In this document: piece by piece, positions 1-64,000 of the stretch
Numbering within the stretch: position 1 is the first letter of the stretch
How the letters are laid out: each line of letters opens with the position of its first letter
Assembly: GCA_963798845.1 (NCBI GenBank)
Contig: CAWCUS010000002.1
Location: 608,001-672,000 of the forward strand
DNA: 64,000 nt
Direction of reading: 5' to 3'
Source: an uncultured Gemmatimonadales bacterium
GTDB lineage: Bacteria; Gemmatimonadota; Gemmatimonadetes; Longimicrobiales; RSA9
The notes under the pieces: generated by a model
Seen by the model: only the letters and a program-made list of their open reading frames with translations
What the model was told of the DNA's origin: nothing
Database searches by the model: none
Made by a program: the position numbers and the translations under genes

Positions 1-1080
1 GAGCGCTACATCGACTTCGCGGCGAAGAACGGTTTCGGCGGCGTGCTCGCGGAGGGGTGGAACAGGGGGTGGAACGGCGACTGGATCGCCAACGCGGACA
101 GCTTCTCGTTCACGCAGCCCTATCCGGACTACGACCTGAAGGGGATCGCGAAGTACGCGCGGCAGAAGGGCGTTGCGGTGATCGCCCACAACGAGACGTC
201 CATGGGCATCGAGAACTACGAGCGTCAGCTCGAGGATGCCTACACGCTGTACGAGTCGCTGGGCATCCACGCCATCAAGACCGGCTACGTCGGGGACCTC
301 ACGAAGGAGGGGAACGCCCACCATGGGCAGTACATGGTGCGGCACTGGAGGAGGGTGGTCGAGGCCGCGGCGCGGCACCACATCATGCTGGACGTTCACG
401 AGCCGATCAAGGATACGGGCGAGCGCCGGACCTGGCCCAACATGATGACCCGGGAGGGCGCCCGCGGTCAGGAGTACAACGCGTGGGGCGGAGAGGGCGG
501 CAACCCGCCGGAGCACGAGACGATCCTCTTCTTCACCCGCATGCACGCCGGGCCGATGGACTACACCCCGGGCATCTTCGACATACTGATCCAGTCGGCG
601 AACGGCACGCCCCGCAAGCCGGAGGAATCCCGGGTCCGGACCACGTTGGCGAAGCAGCTCGCCGACTACGTCGTCCTGTTCTCGCCGCTCCAGATGGCCG
701 CGGACCTGCCCAAGAACTACGAAGGGAATCCCGCATTCCAGTTCATCAAGGACGTGCCCGTGAACTGGGAGCGGACCAGGGTCCTCAAGGGGAAGATCGG
801 CGACTACGTCGTCGTCGCACGACAGGAACGGGGCGGGCCCGACTGGTACCTGGGCGCGGTCACCGATGAGGACGCGCGCGCGTTCGAGATCCCGCTCGAC
901 TTCCTGGATCCAGGGAGGCAGTACGTGGCCGAGATCTATGCCGACGGCCCCGACGCCGACTGGCTGAGCAACCCGCTGCCGGTGAGCATCACCCGCCACG
1001 ACGTCGGCGCCACCACCCGCCTGACGCTGAAGCTCGCGCCCGGCGGCGGCACCGCCATCCGCTTCAGAGCCCGGAGATAG
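1..1080 (+). CDS. Glycoside hydrolase family 97 (alpha-glucosidase-like), 5'-truncated by window edge
   Basis: Frame is open from base 1 (ERYIDFAAKNGFGGVLAEGWN). GH97-typical motifs HNET, DVHEP, REGARGQEY, GPMDYTPG, SPLQMAAD. Confidence 0.92.
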   Translation, partial: ERYIDFAAKNGFGGVLAEGWNRGWNGDWIANADSFSFTQPYPDYDLKGIAKYARQKGVAVIAHNETSMGIENYERQLEDAYTLYESLGIHAIKTGYVGDLTKEGNAHHGQYMVRHWRRVVEAAARHHIMLDVHEPIKDTGERRTWPNMMTREGARGQEYNAWGGEGGNPPEHETILFFTRMHAGPMDYTPGIFDILIQSANGTPRKPEESRVRTTLAKQLADYVVLFSPLQMAADLPKNYEGNPAFQFIKDVPVNWERTRVLKGKIGDYVVVARQERGGPDWYLGAVTDEDARAFEIPLDFLDPGRQYVAEIYADGPDADWLSNPLPVSITRHDVGATTRLTLKLAPGGGTAIRFRARR

Positions 1081-1264
1081 CTTTCCGCGGCTTCGCGTAT
1101 TCCGAGGTTCTCCGCTCCCTCCGCCGGCTCGCCGCCCGGTTGCCACGGGTTCCCCGCGCCGTCATCTTCCGGCGCGAGCACGGCCGACCGAAGCCCCCGG
1201 CCACGGTCGCGGCGGCGTCCGATGACGGGCGCGGCCATGTGCACCACTGGGGGAGGTCTGCTCG

Positions 1265-2446
1265 ATGAGCACGGGGGAGCTGGGCATCAACAGCAAGCTG
1301 GTCCACGGGACGTATCATCCGGACGCCACGGGCGCGGTGAATGTCCCGATCTATCAGAGCTCCACGTTCGCGTTCCGGAACGCGGTCCACGGGGCCGCGC
1401 TGTTCGCGGGTGAGGACGAGGGGTTCATCTACACGCGCCTCGGAAACCCCACCATCAGGGCGCTGGAAGAGGGTGTGGCGGAGCTGGAAGGTGGGGCCGG
1501 CGGGATCGCCACGGCCTCCGGCATGGCGGCCGTGAGCACGCTCTACATGGCGCTGCTGGGCCAGGGCGCGCACCTGGTGAGCACCGCCTCGGTGTATGGG
1601 CCGAGCCGCGTGGTGATCGACAAGCACTTCTCCCGCTTCGGCGTCTCCGGCTCGTTCGTGGACACGTCCGACCTGGACAACCTGCGCGCCGCAGTCCGCC
1701 CGGAGACACGCCTGGTGTACGTGGAGTCGCCGTCCAACCCTGCGATGCACGTGACGGACATCGCGGGGGCGGCGGAGATCGCCCACGCGGCCGGCGCCCT
1801 GCTCGCGGTCGACAATACGTTCGCCAGCCCGTACCTCCAGAACCCGATCGCGCTCGGCGCCGATATCGTGCTCCACTCCGTGACCAAGTTCATCAACGGT
1901 CACGCGGACGTGGTGGGCGGGATTCTGGTGGCGAGGGAGAAGGACGTCGTGGCGAAGCTCCGGGACGTCATGGTGAACCTGGGCGGGAACATGGACCCGC
2001 ATCAGGCGTTCCTCGTCCTGCGCGGGCTGAAGACGCTGGGGATCCGCATGGAGCGCGCGCAGCAGGGCGCCATGGAGATCGCCTGCTGGCTCGAATCCCA
2101 CCCGAAGGTGGCGTGGGTCCGCTACATCGGGCTCCCCTCGCACCCCCAGCACGATCTCGCGAAGCGGCAGATGCGCGGATCCGGCTCGATGATCGCGTTC
2201 GAGGTGAAGGGGGGGCTGAAGGCCGGCCGGAAGCTCATGGACAGCGTGAAGCTGGCGACGCTGGCCGTCTCGCTCGGGGGCGTGGAGACGCTCATCGAGC
2301 ACCCCGCGTCCATGACCCACGCCTCCATGTCCCCGGAGGCGCGCGCGGCGGCCGGCTTCACGGACGGGCTGGTCCGCTACGCCGTCGGGATCGAGGACGC
2401 CCGGGACCTCATCGAGGACCTGGAGCAGGCGCTGGCGGAAGTGTAG
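1265..2446 (+). CDS. Methionine gamma-lyase / Cys-Met metabolism PLP-dependent enzyme
   Basis: PIYQSSTF, YTRLGNPT, DNTFASP, PLP lysine motif HSVTKFINGH, SLGGVETLIEHPASMTH. GGAGG RBS upstream. Confidence 0.9.
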   Translation: MSTGELGINSKLVHGTYHPDATGAVNVPIYQSSTFAFRNAVHGAALFAGEDEGFIYTRLGNPTIRALEEGVAELEGGAGGIATASGMAAVSTLYMALLGQGAHLVSTASVYGPSRVVIDKHFSRFGVSGSFVDTSDLDNLRAAVRPETRLVYVESPSNPAMHVTDIAGAAEIAHAAGALLAVDNTFASPYLQNPIALGADIVLHSVTKFINGHADVVGGILVAREKDVVAKLRDVMVNLGGNMDPHQAFLVLRGLKTLGIRMERAQQGAMEIACWLESHPKVAWVRYIGLPSHPQHDLAKRQMRGSGSMIAFEVKGGLKAGRKLMDSVKLATLAVSLGGVETLIEHPASMTHASMSPEARAAAGFTDGLVRYAVGIEDARDLIEDLEQALAEV

Positions 2447-2504
2447 GCGACCCGTACCGTGGCACCCTCCTTGCCCATTCTGCGCCGGAAAGGAGGGGGT
2501 TCCC

Positions 2505-2687
2505 ATGGCTACAGCGCTCTACATCGTCGGTTTCATCGTCCTCATCGGCGGCCTCGCCTGGGCCGCTGCCATGGTGGGCGTGCCGAACATATGGATCACC
2601 ATCGGCGTCATCGTCGTGGCCGGGCTGGCCATCATCGGCATCGCCGGCAGCATGCGCCGATCGCCGCCTTCAGAGCGGCTTCCGTGA
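2505..2687 (+). CDS. Small two-TM membrane protein (60 aa)
   Basis: AGGAGGGG RBS, two hydrophobic helices, GC3-rich codons. Confidence 0.7.
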   Translation: MATALYIVGFIVLIGGLAWAAAMVGVPNIWITIGVIVVAGLAIIGIAGSMRRSPPSERLP

Positions 2688-2844
2688 CCTGACGCCGGCG
2701 CTCGGGCGGCTCCCGCGCGAGGGTGCGGGCGGCCGCCCGGTGCACTCGCAAGCCGACGAAGGTCATCGGCCTTCCCGCGCTCGCCTTCGCTGTCGCGCCG
2801 TGCGTCCCTAGATTGATCGGCTACCCGAACCTCAGGAGGCGCCC

Positions 2845-3336
2845 ATGGGCGAGCCCGTGATCCCGCTGGACGAGTTCGACCGGGAGATGGAGGCCACCCG
2901 CAGGCTGATCGAGCGGGTGCCCACGGAGAAAGGCGAGTGGAAGCCGCACGAGCGGTCCTTCCCCCTTGGCCACCTGGCCCAGCTGACGACGTGGCTCGCG
3001 GCGTGGGTCGGCCTCACGCTCCGGGACACCGATTTCGATTTCGCGGAGCACGACTTCCGATACACGTTCGAGCCGACGGACAAGCTGCTCGCGATGCTGG
3101 ACGAGGGGGCGAGCTCGAGCCGCGAGGCGCTGCAGGAGGTCACCGGCCACGATCCGCTCGACGCCACCTGGACGCTTCGCTCCGGCGACGTGGTGCTCTA
3201 CAGCGCGAGCAGGCGCACGGCCGCGCGCATGCACCTGAGCCACCTGATCCACCACCGGGCGCAGCTGACCGTCTACCTTCGTCTGCTGGGCATCCCCGTC
3301 CCCGCCATCTACGGGCCGTCGGCGGACGAACGCTGA
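2845..3336 (+). CDS. DinB/YfiT family protein
   Basis: WKPHERS..LGHLA and HLIHHRAQLTVYLRLLGIPVPAIYGPSAD signatures. AGGAGG RBS. Confidence 0.88.
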   Translation: MGEPVIPLDEFDREMEATRRLIERVPTEKGEWKPHERSFPLGHLAQLTTWLAAWVGLTLRDTDFDFAEHDFRYTFEPTDKLLAMLDEGASSSREALQEVTGHDPLDATWTLRSGDVVLYSASRRTAARMHLSHLIHHRAQLTVYLRLLGIPVPAIYGPSADER

Positions 3337-3452
3337 TCGGCGCGAAGGCGGTGGCGCCGCGGTGCGTACGGGCAGCGTCGACCCCGGCGGCCGGGAGGCG
3401 GGCGCGACCGGGCGCCGACGGTGTCGCCGGATTCCAACTGGGAGGCGTCGTG

Positions 3453-5036
3453 ATGCGAGCGATGGCAGCGGGTGCGCTGGGAATGCTGGCCTGGAGCGCG
3501 GCGTCGCTCTCGGCGCAGGGGGAGGAGCGGGCGGCGTTCGTCATGCAGCTGGGGCGGGACACGTTCGCGGTGGAGAACCTGTCGCGCAGCGCCGGTCGGC
3601 TGGAAACGGAGCTCACCGGGCGCGCGTTGGGTCGCCTGGTGATCCGGGCGGACGAGGGGCCCGGGGCCACGATCCGGGCGCTCACACTGACGGCCTGGCG
3701 GCCGGGCACGCCGCCGGACTCCTCACCCGGCAATCAGGCGAGGATCGTCATGACCGGCGACACGGCCGTGGTCACGTTCTCCATTCCCGCGGGCACGCCC
3801 GCGCAGCGGGTGTCGACGCGTGCGGACGCCGTGCCGTACCTGAACCCGTCGTTCGCCATGATCGAGGAGGTGCTCCGCCACGCGCGGGCCATGGGCGGCG
3901 ACACCGTGGCCGTCCCGCTCTTCTTCATCCAGGGCGGACAGACCGCCCCCGCCACCGTTGCCTGGGGGCCGAACGACTCGGTGGCCGTGACGCTCGGGGG
4001 CACTGCGATCCGCCTCCGCTTCTCCCCCGACGGCCGCATCCTGTCGGGCAGCGTGCCATCGCAGAACCTCACGATCGAACGGGTGGAGGGGGCGCACCTG
4101 GCGCCGATCACAATGGTGCCGCCCGACTACTCCGCGCCCGGGGGGGCGCCGTACACGGCGGACAATGTGCGCGTGCCCACGCCCGCGGGGTTCGAGCTGG
4201 GCGGCACGCTCACGCGTCCCGAGGGGAAGGGTCCGTTCCCGGCGGTGGTGCTCATCACCGGCTCGGGATCGCAGGACCGGGACGAGGCGATCCCGACGAT
4301 CGCCGGCTACCGACCGTTTCGCGACATCGCCGACACACTCTCCCGTCGGGGGATCGCGGTGCTCCGGCTCGACGACCGCGGCTATGGCGCGTCCGGAGGC
4401 GATGCGACCAGCGCCACCAGCGCCGACTTCGCCCAGGACATCCATGCGGCGCTCGGCTGGCTGGGCGCGCAGACGGGGATCGACCCGGACCGGCTCGGGC
4501 TGGTTGGCCACAGCGAGGGCGGGCTGATCGCGCCCATGGTCGCGGCGAGCGATACGGAGATCGCGGCCATTGCGCTGATCGCAGGGCCGGCGCAGACGGG
4601 GCGGGAGATCATCCGCTATCAGCAGCGCTGGGCTGTCGAGCACGATCCTGCCATCCCGCCGGCAGCCCGCGACTCGGCCATGTCGTCGGCAGCGCGGCAG
4701 CTGGAGGAGGTCGCGGCGAGGCAGCCATGGCTCGCCTTCTTCCTGGACTACGACCCGCTCCGCACCGCCCGCGAGGTGAAAGAAACCCCCGTGCTCATCC
4801 TGCAGGGAGGGACCGACCGCCAGATCACGCCGGAGCAGGCGGACGCCCTGGCCACGGCTTTCCGGGCGGGCGGCAACCCGGATGTGACGGTGAGACATTT
4901 CCCGGACCTCGACCACCTCATGCTGCCGGATCCCAGCGGCGACCCCGCCGGCTACGCGTTGCTGCCGAGCCGCCGCCCGAGCCCCGAGCTGCTCGGTGCG
5001 CTCGCCGACTGGCTGGTGGCGCGCCTGGAGCACTAG
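3453..5036 (+). CDS. Secreted alpha/beta-fold hydrolase (S9/S15-like)
   Basis: Signal peptide; GSGSQDRD, RLDDRG, nucleophile GHSEG, QGGTD, DH. Start chosen after GGAGG. Confidence 0.82.
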   Translation: MRAMAAGALGMLAWSAASLSAQGEERAAFVMQLGRDTFAVENLSRSAGRLETELTGRALGRLVIRADEGPGATIRALTLTAWRPGTPPDSSPGNQARIVMTGDTAVVTFSIPAGTPAQRVSTRADAVPYLNPSFAMIEEVLRHARAMGGDTVAVPLFFIQGGQTAPATVAWGPNDSVAVTLGGTAIRLRFSPDGRILSGSVPSQNLTIERVEGAHLAPITMVPPDYSAPGGAPYTADNVRVPTPAGFELGGTLTRPEGKGPFPAVVLITGSGSQDRDEAIPTIAGYRPFRDIADTLSRRGIAVLRLDDRGYGASGGDATSATSADFAQDIHAALGWLGAQTGIDPDRLGLVGHSEGGLIAPMVAASDTEIAAIALIAGPAQTGREIIRYQQRWAVEHDPAIPPAARDSAMSSAARQLEEVAARQPWLAFFLDYDPLRTAREVKETPVLILQGGTDRQITPEQADALATAFRAGGNPDVTVRHFPDLDHLMLPDPSGDPAGYALLPSRRPSPELLGALADWLVARLEH

Positions 5037-5187
5037 TAATCCGCGCGTTCCGGGCACGTTCCCTGGCCGGGTCGGCGGGTCGCCGCGCCCGGGCCCGGAA
5101 TGATCGGAGCCCCCGGTCGCCAGCTCCGGCGGCCGGGGGCTCTCGTGGTTTCGGTGGTCACGCAGCGCGGAGCCGCGCTCGCCCCCG

Positions 5188-7386
5188 TCAGTTCGTCTGG
5201 TCGGCGGCCGTGGTCTGAAGACCGCGGGCCTCGAGCAGCGGCTCGATGCTCGGATCGCGGCCGCGGAAGGCGCGGTACATGGGGCCCGCCTCCTCGGTCC
5301 CGCCCCTGGACAGGATCATGTCGCGGTAACGCTGCCCGTTCTCACGGGTGAGGCCGCCGTTCTCCTTGAACCAGGCGAACGCGTCGTGGTCCAGAACCTC
5401 GCTCCAGATGTAGGCGTAGTACCCGGCCGCGTAGCCGCCCTCCCAGATGTGGGCGAAGTACGTGGTCCGGTAGCGCGGCGGGACCTGCGGCACGTCGAAG
5501 CCCGCATCCTCCAGCGCCTTGGCTTCGAACGCGTCCACATCCTGCTGCGGTGTGTTCGCGGGGAGCGTGTGCCACGCCATGTCCAGCAGGGCCGCCTCCA
5601 GGTATTCCGTGGTGGCGAAGCCCTGATTGAACGTGCCGGCCTTCCTGATCTTGTCCAGGATCGCCTGTGGCATCGGTTCGCCCGTCTGGTAATGGCGCGC
5701 GTAGTGGGCGAAGACCTCCGGCTCCATCGCCCAGTTTTCGTTGAACTGGGACGGGAACTCCACGAAGTCGCGAGGGACGTTGGTCCCCGAGAGCGTGGGA
5801 TAGGTCACGTCCGAGAACATGCCGTGGAGCGCGTGGCCGAACTCGTGGAACATGGTGGTCACGTCGTCGTAGCTCAGAAGCGCGGGCTGGCCCGGCGCAG
5901 GCTTGGCGAAATTCGCCACGTTGAACACCGCCGGCCGGGTGCCCAGCAGCTTCGACTGCCCCACGAATGCGTCCATCCACGCCCCGCCGCTCTTGTTGTC
6001 GCGCTTGAAGTAGTCGCAGTAGAAGAGCGCCAGCGGTGAGCCGTCCGCGTTGAACACCTCGAAGACCCGCACGTCTGGAGCGTAAACCGGGATGTCGTGG
6101 CGCTCCCTGAACGTGATGCCATAGAGCTTGTTGGCGGCGTAGAAGACGCCGTCCTCGAGCACGCGGTTCAGCTCGAAGTACGGCTTGATCTGTGACTCGT
6201 CCAGGTCGTACTTCGCCTTCCGCACCTGCTCGGAGTAGTACTGCCAGTCCCACGGCTGGAGCTCGAAGCCGCCGCCCTGCCGGTCGATCAGCGCCTGCAT
6301 GTCGGCGGCTTCCCGCTTCGCCTTGGCGGTGGCCGCTGGCACCAGCCGCTCCATCAGGCCAATGGCCGCGTCCGGGGTCTTCGCCATCTGGGAGTCGAGG
6401 ACGTAGGCCGCGTAGTCGGCATACCCGAGCAGCCTGGCTCGCTCGGCCCGCTCCTGCGCCAGCCGCTGCACGAGCGACCGGGTGTCGTTCGCGTCTCCCT
6501 GCTCCGTCCGTCGTGTCGACGCCTCGAACAGCCGCTGGCGCACCGAACGATCCTGCAGCGACGCCTGCGCCGGCTGCTGCGTCGTGTTCTGGAGCGGCAG
6601 CACCCACGCGCCGTCCAGGCCGCGCTGCTCGGCCGCGCTGGCCGCGGCGGCGATCTCGGCATCGCTCAAGCCGTCGAGCTGCGCGCGGTCGCGCACCACC
6701 AGGGCCCCGTTCTTCGTGCCGGCGAGGAGGCGGTTCTGGAACTCCGTGGACAGTTTCGACTCTTCCTGGTTCAACGCCCTCAGCGTGTCCTTCTGCGCTT
6801 CGGAGAGCTGTGCGCCGGACCGAACGAAGTCCTTGTAGTACTGGTCCACCAGGCGCCCCTGTTCGGCGTCGAGGCCGAGGGACTCGCGCTGGTCATGGAG
6901 CGTCCGGATGCGGTCGAACAGCTTGCCGTTCAGGTAGATGGCGTCTCTGTGCGCGGCCAGCCTGGGCGCCTCCTCCGTCATCACCGCCTGGAGCGTGTCA
7001 TCGGTGTTGGCTGACGTGATGGAGTAGAAGACCCGCTGGACCCGGTCGAGCAGCGCACCCGATCGTTCCAGCGCCACAATGGTGTTGTCGAACGTGGGCC
7101 CCGCGGTCTGGTTCGCGACGGCCTCCACCTCCGTCAGGTGGCGAGCCATCCCCTCCTCGAGCGCCGGCCTGTAGTCGGCGTCGCGGATGAGGTCGAACCG
7201 CGGCGCCTGGAAGGGCAGCGGGCTCGGCTCGAAGAACGGGTTCTCCCGCGTCGACTGCGAGGCCGGCGCGGCAGCCGGAGCCGCGGCGCTCGGGCCCGCA
7301 GGCGGTGGCGAGGCAGGGGGCGCAGCGGGGGCACAGGCGCCCACCAGCAGCGCAAACGGGATCAGCAGCGATCGTATTCGCGACAT
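5188..7386 (-). CDS. dcp: M3 family peptidyl-dipeptidase Dcp, lipoprotein
   Basis: HEFGH zinc motif, KSGGAWM, DFVEFPSQ, GYAAGYYAYIWSEVLD. Lipobox LLVGAC. Start set at MSRIRS. Confidence 0.9.
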   Translation of the reverse strand: MSRIRSLLIPFALLVGACAPAAPPASPPPAGPSAAAPAAAPASQSTRENPFFEPSPLPFQAPRFDLIRDADYRPALEEGMARHLTEVEAVANQTAGPTFDNTIVALERSGALLDRVQRVFYSITSANTDDTLQAVMTEEAPRLAAHRDAIYLNGKLFDRIRTLHDQRESLGLDAEQGRLVDQYYKDFVRSGAQLSEAQKDTLRALNQEESKLSTEFQNRLLAGTKNGALVVRDRAQLDGLSDAEIAAAASAAEQRGLDGAWVLPLQNTTQQPAQASLQDRSVRQRLFEASTRRTEQGDANDTRSLVQRLAQERAERARLLGYADYAAYVLDSQMAKTPDAAIGLMERLVPAATAKAKREAADMQALIDRQGGGFELQPWDWQYYSEQVRKAKYDLDESQIKPYFELNRVLEDGVFYAANKLYGITFRERHDIPVYAPDVRVFEVFNADGSPLALFYCDYFKRDNKSGGAWMDAFVGQSKLLGTRPAVFNVANFAKPAPGQPALLSYDDVTTMFHEFGHALHGMFSDVTYPTLSGTNVPRDFVEFPSQFNENWAMEPEVFAHYARHYQTGEPMPQAILDKIRKAGTFNQGFATTEYLEAALLDMAWHTLPANTPQQDVDAFEAKALEDAGFDVPQVPPRYRTTYFAHIWEGGYAAGYYAYIWSEVLDHDAFAWFKENGGLTRENGQRYRDMILSRGGTEEAGPMYRAFRGRDPSIEPLLEARGLQTTAADQTN

Positions 7387-7565
7387 GGATGCATCCTCAG
7401 GGTACCGGGCGCGCCGGCGTCGGGCGCGTGCGACTGCGCACCGCGGCCTCGAGCCGCGGCACGGCGGTCGTACTCTACTGCCCCGGTTCGAGTTCCGCAC
7501 TACGGAGGAGCCACCGGGTAGCAAGACCCTGGACGCGCGCACCAGCGTCGGACAGGTTGTCCGGC

Positions 7566-8219
7566 ATGGCCAGTCGCAGCGCTCGCGAGCTGATGGGCAC
7601 CGTCTGGCGTCGCGAAGGCGACAGCGCGGAGCGGTTCTCCTGTCCGACCTGCGGCGTCGAGCGGCCGTGCCACCGCACCAGGCTCCAGCGGCGGATCTCG
7701 ATCCTCGGGCGCCCGCTCTTCCGGATGGGCGGGCCGACCGTGTTCCTCACGTGCGACTATTGCGGCCATGCCTTCGACGCGGCCGCGCTCGCGTCGCCCA
7801 CTCAGGGATCCGGATGCTTCGCCGAGGACGAGGTGGCGCTGGTGTCCATCGTTGCGGCGGTCATTCTCTCCGACGCGGCCGTGCGGGAGGTGGAGAAAGA
7901 GGCGGCCGGAGCGATCCTGCGGCGGTACACGGGAAGAGACCTGACCGACCCCGAGGTCGCGCAGCTGCTGGGCAGTGCCCGCACCGAGTGGGGGGACCCA
8001 ATGCCTCGCCTGGAACGGCTGAGCGGACTGGTGCCCCCGCGCACCCGCCGCAGCCTCGTGGAGGCGGCCTATCTGGTCTGTACCGCCGACGGCGACCTGC
8101 ACAGGCAGGAGAGCCGGCTGCTGGACCGGATCGGGGACGCGCTCGACCTCGGCCCGCGGGAGGTGCGGCGGGCCATCGCTGCCGCCCGCGACGCCCGCCG
8201 CTCCGGAGAGGCGCCGTAG
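7566..8219 (+). CDS. Zinc-ribbon + TerB-like domain protein
   Basis: CPTC...CDYC pair, followed by TerB-like SDAAVREVE and ADGDLHRQE..LLDRIGDALDL. Confidence 0.7.
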   Translation: MASRSARELMGTVWRREGDSAERFSCPTCGVERPCHRTRLQRRISILGRPLFRMGGPTVFLTCDYCGHAFDAAALASPTQGSGCFAEDEVALVSIVAAVILSDAAVREVEKEAAGAILRRYTGRDLTDPEVAQLLGSARTEWGDPMPRLERLSGLVPPRTRRSLVEAAYLVCTADGDLHRQESRLLDRIGDALDLGPREVRRAIAAARDARRSGEAP

Positions 8220-8243
8220 CCGGAGGGATCCTGCCGCGCCCCC

Positions 8244-9560
8244 TCAGTCCCCTTCGTACCAGTCCCAGCGGCCGAGCGGGACTTCGCTGTGCCCGTCGGG
8301 ATGGGGCTTCGCCATGAGCACCTGGGCCAGCGCCTGGCGTCCCGCCTCGAACTCGAGCGCCGCGCCAGCGAATACCAGGTGCCAGGCGCGCCACGTCGCC
8401 TCGCCCGCCTCGGCCGCGGCCTCTTCGTGGTTCTCCTCCAGCCCCGCCACCCAGCGGCGGAGCGTTAGGGCGTAATGCTCCCGCAGGTTTTCCACGTCGC
8501 GCACGTCGAACCCCGCGTTCTCCGCAAAACGAACCGTTTCCCCCACCGGCACCAGCTCGTGGTCGGGGAACACGTAGCGACTGGAGAGCGTGTCGCCGAT
8601 TGCCGAGCCCCGCAGCGGGTTGGCCGTGATCGCGTGGTGGAGATAGCTCCCGCCCGGGCGGAGCAGGCGGTGGATCGCGGCGAAGTAGGCCGGCGCCCGC
8701 TCCCTCCCGACGTGCTCGAACATCCCGACGCTGGCGACGCGGTCGAACGCCTCCGGCTGGTCCAGGGTGCGCCAGTCCCGCACCTCGACGGTGCAGCGGT
8801 CGTCGAGGCCGGCCTCCCGGACTCGCTCGCGCGCGAGCTCCGCCTGGCGCTGGCTGAGCGTGATGCCCAGCGGGCGGGCACCGTACTCGCGGGCGGCGTG
8901 TATGACGAGGGCGCCCCAGCCGCACCCGATGTCGAGCATCCGATCGCCCGGCCGGATGCGGAGCTTGCGGCAGATCAGGTCGATCTTCCTGAGCTGCGCG
9001 GATTCCAGCGGCTCGTCCGCGTCCCGGAACGCGGCGCAGCTGTAGACCATCCTCGGATCCAAAAACAGCGAGTAGAACCGGTTGGACACGTCGTAGTGGT
9101 GCGTTACGGCCGCCCTGTCGCGCGCCACCGTATGCAGGTCACCGCGCAGCTCCGGCGTTCGCGGCGTCGCGTCCGGGGTCCCATTGCCAGGCGCGCTCCG
9201 TCTGCTCCGCGGGAGCCGCAGGACCCGCAAAGCCAGGCGCGCGCGGTCCCGGACGCCAAGCTGCCTGTGGAGGATCGCCTTGCCCACCGATGGCACCGCG
9301 AAGATGTCGCCCTCGATGCCGATCTCGTCGGCCAGGTACGCCTCGACCAGCCGCGCTTCGTCCCCGGCTACGAGCATCCGGCGCAGCGCGCCCGGCGACC
9401 GGATCACGAGCGTGAACGCCGCCTCCGCGGCTCCTTCCGGCGTCCACACGGTGCCGTCCCAGAGCCGGACTGCGAAACCAGGGACGTGCGCCTCGCTGAA
9501 GAGATCGCCCAGGAGAGCCAGGGCGGCGGATGTGGGTGGGGCCGGGGCGACGGTGCTCAT
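8244..9560 (-). CDS. cfa: Cyclopropane-fatty-acyl-phospholipid synthase family methyltransferase
   Basis: HHYDVSNRFY, MVYSCA, LDIGCGWG, SVGMFEHVG, ENLREHYALTL. Confidence 0.9.
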   Translation of the reverse strand: MSTVAPAPPTSAALALLGDLFSEAHVPGFAVRLWDGTVWTPEGAAEAAFTLVIRSPGALRRMLVAGDEARLVEAYLADEIGIEGDIFAVPSVGKAILHRQLGVRDRARLALRVLRLPRSRRSAPGNGTPDATPRTPELRGDLHTVARDRAAVTHHYDVSNRFYSLFLDPRMVYSCAAFRDADEPLESAQLRKIDLICRKLRIRPGDRMLDIGCGWGALVIHAAREYGARPLGITLSQRQAELARERVREAGLDDRCTVEVRDWRTLDQPEAFDRVASVGMFEHVGRERAPAYFAAIHRLLRPGGSYLHHAITANPLRGSAIGDTLSSRYVFPDHELVPVGETVRFAENAGFDVRDVENLREHYALTLRRWVAGLEENHEEAAAEAGEATWRAWHLVFAGAALEFEAGRQALAQVLMAKPHPDGHSEVPLGRWDWYEGD

Positions 9561-9758
9561 GGCGACTCCTCTCTCTGCGTGGACAGGAGCGGCCGGGGCT
9601 GGACGGCGGGCTGAGACCGGCCGTCCGGTGGATCCGGCCGGCGTCAGTCGCATCCAGGATGCGGCCGGATCAGCGCGGGAGCAAGTCGGCTGTCCCCCGT
9701 CGGCCGCGACCCCGGCGGGCCGGACCCGGCGGGCCGGACCCCATGACGTGGCCGACGC

Positions 9759-12700
9759 CTAGCGGGGCTTGCCGGCGGGCGAGTCGCCCGGGACTCCGTC
9801 GATCGCGGCCCGGACGGTCGCGGCCAGCACCTCGGCGGTGAACGGCTTGGCGAGGAAGAAGGCGCCATCGACGAGCGAGGCCGGGTCGGCCGCCTCGTCG
9901 AACGTGTGGCCGCTCATGAGGATGACGCCGAGCTCGGGCCGGGCGGACCGGAGCCGTCGCGCCACCTCGGGGCCCCGGATCCCGGGCATCACCACGTCCG
10001 TCAGCAGCAGGTGGATCGGGCCCCCGTGGGCAGCCGAGGTGCGCTCGGCTTCCGGGCCATCACCGGCTTCGAGCACGGTGTAGCCCAGGCGCAGGAGCAC
10101 GCGACGGACCACGGCCCTCACGGCCGGCTCGTCCTCAACCACCAGCACCACCTCGTCGCCCCCGCCCTGCGGAACGCCGCCCCGTTCTGCGCTCGCCCCC
10201 GAGGCGACCGCGAGAGCCGGAGACGGAAGCGCGGGGAAGTGGAGCGTGAAGGTCGTCCCCCGGCCATCTTCGCTCCGGAACCCAATGTGGCCGCGGTTCT
10301 GCTGCACCATCCCGAATGCCGTGGCCAGGCCGAGGCCGCTCCCCTTGCCCGGCTCCTTGGTGGTGAAGAAAGGCTCGAACACGTGGCGCTGGACCTCCTC
10401 GGACATGCCGCTGCCTGTGTCCGCCACCGTGACCCGCACGGAGTCGCCCGCGCGCAGCTCGGCGCGGTCGCTCTCCGGATCGTCCTCGACGTCGACGCGC
10501 TCCACGGTGATCCGGAGGGCGCCGCCATCGGGCATGGCATCCCGGGCGTTGATCGCCAGGTTGATCAGCACCTGCTCGATCTGGCCCCGGTCCGCGTGGA
10601 TCGGGCACGGCTCCGCCGGCACGTCCACCTCCAGCACCACCTCGTCCCCCAGCAGCCTGTCCAGCATGCGGTGCAGCTCGCGCGCCACCTCGCCCAGTTC
10701 CACAACCGCCGGGTGCGTGCCTCCCTGGCTGCTGAAGTGGAGGAGCTGCCGGATCACGCCCGCGGCCCGGTCGGACGCGTTGACGATCTCCTCCATGTCC
10801 GCGCGCCGGGCGTCGTCGCTCGGGAGCCGGTCCAGGACGAGGTCCGCGTGCCCGCGGATCGCCGTGAGCACGTTGTTGAAATCGTGGGCCAGCCCGCCGG
10901 CGAGCCGGCCCACCGCATCCATCTTCTGCACCTGCTCGAACTTCCGCTGGAGCAGCCGGCTCTCGGTCACGTCCTCCTTCACGGCCACGTAGTGCGTGAT
11001 CTCACCGGACGAGGAAAGCACCGGCGAGATGGCGGCGACCTCCCAGAAGAGCTGGCCGTCCTTGCGCCGGTTCTGGATCTCGCCCCGCCATTCGCGGCCC
11101 GACGTGATGGTCTTCCACATGTCACGGTAGAAGGCGGCGCTTTGATGACCGGATTGGAGGAGCCGGGGATTACGCCCCAGCACCTCGTCCCGGGCGTAGC
11201 CGGTGACCGCAGAGAACTTCGGATTGACGTAGACGATGTCGCCGCTCGGGTCGGTCATGACGATGGACGCGGGGCTCTGGTCCACGGCGCGAGACAGGAG
11301 CCGCAGCCGCTCCTCGGCGCGGTGCCGCTCCAGCTCAGTCGCGGTCATGCGGCCCACCACACGCAACGTCTGCACGTCCTCGTCCAGCCACCGTCTCGGG
11401 GAGAGGCCATAGAGCGCGATGAAGCCGAGCGTACCGTCCTGACCGGTGAGCGGCATGGCCACCGCGCTCCGGATCCCCCTCGCCTCCAGCCGAACGCGCT
11501 CCACCGTGTCCGGCGGGAGCTGTGCGACGTCCTCGATCCGGATCTCGGATCCTTCCTCCAGCTCCGCCAGCTGCCACGGCCCCGGCTCCTCCGGCTCCGA
11601 GGTCGGGAGCTCCACGCCCGGAGCACACCACTCGTATCCGCGCTCGAGCCGCTTCGTGTCCCCCAGCAGCAGGTGGATGCTCGCGCAGTCGACGCCCAGC
11701 AGCCGCCCCACCTCGGCGACCACCCGGTCCGCCGCGTCCGCCTTGCCCGTCGCCAGGTGCGAGGAGATCCGCGCGAGCGCCGCTTCCACTTCCAGCCGGC
11801 GACGCAGCATCACGTCTGACGACTCCCGGTCGGTGACGTCCCGGGCCAGCCCCTGGAGGCCCCGGCTGTCCGGGCCCGTCTGGATCGGTCGCTCGACGAT
11901 CTCCAGCACGAGCCGGCGACCGGAGGCGTGGGAAACCGCCAGCCGGTACGCCGGCTGCCGCTCCCCCGTCGCGAGCGCGAGCGCGGTCAGGTCCGACGAG
12001 GGCTCGTATTCGTCCATGAGAAGAACGTGGTACGGGCGCCCCAGCAGAGTCTCCGGCTCGTAGCCGAGCACCCGGCTCACCGACGGCGAGAGGTAGGTGA
12101 AGCGGCCGGCGCTGTCGTGCTCGAAGAAGAAGACTTCCTCGCTGCCCTCGACCATCAGGCGGAACCGCTCCTCCGCCTCCCGCCGCTCCGTCATGTCGTG
12201 CACGCTCCCGAGGAGCCCCCCGACCGTGCCGTCCGGCCGCCGCCACACTTCCCCACGGGCGTGCACGTACCGGATGCTGCCGTCCGGGCGCACGATGCGG
12301 TGCTCCACCTGGTACGGCTCGCCATCCGCGAGCGCACCCTGCACCACCTCCGCTACCAGGGCGCGGTCATCCGGGTGGACGGCGTCGCGAAACGTGTCGA
12401 CGTCCACGCGCGTCCGGCGCGGGTCGAGACCGAAGATCCGATACAGCTCGTCGGACCACACGACCTCCCCCGTCCGCGCGTCGAGCTGCCAGTCGCCAGT
12501 GTGGGAGATCCGCTGAGCTTCGGCCCGACGCTGCTCGCTCGCCGCCAGCGCGCGATACGCACGCCGCGCCACCTCGAAGATCAGCACCGCCGACAGCACC
12601 ACGAAAACGATCCCCTTCGCCGTCTGGAGCGTCGCCGGATGGTAGCCCAGCATCCAGCCCCGCTCCACCACGCGGTCCGAAAGCAGGATCCACAGCGAAC

Positions 12701-12773
12701 CGAACAACGCGAACAGCCCCGCCACGCGGAGCGCCGATCGCTCGGCCGCACCGAGCGCCGCCCGGCTCCGCAT
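9759..12773 (-). CDS. Hybrid sensor histidine kinase (2 TM, PAS x3, GAF, HisKA, HATPase, REC)
   Basis: AHDFNN, NLAINARDAM, FEPFFTTK, GLGL, C-terminal VVEDE..TDVVMP receiver. Start uncertain (12773 or 12812). Confidence 0.88.
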   Translation of the reverse strand: MRSRAALGAAERSALRVAGLFALFGSLWILLSDRVVERGWMLGYHPATLQTAKGIVFVVLSAVLIFEVARRAYRALAASEQRRAEAQRISHTGDWQLDARTGEVVWSDELYRIFGLDPRRTRVDVDTFRDAVHPDDRALVAEVVQGALADGEPYQVEHRIVRPDGSIRYVHARGEVWRRPDGTVGGLLGSVHDMTERREAEERFRLMVEGSEEVFFFEHDSAGRFTYLSPSVSRVLGYEPETLLGRPYHVLLMDEYEPSSDLTALALATGERQPAYRLAVSHASGRRLVLEIVERPIQTGPDSRGLQGLARDVTDRESSDVMLRRRLEVEAALARISSHLATGKADAADRVVAEVGRLLGVDCASIHLLLGDTKRLERGYEWCAPGVELPTSEPEEPGPWQLAELEEGSEIRIEDVAQLPPDTVERVRLEARGIRSAVAMPLTGQDGTLGFIALYGLSPRRWLDEDVQTLRVVGRMTATELERHRAEERLRLLSRAVDQSPASIVMTDPSGDIVYVNPKFSAVTGYARDEVLGRNPRLLQSGHQSAAFYRDMWKTITSGREWRGEIQNRRKDGQLFWEVAAISPVLSSSGEITHYVAVKEDVTESRLLQRKFEQVQKMDAVGRLAGGLAHDFNNVLTAIRGHADLVLDRLPSDDARRADMEEIVNASDRAAGVIRQLLHFSSQGGTHPAVVELGEVARELHRMLDRLLGDEVVLEVDVPAEPCPIHADRGQIEQVLINLAINARDAMPDGGALRITVERVDVEDDPESDRAELRAGDSVRVTVADTGSGMSEEVQRHVFEPFFTTKEPGKGSGLGLATAFGMVQQNRGHIGFRSEDGRGTTFTLHFPALPSPALAVASGASAERGGVPQGGGDEVVLVVEDEPAVRAVVRRVLLRLGYTVLEAGDGPEAERTSAAHGGPIHLLLTDVVMPGIRGPEVARRLRSARPELGVILMSGHTFDEAADPASLVDGAFFLAKPFTAEVLAATVRAAIDGVPGDSPAGKPR

Positions 12774-12969
12774 GATGGAGGGAATTCGTCGTCCGGGACG
12801 CTGGTCGCGCATGCGCTCTCTATCGTTCGGAGTGGGCGGTCCGAAGCCGCGCCGGCGTGCGCCCGGGGAGCGGGTGGGGCCCGGCCGGCGAGCGGGCGAA
12901 ACATGAAAGATCAGAGCGAGAATGTCGCCAATCCAGTGCCGCGCGCCAATAGCGGTGGCGAATGTCTCC

Positions 12970-15318
12970 TCAACGCGAGAGGCGGGTGACGACTTCGTCC
13001 AGCGCTGACGCCACTCGCTCGGCATCGGCGGCGGTGAAGGGGAGGGGCGGCTTGATCTTGATGACGTTGGCGTCGGGGCCGTCGGTGCTGAGGAGGATCC
13101 CCCGGTCGCGCATGGCTTCGACCACGTCCGCGGCGAGGCGAGCGTCGGGCGTGCGCCGCTCGGGGTCGACCACGATCTCGACCCCGAGGAAGAGGCCACG
13201 GCCGCGCACGTCGCCGATGGCCGGGTGGTCGGCGGCCAGTCGGCGGAGGTCGGTGAGGAAGCGCTCGCCGACGTGGGCGGCGTGCTCCTGGAGCCCGTCG
13301 TCGTGAATGACGTCCAGGACGGCGAGCCCCACGGCGCAGCTCACGGGGTTTCCGCCGAACGTGTTGAAGTACTCCATGCCACGGTCGAAGGCCGCCGCGA
13401 TGGCCGCGGTGGTGACCACGGCGCCGAGCGGGTGCCCGTTTCCGATGGGCTTGCCGAGGGTGACGATGTCGGGGACGACGTCGTCGCCCTGGGTCTGGAA
13501 TCCCCAGAAGTGGCTTCCCACGCGTCCGAATCCGACCTGGACCTCGTCTGCCACACAGACGCCGCCGGCGGCGCGGACCGCGGCGTACGCGGCGGGGAGG
13601 AAGCCTGCCGGATACTCGATCTGACCGCCACAGCTGGCCAGCGATTCGGCGAAGAAGGCGGCGATCCCTCCGCTCGCCTCCGCGCGCTCGACCGCGGCAG
13701 CGACATCGGCGGCGTACGCGTCGCCGAGCCGGGGGTGTGGTGCGCGGTGGAGGCCGCGGTACGGGTCGGGCAGGGGGGCCACGTGGACCCACGGCGGTGC
13801 GCCCCCTCCGGCGGGGCCATCGAACTTGTAGGGACTCAGCTCGATGGCGGCGTTGGTGTTGCCGTGGTAGGCGGCGTCCAGGACCACTGCGTCGCGACGT
13901 CCGGTGAACGCGCGGGCGAGGCGGAGGGCGAGCTCGTTGGCCTCGCTGCCGGAATTCACGAAGAAGCAGACAGAGAGCGGGTCGGGCAGCGTCGCGGCGA
14001 GCTGCTCCGCGTAGCGCACGAGATTCTCGTGCAGGTAGCGGGTGTTGGTGTTGAGGACGGCGGCCTGGGTGGACAGTGCCTCGACGACGCGCGGATGCGA
14101 GTGGCCCACGTGGGCCACGTTGTTGACGCAGTCCAGGTATTCGGCGCCATCGGCGTCGTACAGGTGCTGCATCCATCCCCGCACAATGTGCAGAGGTCGG
14201 CGGTACGAGACGCTCAGCGACGGTCCGATGTGCCGCCGGCGTCGCTGGAGGATGTCCGGGGTGTCCGCGCTGTCCGCGCTCTCCATGATCCGCTCCGTCG
14301 CCAGCGCCGGGTGAATGACGTCCATGGCTTCGAGCAGCGACCAGGCGGCCGCTTCGCTCACCGAAAGATACGCGTCGTCGGGACGCTGCCCGTGCTGGAG
14401 CGCGGCGATGGTCACGGACATGGCCAGGCGCAGGCCCGCCAGCGCCCAGACCACCTCGAGCTCTGGCCGGGTCAGCGGGTTCGATGCCTGGTACCCGGCC
14501 ACCACGGCCGCCGCGGCCGCGACGGGGTCGGGCTGGCCCATCATGGCGTACGCGGCGCCAACCGCCGCCTCGGCCGGGAGCCAGGAGTACACCGCGTCGC
14601 CGAAGTCCAGCAGTCCGCTCACCCGGTCCGGCTCTGCTGACTCTTCGGGCCGATCGCTGGCCGTCACGAGCACGTTCCAGTCGTTCCCGTCTCCGTGGAG
14701 GAGGCCGATCCGGAGCCGCTCCAGCCTCGACGAAAGCGCTTCGCCCGCCGCCTCGACGCGGCGCAGCAGCAGGGCGCGACGGTCTGGCGGGAGGGCCGCG
14801 GCGTGCTCGGCGACCAGCGCCGGACCTCCGCGCACGTCCCAGTAGAAGTCGCGACGAAGGGCGGTGAGCTCGAGTCCGTCCAGGGCGCGATCCACCGTGC
14901 CGAGCAGCCGTCCCACTTCCCGCAGCAGCGACGGCGGGCGCCGGTCCAGCCGGGCCAGCGGGCGCCCGGGGATCCAGCGGACCACGCGGGCCAGGTGGCG
15001 GGCGTCGCCCGCTTCCAGCGTCTCGATCTCCAGCCCGGCGAGAGAAGGCACCACGAGCGGGAAGAGGAAGGGACGCGCTCGCTCCGCCAGCCGGTGGACC
15101 ATGGCGTTCTGGGCCTCGAGGAGCGCGCGGTCCTCGCCCAGGCGGGACACCTTCAGCACCCAGCGGGCGCCGTCCGGACGCGCCAGGACGAAGTTCCGGT
15201 CGCGCTCGCCGGGAAGCGTCGAGATCTCCCCCTCGAGCCCCCACAGCCGCCGGAGCGCGAGCGCCGCATCGGCGGGTCCGATCCGCGGGGTGCGCTCGCC
15301 CAGCGTCAGCGCGTCCAT
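12970..15318 (-). CDS. APH-like phosphotransferase fused to class-III PLP enzyme (hydroxylysine kinase / phospho-lyase type)
   Basis: N-terminal [20 protein letters not shown]-terminal [45 protein letters not shown]. Confidence 0.88.
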
Positions 15319-15386
15319 GTCGCTACCTGCCGCCGGCCGCGCTCAGCCGCCGCGTGCGCCCGGGGAGCGTCGGAGCGTGCACGTCG

Positions 15387-15839
15387 TCAGCGGCCGCCGC
15401 CCGCGGGGGTGGATTGGAACGCCTCCCGCTGCGTATCCAGGATTTGCTGGCGCCCGAGGAAGCCGGCATCGAGCTGGTGCCAGTGTCCGATCTCGGACTC
15501 GCCCAGCTTCCAGCAGAGGAGCACCGGTCGCCCCGAGTACAGGCTCAGCCAGTCCACGAGCCCCTCGCGGAACCCCTTGAACTGGCAGCCGACCCGGTGC
15601 AGCTCCTGCACGAGGTCGTCCAGGGACTCCGCGCGCGCCGCCACTTCCGCCTTGACCTGCTTCGCCCGCGCGCCATCGCGGGCTTCCGCGGGAAGCGCCT
15701 TCAGCCAGGTGAGCAGCGGCTCGACCTGGCGGTACTCCTCCACGATGTCCTCCACCACGCTGCGCACGTACGGCAGCGTGCGGTTCGCTTCCTCCAGGGA
15801 GAAGAAGCGGACGTCCGGAAATCCGTCGGGTATCTCCAC
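15387..15839 (-). CDS. DUF2203 family protein
   Basis: FSLEEANRTLP, GLVDW, LCWKLGE..I.HWH..D.GF.GRQ. GTG start after GGGAG. Confidence 0.8.
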   Translation of the reverse strand: MEIPDGFPDVRFFSLEEANRTLPYVRSVVEDIVEEYRQVEPLLTWLKALPAEARDGARAKQVKAEVAARAESLDDLVQELHRVGCQFKGFREGLVDWLSLYSGRPVLLCWKLGESEIGHWHQLDAGFLGRQQILDTQREAFQSTPAGGGR

Positions 15840-16007
15840 GGCGCTCCCGGCCAGGTGACTCGATGCCGACAACATACCATCGCGGCCAGCTTCGTGCCGT
15901 CGAAACGTCGGAGGGTCGGCCGCCGCTCGCGGCAGGCGGCAGGCGCCGCCCGCGGGCCGGCGCCCCCGCGGGCAGGCGCGGCGCGGGGGAGAGGTGGTCG
16001 TCCTGGC

Positions 16008-17132
16008 TCAGGGGTGATAGTTGGCGAGCGGCAGGAAGCGGAAGTGCTCCTTGTTGCGGGCGATGTTCACCAGGCCGAGCTGGAGACCGTGGAGTTCTTC
16101 CGTGATGTTGACGATCCCGATGGAGAGCCCGTGCTGCTCGCCGCGAATGTCGTTGTATGCGCTGACCACCGCGCCGTGGAGCTCGCCGCCTTCTACCAAC
16201 CGGAAGTATGCCGGGGCGAGCACGACGCCGTGGATGGACTCGCCGCCTGCGCCGATCCCGGAAATCACGAGCCCGTTGATCTCCGGCGCGCCCACGCCGA
16301 GGCCGGCCACGGCCAGACCCCGCAGCTCGCCTCCCGCGCCGAGTCCGAGTCCGGCCACGGCCACGCCCACGAGATCCTCGCCGGCACCGATCCCACCGGC
16401 CGAGAGGGCGATCCCGTGAATCGAGCCACCGCTGCCCACGCCCACACCACCGACCGCGAGTCCGGTCAGATCACCGCCCGCGCCGACGCCGACGCCGCCC
16501 AGCGCGATTCCGTTGAGGTCTCCGCCGCTTCCGGCGCCCACGCCGCCCGCGATGAGCCCGGTGGCCCCCTCGCCCGCGCCGACGCCCACGCCGCCGAGCG
16601 CGATGCCCCGGATCTCGCCGCCGCTCCCGGCACCGATGCCGCCCACCATGAGCCCGGTGATGTCCCCGCCTGCGCCCACACCGATGCCGCCGGCCAGGAT
16701 GCCCTTCATGTCTCCGCCGGTCCCCGCACCGACGCCGGCGAGGACGATTCCGCTGATCTCCTCGCCGGCGCCCATTCCGATCGGGGCCAGCGCAATGCCG
16801 TGGAAAGCGTCGAAGGCTGCGATGCCGGCGCCGAGGGCGAGCCCCTCGATGTCCTTCGCACCGGTCAGCGGGAGTCCCAGCGCGACGCCCTGAACGGAGC
16901 CGTCGACGTCCTCGTAGGGCGTCCAGATCGTGGCGTTGATGCCGCGCACGCGGTCGAGCCGATAGTCGTCGCGGAAGTTGATCCGGAGGCCGTCAATGCG
17001 GGGGACGGGCCCGATCCCGAGGCCCACGTCACCGATGGCGAGCTTGATTCCCTGGGCGGCCCCGGGGAGCGGCGCAAGGAGTAGAGGCAGCGCCAGGCAG
17101 ACGGGGCACAGGCGACGAATCGGGGATGGCAT
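16008..17132 (-). CDS. Secreted glycine-rich 16-aa repeat protein (LA_2272-like surface repeat)
   Basis: Signal peptide; about 12 repeats of G-x-x-x-G-G-x-G-x-G-x-G-G-x-x-x; C-terminal GLQLGLVN. Confidence 0.75.
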   Translation of the reverse strand: MPSPIRRLCPVCLALPLLLAPLPGAAQGIKLAIGDVGLGIGPVPRIDGLRINFRDDYRLDRVRGINATIWTPYEDVDGSVQGVALGLPLTGAKDIEGLALGAGIAAFDAFHGIALAPIGMGAGEEISGIVLAGVGAGTGGDMKGILAGGIGVGAGGDITGLMVGGIGAGSGGEIRGIALGGVGVGAGEGATGLIAGGVGAGSGGDLNGIALGGVGVGAGGDLTGLAVGGVGVGSGGSIHGIALSAGGIGAGEDLVGVAVAGLGLGAGGELRGLAVAGLGVGAPEINGLVISGIGAGGESIHGVVLAPAYFRLVEGGELHGAVVSAYNDIRGEQHGLSIGIVNITEELHGLQLGLVNIARNKEHFRFLPLANYHP

Positions 17133-17334
17133 GACGAGCTCCTGTCTTCTTCGGGTCGCACGGCGGCAACGGCGCCGTCCCCGTGCCGTACGATGCCGGC
17201 GGCGCTGCGGTTTCGGCGTACCCGGCGGCTGCTCCCCGGGGTGAAGCGTCGGGCCCTGCGCCGGCTGCTCCTAGGACGGCGTATTGCCCGGGCCGTGGCC
17301 CCGCCGTTGCAAGAAGGCGCGGCAGGAGCAGAGG

Positions 17335-17961
17335 ATGGACGGTTTCTACACGGAGCGGGAAGAGGTCTTCCACAGCGCGACTCACGGTGCGGGCGCGCTG
17401 ATCGCGGCAGCCGGGGCGGGCTACCTGATCGGCCGGGCGGTGACCACGGGGGACCGGTGGCGCCTGGTGGCGTTCGCCATCTACGGTGTGACGCTGGTGC
17501 TCCTCTACACGGCCTCGACGCTCTACCACGCCGTGCGGTCGCGCGGCCTGAAGGAGACGCTGCGGGTGGTGGACCATTCGGCGATCTACCTGCTGATCGC
17601 CGGGACGTACACGCCCTTCCTTCTGCTGCGGCTGAGGGAGCCGTGGGGGTGGAGCGTGCTGGTGGGGATGTGGGCGCTGGCGCTGGGCGGCGTCGCCTAC
17701 AAGCTGAACTTCCTGGACCGCTACCCGCGGGTCTCCACGGCCATGTACCTGGGTATGTCGTGGCTCGGCCTGGCGATGGGGCTCCCGCTCGTCCAACGGC
17801 TGGGCGCGGTGACCCTCGCCTGGCTGCTCGCGGGCGGCCTGATCTACACGGCGGGCACGCTCCTCTACCACCTGGACCGGGTGCCGTACGCCCACGTGGT
17901 CTGGCACCTGTTCGTGCTGGGCGGGAGCGTGTGCCACTTCGTGGCCATCGCGCGGCTGTGA
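17335..17961 (+). CDS. Hemolysin III / PAQR family membrane protein (TrhA-like), copy 1
   Basis: EEVFHSATHG, STLYH, DHSAIYLLIAGTYTPF, HVVWHLFVLGGSVCH. Confidence 0.9.
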   Translation: MDGFYTEREEVFHSATHGAGALIAAAGAGYLIGRAVTTGDRWRLVAFAIYGVTLVLLYTASTLYHAVRSRGLKETLRVVDHSAIYLLIAGTYTPFLLLRLREPWGWSVLVGMWALALGGVAYKLNFLDRYPRVSTAMYLGMSWLGLAMGLPLVQRLGAVTLAWLLAGGLIYTAGTLLYHLDRVPYAHVVWHLFVLGGSVCHFVAIARL

Positions 17962-18051
17962 GGCGAGGTCCCCGGGCCCGGGCACCTGTCCCGTGGGCCG
18001 GGCCGGGTTAGCTTTCTCGAGACGAGACATCCAGACAGCCGGGGGGCAGAC

Positions 18052-18345
18052 GTGAGGCGGCGCAGGATCTGGCGGGGAATGCTCGCGGCGGCCATGGCGG
18101 GCGTGGTCGAGGCGGCCGGGCTCGGCGCCGTGCGGCCGGACCGGCGTCGTCCGCTGCGGGCCGTCTGGGTGGATGATCGCGAGCCCGCGGACCCGCTGGC
18201 GGGGACCGGCGTGTGGTTCCTGGACCCGCTGGGCGACCCGCGACCCGCTCCATGCGACGTCCGTCGACCCGCTTCGTCGCCGCTCCGCCTCGCGCGGCTG
18301 GAGCCCCGACGCCTCCTCGCCGCGGCGGCCGCGCGCTGGAGCTGA
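18052..18345 (+). CDS. Possible hypothetical protein
   Basis: Fills an intergenic gap; GTG start; no recognisable motif. Confidence 0.3.
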   Translation: MRRRRIWRGMLAAAMAGVVEAAGLGAVRPDRRRPLRAVWVDDREPADPLAGTGVWFLDPLGDPRPAPCDVRRPASSPLRLARLEPRRLLAAAAARWS

Positions 18346-18409
18346 CGGCTCGCCGACCGGCCCGACCGGCGCCGCCAGCCGCCGCGACCCGCTGGGCCAC
18401 GGCGGAGCT

Positions 18410-20365
18410 TCAGCGCGCTGCTTCCTCCAATTGCTGCTCCACCTCTTCCCATGCCTCCATCAGCGCCTCCAGCTCGGCGCCCAGCGTTTCGCGCTCCTGC
18501 TCCAGGGAGCGGATCACTTCAACACGGTCGGCGCCGTAGAGCCCCGGGTCGGTGAACGCGCGCTGGATCTCGGTCAGGCGTGACTCGGCGGCGTCTATCT
18601 TGCCCGTCAGCTCGTCACGGCGCAGCGCCAGCTTGAAGGGGTTGAGCGGCGGCCGACGAGGCTCCGAGGTCGCCGGCCGGGACGGTTCCTCCGCGCCGTC
18701 GTTCGAGCGCGCCGCCTTCTCCTTCCGCTTGCCGGAGCGTGCCTTCTCCAGCACCGCATCGGCGTCCAGGTGGTCATCGCCGAGGGCGTGCACGTACTCC
18801 TCGTACGTGCCGCGGTAGTCGCGGATCCCGGCGGCGGAGATCTCGACGATGCGATTGGCGAGCTGGCCGACGAACCAGCGGTCGTGGGAGACCAGCATGA
18901 GGGTCCCGTCGAACGCCCGGAGCCCGTCCACCAGCGCTTCGATGGACTCCATGTCCAGGTGGTTCGTGGGCTCGTCGAGCACCAGGACGTTGGGGCGGTC
19001 CAGGGCGAGCCGGCAGAAGACCAGGCGCGCCGCCTCGCCGCCCGAAAGCGCGGACAGGCGCTTCTCCGCCTCGTCGCCCGAGAACAGCAGCATGCCCAGC
19101 GAGCCGCGCAAATAGGTGGTGGTGAGCCCGGGCGCGTGGTGCGCGATCCACTGCTCCGCCGTGATCGACTCCTGGCCCAGCTGTTCGTGGTGGTCCTGCG
19201 CGAAGTAGCCGGGCTGCGCCGCGTACCCCCATTCCACCTGACCCGCGTCGGCCTCCATCTCGCCCACCAGGATCTTCAGCAGCGTGGACTTGCCGATCCC
19301 GTTCGGGCCTATGATGGCCAGCCGGTCACCTCGCCGGACCTGGAGGTCGACGCCATGGAGCACCCGGTTCTCACCGAATGACTTTTCGATCCCCCTCGCC
19401 TCCAGAACATCCCGCCCGCTCGGACGCCGGGGGTGGAATCGGAAGGTCGGGTAGCGACGCGACGACGGCGGGAGCGGCTCGAGCTCCTCCGTCCTCTTCT
19501 CGATCAGCCGGATCTTGCTCTGAGCCTGCCTCGCCTTGCTCGCTTTGGCGCGGAATCGGTCGACGAACTGCTGGTGGTGAGCGATCTCCTTCTCGCGCGA
19601 TTCGATCTCCTTCTCGCGCCGCTCGCGCTCCTCCTGCTTCAGCTCCACGAAGTCGGTGTAGTTGCCCGGGTAGGGCGTGACCGTGCGGTAGTCGACGTCG
19701 AGGACGTGCGTGGCCACGTTGTCCAGGAAGCGGTGGTCGTGCGAGATCACCAGCACCGGGCCGGCGAAGTCCCGCAGGAACTTCTCCAGCCAGCGGATGG
19801 ACACGATGTCGAGGTGGTTCGTCGGCTCGTCCAGGAGCAGCGCGTCCGGCTTCCCGGACAGCGCCTGCGCGAGCAGGACGCGCAGCTTGAAGCCACCCGA
19901 GAGCGTGGAGAGCGGGCGACGATGGACCTCGGCCGGGATCCCGAGCCCCTCGAGGATCTCGGCCGCGCGGGCCTCGGCGGCGTAGCCGTCGTGCCGCTCG
20001 ATGGTCTCCTCGAGATGGCCGTACCGCTTCGCGTCGAAATGTTCGGCCGCCCTGGCCAGAAGCCGCTCCTTCTCCACCAGCGCTTGCCACAGCTCCGCGT
20101 TCCCGCGCATGGCCACGCCCAGGATCTCCTCGTCCTCGTAGAGGAACTGGTCCTGCCGGAGCACGCCCAGATCGGCGCGCGACGGGATGGCGACGGAGCC
20201 GGACGACGGCTCCTCGTCGCCCGAAAGGATGCGCAGCAGGGTGGTCTTCCCGGAGCCGTTGGCGCCGACCAGGCCGTACCGCTGGCCCGGGTTCAGCTGG
20301 AAGCTGGCCCGCTCGAACAGCGTCTGTGCGCCGAACGACTTCGACAGGTTGGAAACGGAAATCAT
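18410..20365 (-). CDS. ABC-F family ATPase (YbiT/YheS-like ribosome-associated)
   Basis: Two NBDs (GANGSGKT, LSGG, LDEPTNHLD; GPNGIGKST, LDEPTNHLD), no TM segments, C-terminal coiled coil. Confidence 0.92.
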   Translation of the reverse strand: MISVSNLSKSFGAQTLFERASFQLNPGQRYGLVGANGSGKTTLLRILSGDEEPSSGSVAIPSRADLGVLRQDQFLYEDEEILGVAMRGNAELWQALVEKERLLARAAEHFDAKRYGHLEETIERHDGYAAEARAAEILEGLGIPAEVHRRPLSTLSGGFKLRVLLAQALSGKPDALLLDEPTNHLDIVSIRWLEKFLRDFAGPVLVISHDHRFLDNVATHVLDVDYRTVTPYPGNYTDFVELKQEERERREKEIESREKEIAHHQQFVDRFRAKASKARQAQSKIRLIEKRTEELEPLPPSSRRYPTFRFHPRRPSGRDVLEARGIEKSFGENRVLHGVDLQVRRGDRLAIIGPNGIGKSTLLKILVGEMEADAGQVEWGYAAQPGYFAQDHHEQLGQESITAEQWIAHHAPGLTTTYLRGSLGMLLFSGDEAEKRLSALSGGEAARLVFCRLALDRPNVLVLDEPTNHLDMESIEALVDGLRAFDGTLMLVSHDRWFVGQLANRIVEISAAGIRDYRGTYEEYVHALGDDHLDADAVLEKARSGKRKEKAARSNDGAEEPSRPATSEPRRPPLNPFKLALRRDELTGKIDAAESRLTEIQRAFTDPGLYGADRVEVIRSLEQERETLGAELEALMEAWEEVEQQLEEAAR

Positions 20366-20493
20366 GGCGGCGGGAATCTAGCGGTGGAACCAGGGCGTGT
20401 GCAGGGAGGGGGGCGCAGGAATTGCCCCGGCCGGAGTGAAGGTGGCATCATGCGGGAGTGCGTTCCGACCAGCGATACATCCGGAGGGAAGTG

Positions 20494-20808
20494 ATGGCAG
20501 TGCTCGAATCGCCGACGCCGATGGTCGACCTCGTCGCCTACCAGGAGGGTTCGGTCGTGAGCCGGAAGTTGGTGGCGGAGAAGGGGGGAAACACGACGGC
20601 GTTCGCGTTCGCCGAAGGCGAGGAGCTGAGCGAGCACACGACACCGTTCGCCGCGCTGCTCCACGTCATCGACGGCGAGGCTAGGATCCGCATCGGCGAG
20701 GACTGGCACAGCGTGGCGGCGGGGGAGGGGATGATCCTCCCGGCCAACCGGCCGCATGCGGTGAAGGCGGAGCAGCGGTTCAAGATGCTGCTGACGATGG
20801 TGCGGTAG
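20494..20808 (+). CDS. Cupin domain protein
   Basis: YQEGSVVSR, FAFAEGEELSEHT, PANRPHAVKA. GGAGG RBS. Confidence 0.85.
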   Translation: MAVLESPTPMVDLVAYQEGSVVSRKLVAEKGGNTTAFAFAEGEELSEHTTPFAALLHVIDGEARIRIGEDWHSVAAGEGMILPANRPHAVKAEQRFKMLLTMVR

Positions 20809-20971
20809 GAGGGGCCATGGGTCGGAAGAGCAGGCGGAAGGGGAACGGGCGGGCACCGGCTGCGCCAAAGCCCGCGAGGCCGGTGGCGCCGCCCGGGCCG
20901 CCCCGGCGGACGCGGCCGGCGTCGCCCGCGCCGCCTCGTCGCGGCGCCTGAGCCCGTTGCCGCTTCCGGCT

Positions 20972-22027
20972 TCAGTCCGCGAGCTCGCGGGACCAGGCCC
21001 TGAACGCCATCTCCGGGTACCGCCGCGAGAACATGTGCCACTCGCCGAGGGAGGCGGGGACGGTGTAGTCGGCGGCCGCCTGCTCGACCGGTCGCCCGCT
21101 TTCGATGGCCCGGCGCGCGGCGGCCTCCACGTGGTCCAGGAGTGCGATGTATCGGTCCAGGTCCTCCGGTGTGGCCAGCGTGCCGTGACCGGAGACGTAC
21201 GTCTCCGCGTTCTGCGCCCGGAGCGCGCGCACGTGGCGCGAGAGCCGGGACGGGATCGCGTCGACGTAATTGGGGAACATCCCCATCCAGACCAGGTCGC
21301 CGGTGAAGATCACGGGGGCATCGGCGAGCTCGATCACCAGGTCGCTGGGCGTGTGGCCTTCCCGGCCGACCAGGCGAACCGTGCGGCCGCCGAGGTCCAG
21401 CTCCACGGGGTCGCCCTGGTCCGGCAGGAGGTGGTCGGGAAGGAGTACGGGCGTGGCCGACGTGGCGTCGTCGGGCAGCGCCTCCTCGTGCCCCGCGGTG
21501 AGTCGCCGGGTGGTCCGGGTGGCGATCATGGTGGGCGGCGCCCCATCGCGCACGTAGCCCACGGTTCCGCTCGTATGGTCGGCGTGGTAGTGAGTGAGCA
21601 CGACATGGGTCGGGCGACGGCCCACCCGCCGCTCTGCCTCCTCGGCCAGCCACGCGGCGCCCGCCGGGGTCCCGAACCCTTCCACGGCCAGGACCGCGTC
21701 CCGCCCCGCGACCAGGCCGCCGTTGCACACCGTTCGCCGGGCGTCCGGGCTGTCGGCGAGCGGAGTGGAGACCACGGCCCAGGTGTCGTCGGCGATGGGG
21801 ACGAGGCTCCCCCACGGCTCCGGCGCTGGGGCGGCACGAAGCCAGCCGCCGGAGCGAGCCGAGCCCGAAAGGCCGGCCGGGGCCGCGCGAGCGCGCCCGG
21901 GGAGGAGCCCGCCCGCGGTCAGGGCCGCTGCGCCGGCCGCGGCGGCCCGTACGAACGCCCTCCGTCCCATGCCGCCGTCCGCCACGGCTCCAGCCTCGAT
22001 CTTCCGCTCCGGATCCCGCTCGCTCAT
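20972..22027 (-). CDS. Tat-exported metallo-beta-lactamase-fold hydrolase
   Basis: GRRAFV twin-arginine signal; THYHADH, GHT, TGD, SGHG. Confidence 0.82.
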   Translation of the reverse strand: MSERDPERKIEAGAVADGGMGRRAFVRAAAAGAAALTAGGLLPGRARAAPAGLSGSARSGGWLRAAPAPEPWGSLVPIADDTWAVVSTPLADSPDARRTVCNGGLVAGRDAVLAVEGFGTPAGAAWLAEEAERRVGRRPTHVVLTHYHADHTSGTVGYVRDGAPPTMIATRTTRRLTAGHEEALPDDATSATPVLLPDHLLPDQGDPVELDLGGRTVRLVGREGHTPSDLVIELADAPVIFTGDLVWMGMFPNYVDAIPSRLSRHVRALRAQNAETYVSGHGTLATPEDLDRYIALLDHVEAAARRAIESGRPVEQAAADYTVPASLGEWHMFSRRYPEMAFRAWSRELAD

Positions 22028-22099
22028 GACCGTTCCTCGCGTCGACTGTGTGTGGTCAATATCGGGTCCCGCCGACCCTCGCGCGACCGGCCGGCCGCG

Positions 22100-22783
22100 T
22101 CAGCGGCTGAGGGGCTCGCGGGCGCCGAGGACGCGGAGGTTGCGGGCGAAGCGGACCAGGAGCATCAGGAACATGATGCCGATGCCCGACGTGACGATCG
22201 GGTTGGCGAACGGCTTGATGGCCGTGGGGGAAAGGCCGTTGATCACGGCGAAGTAGAGCCCCGTGTTGACGATCGCCATGCCGATGCGCCCTTCGGTGGG
22301 GCCGAAGCGACCGTACGAGATGTTGAAGACCCCGTACACCGCCGACTCCAGGTACACGTTGATGGAGAGCATCAGGTAGACGATCACCAGCAGAAGCGAC
22401 ACCCAGAGGGAGATGAAGGGCGAGAGTCCCATCCCGCCCGCGATGAGGGCCGTGGTCACCGCGTCGACGGCGTGGTCGATGTAGTAGCCGTACTTCGGTC
22501 GCTCGCGATGCCGGAGGCGGGCGACGGTGCCATCGAGGCTGTCCCCGAACCAGTTCACCACCAGCATCCCGGTCGCCAGCCACAGCCACCCGGGGCTGAG
22601 CTCCGAGAGTGCGTAGCTCGCGGTGACGCCCACCGCGCCGATCACCCCGACGACCGTCAGCTGGTCCGAGGTCAGCCAGCTGGGGAGACGGCGAGCGATC
22701 GCCTGCAGCACGCGTCGCTCGGGACCGGCCAGCAGGAACGTCATCTCCCGCCGGGATTTCTCGCCGCCGCCCCCAGCGCTCAA
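22100..22783 (-). CDS. CDP-alcohol phosphatidyltransferase family protein
   Basis: DSLDGTVAR..R....G.Y.DH..D signature. TTG start 5 nt after GGAGG. Confidence 0.85.
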   Translation of the reverse strand: MSAGGGGEKSRREMTFLLAGPERRVLQAIARRLPSWLTSDQLTVVGVIGAVGVTASYALSELSPGWLWLATGMLVVNWFGDSLDGTVARLRHRERPKYGYYIDHAVDAVTTALIAGGMGLSPFISLWVSLLLVIVYLMLSINVYLESAVYGVFNISYGRFGPTEGRIGMAIVNTGLYFAVINGLSPTAIKPFANPIVTSGIGIMFLMLLVRFARNLRVLGAREPLSR

Positions 22784-22951
22784 ACACACCTCCACGATCG
22801 TCTCGGCTCCGCGTCCGGGGGAGCCTAGCCGCCGCCGCGTGTCTCCGCCAGTCCGCGCGAGCGCCGCCGGTGCCCCGGGGAACGTTGACAAATCACCGCC
22901 CTGGCGCTCTTCATCACGGTCCCGGTTCCCGGCAGCACGAAAGCAGCGCAC

Positions 22952-25069
22952 GTGAGAGCTCTCTCCCTCATTGTCGCCCTCGCCCCGGCCATCTCTTCCA
23001 GCCCCGCGCCGGCGGCATTCCCGATCCCGCCGTCGAGCCTCCAGGCCTCGCCATGGGCGACGACGGTCCCGGCCGACACCGGGGGCGTGGACACGGTCCG
23101 GTCGGACGCCGCCGCGGCGGACAGCTCCGCCGCTGCGTACCGCCTGGGGGAGATCGTGGCCAGCGTGGAGCGCCCGGTGTCGGAAGCCGCGGCAACGGTC
23201 CGGGTGATCACGGCGCGCGAGATCGAGGCGACCGGGGCGAGGACGCTGGACGAAGCGCTCCTGCTGGTGCCTGGGCTGGAGGTCCGCACCGGAGGCCAGG
23301 GAGTGCCGCGAGTCGACCTGCGGGGTCTCCGCTCGCGGCACGTGCTGCTTCTGCTGAACGGGATCCCGCTGAACTCGACGTACGACGGCCAGTTCGATCC
23401 GGCGTTCATCCCGACCGAGGAGATCGAGCGCATCAAGGTGACCACCGGCACGGGCTCGGTGCTGTACGGGGAGGGCGGCCTGGCGGGAACGATCAACGTC
23501 ATCACACGCTCAGGGGGGCGGCGCCTGTCGGGAGAAGCCTCGGCCGAAGCCCGTGAGGTGGATGGGGGGCTGGCCTCGGTACGCGCGGGGACGGGCACGG
23601 AGCACGTGTCGGTGTTCGCCTCGGGCAGCATCGCCTCCGTGAACGGCTTTCCCTCGCTGACCGGGTCTCCCGCGGCCGGCTCGCCAGGTGAGGAGGGGGT
23701 ACGGGGCAACAGTGACAGGAAGAGAGCGAACGGGATGGCGCTGGTGACGGCGTCGCCGGCCGCGGGAGTGCAGCTCGGGCTGGCCGCCGGGGTGAGCCGG
23801 GGCGAGTACGGGATCCCGCCGGAAGTGCAGGCCGATCCGGAAGACCGGTTCGCGCGCAGCCCGACGTACGACCGGGTGGAGGCGCGCGACGACGGCTACG
23901 CGCAGATGGCGGCCTCGCTGGGCTCGCCGGGCGGGCCGCGGCTCCGTTCCTGGGCTTACGTGAACGGCCTGGACCTGCACGAGGCGCGCTACGACGACTC
24001 CACGTACAGCTCCATGGAGGCGCGGGGCAGCTACGATTCCCACACGCGCACGCGGCTCACGGGCGTGGGCGTGCAGGCGGCGTCGAAGGCGGGTCGGCTG
24101 GGGCGGCTGACCCTCGGTCTGTCCGCGCAGCGCGACGCCTGGACGCTGCACCTGCGGGTGCGCAATGCGGCGGTCGGCTCCGGCCGCGACCGCACGTGGG
24201 AAATGCGCTCCTTCCACGACGATCGAACGCTCGCCCGCTACGGCACGGCGCTCGAGTACCAGGTCCGGCCCACGGACCGTCTCGGGATCGTGGCCGGCTA
24301 CATGCACCACTGGCTGCGGCGTGATGCCGCCGCCGACACCGCGCCGCGGGAGGAGGGGACCACCGGCGCGGACGGCTTGATGGCGGCGGTCAGCTTCGAC
24401 GCTTCCTCCAGCACGCGGCTGAGGGTGGCGGCGTCGCGCAAGTTCCGGTTCCCGACGATCCGGCAGCTGTACGACGAGGTGGCGGGGAACCCGACCCTGG
24501 GCACGGAGCGGTCCGACGTGGTGGAGGCGGGTGTGCACCAGCAGTTGCGTCGGGTGATGGTGGACGTGACAGTGTACAGGATGACGATCCACGACTTCAT
24601 CGAGCGCCCGTCGCGGAACGAGCCGTTCGCGAACTTCCAGCGCTACCGGTTCACCGGCGTCGAGCTGGCCGCCGAGGCGCGGCCAACGGACGCGCTCACG
24701 CTGCGGGGCGGGTACACGTTCATGGACGCCGTGGACGCGTCCGCAGGCGCGGGACGGCAGGAGCTCCAGTACCGGCCGCGTCACCACGCCACGCTGGAGA
24801 CGGGCTACGCCTTCCCGTTCGGCTTCGCCGCCACCGCCACCGCGAGCCGCGTCGCAGGTCAGTACTATTACTCCCGCCAGGAGCCGGTGGAGAAGGGGCA
24901 GCTCCCCGACTACACGATCGTGGGCCTCCGGCTCGTGCAGGACCTGTCCTGGCAGAACGCGGCGGTCTACGCCGGCGCGGACAACCTGTTCGACGTGGGG
25001 TACGAGGAGGAGTACGGCTCTCCCCGGGCGACCCGGACGCTCTACGTTGGAGCGCGCGTCCGATGGTGA
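22952..25069 (+). CDS. TonB-dependent receptor
   Basis: Signal peptide; plug motif IERIKVTTGTGSVLYGEGGLAGTINVIT; C-terminal DNLFD...RTLYVGARVRW. Confidence 0.9.
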   Translation: MRALSLIVALAPAISSSPAPAAFPIPPSSLQASPWATTVPADTGGVDTVRSDAAAADSSAAAYRLGEIVASVERPVSEAAATVRVITAREIEATGARTLDEALLLVPGLEVRTGGQGVPRVDLRGLRSRHVLLLLNGIPLNSTYDGQFDPAFIPTEEIERIKVTTGTGSVLYGEGGLAGTINVITRSGGRRLSGEASAEAREVDGGLASVRAGTGTEHVSVFASGSIASVNGFPSLTGSPAAGSPGEEGVRGNSDRKRANGMALVTASPAAGVQLGLAAGVSRGEYGIPPEVQADPEDRFARSPTYDRVEARDDGYAQMAASLGSPGGPRLRSWAYVNGLDLHEARYDDSTYSSMEARGSYDSHTRTRLTGVGVQAASKAGRLGRLTLGLSAQRDAWTLHLRVRNAAVGSGRDRTWEMRSFHDDRTLARYGTALEYQVRPTDRLGIVAGYMHHWLRRDAAADTAPREEGTTGADGLMAAVSFDASSSTRLRVAASRKFRFPTIRQLYDEVAGNPTLGTERSDVVEAGVHQQLRRVMVDVTVYRMTIHDFIERPSRNEPFANFQRYRFTGVELAAEARPTDALTLRGGYTFMDAVDASAGAGRQELQYRPRHHATLETGYAFPFGFAATATASRVAGQYYYSRQEPVEKGQLPDYTIVGLRLVQDLSWQNAAVYAGADNLFDVGYEEEYGSPRATRTLYVGARVRW

Positions 25070-25776
25070 CGGCCGGCCCGGGCATGCAGCGCTTCCTCAC
25101 GCTCGATGAGGTCCTGCTCGGGCAGTCCCGCGTCCCCACGCTGGCGGGGCGCCACCGCGTGCGGGCGGCGGAGCTCGCCACGCTGCTCGGTCTCGGGATC
25201 TGCGCCGCGGCGCTCACCACCTTCGTACACCTCGGGCTGCGCGTGCCCGGGCACCACATCGTTTTCGCAGTGTTCCCCGTGGCGCTCGGGCTCGCGCTCG
25301 TGCCGCGACGGGCGGCCGGGTCGGTCATGGGCGCGGGCGCGGCGGCGGGGGTCGTCGCCTTCGGCTTCATGGGCTTCCACCTTCCGGGTCCGGGGGCGCT
25401 GACCAGCTTGCTCCTCACCGGTCCGCTGCTGGACGTGGCGCTCCGCATCGGCCGACGCGGCGTTCGCCTGCACCTTGCCTTCCTCCTCGGCGGCGCGGCT
25501 GCCAACGCCATCGCCTTCGTCGTGCGCGGCGCCACCAGGGCCGCCGGGCTCCACGCAATGGCGGGCGCGCGGCCGTTCCCGGCCTGGTTCTCGCAGGCCG
25601 TCTGGACGTACGCTGCCGCCGGGCTCGTGGCGGGCGGCGTGAGCGCCCTCGCCTGGTTCCACATCGGCGTGCGGTGGAGAGGCGAGCGAGGTAGCGGGGC
25701 CGATGCCCCAGCCGGGACGGATGAGCCTGGAGCAGAAGACCCCGGGCGCGACCGACGCCCTCGCCGGAATCCGTGA
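25063..25776 (+). CDS. Multi-pass membrane protein, possibly ECF S-component-like
   Basis: About 6 hydrophobic segments and an LRVPGHH motif. Start overlaps the TBDR stop (alternative start 25084). Confidence 0.6.
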   Translation: MVTAGPGMQRFLTLDEVLLGQSRVPTLAGRHRVRAAELATLLGLGICAAALTTFVHLGLRVPGHHIVFAVFPVALGLALVPRRAAGSVMGAGAAAGVVAFGFMGFHLPGPGALTSLLLTGPLLDVALRIGRRGVRLHLAFLLGGAAANAIAFVVRGATRAAGLHAMAGARPFPAWFSQAVWTYAAAGLVAGGVSALAWFHIGVRWRGERGSGADAPAGTDEPGAEDPGRDRRPRRNP

Positions 25777-25791
25777 CGGGAGAGGATCTCG

Positions 25792-26745
25792 ATGGAGCTG
25801 CACGGCGTTCACCACCTGACCGCGATCACCGCCGATGTCCGGGAGAACCACCGCTTCTACACGCGCGTTCTCGGCCTGCGCCTGGTCAAGCGGAGCGTCA
25901 ACCAGGACGACGTCTCCGCGTACCACCTCTTCTACGCCGACGGCGAAGGGCGTCCGGGCACGGACATCACGTTTTTCGACTGGCCCGTCCCCCCCGAGCG
26001 ACGGGGCACGCGCAGCCTGGTGAGGACGCACATGCGGGTGGCCGACCGCACCTCGCTGGAATGGTGGCTCGAGCGCCTGGACGGGAGCGGAGTTGCGCAC
26101 GCCGGGATCGTGGAGCGTGACGGCCGCGCCACCATCGACTTCGAGGACCCCGAGGGGCAGCGGCTGTCGCTGATCGAGGACGGCGGCGAGGGCGATCCGC
26201 CGTCGTACTGGGACGGGTGCCCGGTGCCGCAGGAGCACCAGATCCGCGGCCTCGGGCCGATTGTCATGAGCGCCCCCACGCTGCAGCCCACGGACATCAT
26301 CCTCACCGAGGTTCTCGGCATGAACGCGGTCAGGGAGTATGACGACCCGGTTTACGGCCCTGGCGGGGTGCACGTCTTCCGCATGGCCGCCGACGGCCCG
26401 CAGGGGGAGCTGCACGTGGCGGTGCAGCCCGATCTCCAGCCCGCGCGCCAGGGCGCCGGCGGCGTCCACCACGTGGCGTTCCGCACTCCCGACGAGGACG
26501 AGTACGAGGCGTGGGTGGAGCGGCTCGGCGAGCTGGGCGTCCCGAACAGCGGCCCGGTGGACCGCTTCTGGTTCCGCAGCCTCTATTTCCGCGAGCCGAA
26601 CGGCGTCCTCTTCGAGATCGCCACCGACGGACCCGGCTTCGCCGTGGACGAGAACCCCGACACACTGGGCGAGAAGGTTGTCCTGCCCCCGTTCCTGGAG
26701 CCGCGGCGCGACGCGATCCTGGCGGGGCTCAAGCCGATTGAGTAG
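25792..26745 (+). CDS. Ring-cleaving dioxygenase, VOC/glyoxalase family (MhqO/MhqA-like)
   Basis: HHLTAI, VKRSVNQDD..YHLFY, GGVHHVAFR, DRFWFRSLYFREPNGVLFEIATDGPGF. Confidence 0.9.
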   Translation: MELHGVHHLTAITADVRENHRFYTRVLGLRLVKRSVNQDDVSAYHLFYADGEGRPGTDITFFDWPVPPERRGTRSLVRTHMRVADRTSLEWWLERLDGSGVAHAGIVERDGRATIDFEDPEGQRLSLIEDGGEGDPPSYWDGCPVPQEHQIRGLGPIVMSAPTLQPTDIILTEVLGMNAVREYDDPVYGPGGVHVFRMAADGPQGELHVAVQPDLQPARQGAGGVHHVAFRTPDEDEYEAWVERLGELGVPNSGPVDRFWFRSLYFREPNGVLFEIATDGPGFAVDENPDTLGEKVVLPPFLEPRRDAILAGLKPIE

Positions 26746-26764
26746 GGCCGCCAGCGCAGGTGAG

Positions 26765-27602
26765 ATGGGGCCGGCCGCCGGGCCCGACCTCCTCATCGGC
26801 CTGGACGACACCGACGTCGTGGGCTCGCCGGGGACCAACCAGCTCGCGCGCCGCATCGCCGACGCGCTTCCGCATGGGTTCATCGCCGACGTGGTGCTCC
26901 GGCATCAGCTGCTGAAGGACCCGCGGATCCCGTTCACGAGCCAGAACGGCAGCGCCTCGATCGGCGTCCGGGTGTCCGCGGAGATGGCCCGGGCGCTGCC
27001 CGTCGGCCCGTCCGCCGCGCTGCCGATGGCGGAGGCTGTCGACTCGCCCCTCCACGGCCTGCTGGCCTTCCTGCGTGCCGAGATCCTGGCGTTCGCGCCT
27101 CCGGGCAGTGATCCCGGGCTCGCCGTCGCGCACGCCCGCCTGTTTCCGCCGACGCGGACGCCACACTCCGCCGGCAGCGGGCCCGGCCAGCCGCGGTCGG
27201 ACGCTGGCGGCTTACGGCCGCCGCTGCCAGAGCGAGCCGATCACACAGGGAGCGGCGAGGGAGCTGGCCGGGAGCCACGGCATTCACCTCGAGGGGCTCG
27301 GTGGAACCGAGGACGGCATCATCGGCGCGCTCGCCGCCGTGGTCCTGCGGGCGGGCGGCGAAGATGGCCGCGTGGTCCACCGCCGGGGCTGGCCCTGGCC
27401 CGACCCCTTCACGGGCCTTCGCACGGTCGAGGAGGTGCACGCCCGCGGCGTGGATGAGGTGAGGGTGCTCGCCACGGGAGCGCCCGTGCACCAGGGGCTC
27501 GTCGATGTCGGGAAGCGGCTCCGCCCGGCTTTCCGCGGGGGTCGGGTCGTCCTGTTCGTCGAGTCCGGTGAGGCGGCGTGGCGCGGGCTCAAAGTGCCGT
27601 GA
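26765..27602 (+). pseudogene. TiaS-N-terminal-like (GxDDTD) protein split by a frameshift near 27135-27200
   Basis: Frame 2 gives IGLDDTD..GT..RHQL..IPFTSQN..SDPGLAV. Frame 3 continues AYGRRCQ..LEGLGGTEDGIIGALAAV..DGR to TGA at 27602. May be an assembly error. Confidence 0.6.
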
Positions 27603-27656
27603 CTGGCGGCGCGGGGCGTCGTATGTTGCCGGGTCGCTCGCAGAAACGACCGTGAG

Positions 27657-28379
27657 GTGGCCGTGGCCGTAACGAATTCCGATCGCTTTCTGGTCTCGTT
27701 CGCGCAGGCGGAGGACGCGCTCAAGCGGATGCTGGGGACGTCGTCGAAGGACTCGTTCCGCTGGACGGTCAGGCAGGCGGCGAAGCGGAGCGCAGTGGTG
27801 CGCTCCGTGGAGGAGGACCTCCTCGAGTTCGCGGATCTCCGGAACGCAATCGTGCACGACCGCGGCGGCGGGTACGTGATCGCGGAGCCGCACGTCGCGA
27901 CGGTGGAGCGGCTGGAGGTGATCGTCGCGCTGCTCACCGATCCGCCGCGCATCGACGGCACCATGTCGCATCCCGTGGTCACCTGCTCGGCGGAGGACCC
28001 GATCGGGGAGGCGGCCCAGCGCATGGTGAAGGGCGGATTCACGCGGCTTCCCGTCTACTCCGGCGACGAGCTGGTCGGCCTCCTCACCGCGCACGCCATC
28101 GCCCGCTGGATCGCCACGAAGCTGGCCGGGCCGCTCGACACGCTTCACGAGGAGCCGGTCCGCGCCGTGCTCGAGTACGGGAACGGCGTGAAGCGGTTCG
28201 AGCTGGTGTCGCGGGATCGACTGGTGGCGGACGTGGTCCGGCTGTTCACCGGGGCCACCGAGCGCGGGCGCCGGCTGGAAGCGGTCCTCGTCACGGCGAA
28301 CGGGCTGCCGACGGAGCGGCTGTTGGGGATCGTGACGGTCCAGGACCTCCCCCGCCTCTACGGTGTCATCGCCCCCTGA
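27657..28379 (+). CDS. N-terminal HEPN-like (RxxxxH) domain + CBS pair protein
   Basis: Helical N-terminus with LRNAIVH; CBS motifs FTRLPVY..LVGLLT and VLVT..G...LLGIVTVQDL. Confidence 0.78.
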   Translation: MAVAVTNSDRFLVSFAQAEDALKRMLGTSSKDSFRWTVRQAAKRSAVVRSVEEDLLEFADLRNAIVHDRGGGYVIAEPHVATVERLEVIVALLTDPPRIDGTMSHPVVTCSAEDPIGEAAQRMVKGGFTRLPVYSGDELVGLLTAHAIARWIATKLAGPLDTLHEEPVRAVLEYGNGVKRFELVSRDRLVADVVRLFTGATERGRRLEAVLVTANGLPTERLLGIVTVQDLPRLYGVIAP

Positions 28380-28391
28380 CCGTTCCGGGCG

Positions 28392-28985
28392 CTAGCCGTT
28401 GTAGATGAGCCCGCCCCGGCTGGCGTAGAGCTGGAGCACGGCGCGCGCTTCGTCGCGCAGGACGCCAGGCACCATCTCGATCCCGCGCTCCTCCACGTAC
28501 CGGATCGATTCCGGGAAGACCGGCCCTTCGTCGAACTGAAGGCGCAGGGCGTCCTCGCGCCCGGCGCCCCACGCCAGGCGGCGGACCCCGCTCCACAGCA
28601 CCGCGCCGAGGCACATGGCGCACGGAGCGCACGACGACACCAGCTCGTGGGCAGGCAGGCCCTCCGCCGCCAGCGTGAACGTGCCCAGGCGCTGCTGGGC
28701 GAACATGAGCGCGGTCATCTCGGCGTGAAGCGCCGAGTTCCTGAGCCGCTCCACGCTGTTCAGCCCCACGCTCACGAGCCTGCCGCTGTCCCGCTCGAAA
28801 ACGGCGGCGGCGAACGGACCGCCCGCCCGGCGGAGCACGTTCTCGCGCGACAGCTCGATCACCAGCCGCATGCGATCTTCGAGCGATGCGAGCACCGCGT
28901 TCGCCGGCACCACCTCCAGGACCCACCCGGGGAGCGACACCTCCACCCCCCGGGTGGGGATGCGTCCTTCGCCTGCTTCTGCCAT
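28392..28985 (-). CDS. Zn-dependent nucleoside/nucleobase deaminase (CDA/TadA/guanine deaminase-like)
   Basis: GGPFAAAV, HAE and PCAMC motifs. Confidence 0.88.
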   Translation of the reverse strand: MAEAGEGRIPTRGVEVSLPGWVLEVVPANAVLASLEDRMRLVIELSRENVLRRAGGPFAAAVFERDSGRLVSVGLNSVERLRNSALHAEMTALMFAQQRLGTFTLAAEGLPAHELVSSCAPCAMCLGAVLWSGVRRLAWGAGREDALRLQFDEGPVFPESIRYVEERGIEMVPGVLRDEARAVLQLYASRGGLIYNG

Positions 28986-29054
28986 GGCACCTTTCTTCGA
29001 AGCGGGACCTGCCATCGGGCGGCCCCGTTCCGTACGCCCCGGCGCGCTCCGCGG

Positions 29055-31310
29055 CTACCGCTGCGGCGCGATCGCGTACCCCGCGGGCGGCTGCGCGCCG
29101 AGCAGGTTCTTCACGAAGTAGTCCCACCGCCGCCGGATCATGTACGGCGTCATGGCGAATCCGTGCCGCTGGTCCGGGAAGAGGATGAGGTCGAAGTCCT
29201 TGTTCGCGTCGATCAGCGCCTGCACGACGAGCAGTGTGTTGTAGTACGGCACGTTGTCGTCCACCGCGCCGTGGGCGAGGAGCAGCTTCCCCTTCAGGTT
29301 GTTCGCGAGCAGCTGGTTGGCCTGGTTGTCGTAGCTGGTCTTCCCGTTCCCCAGATCGCGCAGCAGCCCCTGCCACTTCTCGCCCCAGTCGTCCTCGTAC
29401 ATCCTGTTGTCGTGGTTGCCCGCCTCGCTCACCGCCACCTTGTAGAAGTCGGGGTAGCGCAGCATGGCGTCCGTGGACGCGAAGCCGCCGCCGGAGTGGC
29501 CCCAGATCCCGACCCGGTCCAGGTCCATCCAGGAGTAGCGCTCGGCCAGCTGCCGGATGCCCGCGATCTGGTCCGGGAGCCCGTTGTCACCCATGTCCCC
29601 ATAGTAGGCCGCCTGGAACGACTGGGTGCGCATCGGCCCGCCCATGGCGTTCAGGGCGACCACCACGAAGCCGAGCTCCGCCAGCGACTGGTGGTCGCGG
29701 CGCGCGCCGCTCCACCCCCACGTGCTCACGCTCCCGCTCTGCGGGCCCGGGTAGACGTAGTTGATCACCGGGTACCGCTTCGACGGATCGAAGCTCGTTG
29801 GACGGAACAGCAGCCCGTACAGGTCCGTCTTCCCGTCCCTCGCCTTCACCGTGAACGGCATCGGCGGCTGCCAGCCCGTGGCCAGCAGGCGCGAGATGTC
29901 CGCTGTCTCGAGCTGTGCCACGACGTGGCCGTCGGCGGCGTCGCGCAGGACCGTGACCGGGGCCGTGGTCGGGGTCGAATACGTGTCCACGAACCAGCGT
30001 CCGTCCGGCGACAGCGAGACGTCGTGGTTGGCGCTGTCCGGGGTGAGCAGTGCCGGCGGACCGCCGTCGAGGCTGACGCGATAGAAATCGGTGAAGTAGG
30101 GGTTTCCCACCTGGCCGCCGTTGCCGACGAACCAGACCGTGCGGCTGTCCGGATCAACGCGCAGCACGTCGAGCACGTTGTAGTGGCCGGGTCCGATGGG
30201 GTGCTTCAGAGACCCGGTATCCAGGTCGTACAGGAAGAGCCTGCCCCAGTCGTCGCGCCGGGAGTACCAGATCAGCTCGTGGCTGTCGGGGAGCAGTCGC
30301 CAGTTCCAGTCGTCGTAGCCGGTCTCGAGGAACGTGGGCGACGTTTCCTCGAGCACGGTCCGGACCTCCCCCGTGGCGGCATCCGCTACGCGCAGGGTGG
30401 CGTGCTGGTGGTCTCGGGAGGTGGACACGAAGGCCACCCGTCGGCTGTCCGGCGTCCACTCCAGGTCGGCGAACGTGCCGTTGCAGTAGACGTGGTCGCA
30501 CACCGAGGAGCGGTGCGGGTCGGGCGGCATCTTGAAGCGGATGATCTCCGGCGACGCCGGGTCGCTCACGTCGACGACCAGCCGCTCGATGCGGAAGATC
30601 ACCGTGTCTTCCGGGAGGGGATAGCGCCACGAGTCCAGCTCGGGGTGCCCGGCGCGCGTGTGGGTGACGTACATGCGGCCAACGCCGCGGGCGTCGTGAC
30701 GGAACGTGGCGATGTGCTTGGAGTCCGGCGACCAGCGGAGCACGGGCCTGTCGCTTCGCACCCATCCCGCATTGTTGGTGGCGTAGCCGTAGTCTTCCTG
30801 GCCGTCCGTGGTCAGCCGGTGGTCCTCGTGCGTGGCGAGGTCGCGCACCCAGAGGTCATGGCCCCGGATGAATGCGCCCCACTTCCGGTCGGGGGAGACG
30901 ACGGCGTTCCGCAGCCACGCTTTCCCCTCCTCGCTCGCCGTCCAGCCCGTGTCCGCCGGCATCAGCGCCTTCGCCCGGGGGTCGTCGCCCGCCAGCCGCT
31001 CCACCTCCCCGCTGGACGGCGTGACCAGCACCACCTGCTCGCCGTCCGGCGTGGTGGTCCGGTACCAGAAGCGGCCGTCATCCAGCCAACTGGGAGAGAC
31101 GCGCGCGCCGAACACCTCGTCCTGCACGGTCGGCTGGAGGAACTGCTCCGCGCGCTCGTAGTCCGCGCTGGTCAGAGAGTCCGGGGCGTACCGGGTCGTT
31201 GTGGGCCCGACGGGCGTCGGCGCGGCGACGGCGGGTGCTCCCGCGCTGCCGCACGCGGCGAAGAGCGCGGCGCCGGCGAGCGCCGCAAAGGGGACGAGAC
31301 GGTGTCGCAT
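29055..31310 (-). CDS. S9 family dipeptidyl-peptidase IV-like lipoprotein
   Basis: Lipobox LFAAC, beta-propeller region, GHSGGG, DDNV, RHG. Confidence 0.9.
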   Translation of the reverse strand: MRHRLVPFAALAGAALFAACGSAGAPAVAAPTPVGPTTTRYAPDSLTSADYERAEQFLQPTVQDEVFGARVSPSWLDDGRFWYRTTTPDGEQVVLVTPSSGEVERLAGDDPRAKALMPADTGWTASEEGKAWLRNAVVSPDRKWGAFIRGHDLWVRDLATHEDHRLTTDGQEDYGYATNNAGWVRSDRPVLRWSPDSKHIATFRHDARGVGRMYVTHTRAGHPELDSWRYPLPEDTVIFRIERLVVDVSDPASPEIIRFKMPPDPHRSSVCDHVYCNGTFADLEWTPDSRRVAFVSTSRDHQHATLRVADAATGEVRTVLEETSPTFLETGYDDWNWRLLPDSHELIWYSRRDDWGRLFLYDLDTGSLKHPIGPGHYNVLDVLRVDPDSRTVWFVGNGGQVGNPYFTDFYRVSLDGGPPALLTPDSANHDVSLSPDGRWFVDTYSTPTTAPVTVLRDAADGHVVAQLETADISRLLATGWQPPMPFTVKARDGKTDLYGLLFRPTSFDPSKRYPVINYVYPGPQSGSVSTWGWSGARRDHQSLAELGFVVVALNAMGGPMRTQSFQAAYYGDMGDNGLPDQIAGIRQLAERYSWMDLDRVGIWGHSGGGFASTDAMLRYPDFYKVAVSEAGNHDNRMYEDDWGEKWQGLLRDLGNGKTSYDNQANQLLANNLKGKLLLAHGAVDDNVPYYNTLLVVQALIDANKDFDLILFPDQRHGFAMTPYMIRRRWDYFVKNLLGAQPPAGYAIAPQR

Positions 31311-31544
31311 GGTTCCTCTCGAGCGTGTCCTCGGGTTGTGTCAGGTCGGAGCGGGAAGATGCGGCCGGGGCGACGAGGCGGCAAACCCGCAGCCCCGGGT
31401 AGCCGGCGAGCGGAGCGTTCCGGGTCTCTCTCTGCACGGCTCCGGGCCCACCCGGGCCGCCCCGATTGCGGCCGCGCCGTGGGTGCCGCCATCTTCGGCC
31501 CTCGGCTCGAGACGAAATCGCGTGACCCCCGGTCCCGACGGCGA

Positions 31545-32237
31545 ATGAGCGGAACAGAGAACGAGAACGCGACTGTGGCTTCGACGGAGACCGGGGCGAG
31601 TCCGGCACGTCCGCCGGAGCGGGTGGTGTGGCCGGAAGCGACCGAGCGGCTGCGTGCCGACCCGTCGTTCGGGCCGCTGGTGGAGCGGGTAGGGCCAGTG
31701 CGCCTGCGGCCGAGTCGCGGCGAGGCCTTCCAGGCGCTGGCCGCCGCGATCGTCTATCAGCAGCTGGCGGGCGCCGCCGCCCGGACCGTGCACGGGCGCT
31801 TCGTGGCGGCGCTGGCGGGTGAGGTGACGCCCGAGAACGTGCTCTCGGCGGACGACGGTACGCTGCGCGGCGCCGGCCTCTCGGGTGCGAAGATGCGGGC
31901 GATCCGGGACCTTGCGGCGAAAGCGGTGTCCGGTGAGGTACCGCTGCACGACCTGGCGTCGCTGACGGACGAGAAAGTGGTGGAGCGCCTGGTCCGGGTG
32001 AAGGGGATCGGGCCCTGGACTGCCCACATGTACCTGCTTTTCGACCTGGTCCGGCCCGACGTCTGGCCCGTCGGGGACCTGGGGGTCCGCGCCGGGATCG
32101 CGCGCGTGCTGGGACTGGCGGAGCCGCCGTCGCCGCTGGAGATGGCGTGGATCGGCGTGGGCTACCGGCCGTGGCGGAGCGCCGTCGCGTGGTACTGCTG
32201 GCGCGCGGTGGACACGATCACCCAGGACGCCGGCTGA
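31545..32237 (+). CDS. DNA-3-methyladenine glycosylase II (AlkA-like, HhH-GPD)
   Basis: IVYQQL, HhH VKGIGPWTA, RPDVWPVGDLG. Confidence 0.88.
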   Translation: MSGTENENATVASTETGASPARPPERVVWPEATERLRADPSFGPLVERVGPVRLRPSRGEAFQALAAAIVYQQLAGAAARTVHGRFVAALAGEVTPENVLSADDGTLRGAGLSGAKMRAIRDLAAKAVSGEVPLHDLASLTDEKVVERLVRVKGIGPWTAHMYLLFDLVRPDVWPVGDLGVRAGIARVLGLAEPPSPLEMAWIGVGYRPWRSAVAWYCWRAVDTITQDAG

Positions 32238-32294
32238 GAGGCGGACCCGGAGAGGCGAGCCTGGCCCCCGGAGGCCGGGGGCCGATGACTCCGC

Positions 32295-32489
32295 TCAGCC
32301 GAGATAGCTCTCGATCCGCTTCTTTGCCTCTGCCACGTCGGCGACCCGGTCGCCGCGCCTGCTCCCGTCCTTCATCCGGAAGCTCGTGACGTTCGTGCCG
32401 GGCACCTCGACGATGCGGGCGACCTCCTCGCCGTCCTGCATCGCCACGATCACGCGCTCGTTTTCCCGCTCGTAGACGATCTCCGCCAT
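32295..32489 (-). CDS. Small hypothetical protein (64 aa)
   Basis: GGAGGAG RBS upstream, protein-like composition (MAEIVYERENERVIVAMQDG...). Confidence 0.65.
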   Translation of the reverse strand: MAEIVYERENERVIVAMQDGEEVARIVEVPGTNVTSFRMKDGSRRGDRVADVAEAKKRIESYLG

Positions 32490-32793
32490 TGTCCCGTTCT
32501 CCTCCGAGCGGTGGGTCTGCAGCGCGGCCGGCCCGCTCGGAAAGCCGGCGGCGTGCGCACGGCCGCCGGCCGTACGTCCTTCCTCCAAGGCACCGTATGC
32601 CCCCGCGGCCGGGAGGCCAACCCCGGGCGTCGGCTTCCCCCGGAGGCTTGGGCGCCGGCCGCGACGGGACCGTCTCGCCGCACTCTGCTCGAGATGCCGG
32701 GACGCCGCCGGGGACCGCCCTCTCCCGGGAGGCGACGGGGTGCTACTATTCCGGGTCGGGAAACGCGTGTGCGATCGTCACGGGAGGCGGGGC

Positions 32794-33432
32794 ATGACCG
32801 AGGGTGTGCGGGGAGCTGAGGGCGAGGAGATGGCGAACGCCTGGACGCACGGCGTGGGCGTGGCGGCGAGCGTGGCAGGCGGCGCGCTGCTCATCGTCTT
32901 CGCCGCGCTCCACGGGGACGCGTGGCAGGTGGTGGGCGTTTCGGTCTTCGCGGCGACGCTGCTCGCCCTCTACACCGCGTCGACGCTGTACCACACCTCC
33001 CGCTCGCCGCTCCGTAAGGAGCGCCTCAAGGTGCTCGACCACGCGGCCATCTACCTGCTCATCGCCGGGACGTACACGCCGTTCACCCTCATCGCGCTGC
33101 GGGGCGGCTGGGGCTGGAGCCTGTTCGGCGTGATCTGGGGGCTGGCCGTGGCCGGCGTGGGCATGAAGCTGGTGTACACCGGCCGCTTCAGGCTCCTGTC
33201 CACGGCGGTCTACGTGGGCATGGGCTGGCTCGTGCTCATCGCCATCGGGCCGCTGACGCGCAGCCTCGGGCCGGTCACCCTGGCGTGGCTGGTGGCGGGC
33301 GGCGTGGCGTACACGGCCGGGACCCCCTTCTACCATAGCCGCCGCGTGCCGTACGCCCACGCCGTCTGGCACCTGTTCGTCCTGGCCGGGAGCGTGTGCC
33401 ATGCCGTGGCGGTGGCCACGCTGATCGGCTGA
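32794..33432 (+). CDS. Hemolysin III / PAQR family membrane protein, copy 2
   Basis: EEMANAWTHG, STLYH, DHAAIYLLIAGTYTPF, HAVWHLFVLAGSVCH. Confidence 0.9.
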   Translation: MTEGVRGAEGEEMANAWTHGVGVAASVAGGALLIVFAALHGDAWQVVGVSVFAATLLALYTASTLYHTSRSPLRKERLKVLDHAAIYLLIAGTYTPFTLIALRGGWGWSLFGVIWGLAVAGVGMKLVYTGRFRLLSTAVYVGMGWLVLIAIGPLTRSLGPVTLAWLVAGGVAYTAGTPFYHSRRVPYAHAVWHLFVLAGSVCHAVAVATLIG

Positions 33433-33555
33433 GGTCGCACGCCCCCGCACGCTCGGAACCTCAAAGGGGCCGGCGCCCGGTGGAAGACGGATCGCTGCCG
33501 CCGCACGCGCCACGCCCGTGCAGGCGCCAGCGGAACGGGGAGGGGCAGCGGATGT

Positions 33556-33584
33556 GAAATGGCCCGCCGACGTGGCCGGCGGGC
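33556..33584 (-). terminator. Possible intrinsic terminator after cold-shock gene
   Basis: 8-bp stem gcccgccg/cggcgggc (33562-33569 / 33577-33584) with a weak CAUUUC tail on the minus strand. Confidence 0.35.
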
Positions 33585-33595
33585 GATCGGAAGGC

Positions 33596-33814
33596 TCAGG
33601 CCTCTTCCAGCCGCGTCACGCCCTCGGCCCGCGGACCCTTCGGGTCCTGCACCAGCTCGTACTCCACGCGCTCACCCTGCGCGAGGGACTTGAACCCGCT
33701 GCCCTCAATGGAGGAATGGTGCACGAACACGTCCTTGCCTCCCCTGTCGGGCTGGATGAAGCCGTATCCCTTGTCGTCCATGAAACGCACGACTGTACCG
33801 GTCTCTCGCGCCAT
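33596..33814 (-). CDS. Cold-shock protein (CspA family)
   Basis: GTVVRFMDDKGYGFI (RNP1), DVFVHHS (RNP2), GFKSL..GERVEY, KGPRA. Confidence 0.93.
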   Translation of the reverse strand: MARETGTVVRFMDDKGYGFIQPDRGGKDVFVHHSSIEGSGFKSLAQGERVEYELVQDPKGPRAEGVTRLEEA

Positions 33815-34051
33815 GATGTGATCCGTACCTGTGGGCTGTGGGTTGTGTGAGCTGCGGGTGAACTGTCGCGGGGATGCGTCGCAAGGATCGTGCTTCGTGC
33901 GGCGACGCCGGAGCCAGCGTGCCGCCTCCGCAATCGGCTCATTCAGCCTAGTCCAGTCTCGCCGTGCTCGCAACCCATACGTTTGCGCTGCCGCCCTGGC
34001 CCCCGGCGTCGTCGGCCTTGAATGCCGACGCTCACTCCGCCACCATAGGGT

Positions 34052-34825
34052 ATGGCGATGAACCGTGGTGGAAGATGCAAGTCGTGCGCCCGGCGGACGG
34101 CCCGGAGTGCGGTCCTGGCCGGGATCGCCGCCCTCGCCGCCGCCTCCGCGGGGTGTGGCGCGCGAGGACGCTCCGGGGAACAGCCGGTCCCGGACAGCTA
34201 CGCGTTCCCGGGGATCACGGGGCGCCGGTGCGACCACACGGACTCCAGGGTCCAGGACCTCGCGTTCAGTGACATCGCGCGCCCGGGGACCGCGGGGAGC
34301 ATAGCGCTCTGGGGGCTCGGGTCCGCGCCGGCGGATACGGTGGTGGTTTCCGTGCGATACACCGGGGACGGCGAGCTCGACTGGGTCCAGCTGCTGTCGT
34401 CCAACGTGCCGACGGTGAACGCGGCGGAGCTCCTGCGCCTCCTCCGGGCCGCGCTCGTGGAGCGCTGGCGGGAGGGCGCGGGCGTTCGGCTCCGCATGGT
34501 GGGCGGGCATGTGGATGCGATCCTCCCGTCGGTCGTGTGCGAGGCGTACCCCGTACGGCGGCTCCCCGGAGTCCGGCGCCCCTTGCTTACCAGCCGGGAG
34601 TACCTGGAGTACCTGGAGGCGCGCGGACAGCGCTTCGACGTGCTGATCCGCCTCGACGACCAGGGGCGCGTGATGGACGTTCAGCTGCCGCAGCCGACCG
34701 GCTATCACGCGATCGACCAGTACCTGGTCGAGTATCCACGCGACTGGGAGTACGAGCCCCGCCTCCATGACGGCATCCCGGTGGCGACCACGCTGAGGCT
34801 CAGCATCCGCGTCGGCGGCCACTGA
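34052..34825 (+). CDS. Putative lipoprotein with C-terminal TonB_C-like domain
   Basis: ASAGC lipobox; C-terminal IRLDDQGRVMDVQL..PTGY.AIDQ....W.YEP..DGIPV. Confidence 0.55.
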   Translation: MAMNRGGRCKSCARRTARSAVLAGIAALAAASAGCGARGRSGEQPVPDSYAFPGITGRRCDHTDSRVQDLAFSDIARPGTAGSIALWGLGSAPADTVVVSVRYTGDGELDWVQLLSSNVPTVNAAELLRLLRAALVERWREGAGVRLRMVGGHVDAILPSVVCEAYPVRRLPGVRRPLLTSREYLEYLEARGQRFDVLIRLDDQGRVMDVQLPQPTGYHAIDQYLVEYPRDWEYEPRLHDGIPVATTLRLSIRVGGH

Positions 34826-34902
34826 GCACCGGGCGCCCTGCCACCCTTCACATCCGTGCCGGCGCTTGATCCCGGGCGCCATTTCCGCGACCATCCAGGG
34901 CT

Positions 34903-36495
<1,593 letters not shown>

Positions 36496-36571
36496 TCGGC
36501 GCGCGGGGTCTGGCGCCCGCTCGCTCGCGCGCGGCTCGCTCCCACCGACTGCCGTCCCCTATATTGACGGG

Positions 36572-36934
36572 ATGGAAGGGAGACACCTGCTCAAGAGCCT
36601 GAAGGACGACGGCTGGTACCTCGGGGATACGGACGGCGCCTGCCGCCAGTACGTTCACGCCGAGCGTGACGGGGTGGTCACCGTCTGGGTGGGCCACACG
36701 CATGAGCTCGGCGCGCGGGCCGCCGACGGGGCAAGGGCGCGGGCGGAAGGCACGGCCCCGCCCTCGGATCCCGACGCGGACGCCACGGTCGTCGTCGAGG
36801 CCACTCGCAACGGCTTCTCCGCCCACGCCGAGGCGTTCCCCGGCTGCGTCGCCACCGGCGAGACGGAGATCGAAGCCCGCGAGCGGCTGCAAACCGCGCT
36901 CTCGCTGCACCGCGCCGGACTCCGCTCCCGGTGA
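36572..36934 (+). CDS. HicA-like / HicB-like fusion protein
   Basis: N-half LKDDGWY....GACRQYVH...GVVTV (HicA-like). C-half VVVE....GFSA....FPGCVATGETE.EARERLQ.AL..H (HicB-like). Confidence 0.68.
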   Translation: MEGRHLLKSLKDDGWYLGDTDGACRQYVHAERDGVVTVWVGHTHELGARAADGARARAEGTAPPSDPDADATVVVEATRNGFSAHAEAFPGCVATGETEIEARERLQTALSLHRAGLRSR

Positions 36935-37449
36935 GGATCGTCGCCGGGGAGTGGGCGGGGACGGACCTCACGTCCCCGGGTGGCCGCGTGCGCCCCACGG
37001 CCGAAGAAGTGCGCGACCGCTGGATTCGACTCCTGGAGCCCGACCTCCCGGGAGCCCGGGCGCTGGAGCTCTACGCCGGCACGGGGGCCGTGGGGCTGGA
37101 GGCGCTGTCGCGAGGAGCGGCGAGCGTGGACTTCGTCGAGAACAACCCGGCCACGCTGCACGCGCTGAAGGCGAACATCGCCACGGTCCGGGCTACGCCG
37201 CGGACGCGGGTCTTCACGCGCGACGCGCTCCGCTTCGCCTTCATCCTTTCACCCCGCTCCTACGACCTGGCCCTGGCCGACCCCCCGTACGGCTCGAGGC
37301 AGACCGATCGGCTGGTGGAGCGCTGGCTGGACGTGCCGTTCGCGTCCGTGCTGGCGGTGGAGCACGCCGCCGAGCACCACCTCCCGGGCTCCGCCGAGCG
37401 TCATCGGGTGGGTGACGCCACGATCAGCGTGTACAGGAGGGGAGAATGA
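36931..37449 (+). CDS. rsmD: RsmD-family methyltransferase (16S m2G966-like)
   Basis: MRIVAG, RPT, LELYAGTGAVGLEALSRGA, DPPY. Confidence 0.8.
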   Translation: MRIVAGEWAGTDLTSPGGRVRPTAEEVRDRWIRLLEPDLPGARALELYAGTGAVGLEALSRGAASVDFVENNPATLHALKANIATVRATPRTRVFTRDALRFAFILSPRSYDLALADPPYGSRQTDRLVERWLDVPFASVLAVEHAAEHHLPGSAERHRVGDATISVYRRGE

Positions 37450-38255
37450 GCGCCGGAGATCCGGGCGAGGCGTCCCGCTGGATCGCGTTCACGCGGGCGG
37501 TCGGGCCGCGGCTGGTGGAATGCGAGCTGACGCACCTGGCCCGGGCGCCGATCGACGTCGAGCGGGCGGCGGCCCAGCACGAGGCGTACGAGGCGGCGCT
37601 TCGCGGCCTCGGCTGCCAGGTCGTGCGGCTCCCCGACCTTCCGGACCACCCGGACGGCGTCTTCGTCGAGGACGTTGCCGTGGTGCTGGACGGTGTGGCG
37701 GTGGTCACGCGCCCCGGCGCGGCGTCCCGCCGCGGCGAGGTGGTCGGGATGGCGGAGATGCTGCGGCCGCACCGGCCGGTCCGCTGCATCGAAGAGCCAG
37801 CGCGCCTCGACGGCGGCGACGTGCTGGTTGCGGGGAAGCGCGTTTTCGTCGGCGCGTCCGCGCGCACCGACCTCGAGGGCGCACGGCAGCTCGCGGCCAT
37901 TCTGGAACCGCTGGGCTACCAGGTGCGGCGCGTCACCGTGCGGGGCTGTCTGCACCTGAAGACCGCGGTGACGGCCGTGGCGGACGGGGTGCTGGTGCTG
38001 AACCCCGCGTGGGTGGAGCGGGGGGCGTTCCCGGGCTTCGACACGATCCCTGTGGCCGAGCGCGAGCCGCTGGCCGCCAACGTGCTCCGGATCGGCGACG
38101 CAGTGCTGGTTCCCGCCGCGCATCCCCGTACGGCCGAACGCATTGCCGCGGCGGGTGTATCCAATCAGGTTGCATTGGACGTATCGGAACTCGCGAAGGC
38201 GGAGGCGGGGGTGACGTGCTGCAGCCTCGTGCTCCGCACGGAGGTGCCAGAATGA
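37446..38255 (+). CDS. Dimethylarginine dimethylaminohydrolase (amidinotransferase family)
   Basis: PDGVFVED, RRGE, LDGGDV, LHLKT, catalytic GVTCCS. Confidence 0.88.
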   Translation: MSAGDPGEASRWIAFTRAVGPRLVECELTHLARAPIDVERAAAQHEAYEAALRGLGCQVVRLPDLPDHPDGVFVEDVAVVLDGVAVVTRPGAASRRGEVVGMAEMLRPHRPVRCIEEPARLDGGDVLVAGKRVFVGASARTDLEGARQLAAILEPLGYQVRRVTVRGCLHLKTAVTAVADGVLVLNPAWVERGAFPGFDTIPVAEREPLAANVLRIGDAVLVPAAHPRTAERIAAAGVSNQVALDVSELAKAEAGVTCCSLVLRTEVPE

Positions 38256-38422
38256 AGCGAAGCCTCGTCGTGGCCATGGCGCTCGTGCTCGGTGCGGGAT
38301 TCACGGCATGCAAGTCCTCGACGGGCCCCGACCGGGATCCGACGCCGAAGCAGGACCAGGATCCCGGGGGCGGGAAGGCGCCGCTGGTCGGGATGGTGCT
38401 CCTGGCGCCGCCCGTCGCCTGA
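38252..38422 (+). CDS. Small lipoprotein (56 aa)
   Basis: GGAGG RBS, ATGA overlap with the upstream stop, signal MKRSLVVAMALVLGAGFTAC. Confidence 0.65.
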   Translation: MKRSLVVAMALVLGAGFTACKSSTGPDRDPTPKQDQDPGGGKAPLVGMVLLAPPVA

Positions 38423-38428
38423 AGAAGG

Positions 38429-38707
38429 GTGAAAGCCACGGCTGAAGTCCAGGTCATTCCCATCGGAGCGGGCGTGTCCGTGCGCCGCGAGGTGAAGCGC
38501 GCGCACCAGGTCCTCGTCGACTCCGGGCTCCACGTGGAGCTGCACGCCAACGGCACCAACATGGAGGGCGAGCTGGGCGACGTCCTGGACGCGATCCGGC
38601 GGGTGCACGAGACGCTGCACGCGGAGGGCACGGCGAGGATCGCGACGTTCGTGAAGCTGGGGACGCGCACGGACAAGGAGCCGTCCCTCGGCGGCAAGCT
38701 GTTCTAG
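38429..38707 (+). CDS. MTH1187/YkoF family thiamine-binding protein
   Basis: QVIPIG..SV, HANGTNMEG, KLGTRTDK. Confidence 0.82.
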   Translation: MKATAEVQVIPIGAGVSVRREVKRAHQVLVDSGLHVELHANGTNMEGELGDVLDAIRRVHETLHAEGTARIATFVKLGTRTDKEPSLGGKLF

Positions 38708-38755
38708 GGCCCGCTCGATCCCATCCCGGGAGCGGGCCGCAGCGCCGGAGGAAAC

Positions 38756-39106
38756 GTGATCGGATTCATGATGTTCATCTTCACGATCGTGGCCGGGGTC
38801 CTGGTGCTCGTCCGGGGACTCCAGTGGATCGGTCGCAGCCCCCGGTCGCTGGAGCCGCCGCGGGACGGCGGCCAGGGACGCGCCGAGCTGGAGCGCATCG
38901 AGGGCGCGCTCACGCGCCTCGAGGCCCGCGTGGACGACCTGCAGGACCAGCAGCGGTTCCTGGAGCGCCTGCTCGCCCGCCGGCAGGAAGACCCGGCGCT
39001 CCCGCCAGCCGCGCCCCGCGAACACCGGCCGTCCGCCGAAGCGACGGAAGGCGAGGCGGCTCCCTCGTCGAAGCCCGACAGCATCCTGTTCGACATCGGG
39101 GAGTAG
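38756..39106 (+). CDS. Hypothetical single-TM coiled-coil protein
   Basis: GGAGG RBS, N-terminal TM, LEARVDDLQDQQRFLERLL coiled coil. Confidence 0.65.
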   Translation: MIGFMMFIFTIVAGVLVLVRGLQWIGRSPRSLEPPRDGGQGRAELERIEGALTRLEARVDDLQDQQRFLERLLARRQEDPALPPAAPREHRPSAEATEGEAAPSSKPDSILFDIGE

Positions 39107-39135
39107 CGCGAGGAGGTCGTTCTGGGGGTGATGCG

Positions 39136-39462
39136 ATGCGGCTGACGAAGGCGGCGGAGCTCGAACGGGTGCTCGGCGATCCCATCGCCGTGATCTACAA
39201 GCACAGCCCGCTGTGCGGCGTATCGGCCATGGCGCTGCGCGAGGTCCGGTCGTTCATGGAGGACCACCCCGACATCCCGCTGTACGAGGTGGACGTGGTG
39301 CGGGATCGAGCATTGTCCCGCGCGTTGGAGGACCGGCTCGGCGTCCGCCACGAGTCGCCCCAGGCGCTGGTGCTGCGCGCCGGCGAGGTGGTGTGGCACG
39401 GCTCGCACCGCGCCGTGTCCCGCGCGGCCCTGGAGCGCGAGACCGGCGTCGACGCCGGCTGA
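39136..39462 (+). CDS. YtxJ/BrxC-like monothiol thioredoxin-fold protein
   Basis: IYKHSPLCGVS, LGVRHESPQAL, VWHGSH. Confidence 0.85.
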   Translation: MRLTKAAELERVLGDPIAVIYKHSPLCGVSAMALREVRSFMEDHPDIPLYEVDVVRDRALSRALEDRLGVRHESPQALVLRAGEVVWHGSHRAVSRAALERETGVDAG

Positions 39463-39900
39463 TCAGCGGCCGGGGGCGCCCGGAACCGGACCAGTCCTCC
39501 CGTCGACGGGGGCGTAGGAGAGCCAGCGCCGGGGCTGTACAGTCTCCTCCAGCCTGGTCGTCCCCGCCGAGGCCACGGAGGGCGGTGCGAGAGTGAACAC
39601 CGCGTCGTACGGCGGGCGGTCCCACTTGCGCGCGTACACGGTGGCGCCGTTCACTGCCCCGATGGCCTGGAGCTCGTCTTCGTCGAGCGCCAGCGGGAAC
39701 CCGGACGCGACCCAGCGGCGCCCGTCGATGACCATCGGCTGCACGGACGGCTGCGGGGGCGCGTGGACGGCGGCCACCAGGTCCGACTGCGGCCGCGTCG
39801 CCGCTTCCTCCACGGGGATGTTCGTGTCCAGTCCCACGTCCTTGCACGCCGCGAGCGATGCGGCGGCCAGCGCGACGACGAGGGCGGGTGTACGGTTCAT
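39463..39900 (-). CDS. Hypothetical lipoprotein
   Basis: AGGAG RBS; lipobox SLAAC. Confidence 0.7.
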   Translation of the reverse strand: MNRTPALVVALAAASLAACKDVGLDTNIPVEEAATRPQSDLVAAVHAPPQPSVQPMVIDGRRWVASGFPLALDEDELQAIGAVNGATVYARKWDRPPYDAVFTLAPPSVASAGTTRLEETVQPRRWLSYAPVDGRTGPVPGAPGR

Positions 39901-40095
39901 GCTGCTCCTGGAAGGATGGTCGCAACGCGGCCCGGCGCGTCCGGTACCGCCTGGCGCGGGCAAGATGCGGCCCGGGCGGAACCGGCGCCACCCCGGCGGG
40001 ACTGGACGTGCGCGGCCGCGGCCGCAACACTGTGGGGCGGCCCCCTCGGAGGAGCGGCGGCGGAAACGGATCGGCGGAACAAGGAGACACTGGCA

Positions 40096-40587
40096 ATGCG
40101 GATCGTGATCGACCCCGTGCCCCTCGTGCTGGGGATCTACGCCCAGGTCGGCGGGCTCATGAACCGGGCGGCGTCCCGTGCGGACGACCGTGATCCGCTC
40201 GAGTTGGGTCGGCGTTTCGGACAGCGGCGGGACGAGGGTGCGGAGCGCGACGTGAAGCGCCTGGTGAAGTCGGTGCACGCGGAAGTGAAGACGTCGGACA
40301 AGCTGCTGAAGAAGACGAACGACGTCTGGAAGCTGTCGTCCGGAGGCGATCGGGTGGAGCTGGTGGTGCACCGCCGAGGCGAGGCGGAGGACCCGAGATC
40401 GTACGTGCTGCTGCGCCCCGACGACGTGCGCGAGCTGCTCAGGTCGATCCGTTCGGCAGCGGAGGGCGCGGCGGAGGACGCGGAGACGCTGGCGCGCCTG
40501 GACGAGGCGGTGGAGTCGGTCGCGGGTCGCCCGAGCGACTACTACACGTTCGGCTTCGACCCGGAGCGGGAGGGACCGGCCGCATAG
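40096..40587 (+). CDS. Hypothetical protein
   Basis: AAGGAG RBS; GC3-biased codons. Confidence 0.7.
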   Translation: MRIVIDPVPLVLGIYAQVGGLMNRAASRADDRDPLELGRRFGQRRDEGAERDVKRLVKSVHAEVKTSDKLLKKTNDVWKLSSGGDRVELVVHRRGEAEDPRSYVLLRPDDVRELLRSIRSAAEGAAEDAETLARLDEAVESVAGRPSDYYTFGFDPEREGPAA

Positions 40588-40591
40588 CCGC

Positions 40592-40969
40592 TCATCCTTC
40601 CGGCTCGGGCTCTCCCTGTTCGTCGAACATGGGGCTGAGCTCCCGCCAGATCTCCTCAACCTGGTTGCGCAGACTGCGCACACGCCCCTCCTCTTCCGGC
40701 GAGTGCTGGAGGTGGTAGCGAGCAGCGCTCAGGGCGGCATAGGCCCGCCAGAGCGCAGCGGATGCGGGGGTCCGGTCGCGCCCGCCCCGCTTCTCGTTTC
40801 GGATGCGGGAGATCACCCACTCCGACAGCTCGTCGTCGAGCATGTAGACATCGCCATCCTCCTTCGCCTCCTGCTCCACGAACTTCTGCAGCTTCCGCTT
40901 GAAGCTTTTCGGCACCCCCGCGACCAGGTAGACCGAGATGTCGTCGCGCTCGACGATGTCCGCGCCCAT
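40592..40969 (-). CDS. Hypothetical protein
   Basis: GGAGG RBS; lies just downstream of rnd on the same strand. Confidence 0.7.
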   Translation of the reverse strand: MGADIVERDDISVYLVAGVPKSFKRKLQKFVEQEAKEDGDVYMLDDELSEWVISRIRNEKRGGRDRTPASAALWRAYAALSAARYHLQHSPEEEGRVRSLRNQVEEIWRELSPMFDEQGEPEPEG

Positions 40970-40983
40970 GTGACCTCCGCGTT

Positions 40984-42126
40984 CTAGTTCTCGTTCGTTC
41001 CGTTCTCGTGCAGCCCCTCGAGGAGGGCGCCCCCGAGAGCCTCGACCTGCCACCTGCGAATAGTGTCGACCCGCGCCAGGGCATTGAGCGACGTCGGCCT
41101 CTCCCGCGCCAGCGACTCCAGCTGGGATCGGGGCATGAGGAAGCCGCGCTCCAGCCCCAGCCGCTCCGCTTCCCGATCACGCACGTCCTTCAGCCGGTCC
41201 ACCTGCCGGTCGAACTCGGGATCCCGCGCCGGGCGACGCGGCGGCCGCGGCCGCTCGGGCAGATCTCCCTCCGGCATGGCGCGGGCGCGGTCCACGGCGG
41301 TCATCATGGCCTCGCCGTAGCGCCGCGCGTTGGACGTCGACAGCCGCGGCACGTTCGCCAGCTCCTTGCCGGTCCGCGGCATCTCGCGAGCCACGTCCAC
41401 CAGCGCCTCGTTGTTCAGGACGCGGAACGAAGCCACGTCCCGCTCCTCCGCCACCGCCTCGCGCCACCGGTACAGCTCGCGAAGCACGGCGAGGCCGCGA
41501 CGATCGAGATCGCGGGTGCCCTTCAGACGCAGGAACGTCGTGCCGGCATCGTCGGGCGGCTCCCAGCGGGTCTTCTCCGTGATGCCGAACTCCTCTTCCG
41601 CCCACTCGAGGCGGCGCATCTCGATGAGCCTCGCCCGCAGCGCGTCCCGCAGCTGCGGGAGGTAGCGCGTGTCCATGGCGGCGTACTCCAGCATCTCGTC
41701 CGGGAGCGGCCGCCGCGCCCAGTCCGCGCGCTGGTACTTCTTCTCCAGCGCGACCCCGAGCTCGTCCTCGAGCAGCTTGGCCAGCCCGAATGAGCGCTCG
41801 CCCAGGAAGCGGGCGGCGATCTTCGTGTCGAACAGCCCGGCGACGTGGATGCCGAAATCGCGGTCGAGGAGGCGCAGGTCGTAGTCGGCGTCGTGAAAGA
41901 CGATCTCCACGCCCGGGTCCTCGAAGACGTCGGCCAGCGGGTTGAGCGAGCCGAGCGCCACGGTGTCCACCAGCCACGTCTCGTCGCGGGTGGAGAGCTG
42001 GACCAGACACAGCGTGTCCAGATAGCGGTGGTAGCCCGCCGCCTCCGTGTCCGCAGCCACGAGCGTCTCGCCCGACAGGCGTTTCGCCAGTGCTTCGAGC
42101 TCGCGTATGGTTCCGATCAGCCGCAT
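40984..42126 (-). CDS. rnd: Ribonuclease D
   Basis: DEDD motifs DTE, HDADYD, FDTKIAA, DWARRPL..YAAMD; HRDC domains. Confidence 0.9.
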   Translation of the reverse strand: MRLIGTIRELEALAKRLSGETLVAADTEAAGYHRYLDTLCLVQLSTRDETWLVDTVALGSLNPLADVFEDPGVEIVFHDADYDLRLLDRDFGIHVAGLFDTKIAARFLGERSFGLAKLLEDELGVALEKKYQRADWARRPLPDEMLEYAAMDTRYLPQLRDALRARLIEMRRLEWAEEEFGITEKTRWEPPDDAGTTFLRLKGTRDLDRRGLAVLRELYRWREAVAEERDVASFRVLNNEALVDVAREMPRTGKELANVPRLSTSNARRYGEAMMTAVDRARAMPEGDLPERPRPPRRPARDPEFDRQVDRLKDVRDREAERLGLERGFLMPRSQLESLARERPTSLNALARVDTIRRWQVEALGGALLEGLHENGTNEN

Positions 42127-42295
42127 CCGGAGGTCGCGGTGCAAGGAATCTGCCGGTTTGCGCGCGTCCGACGGCGCTGGTACCATTGCGCCCGAGATCG
42201 CGCCGCTCCCGCGCAGGGTCGCGACAAGGTACGGTCTGACGCCCCGGTTTTCCACCGCGCCCGACCGCTGGCTCCCGGAACGCTCGCTCACGGCG

Positions 42296-43891
42296 ATGGC
42301 CACCGATTCCCAGCCGATGCTCCTGATCACGGTCGACCGCGTGCACGCCCGGCCGGGCGCCCGCGCCCCTTCCGCCGACGCGGTTCTCGTGCGCGCAGAC
42401 CGGGTGGTGGCGATCGGCGCCGCCGCCGATCTCGAGCCTCTGGCCGGCGGCGCCCGGCGCCTCGATCTCCCCGGCCTCACCCTCACGCCCGGGCTGACCG
42501 ACGCCCACGTCCACCTGGTGGAATGGGCGCTCTCCCGACTCGCCGTCGATCTGACGACCACGGATTCTGCCGAGGCGGCCGCGCATCGCGTGGCGGAGCA
42601 CGCCGGGCGCGGCTCGGGGAGCGGCTGGGTGGTGGGGCGGGGGTGGGACCCGCACCGCTGGGGCGCGTCGCCCCACCGGCGGCACCTGGACGAGGCGCTG
42701 CCCGGAAGGCCGGTCCTGCTGCACAGCCACGACATGCACTCCGCCTGGGCCAGCACCGTCGCGCTGCGCGCTGCCGGGGTCACCCGCGACACGCCCGAGC
42801 CGGCCGGGGGCCGGATCGAGCGGGACCCGGACGGTGAGCCGACGGGCGTGCTCCGGGACAACGCCGTTCCCCTCCTCACCGGCGCCGCCCCGGCGCCTGC
42901 GGCGGAAGAGCGCCGGGCCGCGCTGCTGGAGGGGCAGCGCGCGCTGCACCGCGTCGGCGTGAGCGGGGTGCACACGGTGGAGCCCGAGTCGCTCGGGCTG
43001 CTGGAGGATCTTCGCGCCGCGGACCAGCTCCGCCTGCGCGTGCTCCAGCACCTGCCGCTCGCGAAGCTGGACGATGCCATCCGGCTCGGGCTCCGCAGCG
43101 GCTTCGGCGGTCCCTGGCTGCGCATCGGCGGCGTGAAGATGTTCCTCGACGGGGCGCTCGGCTCCCGTACGGCCTGGATGCGCGAGCCGTACGAGGGAAC
43201 GACCGCTGACCGCGGCATGTCCACGCTCCCGCCGGACGAGTTCCGCGATGCGGTCCGCCGGGGCTCCGCCGCAGGGCTCGCCACGACCGTGCACGCCATC
43301 GGAGACGCGGCCACGGACCTGGCACTCGACGTCCTCCACGCCGACGGCGCCGCGCTCACCGGGCGAGTGCCGCACCGGATCGAGCACGCGCAACTCGTGC
43401 GGCGAGACCGCCTGGGCCCGTCGCCGCACCCGGCGCTGCGCAGCGTGGTTTGCTCCGTCCAGCCATCGCACCTCATGACCGACTGGCGCGCCGCCGACCG
43501 CCACTGGGGCCCCCGGGCAGGCGACGCGTACCCGTTCCGCTCGCTCGAGGTCGCGGGCGCCACGCTGGCCTTCGGCTCGGATGCCCCCGTCGAGCCGCCC
43601 GATCCCCGCCAGGGGCTGTACGCCGCCGTCTCTCGCCGCGACCTTGCCGGTGAGCCGGGCGGTGGGTGGTTCGCGGAGGAGCGCCTGTCGCCTGTCCGGG
43701 CGCTGGCGGGCTACACCACCGGCGCGGCCCGTGCGGCGGGAGATGCGCGGCAGGGGCGGCTCGACCCGGGGACGTTCGCCGACCTCGTCGCCTGGGATCG
43801 GGATCCCCTTTCGGTGGAGCCCGAGGCGCTCCTGGAGATGCGCGCCGTGGTCACGGTGGTCGGCGGCGAGGTGGTGTGGAGCGACGGATGA
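42296..43891 (+). CDS. Amidohydrolase 3 family (YtcJ-like)
   Basis: PGLTDAHVH, KMFLDGALGSRTA, HAIGD, HRIEHAQ, FGSDAPV. Confidence 0.88.
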   Translation: MATDSQPMLLITVDRVHARPGARAPSADAVLVRADRVVAIGAAADLEPLAGGARRLDLPGLTLTPGLTDAHVHLVEWALSRLAVDLTTTDSAEAAAHRVAEHAGRGSGSGWVVGRGWDPHRWGASPHRRHLDEALPGRPVLLHSHDMHSAWASTVALRAAGVTRDTPEPAGGRIERDPDGEPTGVLRDNAVPLLTGAAPAPAAEERRAALLEGQRALHRVGVSGVHTVEPESLGLLEDLRAADQLRLRVLQHLPLAKLDDAIRLGLRSGFGGPWLRIGGVKMFLDGALGSRTAWMREPYEGTTADRGMSTLPPDEFRDAVRRGSAAGLATTVHAIGDAATDLALDVLHADGAALTGRVPHRIEHAQLVRRDRLGPSPHPALRSVVCSVQPSHLMTDWRAADRHWGPRAGDAYPFRSLEVAGATLAFGSDAPVEPPDPRQGLYAAVSRRDLAGEPGGGWFAEERLSPVRALAGYTTGAARAAGDARQGRLDPGTFADLVAWDRDPLSVEPEALLEMRAVVTVVGGEVVWSDG

Positions 43892-45321
43892 CCGACGCAC
43901 TGAGGACGAAGGTCGTGGCGACGGTGGGACCGGCTACGGCGTCGCGGGAGAAGATCGAGGCGATTTGCCGGGCCGGGGCCAACGTGATCCGGATCAACAT
44001 GGCCCACGGCGAACACGACGAGCACCGGCAGGTGATCGGGTGGGTGCGCGAGGTCGCGACGGTGCTGGACGTTCCCATCGCCGTGCTCGCCGACCTGGCG
44101 GGCCCGAAGATCCGCGTGGGCGCGATGCGCGCCGCGGTCAACCTGACGGAGGGGGATACCGTCGTGCTCGCGCCGGAGGACGAGGCCACGGGCGACGAGA
44201 TCCCCACCACCTATCCACGTCTGGCGGACGACCTTTCGCCGAAGCACCGGATCCTCCTCGACGACGGCAAGCTGGAGCTGTCGGTGGTGGCCAGCGAGCC
44301 GCCGCGTGTGCGCGCGACCGTCCTGCGAGGCGGGCTGCTGCTGCCGAAGAAGGGGATCAATCTCCCGGGGGTGCGGGTCAGCACCCCCGCGCTCACGGCC
44401 AAGGACCGCACCGACCTGGCCATGGCCGTGGAGGAGGGTGTGGACTTCATCGGCCTCTCCTTCGTCCAGCGGCCCGGCGACCTGGACGAGCTCCGTTCGC
44501 TGATACCGGACGACATCCTGGTGGTGGCCAAGATCGAGAAGGATGTGGCGCTGGAGCATCTCGACGAGATCCTCGAGCGATCCGACGCCGTCATGGTGGC
44601 CCGCGGTGACCTGGGCGTCGAGCTCCCCTTCGAGCAGGTGCCGGTGGCGCAGAAGCGGATCATCCAGTCCGCCAACCTGCACGCGCGCCCCGTGATCACG
44701 GCCACGCAGATGCTCGAGTCCATGATCGAGAACGAGCGTCCCACGCGCGCCGAAGCCAGCGACGTGGCGAACGCGCTGTTCGACGGGACTGACGCGGTGA
44801 TGCTGTCCGGCGAGACGGCCATGGGGAAGCACCCCGTCCTGGCCGTGGAGGCCATGGTCCGGATCGGCCGCGCCATCGAGCAGACGCCGGCGTTCGCGAA
44901 CGGACCCAAGTACGATGTCCCCGTGGTCAACCGGCTCCGCTCGGGCGCCACGCGCACCGAGCACGCCATTGCAGCAGCCACCGTCGAGGCCGTGCGCCTC
45001 CTGCGCGCGCCGCTCATCATCACGCTCACGCGCAGCGGCTTCACCTCTCGCCTGGTCTCGAGCTATCGGCCGCCGGTGCCCGTGGTCGGAGTGTGCAACA
45101 ACTTGAAGGTGTATCGGCAGCTGGGGCTGGTCTGGGGCGTGCGACCCGTCCTCTGTCGCATCGATGGCGAGCCTAGCTACGAAGAGATCTTCGCCTGCGC
45201 CCGCCAGAGCATCCTCGACATGGGGCTCGCCCGGTCCGGCGACCGCGTCCCCGTCACCGCCGGCGTGCCGTTCTTCATGACCGTGGGCTCCACCAACCTG
45301 CTCCGCATCGAATCGCTGTGA
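43888..45321 (+). CDS. pyk: Pyruvate kinase
   Basis: TKVVATVGPA, AKIE, MVARGDLGVE, TATQMLESM, DAVMLSGETA. Confidence 0.96.
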   Translation: MTDALRTKVVATVGPATASREKIEAICRAGANVIRINMAHGEHDEHRQVIGWVREVATVLDVPIAVLADLAGPKIRVGAMRAAVNLTEGDTVVLAPEDEATGDEIPTTYPRLADDLSPKHRILLDDGKLELSVVASEPPRVRATVLRGGLLLPKKGINLPGVRVSTPALTAKDRTDLAMAVEEGVDFIGLSFVQRPGDLDELRSLIPDDILVVAKIEKDVALEHLDEILERSDAVMVARGDLGVELPFEQVPVAQKRIIQSANLHARPVITATQMLESMIENERPTRAEASDVANALFDGTDAVMLSGETAMGKHPVLAVEAMVRIGRAIEQTPAFANGPKYDVPVVNRLRSGATRTEHAIAAATVEAVRLLRAPLIITLTRSGFTSRLVSSYRPPVPVVGVCNNLKVYRQLGLVWGVRPVLCRIDGEPSYEEIFACARQSILDMGLARSGDRVPVTAGVPFFMTVGSTNLLRIESL

Positions 45322-46097
45322 AGCTCACGTTTCTGGGCACCGGCACCTCCTTCGGCATCCCCGTCATCGGCTGCCGCTGCCCCACCTGCACGTCCGATGA
45401 TCCTCGCGACCGACGCACCCGTCACGCCGTGCTCGTTCACGACGAACGGGGCACCGTGCTCGTCGACACCCCCGTGGAGCTGCGCCTCCAGCTCACCGGG
45501 GCGGGCGTCGGCGCCGTGGATGCGGTCTGGGTCACACACTGTCACGCCGACCACATCCACGGCGTGGACGACCTGCGCGCGATCTCGGCCCACCGGAGGC
45601 GGCGCCTGGACGTGTTCGCCGGCACCGAGTGCCGCCACATCCTGAAACAGCGGTTCGGCTACATCTTCAGCGACTTCCGCCCGCCCAGCGGCACCACCAA
45701 GCCCGAGCTCCGGCTCCGCTCCTTCGACGCCCTGGAGGACGTGGAGGTCGGACCGTTCGAGTTCCGTGCGCTCCCCGTCGAGCATGGGCCCATGACCGTG
45801 TTCGGGTTCCGCGTCGGCGGCCTCGGCTACATCACCGACGCCAAGACCCTCGGCCCCGGCACCCGCGACGCGCTCGGGGGGGTGCACACGCTGGTGCTCA
45901 ACGCGCTCTGGTTCGGCAACCCCCATCCCACGCACCTCAACGTCGAGGAAGCCGTGGAGCTGGCCCACGAGATCGGCGCGGAGCGCACCTACCTCACGCA
46001 CCTCACCCACCGCGTCCTGCACACCGAGCTCGAGCGCGGCCTCCCCGACGATGTACGCCCCGCCTACGACGGCCTCACGGTGGAATTCCCCGCCTGA
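45318..46097 (+). CDS. MBL-fold hydrolase, PhnP/YycJ-like
   Basis: LGTGTSFGIPVIGCRCPTC, THCHADHIHG, YITD, THLTH, AYDGL. Confidence 0.88.
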   Translation: MKLTFLGTGTSFGIPVIGCRCPTCTSDDPRDRRTRHAVLVHDERGTVLVDTPVELRLQLTGAGVGAVDAVWVTHCHADHIHGVDDLRAISAHRRRRLDVFAGTECRHILKQRFGYIFSDFRPPSGTTKPELRLRSFDALEDVEVGPFEFRALPVEHGPMTVFGFRVGGLGYITDAKTLGPGTRDALGGVHTLVLNALWFGNPHPTHLNVEEAVELAHEIGAERTYLTHLTHRVLHTELERGLPDDVRPAYDGLTVEFPA

Positions 46098-46123
46098 GCC
46101 GGCGAGGGAGACTCCGGCCACCA

Positions 46124-46229
46124 CCGGCCCGCGGCCGGGACGGTCTGCCGGCCGGCGGCCGGGACGGTCTGCCGGCCCGCGGCCGGGACGGTCTGCCGGC
46201 CCGCGGCCAGGACGGTCTGCCGGCCGGCG
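46124..46229. repeat. 24-bp tandem repeat, 4 copies plus a partial
   Basis: Unit ccggcccgcggccgggacggtctg at 46124, 46148, 46172 and 46196, each with at most 1 mismatch. Confidence 0.92.
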
Positions 46230-46436
46230 CGCTCGCGGAGGGGCGCGTTCGCACCGCCCGGCCGGCGACTTGCGGGGACACGCGTGTCCCTCGCGGGAGA
46301 CCTCTCCACCCGGAGAGACCGTCGGGGCACCTGGACGGTGCAACCTGATTTCTGGCAACCAGTTACGGAATCCTGGGTCGCGCGGGATCTCTCCACCTGG
46401 AGAGAATCCCCCGGATGAGAGATGCCCGGCCGGCCG

Positions 46437-46565
46437 GGGGCACGCCGGAGCCGGCCCTGGGGCACGCCGGAGCCGGCCCTGGGGCACGCCGGAGCCGGCC
46501 CGGGGGCAGCCGGAGCCGGCCGGGGCACGCCGGAGCCGGCCCCGGGGCACGCCGGGCCGAGCCCC
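46437..46565. repeat. ~22-bp tandem repeat, about 6 copies
   Basis: Unit ggggcacgccggagccggccct at 46437, 46459, 46481, 46503 (shortened), 46522 and 46544 (degenerate). Confidence 0.9.
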
Positions 46566-46617
46566 GCGGGCGCTACGCGGGCTGGTTCGCCGCCCGGGAA
46601 CGGAATACTCTACAGTC

Positions 46618-48021
46618 ATGACTGATCAACAGCGGGTGTCGCTGGACTACGGGAACATGATGTCGCCGCGGCTGGGCGGGCGCGGGGTGTCGCCGGACGC
46701 GCTGGAGGGGGCGGCGGACCGGTTCCGCGAGGCGCACGCGGACGTGGAGTCTCGCCGGGTGGCCGGGGAGCTGGGCTTCTTCGAGTTGCCGGAGCAGGCG
46801 GAGCTCGCGGCGGAGATCCAGGTGTACGCCGACCGCGTGGGCGGCTTCTCCGAAAACGTGGTCGTGCTCGGGATCGGCGGGTCTGCGCTCGGGGCGACGG
46901 CGCTGCTGCACGCGCTGCACGCGCCGGACTGGAACGCGCGGGCGGACGAGGCTCGCGATCACCTGCCCCGCCTGTACGTTCTGGACAACGTGGACCCCGA
47001 GACGGTGGCGTCTCTGCTGGAACGGCTGGATCTGGGGCGCACGCTCTTCGACGTGGTGAGCAAGTCGGGGACGACGGCAGAGACGATGTCGCAGTACCTG
47101 GTGGTCCGGCACCGGCTCTCGCCGCTGCTGAAGGACGAGGGGGCGATCGGGCGGCACCTGGTTTTCACGACCGACCCGGAGAAGGGCGTGCTTCGTGACC
47201 TCGCGCGCGAGGAGGGCGTCCCCACCTTCCCGGTGCCGCCGAACGTCGGCGGGCGCTTCAGCGTGCTCTCGGCGGTGGGGCTGCTCCCGGCCGCGCTGGT
47301 CGGAATCGACATCGACGCGCTGCTCGCGGGTGCCCGTGACATGGCGGAGCGCTGCCGCACCGACGACCTGTCGGCGAATCCGGCCGGCCTGTTCGCCATT
47401 CTCCAGTGGCTTGCGGACACCGGGGGGAACGCCCGCATTCACGTCATGATGCCGTACAGCGACCGGCTGTACTCGGTGGCGGACTGGTTCCGGCAGCTGT
47501 GGGCGGAGAGCCTGGGGAAGCGGCACGCCCGCGGGGGCGAGGAGGTTTTCGTCGGACCGACGCCCGTGAAGGCGCTGGGCGCCACCGACCAGCACTCGCA
47601 GGTGCAGCTCTACATGGAGGGTCCGTTCGACAAGACGGTGACCTTCCTGGCCGTGGGCGAGCGGGACCGGGATGTGGAGATCCCGGTGCTCTACGGCGAC
47701 ATCCCGGCGCTCGGATACCTCGGTGGCCACACGCTGGGTGGGCTGCTGGACGCGGAGCGGAGGGCCACCGCCGCGGCGCTGGCGGAGCGGGGTCGCATGA
47801 ACATGACCATCTCGCTCCCGCGCGTGGACGCCCACGCCGTGGGCGAGCTGCTCATGATGCTCCAGATCGCGACGGTGTATGCGGGCGTGCTCTACGGCAT
47901 CGACCCCCTCGACCAGCCGGGAGTGGAGCTGGGAAAGAAGCTCACGTACGGGCAGATGGGACGCCCGGGCGCGGAGGCGGCGGATATCCCCGCGCCCGAC
48001 CCGCGCTGGGTGGTCGGCTGA
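46618..48021 (+). CDS. pgi: Glucose-6-phosphate isomerase
   Basis: GIGGSALG, SKSGTTAET, GGRFSVLS, QLWAESLGK, DQHSQVQLY, DQPGVELGK. Confidence 0.95.
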   Translation: MTDQQRVSLDYGNMMSPRLGGRGVSPDALEGAADRFREAHADVESRRVAGELGFFELPEQAELAAEIQVYADRVGGFSENVVVLGIGGSALGATALLHALHAPDWNARADEARDHLPRLYVLDNVDPETVASLLERLDLGRTLFDVVSKSGTTAETMSQYLVVRHRLSPLLKDEGAIGRHLVFTTDPEKGVLRDLAREEGVPTFPVPPNVGGRFSVLSAVGLLPAALVGIDIDALLAGARDMAERCRTDDLSANPAGLFAILQWLADTGGNARIHVMMPYSDRLYSVADWFRQLWAESLGKRHARGGEEVFVGPTPVKALGATDQHSQVQLYMEGPFDKTVTFLAVGERDRDVEIPVLYGDIPALGYLGGHTLGGLLDAERRATAAALAERGRMNMTISLPRVDAHAVGELLMMLQIATVYAGVLYGIDPLDQPGVELGKKLTYGQMGRPGAEAADIPAPDPRWVVG

Positions 48022-48090
48022 CGCGGGTGCTCCCGGCGGTGGCGGGGTGGCTGTCAGAACCGCACTGGGGGCGCGTGCGCTCGGAGGTTC

Positions 48091-48792
48091 ATGGCTGAGC
48101 GCGAGTGGCTGGAGCTGCGCAGCAACCGTATGGACCTGGTGTCGCGCTGGGCCGACGACCTCGCCCACGAGATCAAGAATCCGCTCCACGCCATGGTCAT
48201 CAACCTGGAGCTGGTGAAGCGGCGCGCCGGGGGCCCCAATGCCGGGGCCGTGGTCCAGCGCGCTGCCGCGGTGGAGTCCGAGCTCCACCGGGTCCATGCA
48301 CTCGTCGACTCACTGCTCCGCCTGGTGCGGCCATGGCCACCCCGGCCCCGCACGGACGCGGACATCGTGTTCGAGGAGCTGCTTCCCGTGCTCGGCGCAC
48401 GCACTCGCGTCCGCAAGGTGGATTACGAGCACCGGCCGGGCGGCGGTGCCCTGGTGGACATGCCCGCGGAGGAGCTCGCGCTGGTGATCCTGAACCTGGT
48501 GGACAACGCCATCGACGCCACACCGGAAGGGGGGCGAGTGGCCACGCGGGTCGAGCCGACGCGTGAGGGCGTCCGGATCATGGTGTCCGATACCGGCCCC
48601 GGCGTCGCGGCGGAGCTGGCGGGCGAGCCGCCCGAGCGATCCGCCACGCCCCGCGAGGGGCGCGCGGGCCTGGGACTTGCCATATGTCACCGGCTGGTCC
48701 GGAAGGCGGGCGGCTGGCTCCGACTCGAAGCCGGTCGCGCGGGCGAGGGGACTGTCGCAACCGTGTCGCTGCCCCGGTCCGGATCTGCTTGA
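48091..48792 (+). CDS. Cytoplasmic histidine kinase lacking a sensor domain
   Basis: LAHEIKNPL, NLVDNAIDA, DTGPG, GLGL. Confidence 0.82.
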   Translation: MAEREWLELRSNRMDLVSRWADDLAHEIKNPLHAMVINLELVKRRAGGPNAGAVVQRAAAVESELHRVHALVDSLLRLVRPWPPRPRTDADIVFEELLPVLGARTRVRKVDYEHRPGGGALVDMPAEELALVILNLVDNAIDATPEGGRVATRVEPTREGVRIMVSDTGPGVAAELAGEPPERSATPREGRAGLGLAICHRLVRKAGGWLRLEAGRAGEGTVATVSLPRSGSA

Positions 48793-48818
48793 CCCGTTGT
48801 CTCGCGCGCCGGTACCTT
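48789..48818 (+). promoter_or_regulatory. Candidate sigma70 promoter for the NtrC-family regulator
   Basis: TTGACC-N18-TACCTT. Confidence 0.35.
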
Positions 48819-48869
48819 GACGGGCACCGGTGCGCTCTCTCGTGATCCAACCACAAGGATACCAAGGAT

Positions 48870-50213
48870 ATGCCCGGATCGAGGGTCCTGATCGCGGACG
48901 ACGAGAAGAACGTGGCCGAAGGCCTCCAGATGATCCTGTCCGACGAAGGATACGACGCCGACATGGCGAAGGACGGGGAGGAGGCGTGGGAGAAGGTCCA
49001 GTCGAACGAGTTCGGGCTGGTGCTCGCCGATCTGAAGATGCCGAAGCTGGACGGCCTGGAGCTGTTCGCGAAGATGCGGGAGTCCGGGATCGACAGCGAG
49101 TTCATCATGATCACGGGAGACGCGTCGGTCGACTCGGCCGTGGAGGCGATGCGGCACGGTGCCTACGACTACCTGAAGAAGCCGCTGGACCTGGAGCGCC
49201 TGAAGGCGCTGATCCCGAAAGCGCTGGAGAAGTACGAGGTCCGGAACGCCAACCTGCAGCTCCAGAAGAAGCTCGAGAGCCTCACGAAGTACGAGGACAT
49301 GATCGGGCAGTCGGAAGAGATGCGAGAGATCTTCACGGTCATCGAGGCCGTGGCGCCCTCGAACGTCAGCGTTCTCATCATCGGCGAGAGCGGGACCGGG
49401 AAGGAGCTCGTCGCCCGGGCCATGCACCAGAAGTCGGGCCGGAAGAAGGGGCCGTTCATCGCCCTGAACTGCGGCGCGTTCCCCCGCGAGATCCTGGAGA
49501 ACGAGCTGTTCGGGCACGAGAAGGGCGCGTTCACCGGGGCGACGAACGAGAAGCCGGGCGCATTCGAGCTCGCCGACGGCGGCACGCTGTTCCTCGACGA
49601 GGTGGCGGAGATGGAGCCGGACGTGCAGGTGAAGTTCCTGCGCGCGCTGGAGCAGCGGGCGTTCCGTCGCCTGGGCGGCAAGAAGGAGATCAACGTCGAC
49701 ATCAGGGTGATCGCGGCCACGAACAAGGACGTGGAGAAGGCGCTGGCGGATGGGGACCTGCGCGAAGATCTTTACCACCGCCTGGCCGTGATCCCGCTCA
49801 CGCTCCCTCCGCTGCGGGACCGCGGGCCCGACCTCAAGCTGCTGGCGCAGGAATTCCTCCAGCGCTACGCCGAGGAGCACGGCAAGGAGGTCGCCGGTTT
49901 CAGCGAGGGCGCGCTGGAATACATCCAGACCTATGCCTGGCCGGGGAACGTTCGCGAGCTGAAGAACGCGATCGAGCGGGCCGTGATCCTGGCGAAGGAG
50001 GACCGGATCGAGGTCGACGACCTGCGCCCTCGCCAGACGGCGCTCGCCGAGCGCGAGGCGCGGATCTCGGTGGGCTCCAGCCTGGAGGAGGCCGCGCGCA
50101 TCATGATGCTCAAGACGCTCGCGTTCACGAACGGCAATGTGAAGAAGGCCGCGAGCATCCTCGGTTGCACGCAGAAGAAGCTGAAGGACACCGTGACGGA
50201 CGCCGTGAAGTGA
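48870..50213 (+). CDS. Sigma-54-dependent response regulator (NtrC/AtoC family)
   Basis: REC domain, GESGTGKE, GAFTGA, LFLDEV, WPGNVREL, Fis-type HTH. Confidence 0.93.
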   Translation: MPGSRVLIADDEKNVAEGLQMILSDEGYDADMAKDGEEAWEKVQSNEFGLVLADLKMPKLDGLELFAKMRESGIDSEFIMITGDASVDSAVEAMRHGAYDYLKKPLDLERLKALIPKALEKYEVRNANLQLQKKLESLTKYEDMIGQSEEMREIFTVIEAVAPSNVSVLIIGESGTGKELVARAMHQKSGRKKGPFIALNCGAFPREILENELFGHEKGAFTGATNEKPGAFELADGGTLFLDEVAEMEPDVQVKFLRALEQRAFRRLGGKKEINVDIRVIAATNKDVEKALADGDLREDLYHRLAVIPLTLPPLRDRGPDLKLLAQEFLQRYAEEHGKEVAGFSEGALEYIQTYAWPGNVRELKNAIERAVILAKEDRIEVDDLRPRQTALAEREARISVGSSLEEAARIMMLKTLAFTNGNVKKAASILGCTQKKLKDTVTDAVK

Positions 50214-50250
50214 TCGGGCGCCCGACCGCGAAGCCACCACAGGAGGTACC

Positions 50251-50727
50251 ATGGCCGACCACGACGACGGCTACATCATCATCGAGCACCACAGCGGCAG
50301 CTTCGGCACCTTCGTCTGGGGGCTGCTCCTGGGCGCCGGGGCCGCGCTTCTCTTCGCTCCCAAGTCCGGGCGCGAGACGCGCCGGGAGCTGGGCGACAGC
50401 ATGAACCGCGTGCGCGACGATCTCGAGGGACGGATGCGCGACGTCCAGGAGACCGTCTCCGGCGCAGTCGGCGACGTGCGCCGCCAGTTCGAGGATGGCC
50501 TCGAAGACGCCCGGCAGGCCGTGGACGCAGGCCGTGCCGCGGCCCGCAAGTCCCGCGACGACATGGAGCGGCGCGTACGCGAGTCCACGGCCGCGTTCCG
50601 CTCCGGCTACGACGCTGCCCGTGCCACCTCCACCTCCGCCGCCACCGGCGTCGAGGAGATGGAGATGGAGCTGGAGGTCGAGCTCGATGCCGAAGGGGGC
50701 GCCTCGGACGAGCCGACCGAAGCCTGA
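50251..50727 (+). CDS. YtxH domain protein
   Basis: GLLLGAGAALLFAPKSGRETR. Confidence 0.85.
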   Translation: MADHDDGYIIIEHHSGSFGTFVWGLLLGAGAALLFAPKSGRETRRELGDSMNRVRDDLEGRMRDVQETVSGAVGDVRRQFEDGLEDARQAVDAGRAAARKSRDDMERRVRESTAAFRSGYDAARATSTSAATGVEEMEMELEVELDAEGGASDEPTEA

Positions 50728-50738
50728 TCCGCTGACGG

Positions 50739-51794
50739 ATGGCGGAATCGGCCGGGAACGCGAACGCTGAGGACGGGTCTGAGCCGAAGGCGGAGCCGGC
50801 CGACCCGGAAGGCGCCGGACAGGTCGCCGGACGGGAGGCGCGCGTCTCCGGGGCCGGTCTCGGGATCGAGGAGCCGCCGCCGGCGCCCCCCCGGCCCCGC
50901 GTCCAGCGCTCCTGGCTCGAGCGGTTCGGCGGGGGTGCGCGCGATCTGGCTCGCGGCGTCTGGCGCAAGGGCGAGCAGGACAACGTCTTCTTCCTGGCCG
51001 GCGCCATCGCGTTCAACGTGCTGGTGGCTTTTCTGCCGCTCGCCATCGCCATTGTCGGCATCGCGGGGACCGTGCTGCGCTTCCAGGGCGCGGACGCCGA
51101 GCAGACGCTCCTGAACTACCTGTCGCGCACCATCCCGACCGCGGTGAACCTGAACGTCAAGCCGATCCTGGACGCGCTGGCGGCGAAGAGCACGGGCATC
51201 CTGAGCGTCGGCACGCTGTTCTTCCTCTGGGTCGCCACCCGGCTCGTGGGGACCCTCCGCACCGTCCTGCGCGAGATCTTCGACATCGCCGAAGGCCGCA
51301 GCATCATCTCGGGAAAGCTGTTCGACATCAGGATGGTGTTCGCCGCAGGGACGCTCTTCGCCCTCAACGTGTCGCTCACCCTGGGCCTCCGCCTGGGCGC
51401 GCAGTTCGTCTCGCGCGGGCTCCGCATCGATCCGGCCGCGATCCTGGTGGTGAGCATCGCCCGCGAGTGGTGGCCGCAGCTGGTGGCGTTCCTCACCATC
51501 TGGGTCATGTTCTTCCTCGTCTACCGCTACCTCCCGCCCCGGCGGATCCGGTGGAGCACCGCCCTCATCGCGGCCACCTTCACGGCGTGCCTGGGCGAAG
51601 CGCTCAAGTACGCCTTCAGCTGGTACGTCACCAACGTCGCAGACTACCGCTCCGCGTGGGGGAACATCGCCACCTTCATCATCCTGGTGCTGTGGATCTA
51701 TTACAGCGCCATCGTGTTCATCCTCGGCGGTGAGGTGGCACAGGTCGTTTCCATGCAGCGGACGCGGCGGCGCCAGAAGGAGCGGCTCGGATGA
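50739..51794 (+). CDS. YihY/BrkB family membrane protein
   Basis: LAGAIAF, VYRYLP, WIYYSAIVFILGGE; multiple TM segments. Confidence 0.87.
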   Translation: MAESAGNANAEDGSEPKAEPADPEGAGQVAGREARVSGAGLGIEEPPPAPPRPRVQRSWLERFGGGARDLARGVWRKGEQDNVFFLAGAIAFNVLVAFLPLAIAIVGIAGTVLRFQGADAEQTLLNYLSRTIPTAVNLNVKPILDALAAKSTGILSVGTLFFLWVATRLVGTLRTVLREIFDIAEGRSIISGKLFDIRMVFAAGTLFALNVSLTLGLRLGAQFVSRGLRIDPAAILVVSIAREWWPQLVAFLTIWVMFFLVYRYLPPRRIRWSTALIAATFTACLGEALKYAFSWYVTNVADYRSAWGNIATFIILVLWIYYSAIVFILGGEVAQVVSMQRTRRRQKERLG

Positions 51795-51859
51795 GAGGCG
51801 TCGTCGTGGTCGCGTCTGGCTCGCTCGTCCTCGAATCCCGATCCCGCTAGATTAGCCGG

Positions 51860-52327
51860 ATGCCGAACGGACGACCGGACGGGAAGAAGGTGGTGGTGCG
51901 CAACAAGAAGGCGCGCCACGAGTTCGAGATCCTGGAGACGTACGAGGCAGGGCTCGTGCTCCGGGGTCCCGAGGTGAAGTCCATCCGGGAGGGACGCGCC
52001 AGCCTTTCGGAGGCGTTCGCACGCGTCGACGGCGGCGAGGTCTGGCTCTACGGCATGCACGTCACCCCGTACGACCCGGCATCCCGCTGGAACGCGGACC
52101 CGACTCGCCCGCGGAAGCTGCTCCTCAGGGCCCCCGAAATCCGCCGCCTCGTGGGCGCCGTGCAGGAGAAGGGGCTGGCCCTGGTCCCGCTCGAGCTGTA
52201 CTTCCGGCGCGGCCTGGCGAAGATCGAGCTCGCCCTGGCCCGCGGGAAGAAGCTCCACGACAAGCGCGAGACGCTGAAGCGCCGGACGCACCAACGGGAG
52301 ATGGAACGCGAGCTGGGGCAGCGCTGA
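51860..52327 (+). CDS. smpB: SsrA-binding protein
   Basis: NKKARHEF, EAGLVL.G.EVKSIR, RKLLL, GKKLHDKR. Confidence 0.96.
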   Translation: MPNGRPDGKKVVVRNKKARHEFEILETYEAGLVLRGPEVKSIREGRASLSEAFARVDGGEVWLYGMHVTPYDPASRWNADPTRPRKLLLRAPEIRRLVGAVQEKGLALVPLELYFRRGLAKIELALARGKKLHDKRETLKRRTHQREMERELGQR

Positions 52328-53514
52328 TGCGATCGCGACTCTGGCCGGCGCTGCTGCCCCTGCTCCTGTCCCTCGCGGCGACGGCGCGGGCGCAGACCCT
52401 GCCGCCTCCCCTCGAGGTGCGCGGCGACGGCGACCCCGTCAAAGTCTCCGTCGGCATGCACCGCGGGTACCCCGCCTATCCGGCCTGGGTGCTCCGGGCC
52501 GTCGGCGCCCGCGTGGATCCCACCCCCGACGGCGTGCGCGTCGTGTTCGACGCCGACACGCTCCTCTTCCACCTCGGATCCCCGTTCTTCACGGCGGGCG
52601 GCACGCCCTGGCAGCTCGTGCAGCCGGTGTACCGCGAGGGCGGGGTGCTCTACCTCCCGCACCAGCTCTTCGCCGAATGGCTCCCGCGGAGCCACGGCGA
52701 CCGCATCGTCTACGACGCCGGGCGCCTCGAGCTCAGGCGCCAGCAGGCCTCCCGGCCGCCTTCGAAGGCGGCCGCGGATACGGCGGTCCCCGCCCGTGCA
52801 TCGCCCTCGCCCCTGGTGGTGATCGACCCCGGCCACGGCGGCGACGACTCGGGCGCCGTCGGGCCGAGCGGGCTGAAGGAGAAGGACGTCGTCCTGCAGG
52901 TGTCGAAGCGGCTTGCGAAGGTCCTGGTGGAGCGCGGGTACGAGGTGCGCCTGACCCGCACGACGGACACGCTGATCCCGCTGGCGCAGCGACCGCACCT
53001 GGCGAACGGCTGGCGGGGCGGCCGTCCGGGATTGTTCATCTCCATCCATGCGAACAACTTCCGCGACCGGCGAGTGAAAGGGTTCGAGACCTTCTTCCTC
53101 TCGACTGCCCGCACCGAGGACGAGCGCCGCGTCGCCGAAATGGAGAACTCGGCCGTGGAGTACGAGACACCCGGCCATACCGTCACCGAAACGGACGACC
53201 TCTCGCTGATCCTGAACAACCTGCGCAACGACTTCTACATCCGCGCCTCCCACGCCCTCGCGGGACTGGTTCAGAAAGAGTTCGCGCCGTTCCAGGACGG
53301 GGACGACCGCGGCGTGAAGCAGGCCGGCTTTCGCGTCCTGGTAGGGGCCTTCATGCCGGCGGTGCTGGTGGAGCTGGCGTTCATCTCGAACCCCGCGGAG
53401 GAGCGCCTGCTGGGCTCCGGCTCCTTCCAGGTCAAGCTCGCCAACGGGGTGGCGGACGCGGTGGACGACTTCTTCCGCGAATACGACGGCCTCTGGACGG
53501 GCGCGAGCCCGTGA
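52327..53514 (+). CDS. N-acetylmuramoyl-L-alanine amidase (Amidase_3)
   Basis: IDPGHGG.D.GA, EKDV, FISIHAN, PAVLVELAFISN; signal peptide. Confidence 0.92.
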   Translation: MRSRLWPALLPLLLSLAATARAQTLPPPLEVRGDGDPVKVSVGMHRGYPAYPAWVLRAVGARVDPTPDGVRVVFDADTLLFHLGSPFFTAGGTPWQLVQPVYREGGVLYLPHQLFAEWLPRSHGDRIVYDAGRLELRRQQASRPPSKAAADTAVPARASPSPLVVIDPGHGGDDSGAVGPSGLKEKDVVLQVSKRLAKVLVERGYEVRLTRTTDTLIPLAQRPHLANGWRGGRPGLFISIHANNFRDRRVKGFETFFLSTARTEDERRVAEMENSAVEYETPGHTVTETDDLSLILNNLRNDFYIRASHALAGLVQKEFAPFQDGDDRGVKQAGFRVLVGAFMPAVLVELAFISNPAEERLLGSGSFQVKLANGVADAVDDFFREYDGLWTGASP

Positions 53515-53521
53515 GCCGGGC

Positions 53522-54457
53522 GTGAACCTCGACCAGGACGTCTTCGGCGCCCGGTTCCAGAACCCCGTGCTCCTCGCCAGCGGGACGGCCGGGTACGGCC
53601 AGGAGCTCGATCGGATCCTGGATCTCGACGCCCTGGGCGGCCTGGTCACGAAAGCCGTGACGCCCGAACCTCGCGTGGGCAACCCGGCGCTGCGCGCCGC
53701 GGAATACTGGTCGGGGATGCTGAACTCGGTCGGGCTCGCCAATGTGGGGCTCGACGCGTTCCGTGCGGAGAAGCTTCCCTGGCTGCGCGACCGACTGCGC
53801 GCCGCGCACGTGCTGGTGAACGTCGCCGGGGGGGTGGTGGAGGACTACGTGGCCGTGGTGGACGGTCTGGACGGGGAAGAGGGGTTCCTCGGCTACGAGC
53901 TGAACGTGTCGTGCCCCAACGTGAAGGAGGGCGGCGCGGCGTTCTGCGCCCGCCGTGAGCTGCTGCACGAGGTGGTGGCCGCGGTGCGCGCGCGCACCCG
54001 GCGGCCGCTGGTGGTGAAGCTGGCGCCCAACCTCCCCGACATCGCCGGGACCGCCGAAGCGGCGGTGACGGCGGGGGCGGATGGGCTGACGCTCATCAAC
54101 ACGTTCCCGGGTCTCCTGTTCGACCTGGAGACCCGACGCTCGGTGCTCGGGGCGGGGACCGGGGGGGTGAGCGGGCCGGGGATCCTGCCCATGGGGGTGC
54201 ACGCGGTGTGGAGCGTGCGCCAGCGCGTCGATGTCCCCATCATCGGTGTGGGTGGTATCCGGACGGGGGAGGACGCGGTACAGTACCTGCTCGCGGGGGC
54301 ATCCCTCGTCGCCCTCGGAACCGCTACATTCGCGGACCCGCGCACAGCGGAACGGGTATTGAGAGAACTGCGGCGATACGGCCGCAGACACGGCATCTCC
54401 CACGTGCGGACGCTCATCGGGACCGGGCGTCTGGACGATCAGCGAGACGATCGATGA
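53522..54457 (+). CDS. pyrD: Dihydroorotate dehydrogenase, family 1 catalytic subunit
   Basis: ASGT, MLNSVGLAN, ELNVSCPN, VKLAPN, INT, GGVSG. Confidence 0.92.
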   Translation: MNLDQDVFGARFQNPVLLASGTAGYGQELDRILDLDALGGLVTKAVTPEPRVGNPALRAAEYWSGMLNSVGLANVGLDAFRAEKLPWLRDRLRAAHVLVNVAGGVVEDYVAVVDGLDGEEGFLGYELNVSCPNVKEGGAAFCARRELLHEVVAAVRARTRRPLVVKLAPNLPDIAGTAEAAVTAGADGLTLINTFPGLLFDLETRRSVLGAGTGGVSGPGILPMGVHAVWSVRQRVDVPIIGVGGIRTGEDAVQYLLAGASLVALGTATFADPRTAERVLRELRRYGRRHGISHVRTLIGTGRLDDQRDDR

Positions 54458-55176
54458 AGAGCCTTATCATCGCCCTCGACCTGCCCACGGCTGGCGAAGC
54501 GCTCGGCCTCGTGGAACGGCTGGGTGATTCTTCGGAGTACTACAAGGTGGGCGCCCAGCTCTTCACGCGTGAGGGGCCGGCGCTCGTGCAGGAGCTGAAG
54601 GACCGGGGCAAGCGCGTGTTCCTCGACCTCAAGTACCACGACATCCCGCACACCGTGGCCCGCGCGGTCGCGGCGGCTCGGGAGTTGGGCGTGGAGATGC
54701 TGACCCTGCACGCCTCGGGCGGCCGCGCCATGCTGGAGGCCGCACGGGAGGTGGTGAGCCCCGGGGAGGAGGGGGCGCCACTGCTCCTGGGCGTGACGCT
54801 GCTCACGTCCGTCACCGCGGCGGACGTGGAGGAGGTCTGGGGCAAGGAGCTGCGCTCGCTGCGCGACGACGTCGGCCGGCTGGCGGCGCTGGCCGCCGAT
54901 GCCGGGCTGGACGGCGTCGTCTCATCCGCGCTGGAGGTGGAGACGCTGAAGCGGAAACACGGGGCGGCGTTCGTGGTGGTCACCCCGGGGATCCGGCTGA
55001 CGGGAGAGGTCTCGGGCGACCAGGCGCGGATCGCCACGCCCACGGAGGCGGTGAAATCCGGGAGCGACTACCTGGTCGTGGGCCGGCCGGTCTACGAGGC
55101 GGAAGACCCGGCGGCGGTGGTGCGGACGATCATGGCCGAAGTGGCCGGAGCCCGGGAATCCGACGTCGCCGTATGA
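54454..55176 (+). CDS. pyrF: Orotidine-5'-phosphate decarboxylase
   Basis: IALD, FLDLKYHDIPHT, TPGIR, VVGRP. Confidence 0.95.
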   Translation: MKSLIIALDLPTAGEALGLVERLGDSSEYYKVGAQLFTREGPALVQELKDRGKRVFLDLKYHDIPHTVARAVAAARELGVEMLTLHASGGRAMLEAAREVVSPGEEGAPLLLGVTLLTSVTAADVEEVWGKELRSLRDDVGRLAALAADAGLDGVVSSALEVETLKRKHGAAFVVVTPGIRLTGEVSGDQARIATPTEAVKSGSDYLVVGRPVYEAEDPAAVVRTIMAEVAGARESDVAV

Positions 55177-55598
55177 CCCGAGCGCTGGTGGCCGCCCTCG
55201 TGCTCGCCGCCTCCCCTGCGGCGCTGTCGGCCCAGGACCCCATCGGGCCGATGCTCCATCGCTTCTCCACGCTGTGGCAGCGCGGGGATGCCGCCGCCCT
55301 GGCCGAGTACGGCGCCAGCGCGGGGATCGAGCTCGAGATCGAGGGTGAGCCGATCGGATTGATCACCGGACGCAAGCTTTCCGCCGCGCTCCGCGGCGTG
55401 TTCGCCAACCAGGAGACCGTGTCGGTGATCCCCGGGATGAGCGAGCGGGTGGCCGGCGTGGACGACCGCGCGTTCGCCGAGCTGCGCTGGATGCTCCGAC
55501 CCGCGGGCGCCGTCGCACCCGAGCGCCACACCGTTTTCCTCGGACTGGTGCGGGAGCGCGACGGCTGGCGCGTGTCGCAGATCCGGATCCTGAGGTAG
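55173..55598 (+). CDS. Secreted hypothetical protein (possibly NTF2-like)
   Basis: Signal peptide; ATGA overlap with pyrF; C-terminal GWRVSQIRI. Confidence 0.6.
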   Translation: MTRALVAALVLAASPAALSAQDPIGPMLHRFSTLWQRGDAAALAEYGASAGIELEIEGEPIGLITGRKLSAALRGVFANQETVSVIPGMSERVAGVDDRAFAELRWMLRPAGAVAPERHTVFLGLVRERDGWRVSQIRILR

Positions 55599-56615
55599 AT
55601 GGTCGGGCTCCTCGGCAGCATCCTGGCCCTGCAGCAAGCCCGGACGGGCGACACCATCGGCTTGTCGAAGGGTGTCGGGCAGATCGTGGACACCGTCGCC
55701 GCCCGTTTCGAGGCCGCGAAGGCGCACGGGCTCCGTGCACTGGTGAACTGGCCGGAGCTGGTGGCGGACTTCGTCCGGGTCGCTTTCATCCTGCTCCTGG
55801 CGTACATCGCCTACCGCCTGCTGAAGGTGTTCACCCGGCGGCTGCAGCGCGAAGTGGACGAGCCGGACATGGTCCGCAAGCGGCTGCGCGAGCAGCGCGC
55901 CCAGACCATGGCGAGCCTGCTGAACAACGTCGGGCTCATCACCATCGCGGTCCTCGCCGCGCTGATGATCCTCGGCACCTTCATCGAGATCGGTCCCCTC
56001 CTCGCCGGCGTCGGCGTGCTCGGCCTGGCCTTCTCCTTCGGTGCCCAGACGCTCGTCAAGGACCTCATCGCCGGCGGCTTCATGCTCGTGGAAGGCCAGT
56101 TCGCGGTGGGCGACGTGGTGCGCGTGGGCGACACGGCCGGCATGGTCGAGAAGATGACGCTCCGCACCATGGTGCTACGCGACGTCAACGGCGTGGTGCA
56201 CATCATCCCGAACGGCTCGGTCGAGATGCTGAGCAACCTGACCAAGAACTGGTCGCGCGCGGTGCTGGAGATCGGCGTCGCCTACAAGGAGGACGTCGAC
56301 CGCGTCATGGAGGTCATGCGCGACGAAGCGATCCGGATGTGGAAGGACGCCGACTGGGCGCCGCTCATCGTGGAGGAGCCCACGGTCCCCGGGGTCGAGC
56401 GCTTCGACGACTCGGCCGTGGTCATCCGCGTGATGTTCAAGACACTCCCCCTCAAGCAGTGGGACGTGGCGCGACAGTTCCGGCGCCGGATCAAGAACCG
56501 TCTCGACGACGAGGGGATCGAGATCCCGTTCCCGCACCGCACGCTCTACTGGGGCACCGAGGGCGAGCAGAATCCCGGCCTGGCCAGGGCCGCGGCGGAG
56601 CGCGGCAACAGCTAA
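55599..56615 (+). CDS. Small-conductance mechanosensitive channel (MscS family)
   Basis: GLAFSFGAQTLVKD, GDVV, IPNG, GIEIPFP. Confidence 0.92.
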   Translation: MVGLLGSILALQQARTGDTIGLSKGVGQIVDTVAARFEAAKAHGLRALVNWPELVADFVRVAFILLLAYIAYRLLKVFTRRLQREVDEPDMVRKRLREQRAQTMASLLNNVGLITIAVLAALMILGTFIEIGPLLAGVGVLGLAFSFGAQTLVKDLIAGGFMLVEGQFAVGDVVRVGDTAGMVEKMTLRTMVLRDVNGVVHIIPNGSVEMLSNLTKNWSRAVLEIGVAYKEDVDRVMEVMRDEAIRMWKDADWAPLIVEEPTVPGVERFDDSAVVIRVMFKTLPLKQWDVARQFRRRIKNRLDDEGIEIPFPHRTLYWGTEGEQNPGLARAAAERGNS

Positions 56616-56640
56616 CCCGACCCGGAACACACGGATTCCG

Positions 56641-58104
56641 ATGGCCCTGCGGTTCTACAACACCCTCACCCGCGCAGTCGAGCCCTTCGCGCCGCTCCAC
56701 GAAGGGCGAGTCGGCCTCTACGCCTGCGGCCCGACGGTCTACCAGCTCCCGCACGTGGGGAACTACCGCACGTTCCTGTTCGACGACCTCCTCCACCGCT
56801 ACCTGGAGTGGAAGGGGTACGACGTGCGCTACGTCATGAACCTGACGGACGTGGACGACAAGATCATCGCCAACGCCCGCGCCGCGGGCGTGCCGATCGC
56901 CGAGTACACGACGCCCTACATCGACGGCTTCATGAAGGAGCTCGAGCGCCTCGGCGTGCGGCCGGCCGATGTGTATCCCCGCGCCACCGCCAGCCTCGAC
57001 GCCATGCGGGGGCTGGTGGAGCGGCTGGTGGAGAACGGCCACGCCTACCGCGCAGACGACGGGTCGGTCTACTACGACATCTCCTCGTTCGGCGGCTACG
57101 GCAAGCTGTCGCGCATCCCGCTCGACGAGGTGCGCCAGGGCGAACGCGTGGCCACGGACGAGTACGAGAAGGCCGATGCCCGCGACTTCGCGCTCTGGAA
57201 GGCGGCCAAGGAAGTGGACCGGGAGGTCGGCGCGGCCTGGGCGTCGCCGTGGGGCGAGGGTCGCCCGGGATGGCACCTGGAGTGCTCCGCCATGAGCATG
57301 GCGCACCTGGGCGAGACCTTCGACATCCACACCGGCGGCGAGGACCTCGTCTTCCCGCACCACGAGGACGAGATCGCGCAGTCCGAGGGCGCCACCGGCC
57401 GCCCGTTCGTGCGATACTGGCTGCACGCCCGTCACCTCATGATGGACACCGAGAAGATGTCCAAGTCCCTCGGCAACGTCGTCCGGGTCACCGACATCCT
57501 GGACGCCGGCTACCCTCCCGTCGCGCTCCGCTACCTCCTCGTCTCCGCCCACTATCGCAAGGAGCTCCGCTTCTCCTACGACGCGCTGGACGACGCCCGC
57601 GCCGCCACCCGCCGGATCCTGGATTTCCGCGATCGGCTGACCGACGCGGCCCTGGCGGCAAGCGGGGCCGGCGACGACAGTGCAGCCGTCCGGCTCCCGG
57701 ATGCCGGGCTGCCGGCTCTGGCCGACGCAGCCGTGGCCGGCTTCGAGGCCGGGCTCGATGACGACCTGAACACGCCCGCCGCCCTGGCCGCGCTGTTCAC
57801 GTTCATCCGCCAGGTGAATGCCGCCCTGGACGGGGTCGGGGCCGTCGCGCCTGACGCGCTGGAGCGGGCCAGCTCCGCGCTGTCGTCGATGGACGACGTG
57901 CTGGGAATCCTCGAGCTCGCCGACCGCCGCGAAGGCCCTGCGGAGGCGCTGGTCGCGCGCGTCGAGGGCCTCATCGCGGATCGCCAGCAGGCCAGGAAGG
58001 ACCGCGACTTCGCCCGCGCGGACGCCATCCGCGACGAGATCGCCGCCATGGGCGTGATCCTGGAGGACACGCCGCAGGGGCCGCGCTGGAAGCCGGCGGA
58101 CTGA
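56641..58104 (+). CDS. cysS: Cysteine--tRNA ligase
   Basis: [38 protein letters not shown]. Confidence 0.97.
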
Positions 58105-58169
58105 CTGCTGACGGGAACGCCCCTTGCGCCTTCGCCGCACCGACTTCGGACCTGTGCAGGGAGGCGGGC

Positions 58170-58730
58170 GTGCGACGGATCGGCGGGATCGGAGGGGCTC
58201 TGCTCCTCGCGGCGGTGGCGCTCGCCGGCTGCGACAGCAGCCGGGACAACGAGGGCTGGCAGCCGAATCAGACCATGCGGGACACGCTCCCGGCCGCGGC
58301 CACGCCGGCGGACTCCAGTGCGGGCCTGACCGTCACGCTGACCGAGTGGAACGTGCGCCTGGCCAGGGACACCGTCCCGCCCGGGATCCGGCATTTCCGC
58401 GCCAGGAACATCGGTGAGCTGAAGCACGTCCTGGCGGTGCAGGGCGGTGGCGGCGAGTGGCAGACGGACACCATCCCGCCCGGCGGCTGGGCCGCCCTGG
58501 ACGTGGACCTGCGCCCCGGGACGTACACGGTCTACTGCCCCCTCGACACCGATCGGGGCGACCACTCCCGGCTCGGCATGCAGACGTACCTGGCGGTCCT
58601 CCCCGAAGGCGGGTCTGCGACAGTCGGCTCCGAGCGCCCGCGGCCCGGTGCCGCGGAGCCGAGGGCCGGCCCGGCGGTGCGGAACCCGCAGGCCGATGCC
58701 GAGCCGCCCGACACGGGCGGACTGCCCTAG
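58170..58730 (+). CDS. Cupredoxin-fold lipoprotein with putative type-1 copper ligands
   Basis: Lipobox LAGC; N.G...H; PGTYTVYC-x8-H-x4-M. Confidence 0.72.
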   Translation: MRRIGGIGGALLLAAVALAGCDSSRDNEGWQPNQTMRDTLPAAATPADSSAGLTVTLTEWNVRLARDTVPPGIRHFRARNIGELKHVLAVQGGGGEWQTDTIPPGGWAALDVDLRPGTYTVYCPLDTDRGDHSRLGMQTYLAVLPEGGSATVGSERPRPGAAEPRAGPAVRNPQADAEPPDTGGLP

Positions 58731-58912
58731 CGCGTCCGGGACGCTTGCCATGCCTCCGCGCTCCAGGATCCTGGATGTGGCAGGCGTGCGGATCATCAGC
58801 GTGGACCGGGTGGCTGGCGACTGCTTCTTCCAGAAGCACGGCGGTGAAGGGACGCCTGAAGCCGTGCCGCGCGTGGACGTGCAGGGGCGGATCAGTACAG
58901 AGTGTCGGGGGA

Positions 58913-58985
58913 AGCCGGGTGGGGGACTCGAACCCCCGACCTGCTGATTACAAATCAGCTGCTCTGCCAACTGAGCTAACCCGGC
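58913..58985 (-). tRNA. tRNA-Thr(TGT)
   Basis: GCCGGGT acceptor stem, D arm GCTC/GAGC, anticodon arm GCTGA-TTTGTAA-TCAGC, T loop TTCGAGT. CCA is not encoded. Confidence 0.96.
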
Positions 58986-58995
58986 GAAGGCCAGG

Positions 58996-59024
58996 AATCT
59001 CGATCCGCCGGGTCCACGGGTCAA
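58996..59024 (-). promoter_or_regulatory. Candidate sigma70 promoter of tRNA-Thr
   Basis: TTGACC-N17-GAGATT ending 10 nt upstream of the tRNA 5' end. Confidence 0.5.
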
Positions 59025-59091
59025 CCGCGCTATCCGGCGGACGGTGACGGCGGGGGTCCGGCGCATGGGGCCGTTTGCCATAACGGTCGGT

Positions 59092-61995
59092 CTAGCCGTT
59101 CCCGAGCAGGCGGTCGATGTGGGACCGGACGGCGCGCACCTGCGGTTGGAGGACGGGGTCTGCTTCCGCCCAGAGCTCCGCGAACGCGTCGTAGTAGCGG
59201 ATGGCGGTGACCGTGTCGGCGGACTGCTCCGCGAGCTCGCCGATCCGGCGGTAGACGGGGGCGAGGGGGAAGAGAATACCGGCGGCGTTCGGGAAGGCGC
59301 CGTCCCGTTCGATCCTCGCCGCTTCCATGTACTGGGCCAGGGCGGAGTCGGGGCGCTGGAGGCCGTCGAAGGCCAGGGCCTGGATCAGGTGATCCGCCAG
59401 CACGTGGTTGCCGAAGTTGCTGCGGACCGCTTCCCTCTCCTGCGCTATGGCGCTCGCCGGGTCACCGCGCTCGAGCGAACGGACCGCGAGCAGGCGGCGG
59501 CTCCAGGCGCCGCTGCGCAGGAGAACCGTGAACGAAGGGTCGGCATCCCAGCGGGCGGGATCCTCGCCTTCGGCGGCGCACGCAGCCAGCTCCCGGCTGC
59601 GCCCGATCTCGGCGGCGGCCGCGCATATGAGAAACCTGCTCAGGTGCATGGGCGCCCGGGCGATGCCGGTGTCGGGCATGGCCGGGGCGGCGCGCTGGAG
59701 CAGGGTCCAGGCGCGATCCGGCTGACCGGTGAGCGTGGCGACGTGGGCCACCGCTGCCACCGCCGCGGCCCGGTCCCACGGATGGCCCCGGCCGGTGTCC
59801 GCGAGCACGGCCTGCAGTCCGCGGCCGGCGGCGGCGAGCTTACCGCGGGCGAGGTAGACGTAGGGACAGCCGTCGTAGGTCGGCCGGCCCGCGCAGAAGG
59901 CCTCGGCGCCTTGCCAGCTGCGGTGCAGGAGGTGGTGCAGGAGCACGGCCGCCGGATCGAGCTCCAGACCGGCGCGGGTGGCCGTGAGCGCCCGGACGCG
60001 GTAGAGGCTGTCGGCCAGTGCGGTGCGCCCCAGCGCCCACGCCGCCGCGCCGCCGCGGGCGAGCGAGAAATCCGCGGCGATTCCGGTGGGGTTGGTCCGG
60101 AGGTGCTGGAGCGAGACATCCAGCGCCCGTTCCCAGCCGCCCTGCCAGAGGGCGACGTCCGCAAGGAACGGCATGGAAGCGTCAGCCGTGGGCGGATACT
60201 CCGCCAGCGCGGCCCCGGCTGCCGCCGCCGCGGCTGTCAGGTCCGAGGCGATGTAGCGCTGGTACAGCGCTTCCATTCCGAGCTGCCCGTCACGCGGGAG
60301 CTCGTCTCGCAGCTCGTACGCGCGCAGCATGTGCGGGACGGCGAGGTCGAAGCGACCCAGACGCTGGTAGTGGACGGCCAGGACGAAGTGGGCGAACGCG
60401 AAGTCGGGCTCGATCCGGATCGCCTCCAGCAGCGGCTCGTCGCCGTGCGCCGGGTCGTGCCAGAGCTGACCGGCCGACAGGTAGTGCGACATCGCCCGCA
60501 GCGCATCGATGCGCGCGCTGGTGATCGGCGGGAGCGGCGGACTGCTCCGGATGCTGGCCCTCGACTCGCCCAGCCGCTCGCGTAGCTCCCGTGAAAGCGC
60601 CGTCACCGCCGCCGACAGCTGGTCGAAACCCGCCACCGTGCTGGCCCGGATCCGCTCCTCGCAGCCAGGCCCCGCGAGGATCGAAACCGCCAGGACGTAG
60701 TCGTTGCCGACTGGCAGGATCCGGCCGGCCAGCACACCCGCCGCTCCCTCACGCTCGGCGATCTGACACGCGAGCGCCGCGTCGACGCGCGTGTCACGCG
60801 GCAGGCGCATGCGCCCGAGCACGTCCTCCAGCCCGCGACGGGTGAACGCGCCGAGACCGCCCACCACGCTGGTGTAGCCGGCGGAGCCCACATCCCGGAC
60901 GAGCAGGGTCTGGAACGCGAGGGCGAGAGCCGTATCGGCCCCGGGCATGTCGAAATCCGACACGAGCAGCCAGTCGCCCCGGGCGAGGGGGGAGGTGACG
61001 CGGCCACTGGCCTCCACCGCGATGGCGGACGACAGCCGGCTGGCACGTAGGATCCCCCAGCCGGTCAGAACGAGAATCACGGCGGCCACACCGCCCACGA
61101 CCAACCGGTCGCGAAAGCCGGAGGGGCGGCGTCGGGCGCGGTTTGGTGCGGTTGCCGGGCGAGATGATTCGCGCAGGGAGTGATCCGCGGGCGCGCGTGC
61201 GCCGGTGTCGCCGGAGGTGATCGACGCCACCTCGGCGGGTTCCCGAGCTGGCCGCGGCTCGGCTGGAGCATCGTGGAGCGTTTGCGCGAGGGCGACCAGC
61301 TCCGGCGACGGCTCCAGCTCGAGCTCCCGAGCCAGCTCAACGGCCCACGACTCGTAGACGCCGAGCGCGCCCGCGCGGTCCCCGGCGGCCGCGAGGGCCC
61401 GGATCAGCTCGTCCGCCGCGGCCTCGCTCTCCGGCGCCAGTCGCAGCGCCCGGATTGCCGTCTGCGCGGCCTCCGGCAGACGACCGCTCGAGATGTGGGC
61501 GTACGCCGCCTCCCGGGCAGCGTTCGCGGCCGCGGAGCGGAGCCGGTCCCGCTCCGTCCCGGCCCACGCTTCGAACCCCGCCGCCCCGCTCGCGTGGAAC
61601 CCGGACAGGAACGGGCCGGCGTAAAGGTCGAGCGCGGTACCGTGATCGCCCGCGGCGATGGCGTCCTCGAACGCCAGGACGTCGCAGGCGATGGCACCCG
61701 GCGCCACACGGACGTCATTCTTCCCCCGCAGCTCCAGGATCTCCGGGCCCGCCGCCCGCCGGATGCGGGTGAGCGCCTGGCTCAGGGCGCCACGGGCGTG
61801 CTCGTCGTCGCTGTCCGGCCAGAAGAGGGCGCACAGGGTATCACGGCGAACGAAGCCCCGGGGACGGGCAAGGAGGAGATAGACCAGGAGGGCCAGGCTC
61901 CTCGGCTGAGCCAGCACGAAGCCGACGCTTCCGCCTTGTGCCGTGCGGAGGTCGGGGGATCCGAACGTCCGGAGTCGAAGCACCAGATCACGCAC
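59092..61995 (-). CDS. Membrane-anchored SARP/BTAD-domain regulator with extracytoplasmic TPR region
   Basis: wHTH (LALLVYL..RDTL.ALFWP..ARGALSQAL), BTAD (YAGPFLSGF, ELELEPS), TM near aa 300, TPR-like helices. Confidence 0.8.
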   Translation of the reverse strand: MRDLVLRLRTFGSPDLRTAQGGSVGFVLAQPRSLALLVYLLLARPRGFVRRDTLCALFWPDSDDEHARGALSQALTRIRRAAGPEILELRGKNDVRVAPGAIACDVLAFEDAIAAGDHGTALDLYAGPFLSGFHASGAAGFEAWAGTERDRLRSAAANAAREAAYAHISSGRLPEAAQTAIRALRLAPESEAAADELIRALAAAGDRAGALGVYESWAVELARELELEPSPELVALAQTLHDAPAEPRPAREPAEVASITSGDTGARAPADHSLRESSRPATAPNRARRRPSGFRDRLVVGGVAAVILVLTGWGILRASRLSSAIAVEASGRVTSPLARGDWLLVSDFDMPGADTALALAFQTLLVRDVGSAGYTSVVGGLGAFTRRGLEDVLGRMRLPRDTRVDAALACQIAEREGAAGVLAGRILPVGNDYVLAVSILAGPGCEERIRASTVAGFDQLSAAVTALSRELRERLGESRASIRSSPPLPPITSARIDALRAMSHYLSAGQLWHDPAHGDEPLLEAIRIEPDFAFAHFVLAVHYQRLGRFDLAVPHMLRAYELRDELPRDGQLGMEALYQRYIASDLTAAAAAAGAALAEYPPTADASMPFLADVALWQGGWERALDVSLQHLRTNPTGIAADFSLARGGAAAWALGRTALADSLYRVRALTATRAGLELDPAAVLLHHLLHRSWQGAEAFCAGRPTYDGCPYVYLARGKLAAAGRGLQAVLADTGRGHPWDRAAAVAAVAHVATLTGQPDRAWTLLQRAAPAMPDTGIARAPMHLSRFLICAAAAEIGRSRELAACAAEGEDPARWDADPSFTVLLRSGAWSRRLLAVRSLERGDPASAIAQEREAVRSNFGNHVLADHLIQALAFDGLQRPDSALAQYMEAARIERDGAFPNAAGILFPLAPVYRRIGELAEQSADTVTAIRYYDAFAELWAEADPVLQPQVRAVRSHIDRLLGNG

Positions 61996-62182
61996 TGGAA
62001 CGGCCGCGCGGACGGGGACGTCGACTTCCTCCGCGCGGGTGAACCTCCACGATACCCTCCACGCACGACAAGAGCAACGGGACAGGGGCGCACACCTCCC
62101 CTGTCCCGTTGCCCGGGCAGTTCGAAACGGCCGGTCCCTCGTGGCGGGCTCGCCGGAGCGGCCCGCCGCGAGGTGTCAGCGG

Positions 62183-64000
62183 TCAGTCGACAGGCGAATC
62201 CTCAGCCGTGCAGACCGTCATGTCCATCAGCGGCGCCGGCGTAGCCTTCTTGCTCTCGGCGCCGAACAGCCTGTACGAGACCGTCCCGCCTTCCCCCCTC
62301 AGGTTCACGCTCCACGTCCCGGTGGCCGCGGGCGTCAGCTCCTTCGTGACGCTCACCCCGTTCTGGATCTGGATCAGGCTCACGCCAGGGTCCGCGTTCT
62401 CCCACGCGATCTTGACCTGGAGCTGACCGCTGCGCGGGTGAGCCCTGTACGTGCAGCTGCTGCCGAACACGGGCGACCCGCCCCCGGTGACCTCGAAGCT
62501 CTGCTCATTTCCGTCGGCGGCCAGGTATTCCGTCCCCGCGGCCACGTGCGCCACCAGCGTGCACGTGCCCGCGGCATCGAAGCTCACGACACCGCCGCTC
62601 ACGGTGCAGACGCCGGTCGTGCTCGAGGTCGTGGACTTGGTCCCGTCACTCGGAGACGTGTACGTCGGCATGAAGGTCCCGCCGACCGTGGCGCTCGACG
62701 GCACGTTGTTGATGCTGACCGTGGTGGACGCCTTCGCGATGTTGAAGCTCTGCGAGAGCGGACCGGCGGACGTATAGCCGCCGACCGCGGCCTGCGACGC
62801 TACGATGATGCAGTGGCTCGGATCCACCGCCGCACCCGTGATCGTCACCATCCCGCCGGTGACCGAGCAGCCGGTGCTGCTCGTGTCCAGGGCGAAGGTG
62901 ATGGCCCCCGTGCTGTTGCTGCTGGTGTATCCGGCCACGCTGAACGGCGCGTCACCGTACGTCTTCGCCGGCAGTATCGAGAGATCGAAGGTGAAGTCCG
63001 GGGTGATCGGCGCGGCCGGGGACACGGTGATGTCCCGGGGGACCGCGTTCGCCGCCAGGTAGTTGCTGCCTTCTGCCACGTGCGCGGTGAGCGTGCAGGT
63101 CCCGGCGGCGATGTAGCTCACGTAACCGCTCGTCCCATTCACCGTGCAGATGCCGGTGGTGCTCGAACTCACCGAGGTGGCCCCGTCGCCGTCCGCCTCG
63201 ACCGTGGGCGTGAAGCCGCCGCCCACCGTGCCGCTGCTCGGCGTCCCCGGGGCGAAGGCCAGGTCCGGCACGGCCTTGTTGATCGTGAACGTCCCGGCCA
63301 CGTAGCTGAAGCTGTAGTTGGCCGAGGTGAGGCCGCTCGGCGTGATGGAGTACGTGCCCGCGTTCGTGGGCGGCGTCGTCGAGGAGCCGTAGCTCGTCCC
63401 GCCGGTCCCCGCGAACGTGTAGACGAGGCTCCCACCGAGCGCTGTCGAGTCCTCCGATCCTGCGAAGGTGCTGTAGCCAACGCCGAAAGTCGGCGTGGGA
63501 TCGAGGTAGGTGATGGTCTGGTTCTTGGCCGTCACGGTCAACGCCGCCTTCGCGATCTGGAAGCTCTGCGAGATCGGCCCCGCGGCCGCGTAGGTCCCAT
63601 CCGCCGCCAGCGACGCTGTGATCACACAGGATGCGGGATCCACCGCCGCCCCGGTGATCGTCACCTCACCCGCGGAGGTCACGGAGCAGCCGCTGCCCGC
63701 CCCGAGGGCGAACGTCACGGCCCCCGTGCTGTTCGTGCTCACATAAGGCGGGCCCGCCACGCTGAACGGCGCGTCACCGTACGTCTTCGCCGACAGCGTG
63801 CCGAGGTTGAAGGTGAAGTTCGGGGCGATCGGCGCGGCCGGGGACACCACGAAGCTCTGGGGACCGCCGTCGGCCGAGGTGAAGTTGGGGCCCTCCGCCA
63901 CGTGCGCCACGAGGGTGCAGGTCCCGGCGGCGATGTAGCTCACATCAAGGCCGCTCGCCGTGCAGACGGTCAGAGTGCTCGACGTCACCGATGTCGCCCC
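62183..64000 (-). CDS. Large repetitive surface protein (Ig-like/MBG-like repeats), 5'-truncated by window edge
   Basis: Thr/Ser/Gly-rich; repeated KTYGDAPFSVAG and AAGTCTL.AHVA modules; MBG-like NAGTYSITPSGLTSANY. Confidence 0.8.
   Translation of the reverse strand, partial: GATSVTSSTLTVCTASGLDVSYIAAGTCTLVAHVAEGPNFTSADGGPQSFVVSPAAPIAPNFTFNLGTLSAKTYGDAPFSVAGPPYVSTNSTGAVTFALGAGSGCSVTSAGEVTITGAAVDPASCVITASLAADGTYAAAGPISQSFQIAKAALTVTAKNQTITYLDPTPTFGVGYSTFAGSEDSTALGGSLVYTFAGTGGTSYGSSTTPPTNAGTYSITPSGLTSANYSFSYVAGTFTINKAVPDLAFAPGTPSSGTVGGGFTPTVEADGDGATSVSSSTTGICTVNGTSGYVSYIAAGTCTLTAHVAEGSNYLAANAVPRDITVSPAAPITPDFTFDLSILPAKTYGDAPFSVAGYTSSNSTGAITFALDTSSTGCSVTGGMVTITGAAVDPSHCIIVASQAAVGGYTSAGPLSQSFNIAKASTTVSINNVPSSATVGGTFMPTYTSPSDGTKSTTSSTTGVCTVSGGVVSFDAAGTCTLVAHVAAGTEYLAADGNEQSFEVTGGGSPVFGSSCTYRAHPRSGQLQVKIAWENADPGVSLIQIQNGVSVTKELTPAATGTWSVNLRGEGGTVSYRLFGAESKKATPAPLMDMTVCTAEDSPVD

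Follow-up and report, generated by a model that had tools for sequence, protein, structure and literature searches.

A predicted S-component-type membrane protein and a TiaS kinase-domain homologue are encoded as a tightly linked pair that neighbours outer-membrane uptake genes across three bacterial phyla

The locus described here raises the question of which of its five co-oriented genes belong together and what their products might do. It is located in a 64-kb stretch of DNA from an uncultured Gemmatimonadales bacterium (the window; assembly GCA_963798845.1, contig CAWCUS010000002.1, positions 608,001-672,000 of the forward strand). The first-pass annotation had regarded the five genes as one uptake-and-modify operon. 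Examination of the open reading frames confirmed the gene positions and spacings, with a 7-nt overlap of g1 and g2 (25063-25069) if g2 starts at 25063 and gaps of 15 nt (25777-25791), 19 nt (26746-26764) and 54 nt (27603-27656), but not the fourth gene as a single reading frame. Since the orthologue in the same-genus genome G001 begins at the equivalent methionine, g2 may start at the ATG at 25084, in which case a 14-nt gap would replace the overlap. The order of all five genes is conserved in G001. The locus was compared with 80 related loci from Gemmatimonadota, Acidobacteriota and Planctomycetota, none of which contained either of the two boundary genes listed in Table 1.

Table 1. Features of the locus, numbered according to the window
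Feature	Position	Strand	Remark or basis
CDP-alcohol phosphatidyltransferase gene, divergent, upstream boundary	22100-22747	-	Pfam CDP-OH_P_transf
TTGACA, candidate -35 element	22885-22890	+	62 nt 5' of TBDR start
g1, TonB-dependent outer-membrane receptor (TBDR), 705 aa	22952-25069	+	Pfam Plug and barrel
g2 (G2), six-helix inner-membrane protein, predicted S-component fold	25063-25776, likely ATG 25084	+	AlphaFold model
g3, two-domain VOC (glyoxalase/dioxygenase superfamily) protein, 317 aa	25792-26745	+	Pfam Glyoxalase
g4 (G4), N-terminal part, TiaS TCKD-like with GLDDTD	26765-27197	+	Family profile, GC3 phase
g4 (G4), C-terminal part, +1 frame: TCKD end and ~80-aa beta-rich domain	27198-27602	+	Family profile
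g5, CBS-domain protein, ~95-aa N-terminal region with LRNAIVH (Rx4H)	27657-28379	+	Pfam CBS
Cytidine/deoxycytidylate-type deaminase gene, convergent, downstream boundary	28392-29015	-	Pfam dCMP_cyt_deam_1

The length of g4 (26765-27602, 838 nt) is not a multiple of three, and a frameshift is therefore needed to obtain one product. Residues 1 to about 124 are encoded in the frame of 26765, which remains open to 27457, and the C-terminal 135 residues or so in the frame ending at 27602. The G4 family profile matched the window in one frame with its positions 2-97 (26789-27136) and in the other with its positions 100-239 (27198-27599), the GC3 phase changes at about 27190-27210, and homologues span just about 50% of the translation of the frame from 26765. 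The +1 break, which had gone unnoticed in the first-pass annotation, is situated in a variable linker between 27137 and 27197. G4 is uninterrupted in G001, and the C-terminal part encoded in the window is 70% identical to the G001 protein. Either the gene was inactivated recently or the break is an indel of the assembly; as g4 is frame-shifted, the module may be non-functional in this genome.

With respect to the related loci, the G2 gene is located immediately 5' of the G4 gene in 77 of 80 cases, and the three loci without a G2 call provide no upstream DNA, the G4 gene being at most 150 nt from the locus start. In 50 of these 77 loci, a 4-nt overlap joins the stop codon of G2 to the closest in-frame start codon of G4. 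Within the phylum, both genes were detected, adjacent to each other, in the same four of 201 genomes and neither in the other 197. The conserved unit consists of G2 and G4 and is smaller than five genes. The proposed gene set does recur elsewhere with regard to the TBDR, G2 and G4, but the VOC and CBS genes do not belong to it: a VOC homologue was present in one of the 80 related loci, 7 kb away and on the opposite strand, and a homologue of the CBS protein in none.

Pfam assigned g3 to Glyoxalase (78.1 bits, two stretches) and g5 to CBS (58.8 bits), and the N-terminal 100 residues of g5 gave no Pfam match at E<=1. The HEPN label previously attached to g5 had its sole basis in the Rx4H motif LRNAIVH and gained no support from family or feature searches. 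The VOC and CBS genes accompany the module solely in the genus of the window, with G000 and G001 as the only genomes that have the VOC gene between G2 and G4; in the same-family genome G003, the TBDR, G2 and G4 genes are contiguous and the VOC gene is missing. Homologues of g5 occur in three of 41 relatives, one of which (G019) lacks G4. Moreover, the VOC and CBS proteins of G000 and G001 are 85-87% identical as opposed to 60-72% for the TBDR, G2 and G4, and they are thus under a different evolutionary regime. The VOC gene inserted between G2 and G4 and the CBS gene after G4 are local passengers. A five-gene pathway, in which import and activation by G4 would be followed by cleavage or isomerisation by the VOC protein under regulation by a HEPN-CBS protein, would agree with the co-orientation, the gaps of at most 54 nt, the lack of terminator-like sites between the genes and the identical order in G001, but the distribution and divergence of its last two members make it very improbable.

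The TTGACA hexamer noted upstream of the TBDR gene was confirmed and is unique in the window on both strands, where shuffled sequences yielded an expectation of 7.1 +/- 2.4. It is kept in G001, followed by a 15-nt gap and a conserved GCTCTTCAT block. Neither a full sigma-70 promoter nor an intrinsic terminator was found within 22600-28700. Co-transcription of the VOC and CBS genes with the module is possible in this genome and genus.

The assignment of g1 to the TBDRs was substantiated by Pfam matches to Plug (90.5 bits) and TonB_dep_Rec_b-barrel (100.8 bits). The best NCBIfam match was TonB-B12 with 130 bits, far under its cut-off of 599.7, and g1 scored far below all NCBIfam equivalog cut-offs and offered no hint of a substrate. 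In 23 of the 80 loci, a BtuB-like TBDR homologous to g1 is encoded immediately 5' of the pair and in the same orientation, and seven loci contain additional TBDR matches in divergent or downstream positions. In three Acidobacteriota loci, the TBDR is replaced by an upstream receptor with CarboxypepD_reg and OMP_b-brl_4 domains, and the Planctomycetota loci carry genes for DUF1559 pilin-like proteins (24 loci) and PEP-CTERM surface proteins. The pair is found next to outer-membrane uptake genes and occurs in three bacterial phyla.

G2 is a protein of about 200 residues with six helices, for which neither a Pfam or NCBIfam family nor sequence support for an S-component assignment was found. Its AlphaFold model (pLDDT 88) matches the fold of ECF S-components, as had been suggested for this protein. 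The 15 best structural matches among 48,161 chains were all ECF S-components, BtuM, NikM or CbiM, with Z scores of 10.9-6.0 over 149-168 aligned residues, the top value being below the level of about 13 that helical bundles can reach according to the warning of the tool. Foldseek assigned a probability of 0.99 to the matches with S-component 5edl and RibU. Additionally, helix 1 of G2 contains a conserved small-xxx-small motif, G38xxxA42, at the site of the AxxxA partner-docking motif of S-components.

In ECF transporters, the S-component is combined with EcfT and EcfA/A'. G2 likewise has a predicted ATP-using cytoplasmic partner, but this partner has a TCKD kinase fold instead of that of an ABC ATPase, and neither EcfT nor an ABC ATPase was found in the G2-G4 locus. 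The window's own genome contains one CbiQ/EcfT match, which lies within a CbiM-CbiQ-ABC cluster, and no EcfT match was obtained in four of the five other carrier genomes (92-99% complete). A passage in PMC6072759 describes BtuM as a solitary S-component that is encoded beside the btuB receptor gene where an ECF module is absent. The BtuB-BtuM system, which serves vitamin B12, resembles the present one in that a TBDR gene adjoins the gene for a membrane protein of about 22 kDa with a known or, for G2, predicted S-component fold, in genomes lacking an ECF module. The G2 model matched BtuM with a Z score of 7.7, but G2 has no detectable sequence relation to it, neither the window nor 15 related loci contained a riboswitch, for cobalamin or of any other type, and the BtuB-BtuM system occurs in other phyla and has no counterpart of the obligatory G4.

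The N-terminal 150-180 residues of the G4 family (about 240 aa) are homologous to the TCKD kinase domain of TiaS, the archaeal tRNA(Ile2) 2-agmatinylcytidine synthetase, represented by the structures 3AMT, 3AMU, 5XOB, 4RVZ and the Pyrococcus furiosus fragment 3U02. The G4 profile matched TiaS chains with E-values of 3.6e-12 and 4e-9 over TiaS residues 3-152, and the two families have the motifs GxDDTD, P-x-PY..NG, (D/N)PG and GxIGALAAVG in common, the first being present in g4 as LIGLDDTD. The G4 model (pLDDT 89) superimposed on TiaS with a Z score of 19 and an rmsd of 2.0-2.3 A across 147-152 residues (Foldseek E 1e-8), and its next-best fold reached a Z score of 6.2. Profile, Foldseek and structural comparison hence agree with the earlier view of g4 as a TiaS-like protein devoid of the OB and zinc-ribbon parts. 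G4 instead ends in a beta-rich domain of its own of about 80 residues. A weaker likeness links G4 residues 129-177 to positions 235-282 of methanogenesis marker protein 11 (TIGR03280; E 6e-8), although the 32 bits are far under the cut-off of 255.8 and only some 50 residues are covered. The first-pass annotation had staked its proposal on co-occurrence of the genes in other genomes and on a TiaS-like fold of the g4 product, and both were thus borne out for the TBDR-G2-G4 core.

Homology and fold, as well as an extensive array of tRNA genes located 0.5 kb downstream in one related locus (L004), would be compatible with G4 being a bacterial tRNA cytidine-modifying enzyme whose linkage to a membrane-protein gene is incidental. 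This is extremely improbable: the alignments end at TiaS residue 152 or so, G4 is too short to hold the tRNA-binding parts, and the NCBIfam TiaS model gave 17 bits against a cut-off of 600. Moreover, the host genome already encodes TilS (164.5 bits), and G4 is rare and patchy in the phylum and universally linked to G2.

We tentatively favour, with a probability of about 0.45, a TBDR-fed importer of the solitary S-component type whose cytoplasmic TiaS-like partner phosphorylates or otherwise activates the cargo with ATP. The upstream-encoded TBDR of Gemmatimonadota and many Acidobacteriota would let a small molecule through the outer membrane, probably a micronutrient of the cofactor type. G2 would bind it on the periplasmic side and, with no ECF module involved, take it across the inner membrane. 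G4, which might conceivably act as a kinase on this small molecule, would then spend ATP on activating the cargo, so that it would be trapped in the cell and committed to use. A comparable metabolic trapping by facilitator and kinase is known from PnuC-NadR, where the gene for a small non-energised membrane carrier is paired with that for a cytoplasmic enzyme phosphorylating the cargo at the expense of ATP; neither family is related to those of G2 and G4, for which trapping would follow the same carrier-plus-kinase logic.

Strict pairing and translational coupling fit a soluble trapping enzyme no better than a stable complex, either an energiser or a sensor kinase. G4 could be an energy-coupling or gating partner of G2, a TCKD-fold ATPase that would bind the cytoplasmic face of G2, drive or permit its transport cycle and replace EcfT/EcfA. 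The identical phyletic pattern, the adjacency with 4-nt overlaps, the missing EcfT and the docking-site position of G38xxxA42 point in this direction, and a passage in PMC11109136 calls the transport mechanism of solitary S-components unclear. A weak search, however, detected no fused G2-G4 or other fused form, a further one gave only apparent frameshift chimeras, and G4 is retained in G001 despite the VOC gene inserted between the two genes. To our knowledge, no TCKD protein acts as a transport ATPase, and the energy-coupling role appears unlikely.

A signalling device, with G2 as ligand-sensing membrane receptor, is rather improbable as well. According to a passage in PMC11109136, the S-component fold is common to transporters and receptors, and in 5TMR sensor histidine kinases it makes up the membrane sensor domain, which is linked to a kinase. 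Statements in PMC11938285 name RNA and TiaS itself as known substrates of TiaS and attribute protein-kinase activity to its kinase domain; the invariant T of the G4 motif PGTNQ aligns with the TiaS CTT stretch, and a gene for a ModE-type HTH regulator is located within 6 kb in 24 of the 80 loci, mostly of Planctomycetota. In G4, on the other hand, neither an output domain nor one for DNA binding could be recognised, it is of TCKD rather than histidine-kinase type and is a polypeptide separate from G2, and a regulator adjoining the pair is absent from most Gemmatimonadota loci. The structural matches of G2 are transporter S-components, and it retains the helix-1 motif that is said to be absent from receptors.

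No description of the G2-G4 pair was found in the literature searched, and as far as this literature extends, G2 and G4 are an undescribed, tightly linked pair. According to the favoured reading of a TBDR-fed importer with an activating enzyme, the two proteins would be made together as the invariant core of an envelope-uptake module.

At a base composition of about 71% G+C, which crowds the lists of open reading frames (ORFs) in the window, coding-type GC3 picks out five ORFs on the plus strand, the same five that the first-pass annotation had combined from the sequence alone into a candidate operon for uptake and modification of a small molecule. They encode a TonB-dependent receptor (TBDR), the six-helix membrane protein G2, a VOC protein, the TiaS-like protein G4 and a CBS protein. 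The spacing claimed for these genes, a 7-nt overlap followed by gaps of 15, 19 and 54 nt, was reproduced from the ORF coordinates. The cluster is bordered by a divergent CDP-alcohol phosphatidyltransferase gene on one side and by a convergent deaminase gene on the other. The TTGACA hexamer noticed earlier at 22885-22890 is present there and represents the sole copy on both strands of the 64-kb window, 7.1 +/- 2.4 copies being expected from shuffled sequences. The same-genus genome G001 retains this hexamer as well as the block GCTCTTCAT located 15 nt after it, the rest of the spacer having diverged, and this conservation can reasonably be regarded as a putative promoter footprint. A sigma-70 scan of the cluster region yielded no full match, and a terminator was likewise not found there. 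Elsewhere in the window, genes for HlyIII-family (haemolysin-III-related/PAQR) membrane proteins are located at 17284-17958 and 32740-33429 on the plus strand, 15 kb apart and on either side of the region. The GC phase of positions 13225-15300 indicates one long minus-strand gene, and the plus-strand ORF 13225-14637, selected by an ORF heuristic and devoid of a Pfam match, is probably spurious.

Coordinates of the five genes of the cluster in the window
Gene	Product	Position	Strand	Basis
g1	TBDR	22952-25069	+	ORF and GC3
g2	G2	25063-25776	+	ORF and GC3
g3	VOC protein	25792-26745	+	ORF and GC3
g4	G4	26765-27602	+	two frames
g5	CBS protein	27657-28379	+	ORF and GC3

A pattern scan with one genome per species yielded 415 loci containing a relative of G4, and the best 80 of these 415 (24 from Gemmatimonadota, 15 from Acidobacteriota and 41 from Planctomycetota, according to our own count) were compared by tblastn searches with the proteins of the window. 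G4 was found in 80 of 80 loci and G2 in 77, on the same strand and directly upstream of G4; in the three loci without G2 (L003, L037 and L040), G4 starts at most 150 nt from the start of the locus. With the nearest in-frame start upstream of the GxDDTD motif taken as the G4 start, 50 of the 77 loci show a 4-nt overlap between the stop of G2 and the start of G4. Of 201 genomes sampled evenly across the phylum, four contain G4, and the same four contain G2 next to it; neither gene ever occurred alone. Among 41 close relatives, three carry G4.

The co-occurrence proposed for the five genes stood for the TBDR, G2 and G4 and failed for the two others. A TBDR is present in 30 of the 80 loci: immediately upstream and in the same orientation in 23, downstream in one and on the other strand in six, five of the latter matches reaching only 22-25% identity. 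The VOC gene was detected in one locus only (L010), 7 kb off and on the opposite strand, and the genes for the CBS protein, the CDP-OH transferase and the deaminase in none. G001 shows the gene order of the window, with the CDP-OH transferase gene, the TBDR-G2-VOC-G4-CBS series and the deaminase gene, and in G003, which belongs to the same family and another genus, TBDR, G2 and G4 are contiguous without VOC. Moreover, a homologue of the CBS protein with 43% identity is encoded in G019, a relative devoid of G4. Because of the locus counts, the gene order in G003 and the homologue in G019, the VOC gene is an insertion specific to the genus, separating G2 and G4, which are otherwise coupled in translation, and g5 is an unrelated neighbour of this pair. 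A pathway employing all five products is consistent with the order shared by the window and G001 and is, in the light of the 80 loci, quite unlikely.

The domain assignments of the two additional genes were borne out at the level of the family. The VOC protein matched PF00903 with 78.1 bits in two stretches, the paired-module arrangement of VOC proteins, and reached no specific equivalog in NCBIfam. The CBS domain of g5 was detected by PF00571 with 58.8 bits, the best stretch comprising residues 103-153. The HEPN label given to its N-terminus is a tentative one: this part of about 95 residues carries LRNAIVH (Rx4H), and residues 1-100 yielded no Pfam match at E<=1, nothing in PADLOC, no named look-alike and nothing useful in the ESM Atlas. 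A reading of g5, G4, G2 and VOC as a defence system was rejected in the absence of any PADLOC match. The members of the conserved module change at a higher rate within this genus than do the inserted and flanking genes: between the window and the corresponding locus of G001 (L085), the identity is 70% for TBDR, 72% for G2 and 60-70% for G4, as against 85% for VOC, 87% for CBS, 83% for the CDP-OH transferase and 84% for the deaminase.

G2 was without a match in Pfam and NCBIfam; PF12822 touched two of 56 family members at an E-value of 0.04 only, and a sequence search against PDB chains, including BtuM (8OVV), gave no match at E<=10. The S-component-like character that the first-pass annotation had ascribed to the protein is supported by its structural model, which was computed from the window sequence with a 56-row alignment and consists of six long helices (pLDDT 88). 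In a structural search against 48,161 representative chains, the top 15 matches were all S-components of ECF transporters or their kin (5EDL, RibU, ThiT, BioY, FolT, PanT, BtuM, NikM and CbiM), with Z-scores of 10.9 to 6.0 over 149-168 aligned residues, and unrelated folds trailed at Z 6.0 or below. These proteins also head the Foldseek ranking, at E 0.12 and with a probability of 0.99. Z-scores below about 13 may reflect a generic helical arrangement, and the best value for G2 is 10.9; the argument therefore rests on the uniform list of matches and the full-length coverage and not on the Z-score alone. In the ESM Atlas, G2 matched the family to which it belongs itself, automatically named 'Thia_YuaJ' (0.96), and a cluster of PF09819 (0.88), both of which were taken as leads only.

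According to the model and the positive-inside rule, both termini of G2 are predicted to be cytoplasmic, and the first periplasmic loop would contain the invariant PG(H/S) motif. In helix 1, G38 is invariant (56 of 56), and position 42 is occupied by A in 43, S in six, T in three, G in two and V in two of the 56 sequences. This GxxxA motif is of the small-xxx-small type and resembles the AxxxA motif that docks S-components onto EcfT, as stated in PMC11109136, the likeness being one of motif type. EcfT (PF02361) was detected in one of five other carrier genomes; four of the five, 92-99% complete, are without it. Since the single EcfT-like gene of the window's own genome is located inside a CbiM-CbiQ-ABC cluster and four of the five other carriers lack EcfT, G2 is predicted to be a solitary S-component-fold protein.

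The fourth gene had been annotated as a single ORF, and this part of the annotation has to be corrected, as the 838 nt concerned can be read through only in two frames. The first approximately 124 codons (MGPAAGPDLLIGLDDTD...) lie in the frame of position 26765, open as far as 27457 with arginine-rich nonsense, and the last approximately 135 codons (...LAAYGRRCQSEPITQ..., ending in WRGLKVP and the stop) lie in the +1 frame. Only about 50% of the product of the first frame is covered by homologues; positions 2-97 of the family profile map to 26789-27136 and positions 100-239 to 27198-27599 in the other frame, and the GC3 phase changes at about 27190-27210. A profile search of the own genome (4.26 Mb, 6 contigs) identified the locus as single copy. 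The break falls in a linker that is variable in length and sequence even in comparison with the same-genus orthologue P0002 of G001, which is intact and comprises 264 amino acids. A programmed frameshift was rejected, as all relatives examined use one frame and the break sits in the variable linker. The break represents either a real mutation or an assembly indel; among public reads, the run X1 contains 18% of the words, and its two contigs span 26700-26864 and 26958-27108, outside 27137-27197. Two long overlapping ORFs at 41177-43933 on the minus strand likewise show a GC3 phase change, near 42260-42320, where the upstream frame lacks a stop in the vicinity; RNase D domains (3'-5' exonuclease and HRDC) are encoded in the downstream frame, at residues 481-756 of an 858-aa ORF. 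Either a fusion or a further frame disruption may be present here, and a disruption would speak for assembly indels as the origin of the g4 break.

The intact orthologue P0002 was used to examine the TiaS-like fold postulated for G4. In its model (23-row alignment, pLDDT 89), the archaeal tRNA(Ile2) agmatidine synthetase TiaS was the only strong structural match, with Z-scores of 19.0-19.3, 2.0-2.3 A over 147-152 residues and 23-24% identity, the next fold following at Z 6.2; the Foldseek E-value was 1e-8. The G4 family profile matched residues 3-152 of TiaS in the PDB (E 4e-9) and the fragment 3U02 of P. furiosus TiaS (E 3.6e-12), motifs being common to the G4 family and TiaS. Profile, Z-score and Foldseek thus all point to the GxDDTD-type kinase domain (TCKD) of TiaS. 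The Pfam model PF22641 (TiaS_TCKD) was barely reached by two of five homologues tested (28.0 and 27.9 bits, cut-off 27) and matched neither half of the window's G4. The alignments end at about TiaS residue 152, in agreement with the earlier statement that the protein leaves no room for the OB and zinc-ribbon parts for tRNA binding. The relatives of g4 typically comprise about 235-265 amino acids, the range among full-length matches being 228-316, and end in a beta-rich domain of about 80 residues with invariant DGRVVH, GWxWPD and RPxxR motifs. The score with NF040849 of NCBIfam is 17.1 bits (cut-off 600). TiaS is the only cytidine modifier for AUA decoding in its archaeal hosts, where it takes the place of TilS, whereas the own genome encodes TilS (TIGR02432, 164.5 bits, cut-off 93.6) and G4 is present in only four of 201 genomes. 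G4 is not a TiaS: it has neither the domains that bind tRNA nor the role in AUA decoding. A function of G4 on tRNA, to which the shared kinase fold might point, is highly unlikely, as TilS is already present in this genome.

Some tRNA genes are located near G4 in related loci, namely an array of about 19 starting approximately 0.5 kb downstream of G4 in a Gemmatimonadales locus (L004:11265-13856, minus strand) and three tRNAs with an rRNA operon approximately 5.5 kb downstream in L022; this is probably coincidence. A match to the Acido-Lenti-1 sRNA (42.5 bits, gathering threshold 37) lies just downstream of G4 in a Planctomycetaceae locus (L024:5386-5431, minus strand). At E<=0.001, the bacterial branch of the TiaS kinase fold that includes G4 numbers 1,199 cluster representatives. 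A weak search among longer proteins revealed no fused (Rosetta-stone) forms of G4, and the longer matches P0167 and P0168 resemble frameshift chimeras.

The assignment of g1 as a TBDR is well founded, with 90.5 bits for the plug (PF07715) and 100.8 bits for the barrel (PF00593). Among the NCBIfam models, those of B12 and siderophore receptors fit best, at scores far under the cut-offs, and the protein falls short of the BtuB equivalogs (TIGR01779, 130.1 versus 599.7; NF007926, 97.9 versus 836). Clustering of neighbouring ORFs, the maps of which were read qualitatively only as our GC3-based gene caller assigned some ORFs wrongly, and family scans revealed envelope genes around G2-G4 in every phylum. 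BtuB-like TBDRs are found near the pair in Gemmatimonadota and Vicinamibacteria, and other Acidobacteriota possess divergent TBDRs of about 790-860 amino acids or a 1,149-aa CarboxypepD_reg and OMP_b-brl_4 receptor. In the Planctomycetota, 24 loci encode DUF1559/N-methyl pilin-like proteins, 11 encode a DNRLRE/PEP-CTERM protein and 24 encode a ModE-type HTH protein, which scores 64.6 bits with TIGR00637 (cut-off 98.5, not reached). In five planctomycetal loci (L024, L028, L038, L056 and L070), G2 and G4 are part of a recurrent longer array with the order ModE-type HTH, DUF1559 pilin-like, DNRLRE-PEP-CTERM, G2, G4, Transglut_core2, metallopeptidase-like, HAD hydrolase and 6-phosphogluconate dehydrogenase. 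A riboswitch, sought as a clue to the substrate, was found neither in the window nor in 15 related loci.

Since G4 has a TCKD without tRNA-binding parts, occurs in lock-step with a solitary S-component and adjoins outer-membrane receptors, it most simply acts on the molecule imported by this carrier. The reading that we favour, with a probability of roughly 0.45, is that the TBDR would bring a cargo in through the outer membrane, G2 as a solitary S-component type would carry it onward, and G4 would phosphorylate or activate it with ATP, thereby trapping the cargo. In studies of 2011 by Terasaka et al. and by Osawa et al., TiaS is said to split ATP to AMP and PPi first and to phosphorylate the C2 oxygen of C34, and its autophosphorylation site is reportedly Thr18. 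The kinase domain of TiaS is described in PMC11938285 as dual in specificity, acting on RNA as well as on protein. The strict coupling of G2 and G4 equally suggests a physical complex, in which G4 might power or gate G2, which is conceivable and doubtful, or might signal ligand occupancy, which we consider improbable; the complex predicted from G2 of G001 and P0002 scored 0.00, a value that gives no verdict for or against binding. In a further-reaching form, which is speculative and rather doubtful, G2-G4 would constitute an unrecognised class of primary-active micronutrient importer. Here, a TiaS-type kinase-fold protein would replace the ABC-type ECF module as the partner bound to the solitary S-component and couple ATP cleavage to translocation, possibly via an intermediate in which either a threonine or the cargo is phosphorylated. 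Lineage-specific outer-membrane systems would feed the importer, TBDRs in Gemmatimonadota and Acidobacteriota and pilin-like DUF1559 systems in Planctomycetota.

Among known systems, BtuB-BtuM comes nearest, its defining features being provided by PMC6072759. Both systems comprise a TBDR and a solitary S-component and lack an ECF module, and a btuB-like TBDR adjoins G2 in the same way. In contrast to BtuB-BtuM, G2 has an obligatory TCKD partner, shows no sequence relation to BtuM in the PDB search and gives no B12 signal, the riboswitch scans of the window and the 15 loci having revealed no cobalamin-linked regulation. With ECF S-components G2 shares the predicted fold, but neither the sequence family nor the EcfT/EcfA module. 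The papers searched on TiaS or agmatidine and those on S-components contain no mention of such a pair, and literature searches on TiaS-like or TiaS-homologous proteins yielded nothing relevant. Likewise, the accessible part of the survey of S-component folds (PMC11109136) mentions neither TiaS nor TonB nor the three phyla concerned. The G2-G4 pair may be a form of uptake by a solitary S-component, and there is a real chance that it embodies a new principle of energy coupling or of trapping.

Vitamin transport by solitary S-components in the absence of the ECF motor is recognised as an unanswered question in PMC11109136, and G2-G4 offers a testable pair for it, namely a solitary S-component-fold family that is always accompanied by one specific ATP-using partner. 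In the literature searched, the TiaS kinase fold was described from the archaeal tRNA enzyme only, and the pair provides the first functional context for the bacterial branch of this fold. The carriers comprise 415 species-level genomes from three phyla that are environmentally dominant yet poorly cultured, and once the cargo is identified, the known biology of Gemmatimonadota, Acidobacteriota and Planctomycetota would be enlarged by an uptake route and perhaps by a new chemistry of cofactor salvage.

Follow-up and report, generated by a model that had tools for sequence, protein, structure and literature searches.

A single-chain HicA-HicB protein without the catalytic histidine, encoded beside prfC in a lineage of Longimicrobiales

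INTRODUCTION

What is left for a toxin-antitoxin (TA) protein to do when toxin and antitoxin are found in a single chain and the toxin half has no catalytic histidine? The usual view of TA modules is that they are selfish or defensive, and that a dead toxin is followed by their decay. The gene that raises the question lies in a stretch of 64,000 nucleotides (here, the window) from an uncultured Gemmatimonadales bacterium placed in the Longimicrobiales by the GTDB taxonomy (GenBank assembly GCA_963798845.1, contig CAWCUS010000002.1, positions 608,001 to 672,000). An earlier note, made from the sequence alone, had described it as a HicA-HicB fusion linked to rsmD. The fused HicAB architecture is already known, and a survey of HicA has sorted its genomic contexts into 14 classes (bioRxiv 10.1101/2023.12.08.570793; mBio 2024, PMC10865869).

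RESULTS AND DISCUSSION

The gene and its immediate surroundings

The 120-residue ORF and the overlap of its stop codon with the start of the next ORF are both present where the earlier note had placed them (Table 1). The ATG is the first start codon of its own frame. At the other end, the TGA of the fusion (36932-36934) and the GTG (36931) of the RsmD-like ORF have three bases in common, reading GTGA, and the TGA of the latter overlaps the ATG (37446) of the following gene, reading ATGA; the fusion, the RsmD-like gene and the dimethylargininase (DDAH)-like gene are chained by 4-nt overlaps. A DDAH-like gene is also a frequent downstream neighbor of the fusion in other genomes. The product is small and acidic (net charge of -5, pI of about 5.6), and the GC3 of its gene (0.88) is native, i.e., within that of the neighboring genes (0.88-0.95). 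The only well-conserved block in the intergenic spacer between the window genome (G000) and G406 is CCCCTATATT, a possible -10 element that we take as a lead only. A scan of positions 36300-38800 with promoter and terminator consensus sequences found nothing, and an Rfam scan of positions 33000-40000 returned only a sub-threshold cspA match.

Table 1. Features of the locus, with positions in the window.
Feature	Positions	Strand	Basis or remark
prfC (release factor 3)	34903..36495	+	Pfam GTP_EFTU and RF3_C
CCCCTATATT, candidate -10 element	36556..36565	+	6 nt upstream of the fusion ATG
Single-chain HicA'-HicB' gene	36572..36934	+	ORF call; ATG start, 120 aa plus stop
HicA-like half, residues 1-60	36572..36751	+	Predicted alpha-beta-beta-beta-alpha (dsRBD-like) fold
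Codon 24, TGC, a Cys where HicA toxins have the catalytic His	36641..36643	+	Aligned with 4c26/6g26 HicA and with H24 of the canonical set
Pro/Asp/Ala-rich linker, residues 61-72	36752..36787	+	Alignment gaps, low conservation
HicB-like half, residues 73-120	36788..36931	+	Beta-beta-beta-alpha core of the HicB N-terminal domain
RsmD-family (PF03602) methyltransferase paralogue	36931..37449	+	Pfam, TIGR00095
Dimethylargininase (DDAH)-like gene	37446..38255	+	NF045660, E 1.3e-66, 224.9 bits, cut-off of 340 not reached

Homology of the two halves to HicA and HicB

Taken alone, the window protein stays below the gathering scores of both Pfam families concerned. HicA_toxin (PF07927) matches residues 3-46 with 17.3 bits (E 5.3e-3; gathering score 27) and UPF0150 matches residues 79-111 with 20.8 bits (E 3.7e-4; gathering score 27.3), and no NCBIfam family matched the fusion. 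These weak scores are not a matter of chance, since a word-seeded search of 5.8 billion proteins gave 142 candidates, 37 of them at E<=0.01, and the 37 homologues are all full-length (114-137 aa) and 49-100% identical to the window protein. Some of them are named HicA-like, HicB-like, or both by their source databases. At E<=0.01, PF07927 matches 33 of these 37 proteins (best 1e-7), PF15919 matches 16 and PF21748 matches 14.

An alignment of the 37 homologues was used as the family profile. As the canonical set, we extracted the ORFs of 27 two-gene hicA-hicB loci from the same class. Their HicA proteins are mostly of 55-80 aa and carry R-T-R-G-S-H-R-Q-Y, their HicB proteins are mostly of 63-99 aa without a DNA-binding domain, and the two genes overlap by 4 nt in most of the loci that hold both. 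By hhalign, the family profile matched 16 canonical HicA proteins with 98.3% probability (E 1.5e-14, 61 columns) and 17 canonical HicB proteins with 99.7% (E 1.5e-26, 52 columns), and the family HMM scored up to 83.5 bits on canonical HicB. Matches to solved structures were found at profile positions 1-38 for HicA (4c26_A, E 8.4e-4; 6g26_E, E 2.2e-3) and at positions 70-114 for HicB3 (4p78_A, E 7.4e-3). The HicA-like and HicB-like character that had been proposed for the two halves is thus borne out by the profile comparison of each, and by sequence the halves are homologues of HicA and HicB, respectively.

Predicted structure

AlphaFold2 run with the family alignment gave a confident model (mean pLDDT of 95.8, pTM of 0.87, no segment below 50). 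Helix 3-12, strands 15-21, 24-29 and 35-39, and helix 48-59 make up the dsRBD-like fold (alpha-beta-beta-beta-alpha) of HicA that is predicted for the first half, while the second half consists of strands 73-78, 81-86 and 92-96 and helix 99-119. A Pro/Asp linker had been proposed between the two. It does exist at about residues 60-72, with variable length and sequence (dN/dS of 0.2-0.94 in the middle region), but residues 48-59 are predicted to be the second helix of HicA and not part of it. The second half falls short of a full HicB N-terminal domain, a partial RNase H fold of the type beta-beta-beta-alpha-beta. The fourth strand of that fold, which is the last strand of canonical short HicB proteins (...VPEP..YVEV), is missing, and so is any DNA-binding domain, as had been claimed, because the chain ends at residue 120, right after the HicB helix.

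Among 48,161 representative PDB chains compared with VIA-align, nine of the ten best belonged to the HicA or the HicB N-domain (UPF0150) fold group, and the fourth-best chain (1whz) is an unannotated Thermus protein that aligned to the HicA-like half. Foldseek found no match in the PDB at E<=1e-3; its top hits were HicA and HicB chains all the same, headed by HicA 6g26_E at 1.9e-2. The domains are of small size, and we consider Foldseek less telling than VIA-align and hhalign. The HicB-like half probably packs against the HicA-like half in the manner of HicAB complexes, an intrachain docking for which the one hint is the pTM of 0.87 for the whole chain.

Loss of the catalytic histidine and of basic charge

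The G-S-H motif of HicA reads G-A-C in the window protein. By both HMM alignment and hhalign, C24 corresponds to His24 of Burkholderia pseudomallei HicA (whose solved chain, as aligned, carries the H24A mutation) and to H24 of the canonical set, where it is invariant. None of the 37 homologues has a histidine there (S in 20, C in 17), which confirms the replacement noticed earlier. The 12 fused loci known as DNA carry C, S or T at this position, and the proteins of a split, two-gene form described below carry V or I (13/13 clusters). All 21 canonical HicA ORFs of the class listed have kept the histidine, 20 of them in G-S-H and one in D-R-H. According to a 2024 review (PMC11594946), the HicA toxins of Yersinia pestis, B. 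pseudomallei and Streptococcus pneumoniae depend on this residue (His24 in B. pseudomallei HicA, His28 in Y. pestis HicA3) for toxicity or RNase activity, and in HicAB complexes it is buried at the HicB interface.

The remainder of the signature has been kept. G22, the conserved glycine two residues before the histidine (Gly22 also in B. pseudomallei), is present in 36 of the 37 homologues, Q26 in 34, and R25, Y27 and H29 in all. The two arginines ahead of the motif have been replaced (vRTRGSH to GDTxGA[SC]), and the charge has changed with them along the whole half. Residues 1-47 have a median net charge of -1 (range -4 to +3), versus +7 (range 3 to 11, pI of 10.9) for canonical HicA (n=17), so the strongly basic character that is typical of HicA, if not formally defining, is absent. 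Conserved basic residues at positions 4, 8, 25 and 41 are common to the fused family and canonical HicA, and one at position 11 is peculiar to the fused family. They may form a reduced RNA-binding patch. The overall acidity of the fusion argues against a general RNA binder, and the role of RNA-binding partner suggested in the earlier note is weakened by the loss of much of the basic charge from the toxin half. Other TA families include RNases that do without a histidine, and some residual RNase activity may persist in the fusion, given the invariant R25, Y27 and H29.

It is conceivable on these grounds that the protein is still an active fused TA or anti-phage sensor, akin to CapRel(SJ46) and the fused HicAB classes, in which the HicB-like half would inhibit the HicA-like half until a trigger arrives and residues other than His24 would catalyze the reaction. 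R25, Q26, Y27 and H29 are invariant or nearly so, position 24 is always small and polar (C, S or T) in the fused form, and such a sensor is what the survey, in the part available, proposes for fused classes 11-13 (bioRxiv 10.1101/2023.12.08.570793, PMC10865869). We nevertheless rate this as very unlikely. The residue on which the toxicity of several HicA toxins depends (PMC11594946, in the part available) is absent from all members, the basic surface is gone, and V or I stands at the same place in the split sister form. The neighborhood is moreover a stable, housekeeping one, with no PADLOC match and no close mobile relatives. In CapRel(SJ46) and EzeT, as cited in the available part of the survey, toxin and inhibitor also share one chain, but that toxin is catalytically intact and activated by a trigger, while the fusion has no catalytic residue.

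An open frame under purifying selection

Twelve independent fused loci keep the single frame intact (G000, G406, G455, G456, G089, G433, G437, G435, G436, L042, L043 and L044), and these and two split loci are open, without stops. The fusion might have been peculiar to this one assembly, as the earlier note had considered, but it is present in frame at 12 independent loci and in 37 protein clusters and is therefore not an assembly artifact. Among public sequencing runs, no RNA run with the gene was listed. The one DNA run with it yielded two short contigs, one of which (201 nt) is identical to positions 36556-36756, stops short of the junction and may stem from the source sample.

Substitution rates were estimated by the Nei-Gojobori method (NG86); dS is near saturation for the distant pairs, so their ratios are rough. 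In all 66 pairs pN was lower than pS (medians of 0.30 and 0.53). The closest pair, G000 and G406, has a dN/dS of 0.126 overall, with 0.063 in the HicA half, 0.196 in the middle and 0.147 in the HicB half. Over the 13 pairs listed, the values were 0.13-0.49 for the whole gene, 0.06-0.48 for the HicA half, 0.20-0.94 for the middle region (one pair being saturated) and 0.11-0.80 for the HicB half, and in 9 of the 13 the constraint on the HicA-like half equalled or exceeded that on the HicB-like half. Twenty-four columns are invariant across sequences that are only 49-80% identical to the window protein. Both halves are under purifying selection.

The decaying relic of the earlier note, that is, a neutral remnant of a hicAB cassette, finds some comfort in the combined absence of the catalytic histidine, the last HicB strand and the DNA-binding domain, in the scores of the window protein below the Pfam thresholds, and in the clean loss of the gene from one relative (G354, see below). 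It is contradicted by the open frames in 12 fused and two split loci, by the excess of pS over pN in 66/66 pairs together with the low ratio of the closest pair, and by the 24 invariant columns; the very confident AlphaFold2 model points the same way. We rejected this reading as extremely improbable. A domesticated TA module, the main proposal of the earlier note, fits the purifying selection, the native GC3 and the fixed synteny.

A fixed site beside prfC and vertical inheritance

Within the family to which the window organism belongs, the fused or the split form was found in 11 of 73 genomes. Nine of them (genera g1, g175 and g3) have full-length single-frame copies and two (genus g167) have the two-gene version. 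The carriers are a small group of soil and sediment bacteria. The distribution of the gene within the family is patchy. A class-wide profile search covered 401 genomes, with some match in 113 (a tally that includes four unpublished genomes). Nearly all of these matches were adjacent pieces in different frames, i.e., ordinary two-gene hicA-hicB cassettes, and strong full-length matches of the fused type appeared in G000 and G089 only.

The constant neighbor of the fusion is prfC, not rsmD. It lies upstream in 12 of the 14 loci; at the remaining two, less than 500 nt of upstream sequence is left before the end of the contig. The distance from prfC to the fusion varies between about 15 nt and 1.5 kb, and some loci have another ORF in that interval. 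The genes downstream differ among loci. G000, G406 and G456 have an RsmD-like gene, joined by the GTGA overlap; G089, G437, L042, L043 and L044 have a DDAH-like gene; and G455 and G433 have a gene of the MTH1187 family. Each of the two split loci has a cold-shock gene on the opposite strand, followed by DDAH and then by the RsmD-like gene. The prfC genes of carriers are 78-94% identical to that of the window, versus 67-71% at five non-carrier loci (from four genera of the family), where other genes follow prfC. These identities and contexts fit a single acquisition in a subclade, followed by descent. One close relative, G354, belongs to the carrier genus g3; its genome is 95% complete and its prfC 83% identical. 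Here prfC is succeeded by the DDAH-like gene and then by the MTH1187 gene, some 0.2 kb lie between prfC and the DDAH-like match, and unfiltered HMM searches of this junction found no trace of either half. The clean empty site in this genome indicates that the gene is dispensable and can be lost.

No close relatives were found on 72,556 plasmid or 50,697 phage records, in which Gemmatimonadota are poorly represented; the hits there were distant two-gene hicAB modules only. PADLOC gave no match for the fusion, for the split pair, or for a 139-aa fusion from G228 that is compared below. The fixed prfC site, the native GC3, the prfC identities, the lack of plasmid or phage relatives and the lack of a PADLOC match show, on comparative genomic grounds, that the fusion has been inherited vertically. 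The usual traits of type II TA systems are two separate genes and a scattered, mobile distribution; what we found is a single ORF at a fixed site next to prfC.

The RsmD-like neighbor

The link to rsmD had been presented as the key clue to function. The GTGA overlap is real, but the gene is a paralogue of the RsmD family and the true rsmD is elsewhere. Against TIGR00095, the RsmD-like gene scores 94.9 bits and does not reach the equivalog cut-off of 117.5, while a second copy in the window genome (G000:C2:886947-887471), located between recJ and coaD, scores 131 bits. The two copies are 46% identical. A place beside coaD, between recJ and coaD, is the usual setting of rsmD. By score and position, the recJ-coaD copy is the true rsmD and the neighbor of the fusion is a second, RsmD-family paralogue.

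We counted genomes with the paralogue type that adjoins the fusion by best match at E<=1e-50, a count that includes the unpublished G336, G440 and G443. It was present in 6 of 11 carriers versus 37 of 62 non-carriers, so there is no signal of co-occurrence with the fusion; in the other five carriers the best match was only 46-49% identical and corresponds to the other paralogue. The overlap itself is found in only 3 of the 14 loci (G000, G406 and G456). With these numbers, the rsmD link can hardly be the key clue.

The same data bear on a more general proposal, that the fusion is a dedicated partner of the neighboring translation genes, be it the RsmD-like methyltransferase (by translational coupling) or RF3. 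The GTGA overlap is conserved over two genera, and prfC is the constant upstream neighbor. However, besides the scarcity of the overlap, the paralogue is lacking in five of the 11 carriers and present in most non-carriers (37/62), the distance to prfC is variable, with other ORFs between, and the synteny is explained by common descent. We give such a partnership little probability.

A two-gene sister form and the origin of the lineage

Two loci, L003 (G429) and L004 (G430), have a 62-aa HicA-like and a 62- to 64-aa HicB-like gene, overlapping by 4 nt, at the same chromosomal place as the fusion. The 62-aa HicA-like protein belongs to a family of 13 clusters. This pair shares with the fusion the lineage and the neighborhood as well as the absence of the catalytic histidine and of the last HicB strand, but it consists of two genes, with V or I instead of C, S or T at the histidine position.

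In a tree of the HicA halves, 47 fused and two split sequences fell on one side of a branch with support of 100/100, separated from canonical HicA by a long distance (1.27 changes per column), and the fused and split sequences each occupied one side of a branch (98/90 and 98/81). In the HicB-half tree, fused and split sequences together were set apart from canonical HicB with support of 99/99 and a separation of 0.84 changes per column. The 100/100 and 99/99 branches indicate a single origin of the lineage without the histidine. The HicB-half tree did not separate the split pair from the fused forms, to which it could be sister or among which it could be nested, so either fusion or fission fits. 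The fusion of two overlapping genes is the simpler event.

The shorter branch of the HicB-like half is one of the points in favor of a trans-acting antitoxin, an anti-addiction or immunity protein whose HicB-like half would neutralize incoming canonical HicA while the dead HicA-like half caps and stabilizes it; a decoy or antitoxin was also among the roles suggested in the earlier note. The HicB-like half is indeed very close to canonical class-1 HicB by hhalign and by the family HMM, and canonical hicAB is common in the class, as the 113 genomes with some match out of 401 suggest. On the other hand, the greater or equal constraint on the HicA-like half in 9 of the 13 listed pairs (0.063 versus 0.147 in the closest one) is unexpected for a mere cap. 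Elsewhere in the window genome there are two ordinary hicB-hicA pairs with intact histidines, in the opposite gene order, and each of these HicA toxins has its own HicB. We consider the antitoxin reading unlikely.

Comparison with known HicAB systems

The available part of the survey (PMC10865869) describes class 1 as two-gene hicAB whose HicB, at 57-97 aa, has no DNA-binding domain, class 11 as A-B fusions with a C-terminal HTH or RHH domain, class 12 as B-then-A fusions (seven entries in Table S1) and class 13 as large fusions of 340-440 aa. Table S1 has only two entries from Gemmatimonadota, in classes 2 and 3. The fusion resembles class 1 in its A-then-B order, small size and lack of a DNA-binding domain, and its closest sequence relatives found were class-1-type two-gene modules of the same taxonomic class with a 4-nt gene overlap. 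It departs from class 1 in being a single frame with the histidine replaced, a toxin half that is not basic and the last HicB strand gone, and in its locus, which is fixed beside prfC and not scattered. With classes 11, 12 and 13 it shares the presence of HicA and HicB domains in one polypeptide encoded by a single gene. The C-terminal HTH or RHH domain of class 11, found also in a 238-aa protein of G064, is absent from the fusion, and in class 12 the order of the domains is the reverse, HicB preceding HicA. Within the available part of the survey, none of classes 11-13 is described as being without the catalytic residue (PMC10865869).

Small A-then-B fusions with the same order, size and absence of a DNA-binding domain were found in G228 (139 aa) and among the clusters of the ESM Atlas (119-140 aa, PF07927 plus PF15919). 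The G228 protein, however, keeps G-S-H and the last HicB strand and is not encoded beside prfC. Among the distant single-frame A-B forms listed from an exhaustive search, 14 of 17 have the histidine. Some of the small A-B database entries may be frameshift read-throughs. What is new here is a whole lineage that has no histidine, has a de-charged toxin half, is under selection, and occupies a fixed chromosomal site. A limited literature search found no description of a fused HicAB without the histidine in titles or abstracts.

Proposed origin and role

The reading that we favor, with reasonable but far from complete confidence, is that the fusion is a disarmed, self-contained derivative of a compact two-gene hicA-hicB cassette whose HicB had no DNA-binding domain. 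It is probably a tamed TA module with a new job. A hicA-hicB cassette would have settled downstream of prfC in the ancestor of a subclade of one Longimicrobiales family. After that, the catalytic histidine and the bulk of the positive charge would have disappeared from the HicA part, as would the last strand from the HicB part, and in one branch the two overlapping genes would have become a single reading frame. The product would neither cut RNA in the way of HicA nor behave as an addiction module, and its present role may be binding instead of cutting. Our best guess is a non-enzymatic binding module, in which the conserved basic residues that remain in helix 1 and the loop between strands 1 and 2 (R4, K8, K11 and R25) would hold a ligand, which could be RNA or protein, and the HicB-like half would act as a lid.

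A more ambitious version is put forward only tentatively, and we find it rather doubtful: a TA pair would have turned into a single non-toxic protein that kept the HicA/HicB fold and docking and exchanged RNA cleavage for regulated binding, in a neighborhood linked to translation (RF3 and the RsmD-like methyltransferase). If it were true, TA domestication could be traced here step by step, from the loss of the histidine to the loss of charge to fusion, and sister genomes would still hold the living two-gene intermediate.

The case is mostly one for specialists, as the gene belongs to a narrow lineage and one relative does without it. There is also a warning for annotation, since the labels "HicA family toxin" and "HicB family antitoxin", which source databases give to these proteins, do not imply a working toxin. 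A HicAB derivative with a dead toxin, under purifying selection across several genera, at a fixed site and in one-gene and two-gene forms, offers a natural series with which to explore the reuse of a TA fold.

HicA and HicB genes in the window genome and its relatives

Two ordinary compact hicB-hicA pairs, both with the catalytic His kept, lie elsewhere on the contig that carries the HicA-HicB fusion (see the table). Another in-frame fusion was found in a second genome, G228. Its G-S-H motif is intact and its short HicB is complete, with no DNA-binding domain, an architecture that falls outside all 14 classes of a published survey of HicA contexts (PMC10865869; bioRxiv 10.1101/2023.12.08.570793). 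At the two loci with the split form, i.e., separate His-less HicA-like and HicB-like genes at the same chromosomal site (L003 and L004), a conserved ORF sits between prfC and the HicA-like gene and stops 6 nt upstream of the latter; it has no NCBIfam match. G354, which belongs to a carrier genus, has a clean empty site (L103; G354:C15:36769-41355), where the genes that come next after prfC are the DDAH-like and MTH1187-family ones and no fusion remnant was found.

Features of the fusion locus and of related loci
Feature	Location	Strand	Details
CCCCTATATT	window 36556-36565	+	6 nt upstream of fusion ATG
Fusion/RsmD-like overlap	window 36931-36934		GTGA
RsmD-family gene overlapping fusion	window 36931-37449	+	TIGR00095, 94.9 bits, under cut-off
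RsmD-like/DDAH-like overlap	window 37446-37449		ATGA
Second RsmD-family gene	G000:C2:886947-887471 (L102:2001-2528)		TIGR00095, 131 bits; between recJ and coaD
hicB-hicA pair	L070:1270-1701		G000:C2 at about 552 kb; B then A
hicB-hicA pair	L071:1243-1674		G000:C2 at about 6 kb; B then A
Conserved ORF, split form	L004:3473-3994		173 aa
Conserved ORF, split form	L003:9-470		153-155 aa; cut by contig end
G228 HicA-HicB fusion	L041:3935-4354	-	139 aa, in frame

Possible expression signals and gene overlaps

Comparison of the window genome with G406, a relative in the same family, left CCCCTATATT as the sole conserved block in the spacer between prfC and the fusion. No clear Shine-Dalgarno sequence precedes the fusion ATG in the window, and other loci have GGAG or GGAGG in place of this block. 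The conserved block is a candidate -10 box that may give rise to a leaderless or very short-leader mRNA. In L044, a fused locus on a short metagenome contig, CTCGAA/CTCGAT hexamers are repeated at 355-420, directly upstream of the fusion gene. On the minus strand at window 33557-33794, the cspA thermoregulator family of Rfam matches below threshold (26.8 bits, E 6e-4, gathering score 78), and this match overlaps a cold-shock protein gene ending at 33596.

The window genome has two RsmD-family genes, and a search across the genomes of its family found both types in most of them. The one next to the fusion is the middle member of a three-gene chain (window 36931-38255): 4-nt stop/start overlaps join it to the fusion on one side and to the DDAH-like (dimethylargininase-like) gene on the other. 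These overlaps suggest that, in the window genome, the three genes form one translationally coupled unit.
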